A stretch of 25,714 bases of DNA from positions 1 through 25,714 of the forward strand of contig JBGPNL010000001.1 in NCBI GenBank assembly GCA_041487555.1, written 5' to 3'. Within the stretch, counting starts at the first letter, position 1, and every line of letters begins with the position of its first letter. The position numbers and the translations under genes were made by a program. A model generated the notes under the pieces. It was not told where the DNA came from. It did not search any database and saw only the letters and a program-made list of their open reading frames with translations. The DNA comes from Minisyncoccia bacterium (GTDB taxonomy: Bacteria; Patescibacteriota; Minisyncoccia; UBA6257; 2-01-FULL-56-20). This document shows positions 1 to 25,714 of this stretch, in pieces.

Positions 1-220
<220 letters not shown>

Positions 221-459
221 TTGCACAAACTTCGTGACTCATACGAGTCGTGGGATTTGCTGCGGAGAACCTATCTCGAAAATAGGACGTATGTTTATCT
301 TGAGAGATTTTCGAGCGAAAAGAGTGAATCTTGACGACGGAATACCCACCGGGTATTTCTAGGAGAGATTCGCGCTTTGCAGCCGAAAATAACCAAGAGA
401 AACATATGGATTATTTTCGAGATGGGTTCAAGGTCAATTGGCCATCCCAATGCTGACTT

Positions 460-602
460 GTTTCCCCTTCGTGAGGACCACGGTTCGATTTGCCCAGCGG
501 CAAATCGCCCGTTGCCTCTCGGCAATTCGACCGAAGCACATAAAAATTATGTGCTCGGACCAAGCTCGAATTGCCTCCGAGAGCTCCTCACGAAGGGGAA
601 AC
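460..602. repeat. 143-nt structured element bounded by perfect 18-bp inverted repeats in the 23S-5S spacer
   Basis: GTTTCCCCTTCGTGAGGA (460-477) is the exact reverse complement of TCCTCACGAAGGGGAAAC (585-602). Internal hairpins CGATTTGCC/GGCAAATCG and GGCAATTCGA..AGCACATAA/TTATGTGCT..TCGAATTGCC. Confidence 0.85.
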
Positions 603-626
603 TGCGTTGCGTTTAGAAATTATGGT

Positions 627-655
627 GTTTTTGATTTTTTATAAAAATCAAAAAC
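627..655. repeat. Hairpin upstream of 5S, related to the one at 889-918
   Basis: 13-bp arms GTTTTTGATTTTT / AAAAATCAAAAAC around a 3-nt loop. Confidence 0.75.
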
Positions 656-690
656 GGCCATTTTCAAAACAAGAGATCGAACTTTTATAT

Positions 691-801
691 GCTGGTGTTT
701 CATCCGCATGTGTCCCACCTCATCCCATTCCGAACTGAGAAGTGAAAGCATGCGTAACCAATGATACTAACTTTCGGGTTGGGAAAGTAGGTTATGCCAG
801 C
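691..801 (+). rRNA. rrf: 5S rRNA
   Basis: GCTGG...CCAGC terminal helix; conserved CCCATTCCGAAC..GAAGTGAA and GGGAAAGTAGG motifs; about 111 nt; flanked by a complementary ATCGA..TTTTATA / TATAAGA..TCGAT stem; downstream of 23S. Confidence 0.93.
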
Positions 802-888
802 TTATAAGAGCTCGATACATTTTTTAATTTTCATAGCCGAAAGGCCTAATGAAAATTAAAAAAAGCATCTCACTTTCGAAAATATTGT

Positions 889-918
889 GTTTTTGATTCC
901 GCGAACGGAATCAAAAAC
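889..918. repeat. Hairpin downstream of 5S, related to the one at 627-655
   Basis: 13-bp arms GTTTTTGATTCCG / CGGAATCAAAAAC around a 4-nt loop; shares GTGTTTTTGATT...AATCAAAAAC.GCCAT with the upstream copy. Confidence 0.75.
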
Positions 919-994
919 TGCCATATATGCCGATTTACCGGCCTTTGGCGGGCATCAAAGTGCCGTTTTTTATTTGCAGTGATAGAATAAGCGT

Positions 995-1645
995 ATGGGT
1001 AAAGTTGGCAAATATTTAGTTGCGGTGGTCCCGCTTGTAGTCTCTATCTGCTTCGTTATTCTGAATCAAAACTTGATTACATGGCGTTGCGTAGACCACG
1101 TATTTTATACTGGGAACGGTATAACTACATCATTCAGTATGCCGCTCGAATGCCGATTTATTTATGGACTCGCGCCTTATATATCCCTTTTCCCAATCGC
1201 TGCATTTATATGGTTGCCCTATGGCTTGACGTGGGCAAATCAAAAACTTGCTTGGACTAAATATGTGGTTCTGGGCATTGCCATACTATTGTTTGTTGGT
1301 TCGATTATGATTGGCTTTGGCGGACGATGTCCGCATGGTTGCAGTCGGGATGCGCGGAGAATTTCCGATATCCGCCAGATTCAAGCAGGCCTCGATCTTT
1401 ATCGCGGAGCTAATAATAAATACCCAGCGAAATTAGATGATTTAGGCGGCGTATCTGGTATCAAATATATTCCACAAGATCCTATGACTCAAAAAGCTTA
1501 TGACTACGCGCCGAGCGCCGACCAACAACATTATGTTTTGCGGGCCGTGCTTGAAGATGCTTCAAATCCCGCACTAAAAAGTGGCGTGACTGGCATCGTG
1601 AACGGTCTCGACTGCACGCCACCCGCGTATTGCGTCGCGTTATAA
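995..1645 (+). CDS. Membrane protein with C-terminal type IV pilin / T2SS pseudopilin G-like domain
   Basis: Three hydrophobic segments followed by SRDARRISDIRQIQAGLDLYRGANNKYP and IPQDP...YDY, typical of pilin/GspG-like globular domains; no N-terminal G-F-T-L-x-E prepilin site seen. Confidence 0.7.
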   Translation: MGKVGKYLVAVVPLVVSICFVILNQNLITWRCVDHVFYTGNGITTSFSMPLECRFIYGLAPYISLFPIAAFIWLPYGLTWANQKLAWTKYVVLGIAILLFVGSIMIGFGGRCPHGCSRDARRISDIRQIQAGLDLYRGANNKYPAKLDDLGGVSGIKYIPQDPMTQKAYDYAPSADQQHYVLRAVLEDASNPALKSGVTGIVNGLDCTPPAYCVAL

Positions 1646-1680
1646 TTCGCGGCATTTTGTTTTGTAATCATCTATAATTT

Positions 1681-1705
1681 GGATCCCGGCCTTCGCCGGG
1701 ACGAC
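1681..1705. repeat. REP-like palindrome, copy 1
   Basis: GGATCCCGGCCTTCGCCGGGACGAC; related copies at 3283, 3340, 3808 and 14754. Confidence 0.85.
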
Positions 1706-1725
1706 AACGCTATCGCGTTATCGAA

Positions 1726-1757
1726 TAAAAAACCGACTGCGTTTATGCGCGGTCGGT
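1726..1757 (-). terminator. Intrinsic terminator (minus strand)
   Basis: Stem ACCGAC-TGCG..GCGC-GGTCGGT next to a plus-strand A run (U tract on the minus strand). Confidence 0.6.
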
Positions 1758-1919
1758 CGGATTATTCGTCACGGTCTTTCCCGGAGCTGCATTCAATTTC
1801 GGCATCGGCCATTCTGTGAACTTGAAGCAGTTGTGCTCTGGTCCCATAGGCCCTTGGCAGCAACCACAAATTATTTCCTCGAAAGTTTTTTCGTCGTAAG
1901 TCTTTTTCCATGAATCCAC
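1743..1919 (-). CDS. Putative 58-aa Cys/His-rich small protein (below the ORF-track cutoff)
   Basis: Manual translation from GTG: MDSWKKTYDEKTFEEIICGCCQGPMGPEHNCFKFTEWPMPKLNAAPGKTVTNNPTDRA. GGGGAG lies 5 nt upstream; TTGATA-N16-TACACT promoter at 1985-1958. An alternative 49-aa frame (1762-1911) exists. Confidence 0.4.
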   Translation of the reverse strand: MDSWKKTYDEKTFEEIICGCCQGPMGPEHNCFKFTEWPMPKLNAAPGKTVTNNPTDRA

Positions 1920-2000
1920 TTTATCTCCCCATACTGCTTAAACTAATGCTATTTCCAGTGTAATGAGGCGAGGCCTCTTTATCAACCCCCCCCTGCCTCC

Positions 2001-2414
2001 TTATTCAAAATCGTGCACTTTCTTGCGCCCCGCTTTTTTCTCGCCAACGACTTTTTTGTTCTGGATCCTTGATTCGCGCGAAGAGCGGGGCACTTTCGTA
2101 GGCATTCGTTCGGCGGGCGGCGTGAGCGCTTTGTTCACAAATCGATTCAATTTTTCGACAAGGAGCGATTTATTCTGGCCTTGCGATCGCTCCGATTGTT
2201 CGTAGAGCACGATTTCACCCGTATCGTTTATGCGGTTCGCGAGGGGAGCGTACGCAAAGATCATTCCTTTCTGTTTGCCGTTGAGCGCTTTCGATCCGCG
2301 CACATTCCAGTGGAGCACCGCTTTCGTTTCCACTTTATTCACGTTTTGCCCTCCCGCGCCGCCACTCCTGGCGTAGGTGATAAAATATTCAGATTTGGGA
2401 ATCATAATATGCAT
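2001..2414 (-). CDS. arfB: Alternative ribosome-rescue peptidyl-tRNA hydrolase ArfB (YaeJ family)
   Basis: ARSGGAGGQNVNKVETKA GGQ motif, SERSQGQNK, and a basic C-terminal tail; 137 aa. Confidence 0.92.
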   Translation of the reverse strand: MHIMIPKSEYFITYARSGGAGGQNVNKVETKAVLHWNVRGSKALNGKQKGMIFAYAPLANRINDTGEIVLYEQSERSQGQNKSLLVEKLNRFVNKALTPPAERMPTKVPRSSRESRIQNKKVVGEKKAGRKKVHDFE

Positions 2415-2443
2415 GAACTCAGTTTATCACGTATAATAAGTAT
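2415..2443. promoter_or_regulatory. Back-to-back putative leaderless promoters for arfB and the 2444 gene
   Basis: Plus strand: TATAAT (2432-2437), 6 nt, ATG. Minus strand: TGaTAAACT (2429-2421), 6 nt, ATG. Confidence 0.6.
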
Positions 2444-3211
2444 ATGCCCCGTCGCGTAAAACAGATCATCTATGCCACCTTTTTCTTTTTGTTCTGGTTC
2501 GCCATATTTTTCTTCGGGTACCGCTTCTTCATAAAACAGGCGCCGTCGTGTTTTGACGGTATCCAAAACCAAGGGGAGGCCGATGTCGATTGCGGCGGTC
2601 CGTGCGCCGCGGTGTGCATCCCGCGCGGCATCCGTCCGCTTGAGCTCGTGGACCAGGTGCTCACGATTAATCCCGATCGGTCGCATCTCAGTTTCTTGGC
2701 GCATGTTTCGAATCCCAATCTTACGTTCGCCGGGCGAAGCTTCTCGTACCATTTTTCTTTGTATGATGCGAACGATCAATTAGTGCAATCGTATCCGGGA
2801 ACCTCGTTCATCTACGGCGGCGAGATCAAATATATTTTGATGCCGAACGTTGTGGCTCCTACGGTGCCTTTCGGCAAGGTTGATTTTGGGATCGATGGTC
2901 GGCCGGATTGGGTATCGAGCGATTTATTCCGGAAATCGAGCCAGCTTATCACATCGGGCATCCGTCCGCAGCTTTCAGGGAACGTGATAACGGTTGACGG
3001 GCAGGTGACGAATAACGACACGATTACGTTCTCGCACCTTACCGTTCTTGCCGTATTCAAGGGCAATCTCGGTCAGCCGGATGGCGCTTCGGAGACCGAG
3101 CTTGAGAATCTGGCTCCCAATACGTCGCTGCCATTTTCCATCATCCACCCGAATATCGTGAACGTGAATCTTTCGGCGACGCAGGTGTTTGTGTATGGCG
3201 AAAAACCGTAA
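2444..3211 (+). CDS. Membrane-anchored hypothetical protein with Cys-rich repeat and probable FxLYD-like beta domains
   Basis: N-terminal TM helix; PSCFDGIQNQGEADVDCGGPC disulfide motif; FSLYD and VDGQVTNND..TVLAVFK segments resembling FxLYD/DUF3426-type domains. Confidence 0.7.
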   Translation: MPRRVKQIIYATFFFLFWFAIFFFGYRFFIKQAPSCFDGIQNQGEADVDCGGPCAAVCIPRGIRPLELVDQVLTINPDRSHLSFLAHVSNPNLTFAGRSFSYHFSLYDANDQLVQSYPGTSFIYGGEIKYILMPNVVAPTVPFGKVDFGIDGRPDWVSSDLFRKSSQLITSGIRPQLSGNVITVDGQVTNNDTITFSHLTVLAVFKGNLGQPDGASETELENLAPNTSLPFSIIHPNIVNVNLSATQVFVYGEKP

Positions 3212-3282
3212 GGTTTTTCGCCCGCGGAACTACGCGGACTTAATACGCGCGGAATAACGCGGAAGGAAAATCCGGGCATTTT

Positions 3283-3364
3283 GTCATCCTCCGGTTTAGC
3301 CGGAGGACCCCACGCTTTATAAAAGCGCTTTAGAAGCATGGATCCCCGCCTTCGCGGGGACGAC
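3283..3364. repeat. BIME-like pair of inverted REP-like palindromes
   Basis: GTCATCCTCCGGTTTAGCCGGAGGACC (3283-3309) and GGATCCCCGCCTTCGCGGGGACGAC (3340-3364) in opposite orientation, 30 nt apart. Confidence 0.75.
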
Positions 3365-3384
3365 CGCGCTAAGCGTGGTCGAAT

Positions 3385-3417
3385 AAAAAACCCGTGCGCT
3401 TATGAGGCGGCGGGTTT
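3385..3417 (-). terminator. Intrinsic terminator (minus strand)
   Basis: AAACCCG...CGGGTTT stem with a plus-strand A run, just downstream of the 3438-3785 gene. Confidence 0.55.
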
Positions 3418-3437
3418 GGGTCGGGGTGGATAAATAA

Positions 3438-3785
3438 TCATCGTGGCGTATGAGGGGTGCTGCACACATAGGGTGAGTTCGGGTTGCTCGAAGCCGGGAA
3501 AGAAGGACCGCATGAATATCCTTCGCGGAATCCGTCCTCGTACCAGCCGCGGAGGGAAATCGGAACCGTCTTTGGTATTGGAACCGAAGTGAGTTCCTCG
3601 TTGAAGGCTTGCTTCATGCCAGCATGGTAACCAGCATCATAGATCGCGCCCCAAGCGAAGAAAGAAATAACTCCGAGTATCAGACAAGAAAAAACCAATG
3701 TAGCGAGAATGCGCCCCAGCATTGAAAACCATCCTTTTCCGGAAGAAGCTGCCGGTAATTTAGCACGTCTAAAAATTTTTGTCAA
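3438..3785 (-). CDS. Small single-TM hypothetical protein
   Basis: 115-aa ORF (TTG start; alternative ATG at 3722); one long hydrophobic helix; YDAGYHAG and YEDGFREGY motifs; followed by a terminator. Confidence 0.6.
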   Translation of the reverse strand: MTKIFRRAKLPAASSGKGWFSMLGRILATLVFSCLILGVISFFAWGAIYDAGYHAGMKQAFNEELTSVPIPKTVPISLRGWYEDGFREGYSCGPSFPASSNPNSPYVCSTPHTPR

Positions 3786-3807
3786 ATTGAAAACCTACCG
3801 AAGGTCT

Positions 3808-3833
3808 GGATCCCGGGTCAAGGCCGGGACGAC
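3808..3833. repeat. REP-like palindrome copy
   Basis: GGATCCCGGGTCAAGGCCGGGACGAC. Confidence 0.8.
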
Positions 3834-3926
3834 GAATAATTGTAAATCCCTCGTTTTTGCGCTATTCTATTCATAACTTGATAGCCCAATAGCGCGCAGA
3901 TGGCGCGTTTGGCTCTTTAGTATTTC

Positions 3927-3962
3927 GCTAACGAGCTAACGAGCTAACGAGCTAACGAGCTA
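3927..3962 (+). repeat. Tandem 8-mer (GCTAACGA)x4.5 running into the rodA start codon
   Basis: Direct count: four full units (3927-3958) plus GCTA, whose last A is the A of ATG. Confidence 0.9.
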
Positions 3963-5005
3963 TGTTATCTTTATTTCTTCCCGTCGGAATATTAATCGCC
4001 GCCTCCCTTATTACTCTCTCGAGTATTGCGACGAGTTTATTTTTACTTCAGCTTTTGTGGGTTTTCCTGGGCATCGGTATTCTCGCCCTCTTTTTCTTTT
4101 TCGACTGGCGATTTATTTTAAACTATCGTTGGGTGATCTGGGGGTTATACGCGTTCGTTATTATTCTCCTCATAATTACTTTTATCAAAGCGCCGACGAT
4201 CAGGAATACAAAGAGCTGGCTCGTGTTCGGCTCTATAAATATCCAGCCGGTCGAGCTCGCGAAGATCGCGCTTATTCTGCTCTATGCGAATTATTTCAGC
4301 CGCAGGCATTTGAGCATTGCGCGCTGGAGAAATATTTTAACCTCGTTCCTTTTTTTCGCGATTCCCGCAGGGCTCGTTGCGCTTCAGCCCGATCTTGGTT
4401 CGGCACTTATTCTTTTCGGAATTTGGTTCGGGTTTTTACTCGTCTCCGGGCTTCCGCTGCGGATGGTGGCTGTGACGCTTATCGTGCTTTTGTTTGCCGC
4501 GATATTCATGTGGTTCCACTTCTTAAAGACCTATCAGCGCGAGCGCATCATCGGGGTTTTTTATCCGGAAACGAACGCCCTAAGTATTAATTATAATGTG
4601 GCGCAATCGAAGATCGCGATCGGTTCCGCCGGGTTCTGGGGGAAGGGATATGGCCAGGGATCGCAGATGCAATTGGGTTTTTTGCCCGAACCGTCGAGCG
4701 ATTTCATCCTCGCGGCGCTCATTGAAGAATGGGGGATGGTCGGCGGGCTTGCGGTCATCGCAAGCTTGCTCTTCCTCATCTATCAAATACTCAAAATCGG
4801 TGCCGGAGCAGCGTATAATTTCGAAAAATTCATCTGCCTTGGCACGGTCATGGTTTTTGGGTTACAATTCCTTTTAAACGGCGGCTCCGAGGTCGGGCTT
4901 CTTCCCGTGATCGGGGTAACATTCCCGTTCCTAAGCTACGGCGGGTCGAGCCTTCTCGCTAATTTCTTTCTTCTCTCGATCGTGAATGCCATACGGCGCC
5001 GTTAG
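3962..5005 (+). CDS. rodA: SEDS-family peptidoglycan glycosyltransferase RodA/FtsW
   Basis: Multi-TM 347 aa; SWLVFGSINIQPVELAKI, LQPDLGSA, QSKIAIGSAGFWGKG, LPEPSSDFI and PFLSYGGSS motifs. RodA versus FtsW is not decisive from sequence alone. Confidence 0.85.
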   Translation: MLSLFLPVGILIAASLITLSSIATSLFLLQLLWVFLGIGILALFFFFDWRFILNYRWVIWGLYAFVIILLIITFIKAPTIRNTKSWLVFGSINIQPVELAKIALILLYANYFSRRHLSIARWRNILTSFLFFAIPAGLVALQPDLGSALILFGIWFGFLLVSGLPLRMVAVTLIVLLFAAIFMWFHFLKTYQRERIIGVFYPETNALSINYNVAQSKIAIGSAGFWGKGYGQGSQMQLGFLPEPSSDFILAALIEEWGMVGGLAVIASLLFLIYQILKIGAGAAYNFEKFICLGTVMVFGLQFLLNGGSEVGLLPVIGVTFPFLSYGGSSLLANFFLLSIVNAIRRR

Positions 5006-5038
5006 ACTTATTACGATAAATTGAGCATATAAAAGACC

Positions 5039-6055
5039 ATGCCGGATTTGATCAAAAAATTTTTTGCTTGGATTGACCCGAGCGAGTCGCAAAAAAGGCT
5101 GAAAATCATTTTTATCACGCTCATTATGATCGCGTTCATCCTTGTCTTCGTCCAGGACCTGAAACCGGTCGATGCGCAAGGGGCGGTGCAACAGTTCGCC
5201 AGCTTTGAAATAAAACCGGGAGACGGATTCCGGATGATTGCCGATGCGCTGCAAAAAGCGAATTTGATCCGTTCGCGCTTTGCATTCGAGATGCTCGCAT
5301 TCGGAAGCGGCGTCGCTTCAAAGTTAAAGCCGGGTTTGTATCAGCTGAGCCCGGAGATGTCCTCGGCCGATATAGTGAGCGAATTGGTATCGGGAACGCA
5401 TCATGAAGTTACGGTAACTATTCCCGAAGGCGCATCGGTGTACGACGTTGACAGGATTCTCGCGGATGCGAATGTTATTCCGCCAGGAAGTTTGGTCGCG
5501 ATCAATGCGAGAATGGGAATGGAAGGGACGCTTTTTCCCGATACATACAAATTTTTCACGAGTGGCAGCGTGTTTGATGCGCTTAGAAAGATCGAAGAAA
5601 ATTTTAAAGCAAAAGCCGCTCCATTGCTTGAAGCGGATAAAAAGAATTGGGCGAACAACCTCATCGTCGCGTCGCTCGTGGAAAAAGAAGTTCCGGATCT
5701 CGAAGATCAGAAAATTGTTGCCGGGATCATCAAAAAGAGGATCGAGGCGCACATGCCGCTCCAGATCGACGCCACGGTATGCTATGCGAAGGAGGCGGCG
5801 AGCTATCCTCAGGTCAAAACGTGCTATCCTTTGGCCCCCCTTGACTTTAAAATTGACTCCGATTATAATACTTACTTACATGGTAGTTGGCCGCCGGGAC
5901 CCATTGGAAATCCAGGGATTTCGGCCCTAAACGCGGCTTTACACCCCAAAAGTTCGTCGTATTGGTTTTATCTTTCTGACCCAAAGACGCGTAAGACCAT
6001 ATTTTCGCGAACCCTTGACGAACAAGAACAAAATCGTGTTAAATACTTAAGATAA
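5039..6055 (+). CDS. mltG: Endolytic transglycosylase MltG (YceG family)
   Basis: N-terminal TM; LKPGLY, VTIPEG, EGTLFPDTY, IVASLVEKE, LQIDAT, YNTY..PPGPIGNPG..ALNAALHP motifs. Confidence 0.92.
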   Translation: MPDLIKKFFAWIDPSESQKRLKIIFITLIMIAFILVFVQDLKPVDAQGAVQQFASFEIKPGDGFRMIADALQKANLIRSRFAFEMLAFGSGVASKLKPGLYQLSPEMSSADIVSELVSGTHHEVTVTIPEGASVYDVDRILADANVIPPGSLVAINARMGMEGTLFPDTYKFFTSGSVFDALRKIEENFKAKAAPLLEADKKNWANNLIVASLVEKEVPDLEDQKIVAGIIKKRIEAHMPLQIDATVCYAKEAASYPQVKTCYPLAPLDFKIDSDYNTYLHGSWPPGPIGNPGISALNAALHPKSSSYWFYLSDPKTRKTIFSRTLDEQEQNRVKYLR

Positions 6056-6067
6056 AGCAAATAAAAA

Positions 6068-6106
6068 AGAAAGCCTCTTTGATCCAGAAGAGGACTTTCT
6101 GTTTTT
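6068..6106 (+). terminator. Intrinsic terminator after mltG
   Basis: AGAAAG-CCTCTT...AAGAGG-A-CTTTCT stem followed by GTTTTT. Confidence 0.6.
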
Positions 6107-6207
6107 GTCGTTCGGAGGGATGTTTTCATGCGTGATGCGGGTTCGTGCGAAAAAAAGTGAGTTGTAAGTTTTGTGCGCAGGTTTTAAAAAAACTATAAAA
6201 TTTTTCC

Positions 6208-12948
<6,741 letters not shown>

Positions 12949-12972
12949 TTCGAGTAGACTAACTTGAAACCA

Positions 12973-13407
12973 ATGAACCAAGAAGAATTAAAGGATAAAA
13001 AGCGGTACGAAGTCGCTGTGCTTTTAAAGGCGGAAGAATTCGCACCGGAGGTGGCGAAATTTCTCGAACAGCACGAGGTGGAGATCCGCGAAGCGGGCCC
13101 CTTGAAGAAGATAAACCTTGGCTACCCGATCAAAAAAACCACACAGGCCTACTTCGGATATTTCCACGTCTTGGCGTTGCCCTCATCAATCGCAGCTCTC
13201 GACAAAGATTTCAAAACCCAGCAATCGGTGTTGCGGTCGCTAATTGTGAATGTGCCGAAACAGAAACCCGGCACCTCCGAGGGCTCGCGCGAGCGAAGGC
13301 CGTTCATGAGGAAGCCGATGTCCGTTCCTATGGGTGAAATAAAGCCGCCCAGAAAGCCGTTAAGCAACGAAGCTATTGAGAAGAAGATCGAAGAAATTCT
13401 GCAATAG
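12973..13407 (+). CDS. rpsF: 30S ribosomal protein S6 with C-terminal extension
   Basis: YEVAVLL..KKINLGYPIKK..AYF..SVLRSLIV S6 pattern; precedes ssb. Start may be TTG 12964 or ATG 12973. Confidence 0.88.
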   Translation: MNQEELKDKKRYEVAVLLKAEEFAPEVAKFLEQHEVEIREAGPLKKINLGYPIKKTTQAYFGYFHVLALPSSIAALDKDFKTQQSVLRSLIVNVPKQKPGTSEGSRERRPFMRKPMSVPMGEIKPPRKPLSNEAIEKKIEEILQ

Positions 13408-13457
13408 CGACATGTAAAATGTAAACTGCGACATGGAGTAAAAACTCTGCCTTCTCC

Positions 13458-13486
13458 TTGTCGCATGCCGCATCTTCCATTACACT
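13458..13486 (+). promoter_or_regulatory. Putative sigma70 promoter for leaderless ssb
   Basis: TTGTCG-N17-TACACT, then 7 nt to ATG 13494. Confidence 0.6.
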
Positions 13487-13493
13487 AATTTAT

Positions 13494-14003
13494 ATGAATT
13501 TAAACAAAGTCCTTATTATCGGCCGCGTCACTGCCGATCCGCAATTGCGGAACACCCCGGGCGGAGCAGCCGTTTCTTCTTTTGGCGTGGCGACAAATCG
13601 CACCTGGATGGACAAGAATGGTGCGAAACAGGAAGAAGTAGAATTTCATAACGTGGTGGTTTGGGGCAGGAGCGCCGAGGTGGCGGCCCAATATTTAACA
13701 AAGGGTGCCATGGTACTCATCGAGGGAAGGCTGCAGACGCGCAGCTGGACCGACAAGCAGGGAGGAGCGAGAAAATCGACCGAGATCATCTGTGAGAGGC
13801 TTCAGCTCGGTCCGCGCGCGCAGGGAACCGGTCCACGCCAGGGCGGCGCTCCGGCGGGTTCGACAGGCTCACCGCAAGCAGGCCCGGGCTTTAGCGGAGG
13901 CAAGAAGAACGTTTCCGCGCATAAGGAAGCGGCAGCGGAGGAGCTCCCGACCATCAATGTCGATGAAAGCGAAGAGATTAAACCAGAAGACCTTCCCTTT
14001 TAA
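13494..14003 (+). CDS. ssb: Single-stranded DNA-binding protein
   Basis: MNLNKVLIIGRVTADP, FHNVVVWG, VLIEGRLQTRSW, and acidic DLPF C-terminus. ATG 13494 preferred over the track's 13458 start. Confidence 0.95.
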   Translation: MNLNKVLIIGRVTADPQLRNTPGGAAVSSFGVATNRTWMDKNGAKQEEVEFHNVVVWGRSAEVAAQYLTKGAMVLIEGRLQTRSWTDKQGGARKSTEIICERLQLGPRAQGTGPRQGGAPAGSTGSPQAGPGFSGGKKNVSAHKEAAAEELPTINVDESEEIKPEDLPF

Positions 14004-14113
14004 AATTAAAAGTGAAAGGTTAAATGTAAAAAATGGGGAAACCTAAATACGTTATTGACTTTAAAACCTTTTACCTTTTACCTTTTACCTTTAACATTTA
14101 AACTTTAACTTTC
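14001..14113. repeat. Heptamer tandem repeats between ssb and rplK
   Basis: (ACCTTTT)x~4 at 14066-14092 plus degenerate units; degenerate complementary 7-mers (AAAGGTT, AAATGTA) at 14001-14035. Confidence 0.7.
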
Positions 14114-14118
14114 TTACT

Positions 14119-14544
14119 ATGGCAAAGAAAATAAAAACAGTCATTAAAATTCAGATCCAGGCCGGGAAGGCGACTCCCGCGCCACCGATCGGTACGGCTT
14201 TGGGTCCTCAGGGTATCAATATTCAGGACTTCTGTAAGAAGTTCAATGATGCGACGAAAGACATGACGGGCGATGTCGTTCCCGCGGAAATCACGATCTT
14301 TGAAGACCGCAGCTTCACTTTTATTTTAAAGACTCCGCCCGCTTCGGCGCTCTTGAAGAAAGCCGCAGGTATTGAGAAGGGTGCCGCAAATCCACTGACT
14401 GCGAAAGCAGGCAAGGTTTCACGTGCCGATATCCGCAAGATTGCCGAAAGAAAAATGGCGGATCTGAATACCGATAACATCGAAGCCGCCATGCGGACCA
14501 TCGAGGGCACGGCGAAAAACATGGGCATCGAAGTCAAAGACTAG
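14119..14544 (+). CDS. rplK: 50S ribosomal protein L11
   Basis: [34 protein letters not shown]...[10 protein letters not shown]; 141 aa. Confidence 0.97.
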
Positions 14545-14750
14545 ATGCCCATGTTTTTGGGAAGGGGTCGGGAAACGGGAGTTTTCCGTATAGGAAAGTA
14601 TTGAAAACCGAGAGGTTTTCAAGGAGCGAGTTGTGCTGTTCCCGCAGCTCTTGGAGCAAAGCGACTTAGAGATGCGCAATCCCAAGCGTAGCGGGGATAT
14701 AGCGACTCGCGACGAATGATGGGAATAGAAATCAGGGATTAGTTCTACTC

Positions 14751-14778
14751 GTTGTCATCCCGGCGAAGGCCGGGATCC
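14751..14778. repeat. REP-like palindrome copy (inverted)
   Basis: Its reverse complement GGATCCCGGCCTTCGCCGGGATGACAAC matches 1681-1708 at 27/28 nt. Confidence 0.85.
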
Positions 14779-14836
14779 ATGCTTTATAATTTGAATCTTA
14801 TGAGCGTATCGTTGTGAGCGACATTTTTGTTATATA

Positions 14837-15529
14837 ATGAGTGGGATGCAGAAAGGCAAATTCATCGTTATTGAAGGCACGGACGGTTCGGGTAAAACCG
14901 AGCAATTTAATCGTCTGCTCTTGCGGCTCCCGCAGGGAATGAAATTTTCGGTGCTCGATTTCCCACGCTACGAAGAGGGTTCTTCGTATTTCGTCAAAAA
15001 ATATCTCAATGGCGTGTATGGGACGCTCGAGGAAGTCGGGCCGAAGCAAGCCTCGCTTTTTTATGCGCTCGACCGGTTTGACGCGAGTTTTGAACTGCGA
15101 AAGTGGCTTGAAGAAGGGAAGTGCGTGGTTGCGAACCGCTATGTCGGTTCGAACATGGGCCATCAAGGAGCGAAAATAACGGACGAGAAAGAGCGCAAAA
15201 AACTTTTTGAATGGCTCTATGAACTTGAATATGGAACCTTGGGAATTCCGCGCCCGGACCTGAACATCATCCTCCATGTGCCTGCCGAGATCACGCAAGC
15301 CCTTGTCGACAAGAAAGGCAGCCGTGAATACGTGGGCGGAGCGAAGCGGGATTTGCACGAGGCGAACCTTGATCACCTCAAGAAAGCCGAACACGCATAT
15401 CTTGAGATGGCGGAGCTGTATCCAAAAGAATTCGTGCTTATCGAATGCGCCCCGAACGGGAAATTGCTTTCGATTGAAGAAATTCACGAAAAAGTGTGGG
15501 CGGTGGCAAAGCGGGTGATTGGCGCGTAA
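14837..15529 (+). CDS. tmk: Thymidylate kinase
   Basis: KGKFIVIEGTDGSGKT P-loop, FPRY, LFYALDR, NRY..SN, PDLNIIL. True start may be ATG 14846, 7 nt after TATAAT. Confidence 0.92.
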   Translation: MSGMQKGKFIVIEGTDGSGKTEQFNRLLLRLPQGMKFSVLDFPRYEEGSSYFVKKYLNGVYGTLEEVGPKQASLFYALDRFDASFELRKWLEEGKCVVANRYVGSNMGHQGAKITDEKERKKLFEWLYELEYGTLGIPRPDLNIILHVPAEITQALVDKKGSREYVGGAKRDLHEANLDHLKKAEHAYLEMAELYPKEFVLIECAPNGKLLSIEEIHEKVWAVAKRVIGA

Positions 15530-15569
15530 ACGCTTTGCTTAACCTGCTGTTTTTGTTATTCTTGAAATT

Positions 15570-16025
15570 ATGAAAGAACGATTTGAGCGACGGCCCGAGC
15601 CGCCGTCCGAAGATGAAAAAGGTGATACAAAAAAGACAAGCCGCCGTGATTTCTTGAAGAGCATCGGGAAAGTCGCCCTTGCGGTCGGTTCTGCGGCATA
15701 CGGGGTAGATCGTCTCGTGGAGAGCGCGCAAGAACACAATAAAAAAGAAAAGGAAAACAAGGAACACGAACAAATTGGAGAGGGCACTATACTTGAGAAA
15801 CGTGAGGATCCCATATCCTTCCCCGACTCCCTTTTAAGATTTCAGGTTCATGTTAAGTTCGAAGACAAAGACGGATGGGCCAATTTAACCAAAGGAGAAT
15901 TTAATAGTTGCGATGTTGGCGGAAAAATTCCCGTCGTATATGACGACCGAAACAAAAATATTTTGAAGCTAAAGACTGAGCTATACGGATACGAGCCCTT
16001 CGTTGGAGAGAAGCGCAAAGATTAG
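15570..16025 (+). CDS. Hypothetical protein with twin-arginine-like motif and hydrophobic segment
   Basis: SRRDFLKSIGKVALAVGSAAYG; preceded by TTGCTT-N16-TATTCT and 7 nt to ATG. Confidence 0.7.
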   Translation: MKERFERRPEPPSEDEKGDTKKTSRRDFLKSIGKVALAVGSAAYGVDRLVESAQEHNKKEKENKEHEQIGEGTILEKREDPISFPDSLLRFQVHVKFEDKDGWANLTKGEFNSCDVGGKIPVVYDDRNKNILKLKTELYGYEPFVGEKRKD

Positions 16026-16055
16026 GGTACGGCATTGTCCATAAGGTACTCAAAA

Positions 16056-16246
16056 GTTAAGTCCAGGCTTCTTCAAAACGATAAATTGTCGCCAAATGTC
16101 CAGCGAGCCGTTTTGGAGAACTGGGCATTTAACATACTTAGCACTAACGGAGATTTTCTCTTCCCGAGGGTTTCGCGGAGCCGCGAAAGCGGCGAGCGTA
16201 AGGGCGCTTCGAGTACGAAGCGACCCGTCCCTCGGAAAAGAAAATC
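16056..16246. repeat. Two long imperfect hairpins between convergent genes
   Basis: TTCTTCAAAACG / CGTTTTGGAGAA stem (outer span 16056-16133); GATTTTCTCTTCCCGAGGG / CCCTCGGAAAAGAAAATC (16152-16246) enclosing TTTCGCGG-AG-CCGCGAAA and GCTTCG..CGAAGC hairpins. Confidence 0.65.
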
Positions 16247-16250
16247 GTAG

Positions 16251-17540
16251 CTATTTCGCTTTCATAACGAGATCAAAGACCTGCTGCGCGATTTTGGGGG
16301 AACTTAGCGTTTTTCTGTATCTCTCGAGCGTACAAATACGGAGAGCCAGATACGATTGCGCAATCTCCTGCATATTCTTAAAGTGCGCGGGATACCGGTC
16401 TTTAAGCGATGCCGACTTTCCGTTTTCTTCGTAGATCTTGATATCCTTCGCCTCGAAGCGGTGGGGGTTGAATATCGGGACGAGGAGGATCGAGTTTTGA
16501 GGGATCCCGGCGATGGCGGCAATCTCATTTTCGAGACCCTCAAGCCCCGCTTGGTTTTTCTGTTCAAGCGATGCCGAGCGCATGATCCGCATCATTTCCT
16601 CGTTATTCACGCCGAAAGTTTTCGTCGATTTTTCGCTCGTCGATTCGGGATGGACGAATTGTTTCGGCCGGATGATGATGGTTTCGCGGAAAAGTTCGCG
16701 GTTCCTCAGTAATGTATACAATTCTTGCACGGTTTCATCCTTCGAGAAGCGGAGGCTGCCGAGCAGTTCCGAGTCGGTAAGGTTCGGAAGATCGTTGACT
16801 GTAATATCGTGGGCGTCAATGAGATGGTGGACGGTTTTTTGGAGCATTCGCTGAGCGATTGCCGATGCCTTGCGCAGATACACATTCTTATACATTTTCA
16901 TATAAAAATTTTGCGCTTCGATTGCATTGTCGACGACCTTCTCGTCGATGGCGAGTTCGCCGTTCACGAAATAAATATGCTTGCGCAGATAATCGACGCC
17001 GGCGGGGCGGGAGAGAATGGTCACGAGGCCGTCGCGCTCGAGATAGTCAAGTTTTTCCATGCCGAGGTTCTTGTCGTGTACGGCGAGGTAGAGCGGATTC
17101 TCGTGCGTCGCGAGTTTTAAAAGCAGGGGATAGTCGATCCCGCACGCTTCGATTTCTTTTCTCAGCCTTTTGATAATTTCAAGGCTCGATTCGTCGTTGT
17201 CTTTCCCGCAAAGGTCTTCGGTCACGTGCGAGAAGGCGGGGTGCCCGATGTCGTGGTAAAGGGCGTAGCCTGCGAGGGCGTCCGCTTCGCGCTCGGTAAT
17301 GAGACCGAATTCCACCCAGCGGTCGGCGAGCATTCTCGTTGCGTGATAGGCTCCGAGCGAGTGCGCTTTGCGCGTGTGCGTGGCCGAAGGAAAGGTGAGG
17401 TACGACATGCCAAGCTGGCGCTTGTCGCCCAGCGCCTGGAATTCTTTCGTCTCGACCATCGGCAAAACCGGCCGCACGTCAATGATGCCGTAGACCGGAT
17501 CGGCGATTACTTTCGGCGCGCTTATTTTTTTTCTGACCAT
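16251..17540 (-). CDS. HD-domain phosphohydrolase (SAMHD1/YwfO-like dNTP triphosphohydrolase family)
   Basis: DPVYGII, RQLGMSYLTFPSATHTRKAHSLG, LYHDIGHPAFSH and LDYLERD motifs. Confidence 0.88.
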   Translation of the reverse strand: MVRKKISAPKVIADPVYGIIDVRPVLPMVETKEFQALGDKRQLGMSYLTFPSATHTRKAHSLGAYHATRMLADRWVEFGLITEREADALAGYALYHDIGHPAFSHVTEDLCGKDNDESSLEIIKRLRKEIEACGIDYPLLLKLATHENPLYLAVHDKNLGMEKLDYLERDGLVTILSRPAGVDYLRKHIYFVNGELAIDEKVVDNAIEAQNFYMKMYKNVYLRKASAIAQRMLQKTVHHLIDAHDITVNDLPNLTDSELLGSLRFSKDETVQELYTLLRNRELFRETIIIRPKQFVHPESTSEKSTKTFGVNNEEMMRIMRSASLEQKNQAGLEGLENEIAAIAGIPQNSILLVPIFNPHRFEAKDIKIYEENGKSASLKDRYPAHFKNMQEIAQSYLALRICTLERYRKTLSSPKIAQQVFDLVMKAK

Positions 17541-17648
17541 AATACTATTGATTTTACTTTAGAACGATGGATGAAAATAAGCAATTTGATTGCAATCCGC
17601 GTCAAAATTCGTTACACTTTGTTTAGTTTTCCATTCGGAGAGAATACG

Positions 17649-18089
17649 ATGGATAAAGGGAAAAGTGTCGGTGCGATCATTACCGATCCCGCAGGGCGAT
17701 ATCTCATGCAATACCGACTGAAGCACCCGATCGGGCTTGCGATGCCTGCCGGGCACATGGACGCGAATGACGAATCTCCCGAAGACGCCATGCAGCGCGT
17801 GTTCGAAGAAACCGGGCTTTACGTTCGGCAGATGACGCGGGTGTTCTACGGTTTTGTTCCCGGCGACCGCGCTTGTAAGGAAGGGCATAAGGGGCATGAC
17901 TGGTGGATTTATCATCTTCTTACGGAAGGTGAGCCGCGGATCAAGGAGCCCCATAAGCACCTCTTCCTGAGATTCATGAGCTCAAAGGAAATCCGTGAAT
18001 GGGCGATAGGGAACAAGACCCATCCGAATTCGTTTCCCTGCGACCCGAATTGGTTCAAATATATTCTTCCGGCCCTCAATATTTTGTGA
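17649..18089 (+). CDS. Nudix hydrolase
   Basis: SVGAII..YLMQYR..PAGH..ESPEDAMQRVFEETGL Nudix-like box; GGAG upstream of ATG 17649. The track's 17226 start overlaps the HD gene. Confidence 0.8.
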   Translation: MDKGKSVGAIITDPAGRYLMQYRLKHPIGLAMPAGHMDANDESPEDAMQRVFEETGLYVRQMTRVFYGFVPGDRACKEGHKGHDWWIYHLLTEGEPRIKEPHKHLFLRFMSSKEIREWAIGNKTHPNSFPCDPNWFKYILPALNIL

Positions 18090-18100
18090 GGGCTTTTTCT
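18072..18100 (+). terminator. Intrinsic terminator at end of Nudix gene
   Basis: GCCCTCA-N8-TGAGGGC followed by TTTTTCT. Confidence 0.6.
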
Positions 18101-18136
18101 TTGGCAATTTTCCCTTTATAATAACAAAACGAACCT

Positions 18137-19759
18137 ATGGTCGAACTAAAACCTACTATTGGCCTCGAAATCCACGCGGAACTGAAGACGCGGACGAAGA
18201 TGTTCTGCGATTCATTGAATGACCCGGACGAGAAGCATCCGAACGCGAATGTCTGCCCTGTGTGCCTCGCGCATCCGGGCACCTTGCCCGTGATCAATAA
18301 AAAAGCCGTCGAGTCGGTTATTAAGGTGGGCCTCGCGCTTGGCGGGAAGATCAATCCGAAAACGAAATTCGATCGGAAGAATTATTTCTATCCCGATATT
18401 CCGAAGGGGTATCAAATCTCGCAGTATGACCTGCCGCTTGTGGTCGGGGGAATGCTGAATGGCAAGCGGATAACGCGCATACACCTTGAGGAGGATACGG
18501 GGACGTTAGTGCATACTACGCAGTCAGTGCCCGCACAAGGGGGTCCTTCGTCGGGCTCAGGACAACCAGCTTCGCTGGTTGACTTTAACCGCGCGGGCGT
18601 GCCTCTTATGGAGCTCGTAACGGAGCCGGATTTCACGGGTGCCGAGGACACCGTTGCGTTCGCACGCGAATTGCAGCTCATTCTTCGCTATCTCGGCGTT
18701 TCCGATGCTGATATGGAAAAGGGGCAGATGCGCATCGAGGCGAACATCAGCTTGAATATGGGCACGAAGGTGGAAGTGAAGAATATCAATTCGTTCAAAG
18801 CCGTTTTTGGTGCGATTCGTTATGAAATTGCGCGTCAGGCGGATGCGCTTGCGAAGGGTGAAAAATTGGTCCAAGAAACGCGGGGATGGGATGACGTGAA
18901 GCAGAGGACGGTTTCCCAGCGGTCAAAGGAAGGAGCGCAGGATTACCGATATTTCCCGGAGCCGGATCTGCCGTCGTTTGAGACGGATATTTTCGGTATC
19001 GAAAAACTCAGAGAATCTTTGCCCGAATTGCCGAGAGAAAAGAGGGTGAGGTTCGAGCGGGAATACGGCCTTGCGGCAGCGCAGGTTGAAATGCTTGTGG
19101 GTGAGCTGAAGCTCGCGGCATATTTTGAAGAGATGAGCAGCGAAATTTTAGAGTTATGTAATATTCCAACCCCGCATCTTCCAACGAAAACAATCGGTGA
19201 CTATAAAACATTCCGAGCAAATGTTATAGGTAGGGGGTATCACTACCTAGTAAATAACCTGGAGAGTCTTATAAATTCGAGCGGATTATCACGAGAAGAC
19301 GCATACGAAAAAGTTTCACCAGAACATCTCGCCCATCTCGCGTTCCTAGTTGAATTTGGCTTGCCCGAACTCCGCGAGAATGACAAAGAAGGTATTGCGA
19401 AGACGACAGAATTTTTAAATCTGATGGTTAAAACGGGGCTTGATGCCGAAGAGCTTCTTAGGGGATTTACCTCTCAGCAATCGAAAGAGATTATCGCCAA
19501 AATATATGAGTTGTATGGTAGCAAGACAAAGCTTAAGATTATTAGCAACAAGATGGGGTTTGGTAAAAAATTAGAGAGTGGTGAGTTCGAAGAAATAGTT
19601 GAAAAAATATTGGGTGCGCATCCGAGCGTAGTGGAAGATTATAAGAAAGGGAAAACAGCGAGTATCCAGTTTTTAATAGGGAAGTCCATGGCAGAACTCA
19701 AGGGCCGTGGCAATCCCGCGAAACTGAAAGAACTCATCGAGAAGATCCTGAAGAAATAA
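18137..19759 (+). CDS. gatB: Asp/Glu-tRNA(Asn/Gln) amidotransferase subunit B
   Basis: IGLEIHAEL, CPVCLAHPGTLP, FDRKNYFYPD, RIHLEED, VDFNRAGVPLMELVTEP, YRYFPEPDLP; C-terminal YqeY-like domain. Confidence 0.96.
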   Translation: MVELKPTIGLEIHAELKTRTKMFCDSLNDPDEKHPNANVCPVCLAHPGTLPVINKKAVESVIKVGLALGGKINPKTKFDRKNYFYPDIPKGYQISQYDLPLVVGGMLNGKRITRIHLEEDTGTLVHTTQSVPAQGGPSSGSGQPASLVDFNRAGVPLMELVTEPDFTGAEDTVAFARELQLILRYLGVSDADMEKGQMRIEANISLNMGTKVEVKNINSFKAVFGAIRYEIARQADALAKGEKLVQETRGWDDVKQRTVSQRSKEGAQDYRYFPEPDLPSFETDIFGIEKLRESLPELPREKRVRFEREYGLAAAQVEMLVGELKLAAYFEEMSSEILELCNIPTPHLPTKTIGDYKTFRANVIGRGYHYLVNNLESLINSSGLSREDAYEKVSPEHLAHLAFLVEFGLPELRENDKEGIAKTTEFLNLMVKTGLDAEELLRGFTSQQSKEIIAKIYELYGSKTKLKIISNKMGFGKKLESGEFEEIVEKILGAHPSVVEDYKKGKTASIQFLIGKSMAELKGRGNPAKLKELIEKILKK

Positions 19760-19784
19760 AAAACCCCGATATTGTGTCGGGGTT
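19757..19784 (-). terminator. Terminator between convergent gatB and pup-like gene
   Basis: AACCCCGA-T-N5-G-TCGGGGTT stem with a plus-strand A run upstream (U tract for the minus strand). Confidence 0.7.
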
Positions 19785-19789
19785 CATGG

Positions 19790-20005
19790 TTATTGCCCAC
19801 CTTTTCCGGTGTGCTTTTTGATGCGGATCTTTTTGCTTCCGCGGCGGTTGCGCCTTTCTTCGATCTTGCGCAGGAGATCTTTGCGCTTCTTCGTTGTTTC
19901 TTCGGTTTGCTTGTCGGGCGGTTTCTTATCGGGCGCCGCCGGTTTTTCCGGCTCTTGTTTCGGAGGCGGAGCGGGCTCTTTTTTCGGTGTTTGTTCTGCG
20001 TGCAT
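19790..20005 (-). CDS. pup: Pup-like protein modifier (71 aa, C-terminal GKGGQ)
   Basis: MHAEQT start, TEET..DLL and terminal KGGQ parallel actinobacterial Pup (MAQEQT, TEETDDLL, QKGGQ); GAGGTG SD; lies 16 nt downstream of a PafA-like gene. Confidence 0.8.
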   Translation of the reverse strand: MHAEQTPKKEPAPPPKQEPEKPAAPDKKPPDKQTEETTKKRKDLLRKIEERRNRRGSKKIRIKKHTGKGGQ

Positions 20006-20021
20006 CGTTCACCTCGCTAGA

Positions 20022-21590
20022 CTAGAGAAGACCTAATCTCTTTATAGCAGCCTTGCTTTTCTCGTCAAGCTGCGAGAGATCGTTCGCGCATGGATCGGGA
20101 AGGCTTATGCATCGCCAATCCGCCTCCGACGCCGATTCGCGGGCCTTCGCGGTGAACTTGATCGTCCGCCAGGCCGTCGCATCGAAATCGTATCCGAGCT
20201 CGCTCAACCTCTCGACGATCTTCGTGCGCAATGCGGCCCGCGTCCGCGGGGGAGTGGTGAGCGCTCTGCGTATCTCCGCGTCCGTTGTCAGCCGCTCAAA
20301 ACTTTCGAGCAGGCCATAGTAGGTGCTTTCACGGAAATCGATATCGTGGAACTGGAAATTGGTTTCATGGATTTTCGCGTCGGAGAGCGACGATATTCCC
20401 TGGGAATCCATTTGCTCTTCGATGAGCCATTCAAGCGTCGGCCAGTCCAGGATGCCGATAAGTTCGCGGGGGTCCCGCTCAAGAAGCGTGAGAGCCCGTT
20501 TCCACTCCGCAAGCAGCTGGGCGTGCTCCCAGAGCTCGTTCTGTTCGACATATTTTCGGCACATTTCGTAATAGCGCCAGAGGATATCCCTGACCGTACA
20601 TCGTACGCCGGTCACAAGCTTTATTTTGATGGTTCCCTCTTTGTTCATCGCGAGTTTCTTTATGAGCGTTATAAAGCCGTCGTTCTGATCGAGAAGATCG
20701 GCCGCAAGCGTGGGATCGAAGTCGTTCGACTCAAGCAGTTCGAGTACGAGCGAGCTCACGCCTACGGTGAGCCAGAGGCTTTTCTCAAGCATATGGCTGT
20801 CGCCGCAGATCACGTGCAGCCTGCTGTACACGCTTTTTGATTCGTCCTCGACAGAATCATCCACCCGCAAATTAATGAGGGAGCGTTGGTCTCTCCTTGT
20901 CGTCCCATCCGCGTGGAGGCCGCCGATGTTCATAAATCGGGGAGAAACGGCGAAAAGGAAATCGGGCTCACCCGAAGCGGCTTGCTGGGGAACTATTCCG
21001 CCGGATCCGGCGAAAAGATATCGTGCGGCGAGGAATAGCGCCCATGACTGCGCCTTTATGTGCATGGGTTTCTTATCCTCTTTGTATCTCAGCTGGTCGA
21101 ACAAGCTCCGGGTGATCCTGTAATTTTCGTGGAATGCCCTGGTTGAGAGAAAATCCGGCATGCTCATATGCGGCTGTCCCGTTATCTGGTTGCTCGGCAT
21201 GATGCTTGTATTTTTTTTGAAGATCTTTATCCCCGGAAGGCCCTTCACCTTAGATAGTTTGTTCCAGGCATCAAGGACGTCGTTCAAAAGAAGATCGATC
21301 GCTTTATCATAGGCGACGATCTCGATGGGATCGGTGCATTCCGGCGTGCATATTTCGAGGAGCGTGCCCATGTCCCGGTACGCCATGCCGCCGTTCCGGA
21401 GTATCAATCTGCCGCCGTTTCCCAGGTTTTTCCTGCTGTCCGGGGTCATGGAGAGGTCGCTCACGATATCGAGAAGCGTGTGGAAACAGATATGATTTGC
21501 CGACCCATTCGGGGAAGCGTCGATCGGATCGCCGTCATGATCGTAAAAGAGAACATCCAATTCGTGTTCTATGCCCATTATGCGCGGCAT
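20022..21590 (-). CDS. pafA: Pup ligase PafA-like (carboxylate-amine ligase fold)
   Basis: MPRIMGIEHE, LRNGGMAYRDMG, TPEC, FHENY, TTR..RSLINLR, RLHVICGDS, LDW, FHDI, PPRTRAALR. ATG 21590 chosen because GAGGAG lies just upstream (track start 21659). Ligase versus Dop identity inferred from the DMG motif and shorter N-terminal loop. Confidence 0.8.
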   Translation of the reverse strand: MPRIMGIEHELDVLFYDHDGDPIDASPNGSANHICFHTLLDIVSDLSMTPDSRKNLGNGGRLILRNGGMAYRDMGTLLEICTPECTDPIEIVAYDKAIDLLLNDVLDAWNKLSKVKGLPGIKIFKKNTSIMPSNQITGQPHMSMPDFLSTRAFHENYRITRSLFDQLRYKEDKKPMHIKAQSWALFLAARYLFAGSGGIVPQQAASGEPDFLFAVSPRFMNIGGLHADGTTRRDQRSLINLRVDDSVEDESKSVYSRLHVICGDSHMLEKSLWLTVGVSSLVLELLESNDFDPTLAADLLDQNDGFITLIKKLAMNKEGTIKIKLVTGVRCTVRDILWRYYEMCRKYVEQNELWEHAQLLAEWKRALTLLERDPRELIGILDWPTLEWLIEEQMDSQGISSLSDAKIHETNFQFHDIDFRESTYYGLLESFERLTTDAEIRRALTTPPRTRAALRTKIVERLSELGYDFDATAWRTIKFTAKARESASEADWRCISLPDPCANDLSQLDEKSKAAIKRLGLL

Positions 21591-21623
21591 GTGTCTCCTC
21601 TCGTGTGTAAAAATTCTGTCCTT

Positions 21624-21652
21624 AGTGTAGAACCTATCCAAAAAGTAGTCCA
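21624..21652 (-). promoter_or_regulatory. Putative sigma70 promoter for pafA-pup
   Basis: TGGACT-N17-TACACT on the minus strand, 33 nt upstream of ATG 21590. Confidence 0.45.
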
Positions 21653-21693
21653 TATGCATACTTTTGAGACGGGCTTCGGGCCATTGTTCCCGG

Positions 21694-21724
21694 AAAAGAA
21701 AAGAGGCACCTAAGAAGGTGCCTC
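21694..21724 (-). terminator. Intrinsic terminator overlapping the dop stop codon
   Basis: Minus strand GAGGCACC-TTCTTA-GGTGCCTC followed by TTTTCTTTT. Confidence 0.7.
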
Positions 21725-23338
21725 GGTGTTCAGGGCTTTGATCAATTCATAGAGGCTGTCGCTCGTTTCGACAAGATCCCCGATCATTCGCTTGCTGCCG
21801 AACCAGGGGTCGTAGTCCAGTATGTACGCATTGGAAGAGAGATGATCTCTTGCAGCCAGTTTTCCGGGGCCGGTGTAATAGAGCGTGCCCCAGGAAAGAG
21901 AGAGTATTTCGTCAGGAAATTTTTTTGCTATTTCCCCGCCGAAATAGGCGCGTGAATCGGTCGGCGGATGCGTCATTGCGTGTTCTATCTCCGCTTCCGT
22001 GACGATGCCGAGGGGCGTGCCCACGCCCGCGATCGGGCCGTCCGGAAATCCGTTCTTTTCGAGGTCGAAATAGGTGCCCTCGTCCGGGTTCATGTTGTGG
22101 TACTCGAGCGATTCCAGGTGGATGTCGCTTTTTGAAGCACCGGATTCCTTCACGAGTTCGAGGTATTCTTTTTTTATCGCGAAATCGAGATAGAATTTCA
22201 GGCGGCCGGGATCGGAATCAAAAAGGTCGAGGATAAAACCGAGTTTTTCGACGGCGTCGCGGAATGTTTCATTTCCCGTGTCATCGACGTATTGTTTCAT
22301 CGAAGAGAAGAATGCCCGTTGTATCTCGAGGGCGGAAACATCCCGTTCTCCGGCAAGTTCGATCACCCGTTCTTTTCCGGTGAGATCCCGCGAGATGGCG
22401 TGGAACGCCTTTATCGGATCACAGAGGGATAGGGACGGAAGCGGGTAATTTTCCGCGAGCATCTTGAGGAATAGCGCGGTTATTCCGTAGGACAGATATA
22501 TCGACCACGGAGCGATGAGCGCGTCGCCGCAGATCACGTGCAGTCTTCGGTATTTTTCCCTGTCGGCATAGGGGCGGTCGCGGGTATTGATCAACGCGCG
22601 ATAGCCCGTTGTTTCGAGGCCGCGCAGTTCGCTTATGAAATCGGCTCTTTGAAAGAGCTGGTACGAGCAGGGGTTGATGCCGCACTCGGACCCGACCTTG
22701 CCGCTCCCGCCGTAGATCCTGCTTACGAGAAATGCGAGCCAAGTTGCGGTTCTCTCCGAACTTCCGTACTCACCGGTGAGTTCTGTGAAAAGATCGGGGG
22801 GCAGGAGGTAGTTCTCGTGGCATGCCCAGCTCGGATGCTCGAGCGGCCCCGCGCCCCTGTACGCCCATCTTTTCGCCTTGATCCCGGATGAATTATTTTT
22901 GCATACCAGGATCGGGTCGTTCTCAAGGCCCAGTTTTTTCGTCGCTTCCCGCCGCATGATCTCGATGATCCGTTCGCTCGCTTTTTGCTGAAGCAGCAGT
23001 TCCTTCGGATGAGTGCATTCGGCGGTAGAGATCTCCGGGTGAAGCATGTCGACATATATGCGCATGCGATTGGGAAGCCTGTGGCCGGTGAATCCGCCGC
23101 AGCGCCTTTCCTCGATCTGCCGTTCATGAAGATCGATCGCGGTATCGATGTTTTTTTCTCCGCGGAATCTATGCGGGTCGAATTCTTCGGAATCTCTTGC
23201 TCCGTTGGATCTCCCGGCGGCGGCGACCATCGCGTACGGCACTTCGAGCTGCATAAATCGATCGCTGTAGTACAAGCTGTTCGTGTGGTATTCATTCTCG
23301 ATGCCGAAAAGCATTCGCCAACTTTTATTGTCGGGCAT
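21710..23338 (-). CDS. dop: Pup deamidase/depupylase Dop-like
   Basis: FGIENEY, long N-terminal loop, IYVDMLHPEISTAEC, KNN, CHENYL, GSGKVG, QRADF..GLETT..LINTRDRPYADREKYRRLHVICGD, YHNM; GGAG SD. Confidence 0.85.
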   Translation of the reverse strand: MPDNKSWRMLFGIENEYHTNSLYYSDRFMQLEVPYAMVAAAGRSNGARDSEEFDPHRFRGEKNIDTAIDLHERQIEERRCGGFTGHRLPNRMRIYVDMLHPEISTAECTHPKELLLQQKASERIIEIMRREATKKLGLENDPILVCKNNSSGIKAKRWAYRGAGPLEHPSWACHENYLLPPDLFTELTGEYGSSERTATWLAFLVSRIYGGSGKVGSECGINPCSYQLFQRADFISELRGLETTGYRALINTRDRPYADREKYRRLHVICGDALIAPWSIYLSYGITALFLKMLAENYPLPSLSLCDPIKAFHAISRDLTGKERVIELAGERDVSALEIQRAFFSSMKQYVDDTGNETFRDAVEKLGFILDLFDSDPGRLKFYLDFAIKKEYLELVKESGASKSDIHLESLEYHNMNPDEGTYFDLEKNGFPDGPIAGVGTPLGIVTEAEIEHAMTHPPTDSRAYFGGEIAKKFPDEILSLSWGTLYYTGPGKLAARDHLSSNAYILDYDPWFGSKRMIGDLVETSDSLYELIKALNTEAPS

Positions 23339-23385
23339 TTATTTCTCCGTATGGGTCAAAAGGCTCCTAGTACTATATAACGGCA

Positions 23386-23445
23386 AACCCTCCTTCGCCA
23401 ACCGCTCCGCTAAAGCCTCGCGGCTCAAGAAGGCTAAGGAGGGTT
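23386..23445. repeat. Nested palindromic element between arc and dop
   Basis: 10-bp terminal inverted repeats AACCCTCCTT / AAGGAGGGTT enclosing CCGC..GCTAAAGC..GCGG. Confidence 0.65.
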
Positions 23446-23455
23446 ATTTTTTCAG

Positions 23456-23489
23456 AAAAATAAAAAGAGGGTCCGTATGAACCCTCTTT
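23456..23489 (-). terminator. Intrinsic terminator after arc
   Basis: AAAGAGGGT-N8-ACCCTCTTT stem with minus-strand U runs. Confidence 0.7.
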
Positions 23490-23494
23490 GGGCA

Positions 23495-25165
23495 TTAGCT
23501 GAAGCCGATCTTCGGCCTCGTCTCTTTCGAGAGGTAGTTGATATCGTACTCTCCCTCGATGCCTTCGGTCGAAAGCATATCCGCAAGTACCTTTTCATTC
23601 GTGGGCAGCTGTTCGTTCTCGTGGATTTTTTCCCGGAGCGCGTTCATGAGGTCTTCGGGCTTAAGCCCTTTTTCCTCTTTGTTGCCGTCTCCGATCCAGC
23701 GATTATAGGCGAAGAGCCGCGCGCGCTCGGCAAGGCCGGCGAGCAAGGCTCCCGAAACGAAGAGGTCTTTGAAGCCGAGTATCCTCGACTTTCCCAATTG
23801 CCGTACCTCGATGAGCTGGTTCGCGTCCGTTTTCGGATCGAACATTGTTTCAACGCAAGGCAGAATGAGGCCCTCGCGGATCGCTTCCGCGGCGGTCTGT
23901 CCCGTGCGGGTAAAGCAGCTCGGATGGAGCGGCAGGGTCGCGGGAAGGTTCAACTCGAGGATCTGGGTCGCGCCTTCTTTCCCGGGGCGGGGAATGCGCT
24001 TCTTGAAGTAGAAGCGGCCGTCCCGGATTACCGCCGGATCGATGAGGTCGTCGCGATTTTCGGCGGCGATCAGGAGTATTCTCCGCTTTTCGAGGTGAAA
24101 TCCGCCGACAAGCGAATTCCACTGAGCGACGTGCGTATTGATCCATGGTGCGTTGTCGCTCATTCCCCGGTGGGGGAACATGGCGCCGAATTCGTCCCAA
24201 AGGATGACCAGCAGGTCGCATTCGGGTCCCGACTCGAGGATGAGATGGCGCAGGGCCGCCTCGGTATTTCCCAGCCATTTGTCGAGTAGTTCCGAACCGC
24301 GTACGAGGATGAAGCCAACCTTATATTCCTCGCCGAATCGTTCGTGGCATTTTTCGCGGAGTTCGCTTGCGATGCATTCCGCAAGCAGGGTCTTGCCGCA
24401 TCCCGGGGGGCCGACGAGCCGGCCGCAGACGATGAATGAATCTTCGGTCGCGACCTTAAGGAGGAATTCCTTCGCTCCCACGGGGTCGAGCAGGGGATTG
24501 ATCGCTTCTTCGCGAAGCTCTTTGATCTCCTTTTCGAGGCCGCGCACCATCGCGAATGTCTTTTTCGGATCGTAGGTGTCGAGCTCTTTTCCGGATGTTT
24601 TAATGCCGATCTTTTTTACCGCTATGCCGCCGCGCACAAGGAGATGATTACCTTGCTTCAACTCGGCGACGACAAGCCCTTCCGCCGGCAGGACCATTTG
24701 CAGTTCGCCCCGGCAGTTCTTCACTGCGAGCAAATTCCCGTGGAGCGAATCGAACGGCAAAAGCTCGCCCAGCTCCGCCAGATCGGCGCTTGCGTGAACG
24801 ACAACCTTGCCCGAAGCGATCCACAGCGTCTGTCCGCTCTTGAGGGAGTCGAGGTCGATATCTGTTCCGTCAAAGTGGGATTTCGCAAGCACATATACAA
24901 GATTCGCACTGCCGCCTTCGATCTCGATGACCCTCTTTTCTTTGTGGATGATCTTTACAAAGTAAGCGAAAGACCACGGAGCTGCCGCGATCTCGTCAAG
25001 TTGTTGGGAGGCTTCTTGAAGCCTGTCCGCAAGTTCGTCGATGATCTTTTCCTGCTCTTCCAGTTTTTTTTCGTTTTCTTTATTCGCTGTGCCGAGCAGC
25101 TTGAGCTGCATCCGCAAGGCCGCGATCTTCTGTTCCAGTTCCGGTCGATCGTTCGGAGGAGCCAT
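23495..25165 (-). CDS. arc: ARC/Mpa-family proteasome-associated AAA+ ATPase
   Basis: N-terminal coiled coil ending AAAPWSF, interdomain region, Walker A GPPGCGKT, pore loop GSELLDKWLGNTE, Walker B ILWDE, SRH AENRDDLIDPAVIRDGR, VSGALL and ENEQLP (Mpa ENEDLP); GAGGTG SD. Confidence 0.88.
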   Translation of the reverse strand: MAPPNDRPELEQKIAALRMQLKLLGTANKENEKKLEEQEKIIDELADRLQEASQQLDEIAAAPWSFAYFVKIIHKEKRVIEIEGGSANLVYVLAKSHFDGTDIDLDSLKSGQTLWIASGKVVVHASADLAELGELLPFDSLHGNLLAVKNCRGELQMVLPAEGLVVAELKQGNHLLVRGGIAVKKIGIKTSGKELDTYDPKKTFAMVRGLEKEIKELREEAINPLLDPVGAKEFLLKVATEDSFIVCGRLVGPPGCGKTLLAECIASELREKCHERFGEEYKVGFILVRGSELLDKWLGNTEAALRHLILESGPECDLLVILWDEFGAMFPHRGMSDNAPWINTHVAQWNSLVGGFHLEKRRILLIAAENRDDLIDPAVIRDGRFYFKKRIPRPGKEGATQILELNLPATLPLHPSCFTRTGQTAAEAIREGLILPCVETMFDPKTDANQLIEVRQLGKSRILGFKDLFVSGALLAGLAERARLFAYNRWIGDGNKEEKGLKPEDLMNALREKIHENEQLPTNEKVLADMLSTEGIEGEYDINYLSKETRPKIGFS

Positions 25166-25203
25166 TTTCCACCTCTCTATCTGGACTCAATTTTCTACTG
25201 TTC

Positions 25204-25232
25204 AGTATAGAGCCCATCTTAAGAACAGGCAA
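25204..25232 (-). promoter_or_regulatory. Putative sigma70 promoter for arc
   Basis: TTGCCT-N17-TATACT on the minus strand, 38 nt upstream of the ATG; the -35 lies inside the palindrome CAGGCAATTGCCTG. Confidence 0.65.
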
Positions 25233-25255
25233 TTGCCTGCTTGCTTATGGCGGGC

Positions 25256-25714
25256 TCATCGTGTCCGAAGGAAGGCCGAGACGGCCTTTTCCGCCTCTGT
25301 GGCGGTCCGGATCCAGCCTATTCCCCCATCCCGCTTAAACCAGGTCATCTGGCGCTTCACGTAATTCAAGATCGCTCGTTCGAGCTCCTCCACCATCTGC
25401 GCTTTTGTAAGGTTGCCTTCGAGATAGCGGTTCACGAAACGATACTCGAGGCCAAGGCCTTCGAGCCGCCGCGAACCGACACCGTTTTTTCTGAGGCGTG
25501 CCACCTCCGCTATCATGCCTTGCCGCAGCCGGGCATGAAGCCGCTTGCGGATGTTCGTTCTCAATTTTTCGGGCGGCAACGTGATGCCGAGCTTCAGGAT
25601 GTCGTACGCTGATTTCTTTTGGAGCGCTTCTTCGCGCGAGGGGACCGGTTTTTTTGTAGCGTTGATAATTTCAAGCGCGCGGATCAGGCGGTGCTTGTTG
25701 TATCGATCGATGTG
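25256..25714 (-). CDS. miaA: tRNA dimethylallyltransferase, 3' part (gene starts beyond the window)
   Basis: Frame open to the window edge: HIDRYNKHRLIRALEI..., RL..GMIAEV, GLEYR, YVKRQMTWF. Confidence 0.9.
   Translation of the reverse strand, partial: HIDRYNKHRLIRALEIINATKKPVPSREEALQKKSAYDILKLGITLPPEKLRTNIRKRLHARLRQGMIAEVARLRKNGVGSRRLEGLGLEYRFVNRYLEGNLTKAQMVEELERAILNYVKRQMTWFKRDGGIGWIRTATEAEKAVSAFLRTR

Follow-up and report, generated by a model that had tools for sequence, protein, structure and literature searches.

A four-gene Pup-like cluster in a Paceibacteria genome: a probable tagging system without a 20S proteasome

What would a Pup-like tagging cluster do in a bacterium in which no 20S proteasome is found? 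The question is raised by four genes on the minus strand at 19790–25165 of the window (the whole 25,714-nucleotide stretch analysed). They encode, in order, an ARC unfoldase, a Dop-like enzyme, a second enzyme of the PafA/Dop family and a small tag. The host is a sediment bacterium with a tiny genome, belonging to the Paceibacteria of the CPR. We consider it likely that the genes serve a small lineage of Paceibacteria as a functional pupylation-type tagging system that operates without a proteasome.

The cluster and its host

An earlier note, made from the sequence alone, had described a Pup-type conjugation cluster with all tagging components present and intact in a CPR-type genome. This description was borne out. 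The four ORFs are uninterrupted, and HMMs, AlphaFold models and Foldseek matches to Mpa and PafA/Dop point to a Pup-type cluster. Genome sizes of 0.5–1.3 Mb and the names of the relatives (Candidatus Paceibacteria, Candidatus Liptonbacteria) uphold the CPR assignment. The cluster is flanked by miaA and gatB. The order arc–dop–ligase–tag, with the tag gene after pafA as the note had observed, is kept in five orthologous loci: those of the source genome, its close relatives G001 and G003, a Liptonbacteria MAG from NCBI and an ENA contig. The cluster is patchy, being present in 4 of the 25 genomes of the family (source genome counted), and ARC occurs in 6 of the 41 genomes of the order. The sequencing runs that turned up were DNA runs of low depth.

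Directly after the stop codon of the tag gene, a terminator-like hairpin with a T-run (19761–19785, minus strand) ends the cluster, convergent with gatB. Another hairpin with a T-run follows arc (23464–23489, minus strand), and a similar terminator-like hairpin overlaps the end of dop (21703–21724, minus strand). Because of the latter two, a single transcript for all four genes may not be obligatory.

The PafA/Dop-family enzymes and the tag

The first enzyme, a putative Dop-like deamidase/depupylase (21710–23338, minus strand, 542 aa), scored 279 bits with the Pup_ligase model and preferred the NCBIfam model of Dop over that of PafA (233 vs 203 bits). Its score was 204 bits to M. tuberculosis Dop and 117 bits to PafA. 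The motifs GIENE (12–16), YVDML with the catalytic Asp97, CHENY (173–177), GLETT (240–244) and RLHVICGD (265–272) are present. The GhExE motif is separated from the Asp by an insert of 70 residues, the length of a Dop loop. In the tree, the enzyme groups with actinobacterial Dop (SH-aLRT 97), in accord with the Dop-like identity given in the earlier note.

The second enzyme was listed as an ORF at 20022–21659 (minus strand, 545 aa). Translation probably begins with the ATG at 21590, since GAGGAG lies upstream and the start of the G001 ortholog agrees; the gene then covers 20022–21590 (minus strand) and encodes 522 aa. The scores were 201 bits for Pup_ligase, 149 for the NCBIfam PafA model and 138 for Dop. 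The motifs are GIEHE, YRDMG with Asp96, FHENY and RLHVICGD. All invariant columns of a 34-sequence Dop/PafA alignment are retained, including the GhExE glutamates, the His and Tyr of HENY and the Arg of RLH, as is the nearly invariant catalytic Asp. The AF2 model (pLDDT 87, pTM 0.91) gave the PafA–Pup complex 4BJR as its best Foldseek match (E 5e-29), and Dop structures matched almost as well; sequence matches in the PDB were equal for PafA and Dop. The branches of this enzyme are long in the trees. One tree placed it inside the Dop-like group, a placement that the AU test does not reject (p 0.72), and the residues that discriminate PafA from Dop according to Hecht et al. (PMC7947786) show a mixed pattern. 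Of the PafA-like ligase proposed earlier, the family, fold and catalytic motifs stand. The phylogeny groups the first enzyme with actinobacterial Dop and does not settle whether the second is a PafA. We presume that the second is a Pup-type ligase.

The long branches and the unsettled position in the tree would also suit a relic that is decaying or has been put to another use. The second enzyme would then be no protein ligase; it might be a further depupylase, or an amidoligase that acts on some other substrate. The small basic protein would not be conjugated; binding to nucleic acid and control of ARC are examples of what it could do instead. Its lack of resemblance to Pup and UBact and the patchiness within the family are in line with such a relic. 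Against it stand the integrity and synteny of all four genes across five diverged loci, the retained catalytic residues and the properties of the tag.

The tag gene (19790–20005, minus strand) is preceded by the Shine–Dalgarno sequence GAGGTG and encodes a basic, Pup-like peptide of 71 residues. Its N-terminal half is rich in Pro, Lys and Glu; a helix-like stretch of basic character (KKRKDLLRKIEERR) follows, and the C-terminal residues, IRIKKHTGKGGQ, end in GGQ. The C-terminal 35 residues carry a net charge of +13, as compared with −4 to −12 for canonical Pups. Both the terminal Gln and the basic character had been recognized in the earlier note. Its further suggestion, that an acidic coiled coil of ARC complements the basic tag, found no support: the net charges of tag and ARC coiled coil showed no complementarity (Spearman −0.12, p 0.61). 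The gene keeps its position in the five loci, and all five orthologs end in G-Q or G-E directly before the stop codon. Gln/Glu alternation at this place is typical of Pup (PMC3511204). The dN/dS value of 0.22–0.34, obtained with saturated synonymous sites, indicates a real gene. Without C-terminal chemistry, such a constant end under purifying selection would be difficult to account for, and we regard the relic as quite improbable.

Pup and UBact models did not match the tag, although their positive controls worked. A tag-profile search of 1.84 billion proteins returned two matches, both from the five loci. Apart from the terminal G-[Q/E] and a brief LL..I stretch, the tag showed no detectable sequence homology to Pup or UBact.

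The ARC unfoldase and the search for a protease

The arc gene (23495–25165, minus strand) encodes a 556-residue AAA+ unfoldase of the Mpa/ARC type. Pfam assigned PF00004 (68.6 bits), and the best NCBIfam model was TIGR03689, pup_AAA, with 194 bits over model positions 12–488 of 512, below the cut-off of 504.75. Walker A (GPPGCGKT, 252–259), the Ar-Hb-Gly pore loop (K-W-L-G, 296–299) and Walker B (ILWDEF, 321–326) are intact. For the AF2 model (mean pLDDT 83), the best 30 Foldseek matches in the PDB were all M. tuberculosis Mpa (E ~1e-33, ~500 columns). These results agree with the unfoldase named in the earlier note. AF2 secondary structure shows a long N-terminal helix at residues 7–59 (24989–25147, minus strand); the equivalent coiled coil of Mpa is the Pup receptor (PMC8755798). 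A beta-rich region at residues 65–186 (24608–24973, minus strand), judged by AF2 strands and a Foldseek alignment with Mpa over the full length, is consistent with two OB barrels as in Mpa/ARC. Pfam OB-domain models gave no match to ARC. The C-terminal tail (residues 545–556; 23498–23533, minus strand) is predicted to be disordered (pLDDT 41) and ends in ...KIGFS, with the I-G-F tripeptide at 23501–23509. A GQYL/HbYX docking tail with its penultimate Tyr is absent from the C-terminus, which confirms the ATPase as non-HbYX.

The proteasome itself was sought by two profiles. PF00227, which covers 20S and HslV, had no match across the 976-kb, 88%-complete source genome (G000), nor in the two closest relatives that carry the locus, G001 (75% complete) and G003 (20 contigs, 95% complete). 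The second profile, made from CPR PrcA and PrcB, was likewise silent in all three genomes, and yielded 222 and 175 bits on the positive control, G031. The statement of the earlier note that prcBA are not adjacent can therefore be extended: neither profile found prc genes elsewhere in the source genome, as far as it is complete, or in the two relatives. Genes of a 20S proteasome might still be missing from incomplete MAGs, or have diverged too far for detection. ClpP and FtsH are missing from the source genome yet present in relatives, and for some CPR alpha subunits the match to PF00227 is weak. The absence of a proteasome is thus based on the relatives and the structure of the locus, not on the source genome alone. 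In Paceibacteria, prc genes adjoin the ligase genes in 8 of the 9 genomes having both, but at none of the five loci of this type. Together with the nearly complete G003, the CPR-tuned profile and an ARC devoid of the docking motif, this makes a hidden 20S proteasome very improbable.

Degradation could also proceed through another self-compartmentalised peptidase, most plausibly ClpP, on which ARC would dock via its [I/L]-G-F tail. The tail would act like an IGF/LGF loop of a Clp ATPase, resulting in a Pup–ARC–ClpP hybrid pathway. The sequence [K/R/E]-[I/L]-G-F is constant in all seven ARC homologs of the subfamily, and the number of residues that follow it varies from 1 to 13. This combination fits a loop-type motif, not HbYX, which depends on the C-terminal carboxylate. 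The disorder of the tail is favorable as well, and a Clp-type ATPase adjoining arc in another locus (L062) bears GLGF. ClpP is encoded in G001, G003 and G329, and in 38 of the 41 genomes of the order. This near-universal distribution, however, shows no specific link to the much rarer ARC. ClpP is probably already partnered by a 428-residue AAA_2 ATPase of the single-ring kind, which bears an LGF loop and has a homolog in the source genome. Moreover, three residues are weak evidence, and the motif may be what is left of a decayed G-Q-Y-L. We consider docking on ClpP unlikely.

Proposed mechanism and known systems

For the favored proteasome-independent tagging system, we propose the following sequence of steps. 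The Dop-like enzyme would deamidate the C-terminal Gln of the tag to Glu, and would later strip the tag from proteins. The second enzyme would activate this Glu with ATP and join it to target lysines. The ARC hexamer may bind the tag through its N-terminal coiled coil and thread the probably disordered, Pro-rich N-terminal half of the tag through the pore, thereby unfolding or disassembling the tagged protein. A 20S proteasome would take no part. The tagged protein might be remodelled or disassembled, like ferritin in Corynebacterium glutamicum, for which an ARC-dependent disassembly independent of 20S has been proposed (PMC8223512), or it might be handed over to another protease.

Corynebacterium-type loci are close in content, having the same four parts without prcBA. 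The combination of missing prcBA, an ARC kept without its C-terminal proteasome-interaction motif and enzymes more divergent than those of proteasome-bearing relatives has already been described in proteasome-lacking actinobacteria (PMC3511204; PMC8223512). In corynebacteria, pup lies immediately before pafA; here, in a CPR genome below 1 Mb, the tag gene comes after that of the ligase. The tag is strongly basic and missed by Pup models, and the ARC tail has the conserved [I/L]GF. The enzymes share ~25–35% identity with their actinobacterial counterparts and score far below the equivalog cut-offs, in keeping with the strong divergence noted earlier.

The canonical actinobacterial system (Mpa/ARC–Dop–Pup–PrcB–PrcA–PafA) shares the ARC plan of coiled coil, beta barrels, AAA module and Ar-Hb-Gly pore loop, the PafA/Dop-family paralogs, and a small, probably disordered tag ending in GGQ. 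It differs in having the 20S core, the GQYL tail, another gene order and a tag that is not homologous at the sequence level.

UBact (PF20513, NF033388), from Nitrospirota and other Gram-negative phyla, is likewise non-actinobacterial. In both systems, the N-terminal half of the tag is rich in Pro and the C-terminal half is basic, with T-G-E or G-Q at its end; three Nitrospira UBact genes end in ...RYRQRTGE. UBact models reached ~77–81 bits with Nitrospira UBact, whereas the present tag family drew no match, and hhalign found no relation between the two families. The Nitrospira loci also contain prcB and prcA. UBact loci were reportedly listed by Lehmann et al. in 2017 for some Parcubacteria-type candidate phyla.

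Clusters of arc, dop and ligase occur in 30 of the 401 sampled genomes of the class, 22 of them without a proteasome match. Other Paceibacteria loci with Pup ligases encode canonical Pup (…EEFVKSYVQRGGE, 70 bits with Pfam Pup) or other acidic tags, and their ARC often ends in G[Q/H]YL, as opposed to the IGF tail described here. The IGF-tailed ARC with a basic tag was found at only the five loci, in or near the family of the source genome. The distinct variant suggested in the earlier note, with divergent enzymes, a basic tag and a non-HbYX ATPase, withstood testing in each element. Its new features are the CPR host, the position of the tag gene behind pafA, an orphan tag of basic character and an ARC tail that resembles IGF.

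Genomic setting of the cluster

The cluster lies on the minus strand and is made up of four uninterrupted ORFs, which encode an AAA+ ATPase (arc, 23495-25165), a first Pup_ligase-family protein (dop-like, 21710-23338), a second member of the same family (20022-21659), and a tag of 71 codons (19790-20005). All four components are present and intact, as the earlier note had stated. For the second enzyme, the ATG at 21590 is probably the start, because it has a GAGGAG Shine-Dalgarno sequence and agrees with the start of the ortholog. The cluster is flanked by housekeeping genes, with miaA upstream and a convergent gatB downstream; an rpoB-rpoC fusion, rplK, rpsF, and ssb lie beyond them. The same neighbourhood (miaA ... 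arc-dop-ligase-tag ... gatB) recurs in the close relative G003 and in a Liptonbacteria MAG. Because of these housekeeping flanks and the shared neighbourhood, we assign the cluster to the host chromosome, which speaks against the misbinning that the earlier note had named as a risk. The genome containing the window (G000) measures 976 kb in 138 contigs, the window being its contig C1. Genomes of the group range from 0.5 to 1.3 Mb, and the MAGs of its relatives bear the names Candidatus Paceibacteria and Candidatus Liptonbacteria; the candidate phyla radiation (CPR) label therefore stands. Near-identical short contigs in three sediment DNA runs from three studies (2-5x depth, gene junctions unbridged) show that the cluster is present in several samples. 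The search behind this result covered runs of every kind, and none that could be shown to contain the cluster was an RNA run.

A strong hairpin with a T-run was found 3' of arc (23464-23489, minus strand), another overlaps the end of dop (21703-21724, minus strand), and promoter-like sites lie upstream of both arc and dop. It is thus possible that the four genes do not share a single transcript, or that attenuation acts on the cluster. Shine-Dalgarno sequences are clear in all four cluster genes: GAGGTG for arc and the tag, GAGGAG for the second enzyme, and GGAG for dop. Such a sequence is lacking from the majority of the window's housekeeping genes (rpoBC, tmk, gatB, orf995, orf2444, and others), where a TATAAT-like box stands 6-7 nt ahead of the ATG; these genes look leaderless. 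The contrast could mean that the cluster came from a foreign source or that the mode of translation differs. The rpoB and rpoC genes are fused into one 2246-aa ORF (6208-12948, plus strand), which holds all Rpb2 domains and then, in frame, all Rpb1 domains. This fusion lies between mltG (YceG) and rpsF, and the usual rplL context is absent. The ftsW start is preceded by 30 nt of a tandem repeat of the octamer CGAGCTAA (3932-3961, plus strand). A defence-system reading of the cluster was rejected, since PADLOC returned only generic AAA matches for ARC and no match for the enzymes or the tag.

The ligase-family enzymes and the tag

Both enzymes scored far above the 25-bit Pfam gathering cut-off of Pup_ligase (PF03136), with 279.4 bits for the first (P0002) and 201.1 bits for the second (P0003). 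The motifs that define the family in the literature (PMC7947786, PMC3511204) are present in both, namely the ATP-binding GhExE, the catalytic Asp, which is placed on the loop of the beta-sheet cradle, HENY, and RLH..GD. P0002 stayed under the Dop TIGR03688 equivalog cut-off (233.4 vs 492.3 bits), Dop still being its best model. It aligned to M. tuberculosis Dop with 204 bits, as against 117 bits to C. glutamicum PafA. Between GhExE and the catalytic Asp, at the site of the Dop loop, it carries a 70-residue insert, where PafA-like sequences have 24-55 residues. In the tree it falls into a clade with actinobacterial Dop (SH-aLRT 97). The first enzyme is Dop-like by all tests applied, and deamidase/depupylase activity is predicted for it.

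P0003 was likewise under its equivalog cut-off (PafA TIGR03686, 149.2 vs 551.3 bits; Dop model, 137.7 bits), and the strong divergence of the enzymes proposed in the earlier note holds for both. Against PDB sequences, the PafA and Dop matches of P0003 were about equal. Its AF2 model (pLDDT 87, pTM 0.91) has the PafA/Dop fold and retrieved 4BJR, 7OXY, and 4B0R in Foldseek, having TM values of 0.73-0.77 and E values of 1e-26 to 5e-29; the next fold class was that of the gamma-glutamyl-cysteine ligases (E 1e-7). The PafA-Pup complex 4BJR was the best match, the Dop structures being nearly equal. The trees disagreed: the C20 tree separated P0003 from the Dop clade, the LG+G4 tree placed it within a Dop-like group, and the AU test did not reject its joining to the Dop clade (p 0.72). 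The residues that distinguish actinobacterial PafA from Dop are an insertion after the catalytic Asp, alpha-loop residues, and Arg185 (Hecht et al. 2020, PMC7947786). In P0003 of G000, the insertion, the Gly, and TTR then Arg look PafA-like; its orthologs in the close relatives G001 and G003 have no insertion, and other positions are Dop-like or neither. The pattern in the second enzyme is mixed and non-conserved. We infer, by elimination and from the gene context, that the second enzyme is the ligase. A rival reading, under which it has no ligase function or the small protein does not become attached to other proteins, we consider quite improbable. Of the Dop-like and PafA-like pair described earlier, the first half is borne out by scores, insert, and clade support, and the second is a presumed ligase.

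The tag begins with a half rich in Pro, Lys, and Glu, continues with a basic helix-like stretch (KKRKDLLRKIEERR), and ends in IRIKKHTGKGGQ. Orthologs occur in five loci, belonging to G000, G001, G003, the Liptonbacteria MAG (L062), and an ENA contig (L063), and always directly follow the second ligase-family gene. They end in GGQ (G000, L062), SGQ (G001, L063), or TGE (G003), and Gln/Glu alternation at the very C-terminus is a hallmark of Pup (PMC3511204). The tag position after the pafA-like gene, given in the earlier note, is shared by all five loci. Like Pup, the tag is a small protein with a Gly-Gly-Gln/Glu type ending from a dop/pafA cluster. The tag is a real gene, because its dN/dS is 0.22-0.34 (synonymous sites saturated), its Shine-Dalgarno sequence is strong, and a hairpin with a T-run lies 3' of it.

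The Pup models (PF05639/TIGR03687) matched none of the five tags at E values up to 10; as a positive control, they detected a Paceibacteria Pup at the L030 ligase locus with 70.1 and 59 bits. The UBact models (PF20513/NF033388) also gave no match in the tags at E up to 10, and scored 76.8 and 80.8 bits on Nitrospira UBact. In hhalign, the tag family aligned to Pup with a probability of 4.8%, which is not significant, and showed no relation to UBact. A word-index search of 5.8 billion protein clusters with the tag returned nothing. The five-tag profile, run against 1.84 billion (1.84e9) representative proteins, found only two real 71-aa matches, which are the tags of the relatives themselves; a further match, to a low-complexity protein, was spurious.

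The last 35 residues of the tag carry a net charge of +13, in agreement with the basic tag noted before; canonical Pups have -4 to -12. A side remark had matched this charge with an acidic ARC coiled coil. In this system as in actinobacteria, whose Pups are acidic, the coiled coil is mildly acidic (net charge about -2 to -4), and its charge did not correlate with that of the tag across 22 loci (Spearman -0.12, p 0.61). Charge complementarity was rejected for net charge. A tag that is opposite to Pup in charge, invisible to existing models, and missed by current genome annotation, in a compact four-gene system, is a natural test case for what the enzymes and the unfoldase recognise in Pup, be it the chemistry of the C-terminus, the hydrophobic residues of the helix, or charge. 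An orthogonal tagging pair may also come from it.

The ARC unfoldase and its tail

The best NCBIfam model for ARC was TIGR03689 (194.1 bits, model positions 12-488 of 512), with a score under the equivalog cut-off of 504.75 bits. Three features define Mpa/ARC proteins (PMC8755798): an N-terminal coiled-coil helix, a region of two beta-barrels (OB), and an AAA module whose pore loop is of the Ar-Hb-Gly type. Pfam OB-domain models had no match in ARC. An AlphaFold (AF2) model built from a 32-sequence alignment (mean pLDDT 83) revealed a long N-terminal helix (7-59), beta strands (65-186), the AAA module, and a disordered tail, which corresponds to the coiled-coil helix, beta-barrel region, and AAA part of that list. 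The pore loop is KWLG (296-299, Ar-Hb-Gly), and Walker A and Walker B are intact. The best 30 Foldseek matches in the PDB were all M. tuberculosis Mpa (E ~1e-33, ~500 columns), followed by eukaryotic Rpt (~1e-20). Very few close homologs exist: a search of 5.8 billion protein clusters returned only three, and actinobacterial ARCs came next at ~30% identity.

ARC has no C-terminal GQYL/HbYX with the penultimate Tyr used for 20S docking; it ends in ...KIGFS, which supports the non-HbYX ATPase of the earlier note. Homologs end in LGFQ, IGFKPID, IGFTK, IGFFQSKS, LGFTSKKQ, and IGFQPSRTKSPK. Seven members of the subfamily have [K/R/E]-[I/L]-G-F in common, and because 1 to 13 variable residues follow, the conserved [I/L]GF is not a motif of the C-terminal carboxylate type.

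This IGF-like tail provides a concrete and cheap hypothesis for an alternative protease partner, according to which ARC would feed ClpP. The conserved motif, the flexibility of the ARC tail, and the presence of ClpP in relatives of G000 are consistent with such feeding, but specific phyletic support is missing and ClpP seems to have an LGF-bearing ATPase of its own; we regard it as unlikely. The fuller version, in which the docking tail was swapped for a ClpX-like [I/L]-G-F and polybasic-tagged proteins are delivered to ClpP, is slightly less probable again. If true, it would join the ubiquitin-like Pup pathway to the Clp proteases in a natural hybrid. An "orphan" ClpP was rejected as support: ClpP occurs in 38 of 41 sampled genomes of the order, and ClpX (TIGR00382) is absent from all 41, with or without ARC. 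In L062, a 428-aa single-ring AAA_2/ClpB_D2-small ATPase of ClpX size with a GLGF loop adjoins arc (6565-7851, minus strand); its homolog in G000 is on contig C7 (8122-9084). In these bacteria, ClpP may work with this ATPase.

Proteasome absence and related clusters

As the earlier note had claimed, no 20S genes adjoin the cluster. None are found at the five loci, whereas prc genes stand beside ligase genes in eight of nine Paceibacteria genomes having both families. PF00227, which detects HslV too, found nothing in G000, G001, and G003, nor in two genomes with divergent Pup-ligase clusters, G002 and G025. Because PF00227 gives low scores to some CPR alpha subunits, we built a CPR-tuned profile from 14 PrcA/PrcB sequences (12 from CPR loci and two from a Nitrospira locus). 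It scored 222 and 175 bits on the positive control G031, and found nothing in G000, G001, G003, and the closed genome G348. The three window-type genomes are 88%, 75%, and 95% complete, respectively. G000 alone is unconvincing, because ClpP and FtsH are also missing from it; this loss was rejected as a real feature and attributed to incomplete assembly, since G001 and G003 have both proteins. With these searches in hand, a proteasome missed through genome incompleteness is very improbable.

Among 401 sampled Paceibacteria genomes, 30 had Pup_ligase genes and 30 had proteasome-family genes, only eight having both; 22 of the 30 ligase-bearing genomes were thus without a detectable proteasome. 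The order in G031, a member of the same order, is arc-dop-prcB-prcA-tag-pafA, and the proteasome-less state of the window lineage therefore looks like loss or separate acquisition. The tags of Paceibacteria are diverse: besides the basic type there are canonical Pup (…EEFVKSYVQRGGE) and further acidic tags.

Nine Paceibacteria ARCs, at the ligase loci L025, L030, L031, L037, L045, L049, L053, L059, and L060, end in the canonical docking sequence G[Q/H]YL. No proteasome gene was detectable in their host genomes (G025, G072, G088, G177, G277, G314, G348, G381, and G396), including the closed 923-kb G348, and ARCs of proteasome-bearing Paceibacteria are without the penultimate-Tyr tail. For Actinobacteria, the opposite pattern has been described. 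In G002, of the window's genus, a very different version of the cluster adjoins miaA (L023, 4567-9494, minus strand). Its ARC gave only 69 bits to the window ARC, its two ligase paralogs sit on long branches, and an acidic peptide of 48 aa ending in EEGE is the candidate tag; this suggests that the cluster was replaced, or diverged very fast, within one genus. Several Paceibacteria (G177, G281, G348, G365, and G381; loci L037, L047, and L053-L059) carry between three and five members of the Pup_ligase family, partly as tandem copies, instead of the usual Dop and PafA pair. In the canonical-Pup cluster L053 of the closed genome G348, an ORF of 549 aa (7321-8970, minus strand) that matched no Pfam model lies between ligase paralogs.

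To our knowledge, pupylation is the only bacterial ubiquitin-like conjugation pathway studied in depth, and almost entirely in Actinobacteria. Some Parcubacteria-type candidate phyla are reportedly among those listed in the UBact paper. In the literature searched, no paper linked pupylation with CPR, Patescibacteria, or Parcubacteria. Pupylation is known as a kind, proteasome-less forms included; new are the CPR host lineage, the tag-after-ligase order, the basic, model-invisible tag family in five loci, and the conserved [I/L]GF tail. That ultra-small CPR bacteria harbour intact and vertically inherited clusters of the Pup type, in most cases with no detectable proteasome, widens the question of what tagging and unfolding are for when degradation is absent.

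Taken together, we think it fairly likely that the cluster runs a proteasome-independent pupylation cycle. The Dop-type enzyme would deamidate the terminal Gln of the tag, and the second enzyme would ligate the tag to lysines in an ATP-dependent step. ARC would then recognise and thread the tag, so that the tagged protein is unfolded or disassembled, and the Dop-like enzyme would carry out depupylation. Disassembly of ferritin without degradation has been proposed for C. glutamicum (PMC8223512). Proteasome-lacking actinobacteria have kept ARC, lost its docking motif, and evolved more divergent enzymes (PMC3511204), and the cluster of the window resembles them in all three respects.

Follow-up and report, generated by a model that had tools for sequence, protein, structure and literature searches.

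To our knowledge, current models recognize only two families of Pup-type protein tags, i.e., the acidic Pup and the basic, ultra-conserved UBact. Pup (PF05639, TIGR03687), which operates with Dop, PafA, and Mpa/ARC, is a small protein with a disordered N-terminal half and a helix-forming C-terminal half, and the genes of its locus lie in the order ARC, Dop, Pup, PrcB, PrcA, PafA. UBact (PF20513, NF033388) is a known basic homologue of Pup, reported from Parcubacteria-type candidate phyla. In both Pup and UBact the C-terminal Gln is deamidated to Glu before ligation, and an alternation of Gln and Glu at this position is a signature of such tags. Pupylation also takes place without a proteasome, in Corynebacterium glutamicum. 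The original UBact paper is reportedly that of Lehmann and co-workers, published in BBRC in 2017.

The window, i.e., the whole stretch of 25,714 nucleotides analyzed here, contains an operon of four co-oriented genes encoding, in this order, an ARC-like ATPase, a Dop-like enzyme, a PafA-like enzyme, and a small basic protein that we refer to below as the tag (Table 1). From its sequence and setting, this protein is most likely a tag of the Pup/UBact kind, in a new variant that is rich in Lys, strongly basic, and very rare; its hosts are Parcubacteria, and no proteasome was detected in the three of their genomes searched. The operon is built like that of Pup in combining two Pup_ligase-family enzymes with an ARC-type ATPase, and the tag falls in the same size class as Pup (60–75 aa). 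The two loci differ in gene order and in that PrcB and PrcA stand between Pup and PafA in the Pup locus, whereas the tag directly follows the PafA-like gene.

Table 1. Features of the tag operon in the window, with the basis for each assignment.
Feature	Start	End	Strand	Basis
Hairpin and T-run, between tag gene and convergent gatB	19761	19785	(-)	Sequence
Tag gene, 71 aa	19790	20005	(-)	Translation, counts, homologues
Shine-Dalgarno-like GAGGTG, 4 nt before the tag ATG	20010	20015	(-)	Sequence
PafA-like enzyme, 545 aa, Pup_ligase family	20022	21659	(-)	Pfam, NCBIfam, loop length
Dop-like enzyme, 542 aa, Pup_ligase family	21710	23338	(-)	Pfam, NCBIfam, loop length
ARC/Mpa-like AAA ATPase, 556 aa, N-terminal coiled coil	23495	25165	(-)	NCBIfam, C-terminus comparison

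The translated tag begins with MHAEQT and ends with KGGQ. Its composition, counted by script, is 16 Lys and 7 Arg (23 K+R) against 11 D+E, exactly the figures that the preliminary description had obtained by hand, giving a net charge of +12 and a pI of 10.32; the last 30 residues carry a net charge of +10. The start codon lies 16 nt past the stop codon of the PafA-like gene. The hairpin and T-run beyond the tag gene are a probable operon terminator; the hairpin can also be read on the + strand and is common to the tag gene and the convergent gatB. Because 13.7 kb of the window contain 110 ORFs of at least 40 aa, the size of the ORF is not significant on its own. AF2, run on the alignment of the four tags described below, returned a coil at residues 1–31, a single helix at 32–66, and a free tail at 67–71 (GKGGQ), with a mean pLDDT of 72. 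This predicted fold, i.e., a disordered Pro/Lys-rich N-terminal half, a helix, and a free five-residue tail, would correspond to the architecture of Pup. Elsewhere in the window, a single ORF of 2246 aa (6208-12948, + strand) lies upstream of rpsF, at a site where one would expect rpoB and rpoC as two distinct genes.

Homologues of the tag occupy the same operon position in three genomes besides that of the window (G000), i.e., G001, from the same genus; G003, from another genus of the same family; and GCA_030688665.1, a GenBank MAG of 'Candidatus Liptonbacteria'. The family has these four members only. The order ARC, Dop-like, PafA-like, tag is identical in all of them, so that conservation of the ORF beside homologous ligases, which the preliminary description had proposed as the thing to look for, was found in 4/4 genomes. 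The housekeeping neighborhood from miaA to gatB is conserved as well: gatB, NUDIX, HD, and tmk genes were matched at 3/3 of the other loci and miaA at 2/3, the contig of G001 ending inside the ATPase gene. Membership of the CPR/Patescibacteria is consistent both with the genome sizes (0.5–1.3 Mb) and with the names used in GenBank (Liptonbacteria, Parcubacteria group). The contig of the window is contained in sediment samples (runs X1 and X2). At the Liptonbacteria locus the gatB homologue (L047:9836-11776, - strand) encodes 646 aa, with GatB_N split by PDDEXK_3 according to precomputed Pfam matches, and the split may reflect the insertion of a nuclease or of an element similar to an intein.

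Pairwise comparison of the tag copies gave pS values of 0.5–0.9, i.e., near saturation, with pN values of 0.21–0.41 and, for the pairs where it could be estimated, dN/dS of 0.22–0.28. Shine-Dalgarno-like motifs precede all four copies, which lie 16–30 nt past the stop of the PafA-like gene. Since synonymous sites are near saturation while pN is low and the motifs recur in four copies, the tag gene is a real, conserved gene under purifying selection. It is exceedingly improbable that the ORF is a spurious product of low-complexity sequence. Such an origin might be suggested by its biased composition and by two ORFs on the other strand that overlap it and are about as long (19772-20020 and 19809-20036), but it is effectively refuted by the retention of frame, start, stop, Shine-Dalgarno motif, and C-terminal motif in four genomes despite the near-saturated synonymous sites. 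The homologues are, moreover, called as genes by NCBI pipelines, the two deposited ones being annotated as 'hypothetical protein'.

All four tags share a Pro/Lys-rich N-terminal half (M..E[Q/E]..K.P.PP), an invariant KKR[K/R].L block, and a conserved end, (V/I)RI.KH.GK.G[Q/E]. The last four residues read K[G/S/T]G[Q/E]: KGGQ in the window tag and the Liptonbacteria homologue, and KSGQ and KTGE in G001 and G003. The last residue is thus Gln in three genomes and Glu in one, an alternation that the family has in common with Pup, as it does the KGGQ end.

The family is very sparsely distributed. A profile search (HMMER) of 1.84 billion representative proteins returned only two clusters of homologues and one artefact. 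This third, weak match (P0008; a predicted protein of 187 aa at L049:291-854), considered as a tandem 'poly-tag', was rejected as a satellite translation and database artefact, because its 857-bp marine metagenome contig is a DNA satellite whose periods (74/85/159 nt) are not all multiples of 3. A word-indexed homologue search with the tag gave no match, PADLOC and the ESM Atlas gave nothing for it, no RNA run was found listed, and full-text literature searches found no description of such a tag and no paper tying pupylation to Patescibacteria or Parcubacteria. Pup_ligase genes occur in 8/401 sampled genomes of the phylum and the basic tag in 3/125 genomes of the GTDB family, belonging to two genera; in an order-level sample of 401 genomes that did not include G001 or G003, the only match was in the window's own genome.

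This distribution bears on whether the tag might be a real small basic protein that is never conjugated, acting as a binder of nucleic acids or ribosomes or as a regulator or chaperone of the neighboring enzymes. An extreme content of Lys and Arg, combined with a long predicted helix of amphipathic character, is what one would expect of a protein that binds nucleic acids. We nevertheless regard this as very unlikely, since the tag is always the last gene of a ligase operon, its end (G-K-x-G-[Q/E]) is invariant apart from the Q/E alternation at the very last residue, the C-terminal tail is predicted to be free, and among the 125 family genomes homologues were found only in those that also carry these Pup_ligase-family enzymes and in none of the others.

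The contrast with acidic Pup that had first drawn attention to the ORF was upheld. A set of 27 Pup sequences has a median net charge of -11 (-9 in the last 30 residues), a pI of 4.3, and 3–7 Lys, whereas the four tags have net charges of +6 to +14 (+9 to +10 in the last 30 residues), pI values of 9.8–10.4, and 13–18 Lys. The charge reversal relative to Pup is therefore real, and in the C-terminal half it is almost mirror-like. A basic charge is not unprecedented in the Pup/UBact class, since canonical UBact is already basic: 29 sequences have a median net charge of +5 (+4 in the last 30 residues) and a pI of 10.3, and are Arg-rich with 3–5 Lys, and five CPR UBact sequences have medians of +6, +6, and pI 11.1, with 3 Lys in the one counted. 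What is new in the tag family is the magnitude of the charge (about twice that of UBact), the richness in lysine, and the sequence itself.

None of the tags was matched by the Pup and UBact models of Pfam (PF05639, PF20513) at E ≤ 1 or by those of NCBIfam (TIGR03687, NF033388) at E up to 10, and a six-frame search of the window's genome with PF05639 found nothing. The only NF033388 match in that genome, on contig 42 (ARYRQRTGQ), lies out of frame inside an HD-domain gene and was dismissed as chance. With hhalign, the tag family gave probabilities of 0.8% against 29 canonical UBact sequences, 2.5% against 27 Pup sequences, and under 3% against the five CPR UBact sequences; a control of UBact against Pup gave 0.4%. 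Because the control was equally blank, hhalign is without power on such short, disordered proteins. More generally, sequence tests cannot show the tag to be homologous to either Pup or UBact, and as the same tests fail to recover the link between Pup and UBact they have no power in this matter.

Custom HMMs of Pup and UBact scored the tags about like shuffled sequences, the sole exception lying in the low-complexity N-terminal half of the G003 tag. With the Pup HMM the window tag obtained 0.6 bits, a score equalled or exceeded by 363/500 shuffles. With the UBact HMM it obtained -6.0 bits, which is below the shuffle mean, compared with about 50 bits for divergent CPR UBact controls. Three of the four tags fell under their own shuffle mean with the latter model (417–499/500 shuffles at least as high), and the G003 tag was marginally above its shuffles (35/500 at least as high).

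By eye, the tag family is a mosaic. The KGGQ end and the spacing from the Leu-Leu pair to the C-terminus (26 residues, compared with roughly 24 for Pup and 20 for UBact) are Pup-like. The UBact-like features are the QKPxPP motif, the LL[K/R][K/R][I/M] segment, and, in two members, an end of the form K[S/T]G[Q/E]. Two points of the preliminary description thus agree with our comparison, i.e., that the C-terminus is Pup-like, KGGQ being equal to the Pup consensus QKGG[QE], and that the Pro-rich N-terminal half is UBact-like, QKPxPP resembling the UBact motif MPDxIQKPxP. A third, the correspondence of a DLL..I segment to the Pup helix, did not find statistical support, although the segment is colinear with Pup: in one tag, the alignment to the Pup HMM pairs DLL..(L/I)D in colinear order, and all that is shared with the Pup region LLDEID.VLEENAE.FV..YVQKGG is DLL..I and KGG. 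In view of the failure of the models and of these mixed motifs, we treat the tag as a sequence family apart, within the same functional class, and do not commit ourselves as to its descent.

Two simpler derivations can be weighed against this placement. According to the first, the tag would be a direct descendant of Pup in which acidic residues have been swapped for basic ones. The KGGQ end, the Leu-Leu spacing, the colinear alignment, a Pup-like N-terminus (M-x-x-E-Q-x-K), and the mirrored charge of the last 30 residues all fit, as does the occurrence of canonical acidic Pup in other CPR genomes and of an acidic tag with a similar N-terminus in G002, a genome of the same genus. We consider this derivation decidedly unlikely, however, given the lack of any PF05639 match, the low hhalign probability, the restriction of the one HMM signal above shuffles to the low-complexity N-terminal half rather than the functional C-terminal half, and the position of the operon's enzymes, which are not nested in actinobacterial clades (see below). 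Of the 'charge-reversed Pup' of the preliminary description, then, the opposite charge stands, and descent from Pup is supported by no model.

According to the second, the tag would be a divergent member of the UBact family and nothing new in kind. Here the basic charge of canonical UBact, the short motifs seen by eye (QKPxPP, [D/E]LL[K/R][K/R][I/M], and the [K/R][T/S]G[Q/E] end in 2/4 members, i.e., G001 and G003), and a host range of candidate phyla that include Parcubacteria-type lineages are in its favor, together with matches to UBact models in other Patescibacteria. We judge it unlikely nonetheless. UBact is extremely conserved, and all 78 canonical sequences end in RRYRQRTG[Q/E], although this motif was the pattern used to gather them in a scan of metagenomes (a scan of genome contigs with CPR UBact yielded three CPR loci only); the tag family ends in HTGK[G/S/T]G[Q/E], without RRYRQ. 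The tags fail PF20513 and NF033388 even at E values of 1–10, score with the custom UBact HMM like shuffles, have six more residues from the Leu-Leu pair to the end, and owe their charge to Lys where UBact owes it to Arg. The loci differ too: UBact contigs long enough to include the flanks have the order ARC, Dop, UBact, PrcB, PrcA, PafA, with prcB and prcA adjoining the tag in every one, whereas the order in the tag operon is different and 20S proteasome genes were not found in the searched tag genomes. Finally, the enzymes of the tag operon fall outside the UBact-linked Dop and PafA clades.

Both enzymes are members of the Pup_ligase family (PF03136), with scores of 279 bits (7e-83) for the Dop-like and 201 bits (4e-59) for the PafA-like protein against a cut-off of 25. 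Among NCBIfam models the best were Dop for the former and PafA for the latter, the ranking being marginal; both proteins scored under the equivalog cut-offs of TIGR03686 and TIGR03688 and are therefore not orthologues by NCBI criteria. We compared them with 30 Dop and PafA reference sequences, which came from 24 metagenome loci with canonical UBact and from three loci of actinobacteria. There are 63 columns in which at least 93% of the references agree, and of these 46 are kept in the Dop-like and 42 in the PafA-like protein. Both retain the core, i.e., GxExE, the Asp that is conserved in the Y-x-D motif, the H and R residues, and the GD motif. The PafA-like enzyme, the more divergent of the two, has lost near-invariant residues (it has Met instead of Arg at residue 92 and Leu instead of His at residue 100) and the TRDEP motif, and because of several such losses its activity as a ligase is not assured. 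Identity of the enzymes to other CPR homologues is about 25–35%.

The extra loop of Dop lies in the segment between the ExE motif and a conserved Asn. This segment measures 69–88 aa in the reference Dop and 39–53 aa in the reference PafA sequences; in the four-genome family it measures 74–77 aa in the enzyme adjoining ARC and 53–57 aa in the enzyme adjoining the tag. These loop lengths and the marginal model scores, the two sources of the ligase assignment, agree in pointing to a pair made up of a Dop-like and a PafA-like enzyme. A maximum-likelihood tree united the sequences of the four tag-bearing genomes, for either enzyme, in a clade of their own (SH-aLRT 100%), and both clades sat on long stems (1.2 and 1.5 changes/site) outside the UBact-linked and the actinobacterial clades. 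A call of Dop versus PafA from the tree was dropped, as its backbone was unresolved and UBact-linked Dop and PafA grouped together; we used loop length for this purpose because the tree could not decide. As a separate observation, the grouping of UBact-linked Dop with UBact-linked PafA to the exclusion of actinobacterial PafA (loci L053-L132; SH-aLRT 95) hints at independent duplications, or else at a rooting or long-branch problem in the history of Dop and PafA. Judged by whole-protein charge, the PafA-like enzymes of the tag operons and those of UBact systems are acidic, and three PafA sequences from actinobacteria are basic, but since Dop is acidic everywhere this gives only a crude hint as to the re-wired ligase groove that, according to the preliminary description, such a tag might need.

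The ATPase matched pup_AAA (TIGR03689) best among NCBIfam models, over its full length, with 194 bits against an equivalog cut-off of 505. Its C-terminus (...PKIGFS) is without the GQYL docking motif with which the actinobacterial reference ends, and the ends found in tag operons are PKIGFS, PKIGFTK, and RIGFKPID. The [K/R]IGF end (23495-23530 in the window) is conserved in the three tag-bearing genomes compared and occurs also in G058; the ATPase of G037 ends in GHYL, which resembles a proteasome-docking motif. A possible complementarity of the basic tag to an acidic ARC coiled coil was not supported: counted in the 55 aa that precede the OB domain, the coiled-coil charge was -3 to -5, against -3 in the actinobacterial and a median of -2 in the UBact-linked proteins.

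Proteasome 20S subunits (PF00227) were not found in G000, G001, or G003, the three tag-bearing genomes searched. With completeness at 88% for G000 and 75% for G001, G003 (95%) is the one genome for which their absence can be taken as secure. Both G001 and G003 have ClpP genes. Given that no proteasome was found and that the ATPase has no docking motif, the tag probably acts without a proteasome and the outcome of tagging would be proteasome-independent: tagged proteins would be unfolded or remodelled, as they are in Corynebacterium, or passed on to a different protease. The closest known parallel in this respect is C. glutamicum, in which the tag, Dop, PafA, and ARC likewise occur without a 20S proteasome and unfolding or remodelling driven by ARC is implied. 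It differs in having a canonical acidic Pup, whereas in the present case high divergence marks the tag as well as the two enzymes, and the bacterium has a genome of about 1 Mb.

Tags of other kinds are found elsewhere in the CPR. G442 ('Candidatus Nomurabacteria'), a genome with Pup_ligase genes, carries a canonical acidic Pup, and other CPR genomes with Pup_ligase genes have acidic or mixed small ORFs ending in EGQ, PGQ, or GGQ. In G002, from the same genus as the window, an ORF of 48 aa (L034:6567-6713, - strand) has an N-terminus like that of the basic tags (MMEEQEKKPAPP), an acidic C-terminal half ending in EGE, and a net charge of -8; it lies past two Pup_ligase genes and adjoins miaA. 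The Pup_ligase enzymes of G002 share 27–33% identity with those of the window. Tag charge within this one genus is +11 to +12 in G000 and G001 and -8 in G002, and from this ORF and its divergent enzymes it follows that both the charge of the tag and the enzymes differ sharply within a genus. Small ORFs that match the UBact model and end in NIGQ or NRGQ were also seen, at L019:1474-1644 (- strand, G410), at L020:1492-1671 (+ strand, G330), and at L050-L052. The hosts of the first two are Yanofskybacteria-type genomes, and a PF03136 search of G410 and G330, both about 100% complete, found no Pup_ligase gene.

Taken together, the operon with Dop/PafA-like and ARC-like partners, its synteny, the Gln/Glu end, purifying selection, and the retained enzyme core lead us to regard the ORF, with good though not full confidence, as a candidate conjugatable tag of the Pup/UBact class, forming a separate, tiny family in two genera of one Parcubacteria family and in a 'Candidatus Liptonbacteria' MAG. 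The preliminary description had likewise placed it in the Pup class, and the neighboring Dop-like and PafA-like genes, the G-[Q/E] end, and the retention of the ORF next to the ligases bear it out.

A mechanism can be drawn, in all its steps, by analogy with pupylation, starting from the observed gene, its conservation and synteny, the enzyme family, the core residues, and the charge. The Dop-like enzyme would deamidate the C-terminal Gln of the tag to Glu, a step that would be dispensable for the one homologue that already ends in Glu. The PafA-like enzyme would then activate the γ-carboxylate of this Glu with ATP and join the tag to lysine side chains of target proteins, and the Dop-like enzyme might also remove it. 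The ARC-like ATPase would recognize the helical half of the tag and unfold or remodel the tagged protein.

A bolder version, in which the operon is an orthogonal, charge-inverted system born within the CPR, seems to us unlikely. Its Lys-rich tag, with 16 Lys and an invariant Lys three residues from the end, might build poly-tag chains on lysines of its own, or recruit tagged proteins to RNA, ribosomes, or DNA, or deliver them to ClpP, in place of a proteasome, via the conserved C-terminal IGF motif of the ATPase. Binding of nucleic acids or ribosomes had been raised as a possibility in the preliminary description. If it were true that the system is orthogonal and charge-inverted, the polycationic tag would do something that Pup cannot.

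As a candidate tag of the Pup/UBact class, the family would be the third Pup-type sequence family, and one that neither Pfam nor NCBIfam can see. The Dop-like and PafA-like enzymes that accompany it are its own and very divergent, and no proteasome was detected in its host, whose genome measures about 1 Mb. The family would offer a natural experiment on how a tag with the opposite sign of charge is handled by the binding groove of PafA and Dop and by the receptor on ARC, and a candidate orthogonal tagging pair for protein engineering. The C-terminal motifs of this class of tag would form a continuum, with KGGQ, KSGQ, and KTGE occurring within a single family, and the charge of the tag can differ sharply between species of one genus.

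What the first reader, a model, noticed from the sequence alone, without database searches (positions are those of the whole stretch)
23495..23530. ARC ATPase ends in KIGFS instead of the HbYX proteasome-gating motif
Mycobacterial Mpa ends GQYL, which docks into the 20S alpha ring. This protein ends ETRPKIGFS. IGF is the tripeptide ClpX/ClpA use to dock on ClpP, although there it sits in an internal loop. With no prcBA nearby, the hypothesis is that tagged substrates are fed to ClpP or another peptidase. Terminal IGF-like tails also occur in other AAA+ proteins, so this is unproven.
Basis: partly seen in the sequence, partly recalled or inferred. Interest (0 to 1): 0.75.

Follow-up and report, generated by a model that had tools for sequence, protein, structure and literature searches.

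The report
Pup unfoldase with conserved IGF tail
A tiny-genome (CPR) bacterium has a Pup protein-tagging system without a proteasome, and its unfolding motor carries a short, conserved, flexible tail with the same "IGF" peg that Clp motors use to plug into the ClpP protease. This suggests, but does not show, that tagged proteins are fed to ClpP.

Summary
Observation confirmed. Window 23495-25165 (-) encodes a 556-aa ARC/Mpa-type AAA unfoldase ending SKETRPKIGFS*. It heads an arc, dop-like, pafA-like, pup-like (GGQ end) gene row.

The tail is not chance. All 11 known members of one deep CPR clade (only 28-30% identical between sub-clades) keep [I/L/M]-G-F, with G and F invariant, usually after basic residues. 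The motif sits 0-10 residues from the C-terminus, so it is not an end-anchored HbYX motif. AlphaFold models the tail as disordered.

No 20S gene was found in the four genomes of this clade that could be searched, even with a CPR-specific profile. ClpP is in 58 of 61 relatives. It is missing from this 88%-complete assembly together with its conserved neighbour gene, which is probably an assembly gap.

ClpP docking is the best single mechanism (about 0.35) but is unproven. There is no clpP linkage, and the complex prediction gave no answer. CPR ARCs with GQYL tails also lack 20S. Haloarchaeal Cdc48 proteins end RIGFQ without ClpP. IGF-tailed bacterial Cdc48-like ATPases sit with Hsp70/TPR genes, not clpP.

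This scan has noted IGF-type tails before on other motors in other DNA.

The parts
23495..25165 (-). ARC/Mpa-type AAA unfoldase gene, 556 aa (P0001)
   Evidence: ORF and translation. PF00004 AAA at residues 250-392. TIGR03689 pup_AAA at 194 bits over residues 30-523, below the 504.75 cut-off. AF2 model with pLDDT 88.5. Foldseek best hits are Mpa 7PXC, 7PX9 and 5KZF.
23498..23530 (-). C-terminal tail SKETRPKIGFS (residues 546-556); the Ile-Gly-Phe motif is at 23501-23509
   Evidence: Sequence. Modelled as coil after the last strand (541-544), with pLDDT 75 falling to 48. G554 and F555 are invariant in nine clade members.
24989..25147 (-). N-terminal coiled-coil helix (residues 7-59), the Pup-receptor element in Mpa
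   Evidence: A single long helix at 7-59 in the AF2 model. The role is inferred from Mpa.
24389..24412 (-). Walker A motif GPPGCGKT (residues 252-259). Walker B D324/E325, pore-loop KWLG (G299), sensor N370 and Arg R381/R384 are also intact.
   Evidence: Invariant and near-invariant columns of the 50-sequence ARC alignment A1.
23464..23489 (-). Terminator-like hairpin (11-bp stem plus T-run) directly after the ARC stop codon
   Evidence: Consensus scan. This is a pattern match only.
21710..23338 (-). Dop-like Pup_ligase-family gene, 542 aa
   Evidence: PF03136 at 7.3e-83. Best NCBIfam match is TIGR03688 Dop, below its cut-off.
20022..21659 (-). PafA-like Pup_ligase-family gene, 545 aa
   Evidence: PF03136 at 4.3e-59. 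Best NCBIfam match is TIGR03686 PafA, below its cut-off.
19790..20005 (-). 71-aa Pup-like ORF ending KGGQ, strongly basic
   Evidence: ORF listing. No Pfam hit. Small ORFs of 55-75 aa sit in the same loci in L017, L064, L018, L019 and L028.

Best explanation
The gene encodes a working ARC/Mpa-family hexameric unfoldase. It has a coiled-coil Pup receptor, two OB domains and one classical AAA module. It belongs to a pupylation operon that has lost the 20S proteasome.

Its last roughly 11 residues form a flexible tail carrying a conserved docking peptide: basic residues followed by [I/L/M]-G-F. The most likely single receptor for that peptide is the hydrophobic H-site between adjacent subunits on the apical face of ClpP. 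That is the site used by the IGF, IGL and LGF loops of ClpX, ClpA and ClpC. Pup-tagged proteins would then be unfolded by ARC and threaded into ClpP.

Shown here:
- family membership by sequence and fold;
- intact ATPase motifs;
- conservation and predicted disorder of the tail;
- no 20S found in the four searchable clade genomes;
- ClpP and ClpX-type LGF/MGF loops in the lineage.

Inferred, not shown: that the tail binds anything, and that the partner is ClpP.
For: 1. Motif match. Position 1 is I/L/M, Gly is invariant and Phe is invariant, usually after K/R, in all 11 clade members. The lineage's own ClpX loops read RGLGFV (L017) and GGMGFV (G000). IGF loops dock in ClpP H-sites (PMC9035409).

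2. Motif position. It lies 0-10 residues from the end, so it behaves as an internal-type linear motif. An HbYX motif is anchored by the terminal carboxylate.

3. Tail structure. It follows the last strand of the C-terminal domain and is predicted disordered. It replaces the Mpa tail that reaches the 20S (alignment to Mpa; PMC8223512).

4. No 20S. None was found in G000, G001, G003 or G058 with PF00227 or with a CPR 20S profile. The positive control G723 scored 5.8e-70. All eight IGF-ARC loci (seven from relatives plus the window) contain arc, two Pup-ligase genes and a small pup-like ORF, without prcBA. The locus from the same-genus genome G001 (L056) was checked for ARC, ligase and 20S genes only.

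5. Phylogeny. The sister group of the larger IGF sub-clade still has prcBA in its locus (L032/G723; SH-aLRT 88).

6. Contrast with Actinobacteria. Proteasome-less lineages (Corynebacterium, Galactobacter, Boudabousia) have ARCs that stop right after the last strand, with no conserved tail. Here the tail was kept and re-patterned.

7. ClpP availability. ClpP is in 58 of 61 relatives, including G001, G002, G003 and G058.

8. Parallel case. Archaeal Cdc48 proteins mostly end in HbYX-like tails. A large bacterial Cdc48-like family ends EKP[KR]IGF, and 72 of 106 homologues have the motif.
Against: - No clpP lies within any IGF-ARC locus. Only one locus (L017) has clpX next door.
- clpP was not found in this assembly, although that is probably a gap.
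- The complex prediction gave no answer and is not evidence either way.
- CPR ARCs with conserved G[QH]YL tails (G037, G484, G496, G571, G663, G700, G733, G764, G777) gave no PF00227 hit. Five of them (G037, G484, G496, G700, G733) were also negative with the CPR 20S profile. A conserved tail therefore does not need its textbook protease.
- 18 of 26 ARC-like-bearing genomes in the class sample lack 20S, whatever the tail type.
- Haloarchaeal Cdc48 paralogues end RIGFQ in genomes with 20S and no ClpP.
- The IGF-tailed bacterial Cdc48-like family is linked to Hsp70 and TPR genes, not clpP. No clpP lies within 10 kb of any of 80 Cdc48 loci.
- The linker from the last strand to IGF is only 7-12 residues, about 10 shorter than the Mpa tail. 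Reach to the H-sites could not be checked.
- The clade may have a single origin (AU test p 0.68), so there is no evidence of convergent gain.
Confidence: 0.35

Rival explanations
1. ARC works alone as an unfoldase or disassembly machine, as proposed for Corynebacterium glutamicum. It unfolds pupylated proteins without degrading them, and Dop recycles the tag. In this reading the IGF tail acts within the ARC ring. It could contact a neighbouring subunit, plug or gate the exit of the channel, or tune ATPase activity. It is not a protease-docking peptide.
For: - Proteasome-free pupylation with ARC-driven ferritin disassembly is the published model for C. glutamicum (PMC8223512, citing Kuberl 2016).
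- 20S-less ARC systems are the majority in this CPR class (18 of 26) and include G[QH]YL-tailed and acidic-tailed ARCs. ARC function without a chambered partner therefore seems viable.
- The 12-residue block ending G[QH]YL is conserved in those 20S-less genomes, which suggests tails have roles inside the motor.
- The linker before IGF is short.
Against: - Proteasome-less actinobacterial ARCs simply lose the tail, so a ring-internal role is not general.
- AlphaFold places the tail as low-confidence coil and does not pack it on the monomer.
- An intramolecular role does not explain why the conserved residues match the ClpP-docking tripeptide.
Confidence: 0.22
2. The tail is a docking peptide for a partner that is not a protease. 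Candidates are Dop or PafA of the same operon, a co-chaperone, or a peptide-binding adaptor. C-terminal tails of Cdc48/p97 recruit cofactors in this way.
For: - The IGF-tailed bacterial Cdc48-like family (G and F invariant in alignment A2) lies in a conserved operon with an Hsp70 paralogue and TPR proteins, or with a GrpE-VWA protein. TPR domains are classic binders of C-terminal peptides (general knowledge).
- The only conserved neighbours of IGF-ARC are the two Pup-ligase genes and pup.
Against: - No TPR or Hsp70 gene lies in the ARC loci.
- No interaction between the Mpa C-terminus and Dop or PafA is known to me.
- Nothing tested here points to a particular receptor.
Confidence: 0.18
3. The tail is a variant HbYX-type motif (Gly-Phe-X with a penultimate aromatic residue). 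It would serve a 20S-like or other ring peptidase that is present but undetected, either in the unassembled 12% of the genome or too divergent to recognise.
For: - In this protein and in G001 the Phe is penultimate (IGFS, LGFQ).
- Haloarchaeal Cdc48 paralogues end RIGFQ or SRTFQ in genomes with 20S and without ClpP.
Against: - In 8 of the 11 clade members the Phe is not penultimate: 7 have 2-10 residues after it, and in P0213 the Phe is the last residue.
- No 20S was found in four clade genomes of 75-100% completeness, using two profiles and a positive control.
- No candidate peptidase gene lies in the loci.
Confidence: 0.05

Closest known systems
Mpa/ARC, the proteasome-associated ATPase of Actinobacteria (TIGR03689; PDB 5KZF, 7PXC)
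   Same: The architecture is the same: N-terminal coiled coil, tandem OB domains, one classical AAA module and a C-terminal domain. Mpa is the best fold match. The gene is linked to dop, pafA and pup.
   Different: - It scores far below the equivalog cut-off (194 against 504.75 bits) and is about 27-30% identical.
- It has no GQYL tail.
- Its tail is about 10 residues shorter and carries basic-[ILM]GF instead.
- No 20S was found in the genome.
- The gene order is arc-dop-pafA-pup.
ARC of proteasome-less Actinobacteria (Corynebacterium glutamicum model: ferritin disassembly without degradation)
   Same: It is a pupylation system with ARC but without prcBA (PMC8223512).
   Different: Those ARCs end right after the last strand with no conserved tail motif (P0185, P0204 and P0162). 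The CPR clade keeps a tail under selection.
ClpX, ClpA and ClpC IGF/IGL/LGF loops docking on ClpP H-sites
   Same: The tripeptide pattern is the same, often follows basic residues and sits in a flexible segment on the protease-facing side of a hexameric unfoldase. The lineage's own ClpX has LGF or MGF loops (PMC9035409).
   Different: - The AAA+ clade differs: classical AAA, not Clp/Hsp100.
- The motif is in a C-terminal tail, not an internal loop of the large AAA+ domain.
- The linker is much shorter.
- No binding data exist.
HbYX tails of PAN, Rpt and archaeal Cdc48
   Same: They are C-terminal docking tails of classical-clade AAA unfoldases. In this protein the aromatic residue is penultimate.
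   Different: - The residue is Phe, not Tyr.
- Its distance from the terminus is not conserved in the clade.
- No 20S was found.
Bacterial Cdc48-like double-AAA family ending EKP[KR]IGF (P0202 family; undescribed as far as my paper searches show)
   Same: It has the same basic-IGF C-terminal tail on a classical AAA unfoldase, in bacteria that have ClpP and usually no 20S.
   Different: It has two AAA rings. It is not linked to Pup genes. Its conserved neighbours are Hsp70 and TPR genes.

Membership tests
ARC/Mpa (Pup-system AAA unfoldase) | N-terminal coiled coil followed by tandem OB domains and a single classical AAA module | tested here: met
   AF2 model: helix 7-59, beta domains 64-186, AAA 200-420. 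Foldseek top 30 hits are all Mpa.
ARC/Mpa (Pup-system AAA unfoldase) | Intact ATPase and pore motifs (Walker A and B, pore-1 aromatic-hydrophobic-Gly, sensor 1, Arg fingers) | tested here: met
   GPPGCGKT at 252-259, D324/E325, KWLG with G299, N370, and R381/R384 fall in invariant or near-invariant columns.
ARC/Mpa (Pup-system AAA unfoldase) | Gene linked to dop, pafA and pup | tested here: met
   Two PF03136 genes and a 71-aa ORF ending GGQ lie directly downstream. The same layout occurs in seven related loci. The small ORF was not looked for in L056.
ARC/Mpa (Pup-system AAA unfoldase) | Score above the NCBIfam equivalog cut-off for TIGR03689 | tested here: not met
   194.1 bits against a cut-off of 504.75. 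It is a distant member, not an equivalog.
ARC/Mpa (Pup-system AAA unfoldase) | C-terminal GQYL (HbYX-type) motif and a 20S partner | tested here: not met
   The tail is KIGFS. No PF00227 or CPR-20S profile hit in G000, G001, G003 or G058.
ClpP-partner unfoldases (ClpX, ClpA, ClpC, ClpE) | [I/L/V/M]-G-[F/L] tripeptide in a flexible element facing the protease | tested here: met
   I553-G554-F555 lie in a disordered tail and are conserved in 11 of 11 clade members.
ClpP-partner unfoldases (ClpX, ClpA, ClpC, ClpE) | Clp/Hsp100-type AAA+ module with the motif in an internal loop of the large domain | tested here: not met
   The module is classical AAA (PF00004), not AAA_2 (PF07724), and the motif is C-terminal.
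ClpP-partner unfoldases (ClpX, ClpA, ClpC, ClpE) | ClpP encoded in the same genome | tested here: inconclusive
   Not found in G000, which is 88% complete. Present in 58 of 61 relatives. The gene that flanks clpP in relatives is also missing from G000. A ClpX-like gene with an MGF loop is present.
ClpP-partner unfoldases (ClpX, ClpA, ClpC, ClpE) | Physical binding to and activation of ClpP | not testable with these tools
   The one complex prediction returned 'no answer'. Biochemistry is needed.
HbYX proteasome activators | Penultimate Tyr (aromatic) at a fixed position from the free C-terminus | tested here: not met
   Phe is penultimate here and in G001. In the relatives overall, 0-10 residues follow it.

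The most novel reading that the evidence does not exclude
A hybrid degradation route in which a ubiquitin-like tag (Pup) and its proteasomal-type AAA unfoldase (ARC) have been re-wired onto the bacterial ClpP protease through a C-terminal IGF peg. ARC would be a new, non-Clp/Hsp100 class of ClpP partner that docks by its tail, as proteasomal ATPases do. The same peg on bacterial Cdc48-like ATPases would then make tail-docked ClpP partners a general but unrecognised class.
Probability: 0.3. Interest if true: 0.85.

Novelty: new variant of a known kind. Interest (0 to 1): 0.62.

Why it matters
All known ClpP partners are Clp/Hsp100 ATPases that dock through internal loops. All known Pup-dependent degradation goes through the 20S proteasome. 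An ARC that docks on ClpP would break both rules.

It would show how a tagging system survives loss of its protease by switching partner. It would also give CPR bacteria, whose proteostasis is almost unstudied, a targeted degradation pathway.

The claim is directly testable with three recombinant proteins and a peptide.

Even if ClpP is not the receptor, the clade provides a clean case of a conserved linear motif on a 20S-less ARC. Together with the GQYL-tailed but 20S-less CPR ARCs, it shows that the textbook rule 'ARC tail means 20S docking' does not hold outside Actinobacteria.

Tried and rejected
- **Complex prediction.** Three copies of the ClpP from the same-genus genome G001 plus P0001 residues 520-556 scored 0.00. 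The verdict was 'no answer', so controls were not run. This is not evidence for or against binding. A heptamer could not be submitted because of the chain limit, and no positive control was possible because only one job was allowed.
- **Rosetta-stone fusion.** The 796-aa homologue P0004 has a roughly 230-aa N-terminal extension with no Pfam match, and it is not ClpP.
- **Gene linkage to clpP.** None in any IGF-ARC locus. clpX is adjacent in L017 only.
- **DNA synteny of the clpP region between G001 and G000.** The sequences are too diverged. The protein-level check of the flanking gene did work.
- **Phylum-wide scan with TIGR03689.** FtsH hits swamped it. Only G442, G250 and G394 were ARC-like.
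- **Enlarging the clade.** A profile search found no new members.
- **Convergent origin of the IGF tail.** Not supported. A single clade is not rejected (p-AU 0.68). The AU test on the full 115-row set did not finish.
- **'IGF tail implies ClpP' as a general rule for classical AAA ATPases.** Rejected as a rule, because of the haloarchaeal RIGFQ tails without ClpP and the Hsp70/TPR linkage of the bacterial family.
- **Literature.** Searches for an ARC-ClpP link or tail-docked ClpP partners found nothing relevant.
Full report
**1. What is there**

Window 23495-25165 (-) is a 556-aa ORF (P0001) ending ...INYLSKETRPKIGFS, followed by TAA. It carries a classical AAA domain (PF00004, residues 250-392). 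Its best curated match is the Pup-system ATPase model TIGR03689, covering residues 30-523 at 194 bits, far below the equivalog cut-off of 504.75.

An AlphaFold2 model built on a 50-sequence alignment has mean pLDDT 88.5. It shows:
- one long N-terminal helix (residues 7-59);
- two beta domains (64-186);
- the AAA module (about 200-420);
- a C-terminal domain ending in a strand at 541-544;
- a final stretch of coil whose confidence falls from 75 to 48.

The 30 best solved-structure matches are all M. tuberculosis Mpa (7PXC, 7PX9, 5KZF, 7LJF; E about 1e-34 to 1e-29). Walker A, Walker B, the pore-loop glycine, sensor 1 and the arginines fall in invariant or near-invariant columns.

Downstream on the same strand lie a Dop-like gene and a PafA-like gene (PF03136). 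After them comes a 71-aa ORF ending KGGQ. A terminator-like hairpin follows the ARC stop codon, and promoter-like sites precede arc and dop.

The nearest named homologue is from Candidatus Liptonbacteria. The genome is 0.98 Mb in 138 contigs and 88% complete. The organism is therefore a CPR/Patescibacteria bacterium.

**2. Is the tail more than chance?**

Yes. The tails of the clade members are:

| Source | Tail |
|---|---|
| This window (G000) | PKIGFS |
| P0002 (56% identical) | PKIGFTK |
| G001, same genus | KRLGFQ |
| G003 | KRIGFKPID |
| P0003 | RRIGFFQSKS |
| P0004 | SELGFTSKKQ |
| G058 | LKIGFQPSRTKSPK |
| P0148 | RRIGFSPPAKAKPSQ |
| P0161 | DQIGFVKNKDKK |
| P0213 | KPMGF |

The last four are much more distant ARCs, 28-30% identical to this one.

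In an alignment of nine of these, G554 and F555 are invariant, while the surrounding tail varies in sequence and length. The tripeptide is expected about 0.005 times per tail by composition.

I built a tree without the last 25 residues. It groups these ARCs in two well-supported sub-clades inside one unresolved region. An AU test on a 50-row subset does not reject a single clade (p 0.68). The evidence is therefore long retention after probably one origin, not convergence.

Two other 'LGF' tails look like chance: P0221 (Corynebacterium phoceense) and P0254. They lack the basic context and sit among relatives without the motif.

**3. The proteases**

*20S.* PF00227 finds nothing in G000, G001, G003 or G058. 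I also built a profile from 15 CPR 20S subunits. It finds both subunits in the control genome G723 (5.8e-70 and 2.9e-51) and nothing in those four genomes. All eight IGF-ARC loci contain arc, two Pup-ligase genes and a small pup-like ORF, with no prcBA. The ninth locus, from G001 (L056), has arc and two ligase genes and no 20S; the small ORF was not looked for there.

*ClpP.* PF00574 finds nothing in G000. It finds a gene in 58 of 61 relatives, including G001, G002, G003 and G058. In G001, G002 and G003 clpP lies beside an H+-pyrophosphatase gene, and G000 lacks that gene too. G000 also keeps a ClpX-like gene whose loop reads GGMGFV, plus two long Clp ATPases. The simplest reading is that the clpP region is not assembled.

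**4. Context that cuts both ways**

In a sample of 401 genomes of the class, 26 have an ARC-like gene. Only 8 of those have a 20S. The pattern is not the actinobacterial one:

- ARCs whose loci contain prcBA have tails such as RRVMS, RVYVQ, FNSMA and TEGVV.
- ARCs with canonical G[QH]YL tails (G037, G484, G496, G571, G663, G700, G733, G764, G777) are in genomes with no PF00227 hit. Five of them (G037, G484, G496, G700, G733) were also searched with the CPR 20S profile and gave nothing. G733 is a single contig, 100% complete.
- Other 20S-less ARCs have acidic tails.

Absence of 20S is therefore ordinary for CPR pupylation. A conserved tail can persist without its textbook partner.

In contrast, ARCs of proteasome-less Actinobacteria (Corynebacterium, Galactobacter, Boudabousia) end just after the last strand with no tail motif. 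This fits the published stand-alone unfoldase model for C. glutamicum (PMC8223512).

**5. IGF tails elsewhere**

A large bacterial Cdc48-like family ends EKP[KR]IGF plus 0-8 residues. Its members are about 710 aa and occur in Verrucomicrobiota, Anaerolineae and other phyla. Among 106 homologues, 72 have the motif. Most archaeal Cdc48 proteins in the same searches end in HbYX-like x[YF]x. That domain-level contrast fits a ClpP reading.

Two findings argue against making it a rule:
- Five haloarchaeal Cdc48 paralogues end RIGFQ, in genomes with 3-5 20S genes and no ClpP. Together with SRTFQ tails, they look like an xFQ variant of HbYX.
- The bacterial family sits in a conserved operon with an Hsp70 paralogue and TPR proteins, or with a GrpE-VWA protein. 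None of 80 Cdc48 loci has clpP within 10 kb.

Earlier notes of this scan report IGF-like tails on other motors that have lost their protease: HslU, a Lon motor, and a Cdc48-like gene next to clpP in a Treponema. I treated these as leads only. One related claim was later priced low.

**6. Mechanism**

The best single mechanism is that the tail docks in ClpP H-sites, as ClpX, ClpA and ClpC loops do (PMC9035409), giving a Pup to ARC to ClpP route.

For it:
- the exact residue pattern, including the invariant Gly;
- the disordered, protease-side position of the tail;
- the variable distance to the terminus, which is unlike HbYX;
- loss of 20S, with a 20S-bearing sister group;
- presence of ClpP and LGF/MGF ClpX loops in the lineage.

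Against it:
- no gene linkage to clpP;
- a short linker, 7-12 residues and about 10 shorter than the Mpa tail;
- the counter-examples in sections 4 and 5;
- no binding evidence. The one complex prediction returned 'no answer'.

I put this mechanism at about 0.35. The rivals are a ring-internal regulatory tail on a stand-alone unfoldase (about 0.22), a non-protease partner (about 0.18) and an HbYX-like tail for an undetected ring peptidase (about 0.05). The remainder is unassigned.

**7. Verdict**

This is a new variant of the ARC/Mpa family. It is interesting because a simple experiment would decide whether a proteasomal-type, Pup-reading unfoldase can drive ClpP.

Noticed in passing
Loci L020 (G037), L029 (G700), L031 (G496), L033 (G571), L035 (G663), L038 (G484), L041 (G733), L043 (G777), L045 (G764): CPR ARCs keep a canonical 12-residue tail ending G[QH]YL. 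Their genomes give no PF00227 hit, and the five also searched with the CPR 20S profile (G037, G484, G496, G700, G733) gave nothing. One of these is a single-contig, 100% complete genome. What the GQYL tail does there is unexplained.
   Followed up: partly
Loci L032 (G723), L034 (G790), L037 (G480), L039 (G558), L046 (G628), L047 (G541), L052 (G526), L054 (G043): CPR ARC loci that do contain 20S subunit genes have ARC tails without a penultimate Tyr (RRVMS, FNSMA, FSSKA, GRSAT, DAKVV, TEGVV; RVYVQ is the nearest). The L039 tail was not read because its ARC frame has an internal stop. 20S docking there may use a different tail rule.
   Followed up: no
Loci L026, L145-L148, L027; proteins P0202, P0220, P0301-P0375: A widespread bacterial Cdc48-like double-AAA family lacks the CDC48 N domains. 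It ends in a conserved EKP[KR]IGF tail and sits in an operon with an Hsp70 paralogue and TPR proteins, or with a GrpE-VWA protein. I found no paper on it.
   Followed up: partly
Loci L074, L081, L085, L094, L099 (also L066, L071): Haloarchaeal Cdc48 paralogues end ...RIGFQ or ...SRTFQ. Their genomes have 20S and no ClpP. This looks like an xFQ variant of the HbYX tail.
   Followed up: partly
L025 (G442:C1:80573-82129): A Patescibacteria genome (1.13 Mb, one contig) encodes an actinobacterial-grade ARC: 800 bits to TIGR03689, tail GGLGQYL. No Pup-ligase gene was detected in the fetched 16-kb region. It may have been acquired from an actinobacterial host.
   Followed up: no
L033 (G571) 10666-17666; L041 (G733) 1718-8922: Some CPR pupylation loci carry three or four Pup-ligase-family genes in a row. 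L041 also has a 549-aa ORF between them with no Pfam match.
   Followed up: no
window 23464-23489 (-), 23372-23401 (-), 21703-21724 (-): A terminator-like hairpin lies right after arc, and a promoter-like site lies before dop. arc may be transcribed separately from dop-pafA-pup. A second hairpin overlaps the end of dop.
   Followed up: no
G000 assembly (not in the window); G003:C1:121054-122699: clpP and the adjacent H+-pyrophosphatase gene, which are neighbours in G001, G002 and G003, are both missing from this assembly. An unassembled region is the likely cause.
   Followed up: yes
L064 42-2432 (P0004): One clade member has a roughly 230-residue N-terminal extension with no Pfam match in front of the ARC coiled coil. 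In the same locus the PafA-like gene is called in two pieces.
   Followed up: partly
window 6208-12948 (+): A single 2246-aa ORF lies where rpoB and rpoC would be expected. I only saw the ORF length.
   Followed up: no

Follow-up and report, generated by a model that had tools for sequence, protein, structure and literature searches.

The operon that fills the last 6 kb of the window (the whole stretch of 25,714 nucleotides analyzed here) encodes an ATPase with an acidic N-terminal coiled coil and, a few genes away, a small basic protein tag, and the question is what this opposition of charge means. The preliminary description proposed a reciprocal charge swap relative to acidic Pup and its receptor Mpa, which would make the two proteins a co-evolved, orthogonal tag-receptor pair. 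We favor, at roughly even odds (a probability of about 0.5), a reading in which the coil belongs to a divergent, proteasome-less ARC, where it serves as the docking arm for the tag and lends added attraction through its acidity. This acidity would be a local tuning in two of the four members of the clade, not one side of a conserved, indispensable reciprocal swap.

The window makes up contig 1 of an assembly of 976 kb and 88% completeness (genome label G000), and the host genome is of a Parcubacteria type, with roughly 1 Mb. The operon lies on the minus strand and comprises, in order, the ARC, a Dop-like gene, a PafA-like gene, and the tag gene (Table 1). The named relatives of the Dop-like protein come from Candidatus Liptonbacteria and the 'Parcubacteria group', and just three relatives with more than 55% identity were found among 5.8 billion clusters; a scan of metagenome contigs with a Dop alignment yielded no confirmed hit. 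The 88%-complete assembly contains one ARC and a single pair of Pup-ligase genes. The 20S proteasome (PF00227) had no match in G000 (88% complete) or in G405 and G406 from its clade, the last of which belongs to the same class as G000; incomplete genomes such as these cannot prove absence. ClpP (PF00574) had no match in G000 (88% complete) and is present in G405, G406, G407, and G383. At the related locus L092, the ARC is immediately preceded by a ClpX-like gene (AAA_2, ClpB_D2-small) in divergent orientation.

Table 1. Features of the tagging operon and of its putative docking partners, with coordinates counted from the first nucleotide of the window.
Feature	Coordinates	Strand	Basis
ARC/Mpa-like AAA+ ATPase gene, 556 aa	23495..25165	-	PF00004, E 9e-19; TIGR03689, 194.1 bits
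Predicted N-terminal helix, ARC residues 7-59, corresponding to the unfoldase coiled-coil arm	24989..25147	-	AlphaFold2, block pLDDT 85-91
Acidic segment of the arm, ARC residues 30-58, net charge -7	24992..25078	-	11 D/E, 4 K/R
Two predicted beta-barrel (OB-type) domains after the coil, ARC residues 65-186	24608..24973	-	AlphaFold2 strand pattern, two blocks
Dop-like Pup-ligase family gene, 542 aa	21710..23338	-	PF03136, E 7e-83; matches TIGR03688 better than TIGR03686
PafA-like Pup-ligase family gene, 545 aa	20022..21659	-	PF03136, E 4e-59; matches TIGR03686 better than TIGR03688
Tag gene, 71 aa, ends GGQ, net charge +12; presumed ligand of the coiled coil	19790..20005	-	Same position in three other genomes
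Lys/Arg-rich tag segment, residues 39-55, hydrophobic only at L44, L45, and I48	19841..19891	-	Candidate counterpart of the Mpa-binding Pup helix

The ATPase is predicted to have the layout of Mpa and ARC, which consists of an arm, a proline hinge, OB domains, and an AAA module. An AlphaFold2 model built from a 34-sequence alignment (mean pLDDT 85) places a helix at residues 7-59 and beta barrels at residues 65-186, followed by the AAA module, and P63, the proline that terminates the coil, is invariant in the aligned ARC-like proteins (34/34). The window's own ARC had no Pfam OB-domain match at E 0.01; its relatives have matches to Prot_ATP_ID_OB. In the AAA module, the translation and its alignment to Mpa show the Walker A motif GPPGCGKT, the Walker B motif WDEF, and KWLG as the aromatic-hydrophobic-Gly pore loop. 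The closest solved relatives are the M. tuberculosis Mpa structures 5KWA, 5KZF, and 7PX9, and no close full-length relative was found in a library of 1.8 billion proteins, the best being about 30-34% identical; a scan of genome contigs with the ARC alone likewise yielded no confirmed hit. The match to TIGR03689 covers profile positions 12-488 of 512 and scores 194.1 bits, below the curated cutoff of 504.75. The C-terminus reads KIGFS, and the GQYL-type motif for 20S docking is absent; in the canonical comparison set, 76 of the 80 proteins listed end in G[QH]Y[LFV]. The protein would work like Mpa/ARC, yet it falls short of the model cutoff and lacks the GQYL tail, and no proteasome partner was found in the 88%-complete genome.

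The tag was called basic, and it is: its 71 residues have a net charge of +12, and the last 35 alone have +13. Neither the Pup models (PF05639 / TIGR03687) nor the UBact model (NF033388) matched it even at E 10 (as a control, NF033388 detected the UBact genes of Nitrospira), and a word-index search with the tag sequence returned zero homologues. On sequence grounds, the system is a variant of Pup-type tagging whose tag falls outside both the Pup and the UBact models. The N-terminus of the tag is rich in Pro, Lys, and Glu. Going by their place relative to residues 21-51 of Pup (PMC8755798), tag residues 39-55 are a candidate counterpart of the helix with which Pup binds Mpa. After the three hydrophobic positions of this segment comes a Gly-Ser break, and the heptad seam of Pup is far richer.

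The preliminary count of 11 D/E and 4 K/R in ARC residues 30-58 is correct, and the coordinates given with it (24992-25078) map exactly. This segment is the OB-proximal half of the predicted helix, and of all stretches of 29 residues in the 556-aa protein it is the most acidic. The arm follows a heptad register with L35, Q38, I42, L45, L49, A52, L56, and I59 at a and d, in which the acidic residues face outward: all five c positions (30, 37, 44, 51, and 58) are Glu, and D/E occupy b positions 36, 43, and 57. The bare charge cluster is not beyond chance, as 4125 of 5000 shuffles (82%) of the protein's own residues contain a stretch of 29 residues with a net charge of -7 or below, and only a comparison with homologous positions makes it remarkable. 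We therefore defined arm charge as the net charge of the 35 residues preceding the invariant proline (P63 in the window). By this measure the window's arm has -6, and 80 canonical ARC/Mpa proteins have -3 to +1; these were collected with their loci mostly from Actinomycetota, with some from Nitrospirota and Myxococcota. Among 86 ARC-like representatives (50%-identity clusters), arm charge ranges from -6 to +8 and the window is tied for the lowest value; across 82 ARC-tag pairs, with a mean of -0.45 (SD 2.0), it lies about 2.8 SD from the mean. The arm is acidic, as had been described, and within the ARC family it sits at the acidic edge.

How such an arm might meet the tag is suggested by the solved mycobacterial system. 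In the complex with Mpa, Pup residues 21-51 form one helix in an antiparallel three-stranded coil with the arm, the N-terminus of Pup points to the pore, and the contact of Pup with Mpa is given as the shared coiled coil only (PMC8755798; PMC3511204). The M. tuberculosis complex of the Mpa coiled coil with Pup is PDB 3M9D (cited in PMC5314882 and PMC8755798). Since Pup docks on Mpa at the arm, ARC residues 30-58 are most likely the docking site for the tag.

We modeled the complex from two copies of ARC residues 1-100 and tag residues 28-71, each supplied as an alignment of the clade. The prediction scored 0.54, compared with 0.00 for the best of three controls, and as the Mpa-Pup complex is already solved, this pass may reflect likeness only. 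The mark applied was reached by 58/80 solved complexes and by 2/110 mismatched pairs; scores of 0.60 or less, the range in which 0.54 falls, came from only 7/80 solved complexes, plus both of the passing mismatches. At least 81% of the contacts agree between runs, and the pLDDT of the partner is at least 63. The model weakly suggests that the tag docks on the ARC coiled coil.

It is conceivable that the coil does not bind the tag, and instead recruits some other partner or only stabilizes the hexamer, with the tag being read elsewhere. A tag segment with only three hydrophobic residues before its Gly-Ser break would suit such an arrangement, as would the KIGFS tail in place of GQYL and a proteasome that was not found in the 88%-complete genome. 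It would, however, leave unaccounted for an operon of ARC, two ligases, and tag that is kept in four genomes, and an arm, proline hinge, and OB domains that are placed as in Mpa; the complex prediction also leans, weakly, the other way. We regard a coil with no part in tag binding as highly improbable.

If the coil is the docking arm, the analogy with Mpa and Pup suggests that two neighboring arms come together as a coiled coil, onto which the middle of the tag would fold as a third, antiparallel helix. The Pro/Lys/Glu-rich N-terminus of the tag would then enter the pore for threading, and the Glu ladder at the c positions of the arm would attract the Lys/Arg-rich, hydrophobic-poor segment of the tag. 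Because the arm presents a Glu ladder and the tag is Lys/Arg-rich with few hydrophobic residues, charge attraction probably aids docking. The gene identities, the heptad pattern of the modeled helix, the charges, and the way these are spread among relatives are established here; binding of the tag to the coil, and any part that charge plays in it, is inferred.

The same operon of ARC, two ligases, and tag is kept in four genomes (the window, L091, L092, and L093-L095). The last 35 residues of the tags in this clade have +12 to +13, the basic C-terminal half is nearly invariant, and the tags end in GGQ, GGQ, SGQ, and TGE. Among the Pup-like systems of the class, tags of +12 to +13 occur only in this four-member clade. 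Arm and tag have -6 and +13 in the window, -5 and +12 in L092, -2 and +13 in L093/L095, and 0 and +13 in G405, where the N-terminal piece of the ARC is on a separate contig (L114). Tag charge is conserved in the clade, and arm charge is not. The ARCs of the window and L092 are 56% identical and both have the acidic c ladder, with Glu at 4/5 c positions in L092; the ladder is missing in L093 and in G405, which has four Glu at g instead. Heptad position g adjoins c on the helical wheel. We considered whether the c ladder (window and L092) and the g ladder (G405) form one conserved acidic face and rejected this as post hoc, L093 having neither. The N-terminal halves of the clade's tags differ strongly in charge, with about -7 in L094/L095 (P0152) and values between -2 and +2 in the three remaining members. 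Should the N-terminus be the end that is threaded, its charge would not be under constraint.

A plainer account of the arm is that its acidity is the drifted composition of an ordinary coiled coil with no role in recognition, and that the charge of the tag serves other partners, such as the binding grooves of the Dop-like and PafA-like proteins, nucleic acid, or the fate of the substrate. The 82% of shuffles with an equally acidic stretch fit this account, and so does an arm that varies from -6 to 0 within the clade under a constant tag. Glu ladders also occur, at b positions, in Nitrospira arms with either tag. The C-terminal end is the most conserved part of the tag, and in Pup it is the C-terminal end that binds the ligases (PMC5314882). 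Drift sits less easily with an acidic c ladder that was retained in both the window and L092, whose ARCs are 56% identical, with the four Glu of G405 at g, beside c on the helical wheel, and with an arm that deviates by 2.8 SD from the average of the 82 pairs, and the sign of the family-wide trend described below opposes pure drift. We take drift without a role in recognition to be possible and somewhat unlikely, and continue to favor a docking arm with locally tuned acidity.

The charge swap proposed at the outset can be judged against the canonical systems. In 52 actinobacterial loci with both genes, the last 35 residues of Pup have -6 to -11 (mean -9.6), and the ARC/Mpa arms have -2 to +1 (mean -0.6). 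At the level of net charge the premise of a swap fails, as actinobacterial arms are about neutral and not basic, which leaves no basic starting state for a reciprocal exchange. A strongly charged Pup thus functions with a near-neutral arm. Nitrospira with UBact, whose last 35 residues have +5 to +6, have arms of -1, about equal to the -1 to +1 of Nitrospirota with Pup beside the ARC, so that the switch between UBact and Pup leaves arm charge about unchanged. The arms of Nitrospira have Glu heptad ladders at b positions whichever tag they carry. Near-identical ARC-Dop-PrcB-PrcA-PafA loci of Nitrospirota come either with an adjoining Pup or with UBact on another contig and no tag at the locus (L012, L027, and L037 versus L024, L042, and L069).

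Outside these groups, the pairings point in several directions. An ARC lineage from the CPR (L098, L118, L119, and L120) has arms of +4 to +8 and acidic tags of -4 to -16, and L175, with an arm of -4 and a tag of +7, fits charge complementarity as well. L102 contradicts it, with an arm of -5 and a tag of -8, and neither L160 (arm +2, tag +3) nor L163 (arm 0, tag -15) fits. The basic-arm lineage has two further peculiarities (L098:1335-3140; L118:10546-12393, minus strand; L119:10542-12365, minus strand; L120:7004-8764; L122:2179-4176, minus strand): an RPHPGG motif just after the coil and, near the C-terminus, Gly-Phe motifs (such as MGF, LGF, TGF, and KGF) that recall the KIGFS of the window.

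The 82 ARC-tag pairs were drawn from class-level and order-level genome samples, contig look-ups, and the canonical loci; L099 and L104 (ARC-like genes without ligases or tags), L100 and L116 (no adjacent tag), and L103 (which ends before the tag) could not supply pairs. Across the 82 pairs, the raw Spearman correlation between arm and tag charge is -0.09 for the last 35 tag residues and -0.24 for the segment matching the Mpa-binding helix of Pup. When the ARCs are grouped at 45% identity into 14 lineage clusters, the last 35 residues give rho -0.34 (p 0.24) and the helix segment gives rho -0.48 (p 0.08), and independent contrasts on the ARC tree give r -0.003 for the last 35 residues and r -0.17 (p 0.13) for the helix segment. 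The anticorrelation of tag and arm charge across loci that had been called for is there in sign, which is negative in every version, and not in strength, being weak and, with relatedness accounted for, not significant. Opposite charge of tag and arm does not reliably hold across related genomes.

What speaks for a reciprocal swap in which charge sets the specificity of a co-evolved, orthogonal pair is this constant sign, together with the extremes: the most basic tags (+12 to +13) occur in the clade with the two most acidic arms that are paired with basic tags (-6 and -5), the most basic arms of any lineage are accompanied by acidic tags, and L175 fits. The complex prediction (0.54 against 0.00 for the best control) adds weakly to this, with the caveat that a similar complex is already solved. 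Co-evolution is hard to uphold, however, when, within a clade of four, the same basic tag occurs with arms of -6 and -5 and also with arms of -2 and 0, and when the independent contrasts (r -0.003 and -0.17) are not significant. The near-neutral actinobacterial arms, the indifference of the arm to the exchange of UBact and Pup in Nitrospirota, and the acidic arm with an acidic tag in L102 count against it too. The word 'orthogonal' has no referent here, because G000 has one ARC and one ligase pair, a single tagging system with no other to be kept apart from. We judge the reciprocal swap to be improbable. A broader version, in which the Pup-like systems of candidate phyla split into charge-matched classes and electrostatics, not a hydrophobic seam, sets the choice of tag, is doubtful. 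Its classes would be an acidic arm with a basic tag (the window and L175) and a basic arm with an acidic tag (L098/L118-L120), and if it were true, G405 and L093, with their neutral arms, would need acidic surfaces elsewhere to make up for them.

Set beside known systems, the locus shares with Mpa/ARC and Pup the N-terminal helix, the proline hinge, the double beta barrel, and the AAA module, as well as a Dop-like and a PafA-like enzyme and a small disordered tag that ends in Gly-Gly-Gln. Docking through a joint three-helix coil would be expected here too. It departs from them in charge (arm -6 versus about -1; last 35 tag residues +13 versus about -9.6), in a tag helix poor in hydrophobic residues, in an ATPase tail that reads KIGFS and not GQYL, and in a proteasome that was not found in the 88%-complete genome; the ATPase is about 30% identical to canonical ARC and scores far below the TIGR03689 cutoff.

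The UBact systems of Nitrospira were reportedly described by Lehmann et al. in 2017. They resemble the window's system in having a basic Pup-like tag (NF033388) that ends in Gly-Glu/Gln, an Mpa-like ATPase, and Dop/PafA homologues in the genome, and one member of the clade has a tag that, like UBact, ends in TGE. Unlike the window's tag, UBact has a less basic +5 to +6, its gene lies apart from the ARC locus in the three genomes examined, and the ARC of genomes with UBact has an arm of -1, a GHYL tail, and adjacent proteasome genes; the window's tag, for its part, has no match to the UBact model. Corynebacterium has pupylation without a proteasome, encoded as arc-dop-pup-pafA, with a canonical ARC and an acidic, canonical Pup. 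The window resembles it in having a tagging system with an ARC unfoldase and no 20S proteasome found, and differs from it in a basic tag and a non-canonical ARC.

Systems of this kind are not confined to the window. In the patescibacterial class of G000 and G406, 30/401 sampled genomes and 28/283 genera have Pup-ligase genes, and the distribution is patchy, with 0/2 in G000's own family and none in most of its order. The class systems (L153-L185) have one to four Pup-ligase paralogues, often two to four, beside an ARC-like ATPase. Arm charge in these systems runs from -4 to +8; the tags, mostly acidic or of mixed charge, end in GGQ, GGE, SGE, SGQ, TGE, PGE, PGQ, EGQ, DGE, EGE, and possibly PRQ and SRQ. 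If charge sets recognition, the window's clade would be a naturally inverted Pup-Mpa pair, a possible handle for orthogonal degradation or proximity tagging, and a test case for the co-evolution of a disordered tag with its receptor. As it stands, the acidic arm is local to two of four related genomes, and elsewhere in the family a charged tag needs no opposite arm. The wider by-product may matter more: within one class of bacteria with tiny genomes, Pup-like tagging is common (30/401) and its tags are very diverse.

Several individual loci in the survey have unusual contexts. At L102 (L102:155-10023; GCA_024449835.1), genes for an ARC-like protein, two Pup-ligases, and an acidic tag of 74 aa immediately precede ThiF (E1-like), UQ_con (E2-like), and JAB genes, and Pup-type and ubiquitin-type modules thus occur together in one gene string; ThiF genes also lie upstream of another ARC and ligase in L103. 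The ARC of L100 (L100:8058-9911; G407, Parcubacteria) ends in GQYL in a genome without a PF00227 match; there is no tag beside its ligases, which are followed by a 518-aa membrane-like protein. In L157 (L157:4184-5776; G726), the ARC-like gene is split into two frames of 267 and 245 aa; it is whole in the near-identical L158, and a frameshift or an assembly error probably accounts for the split.
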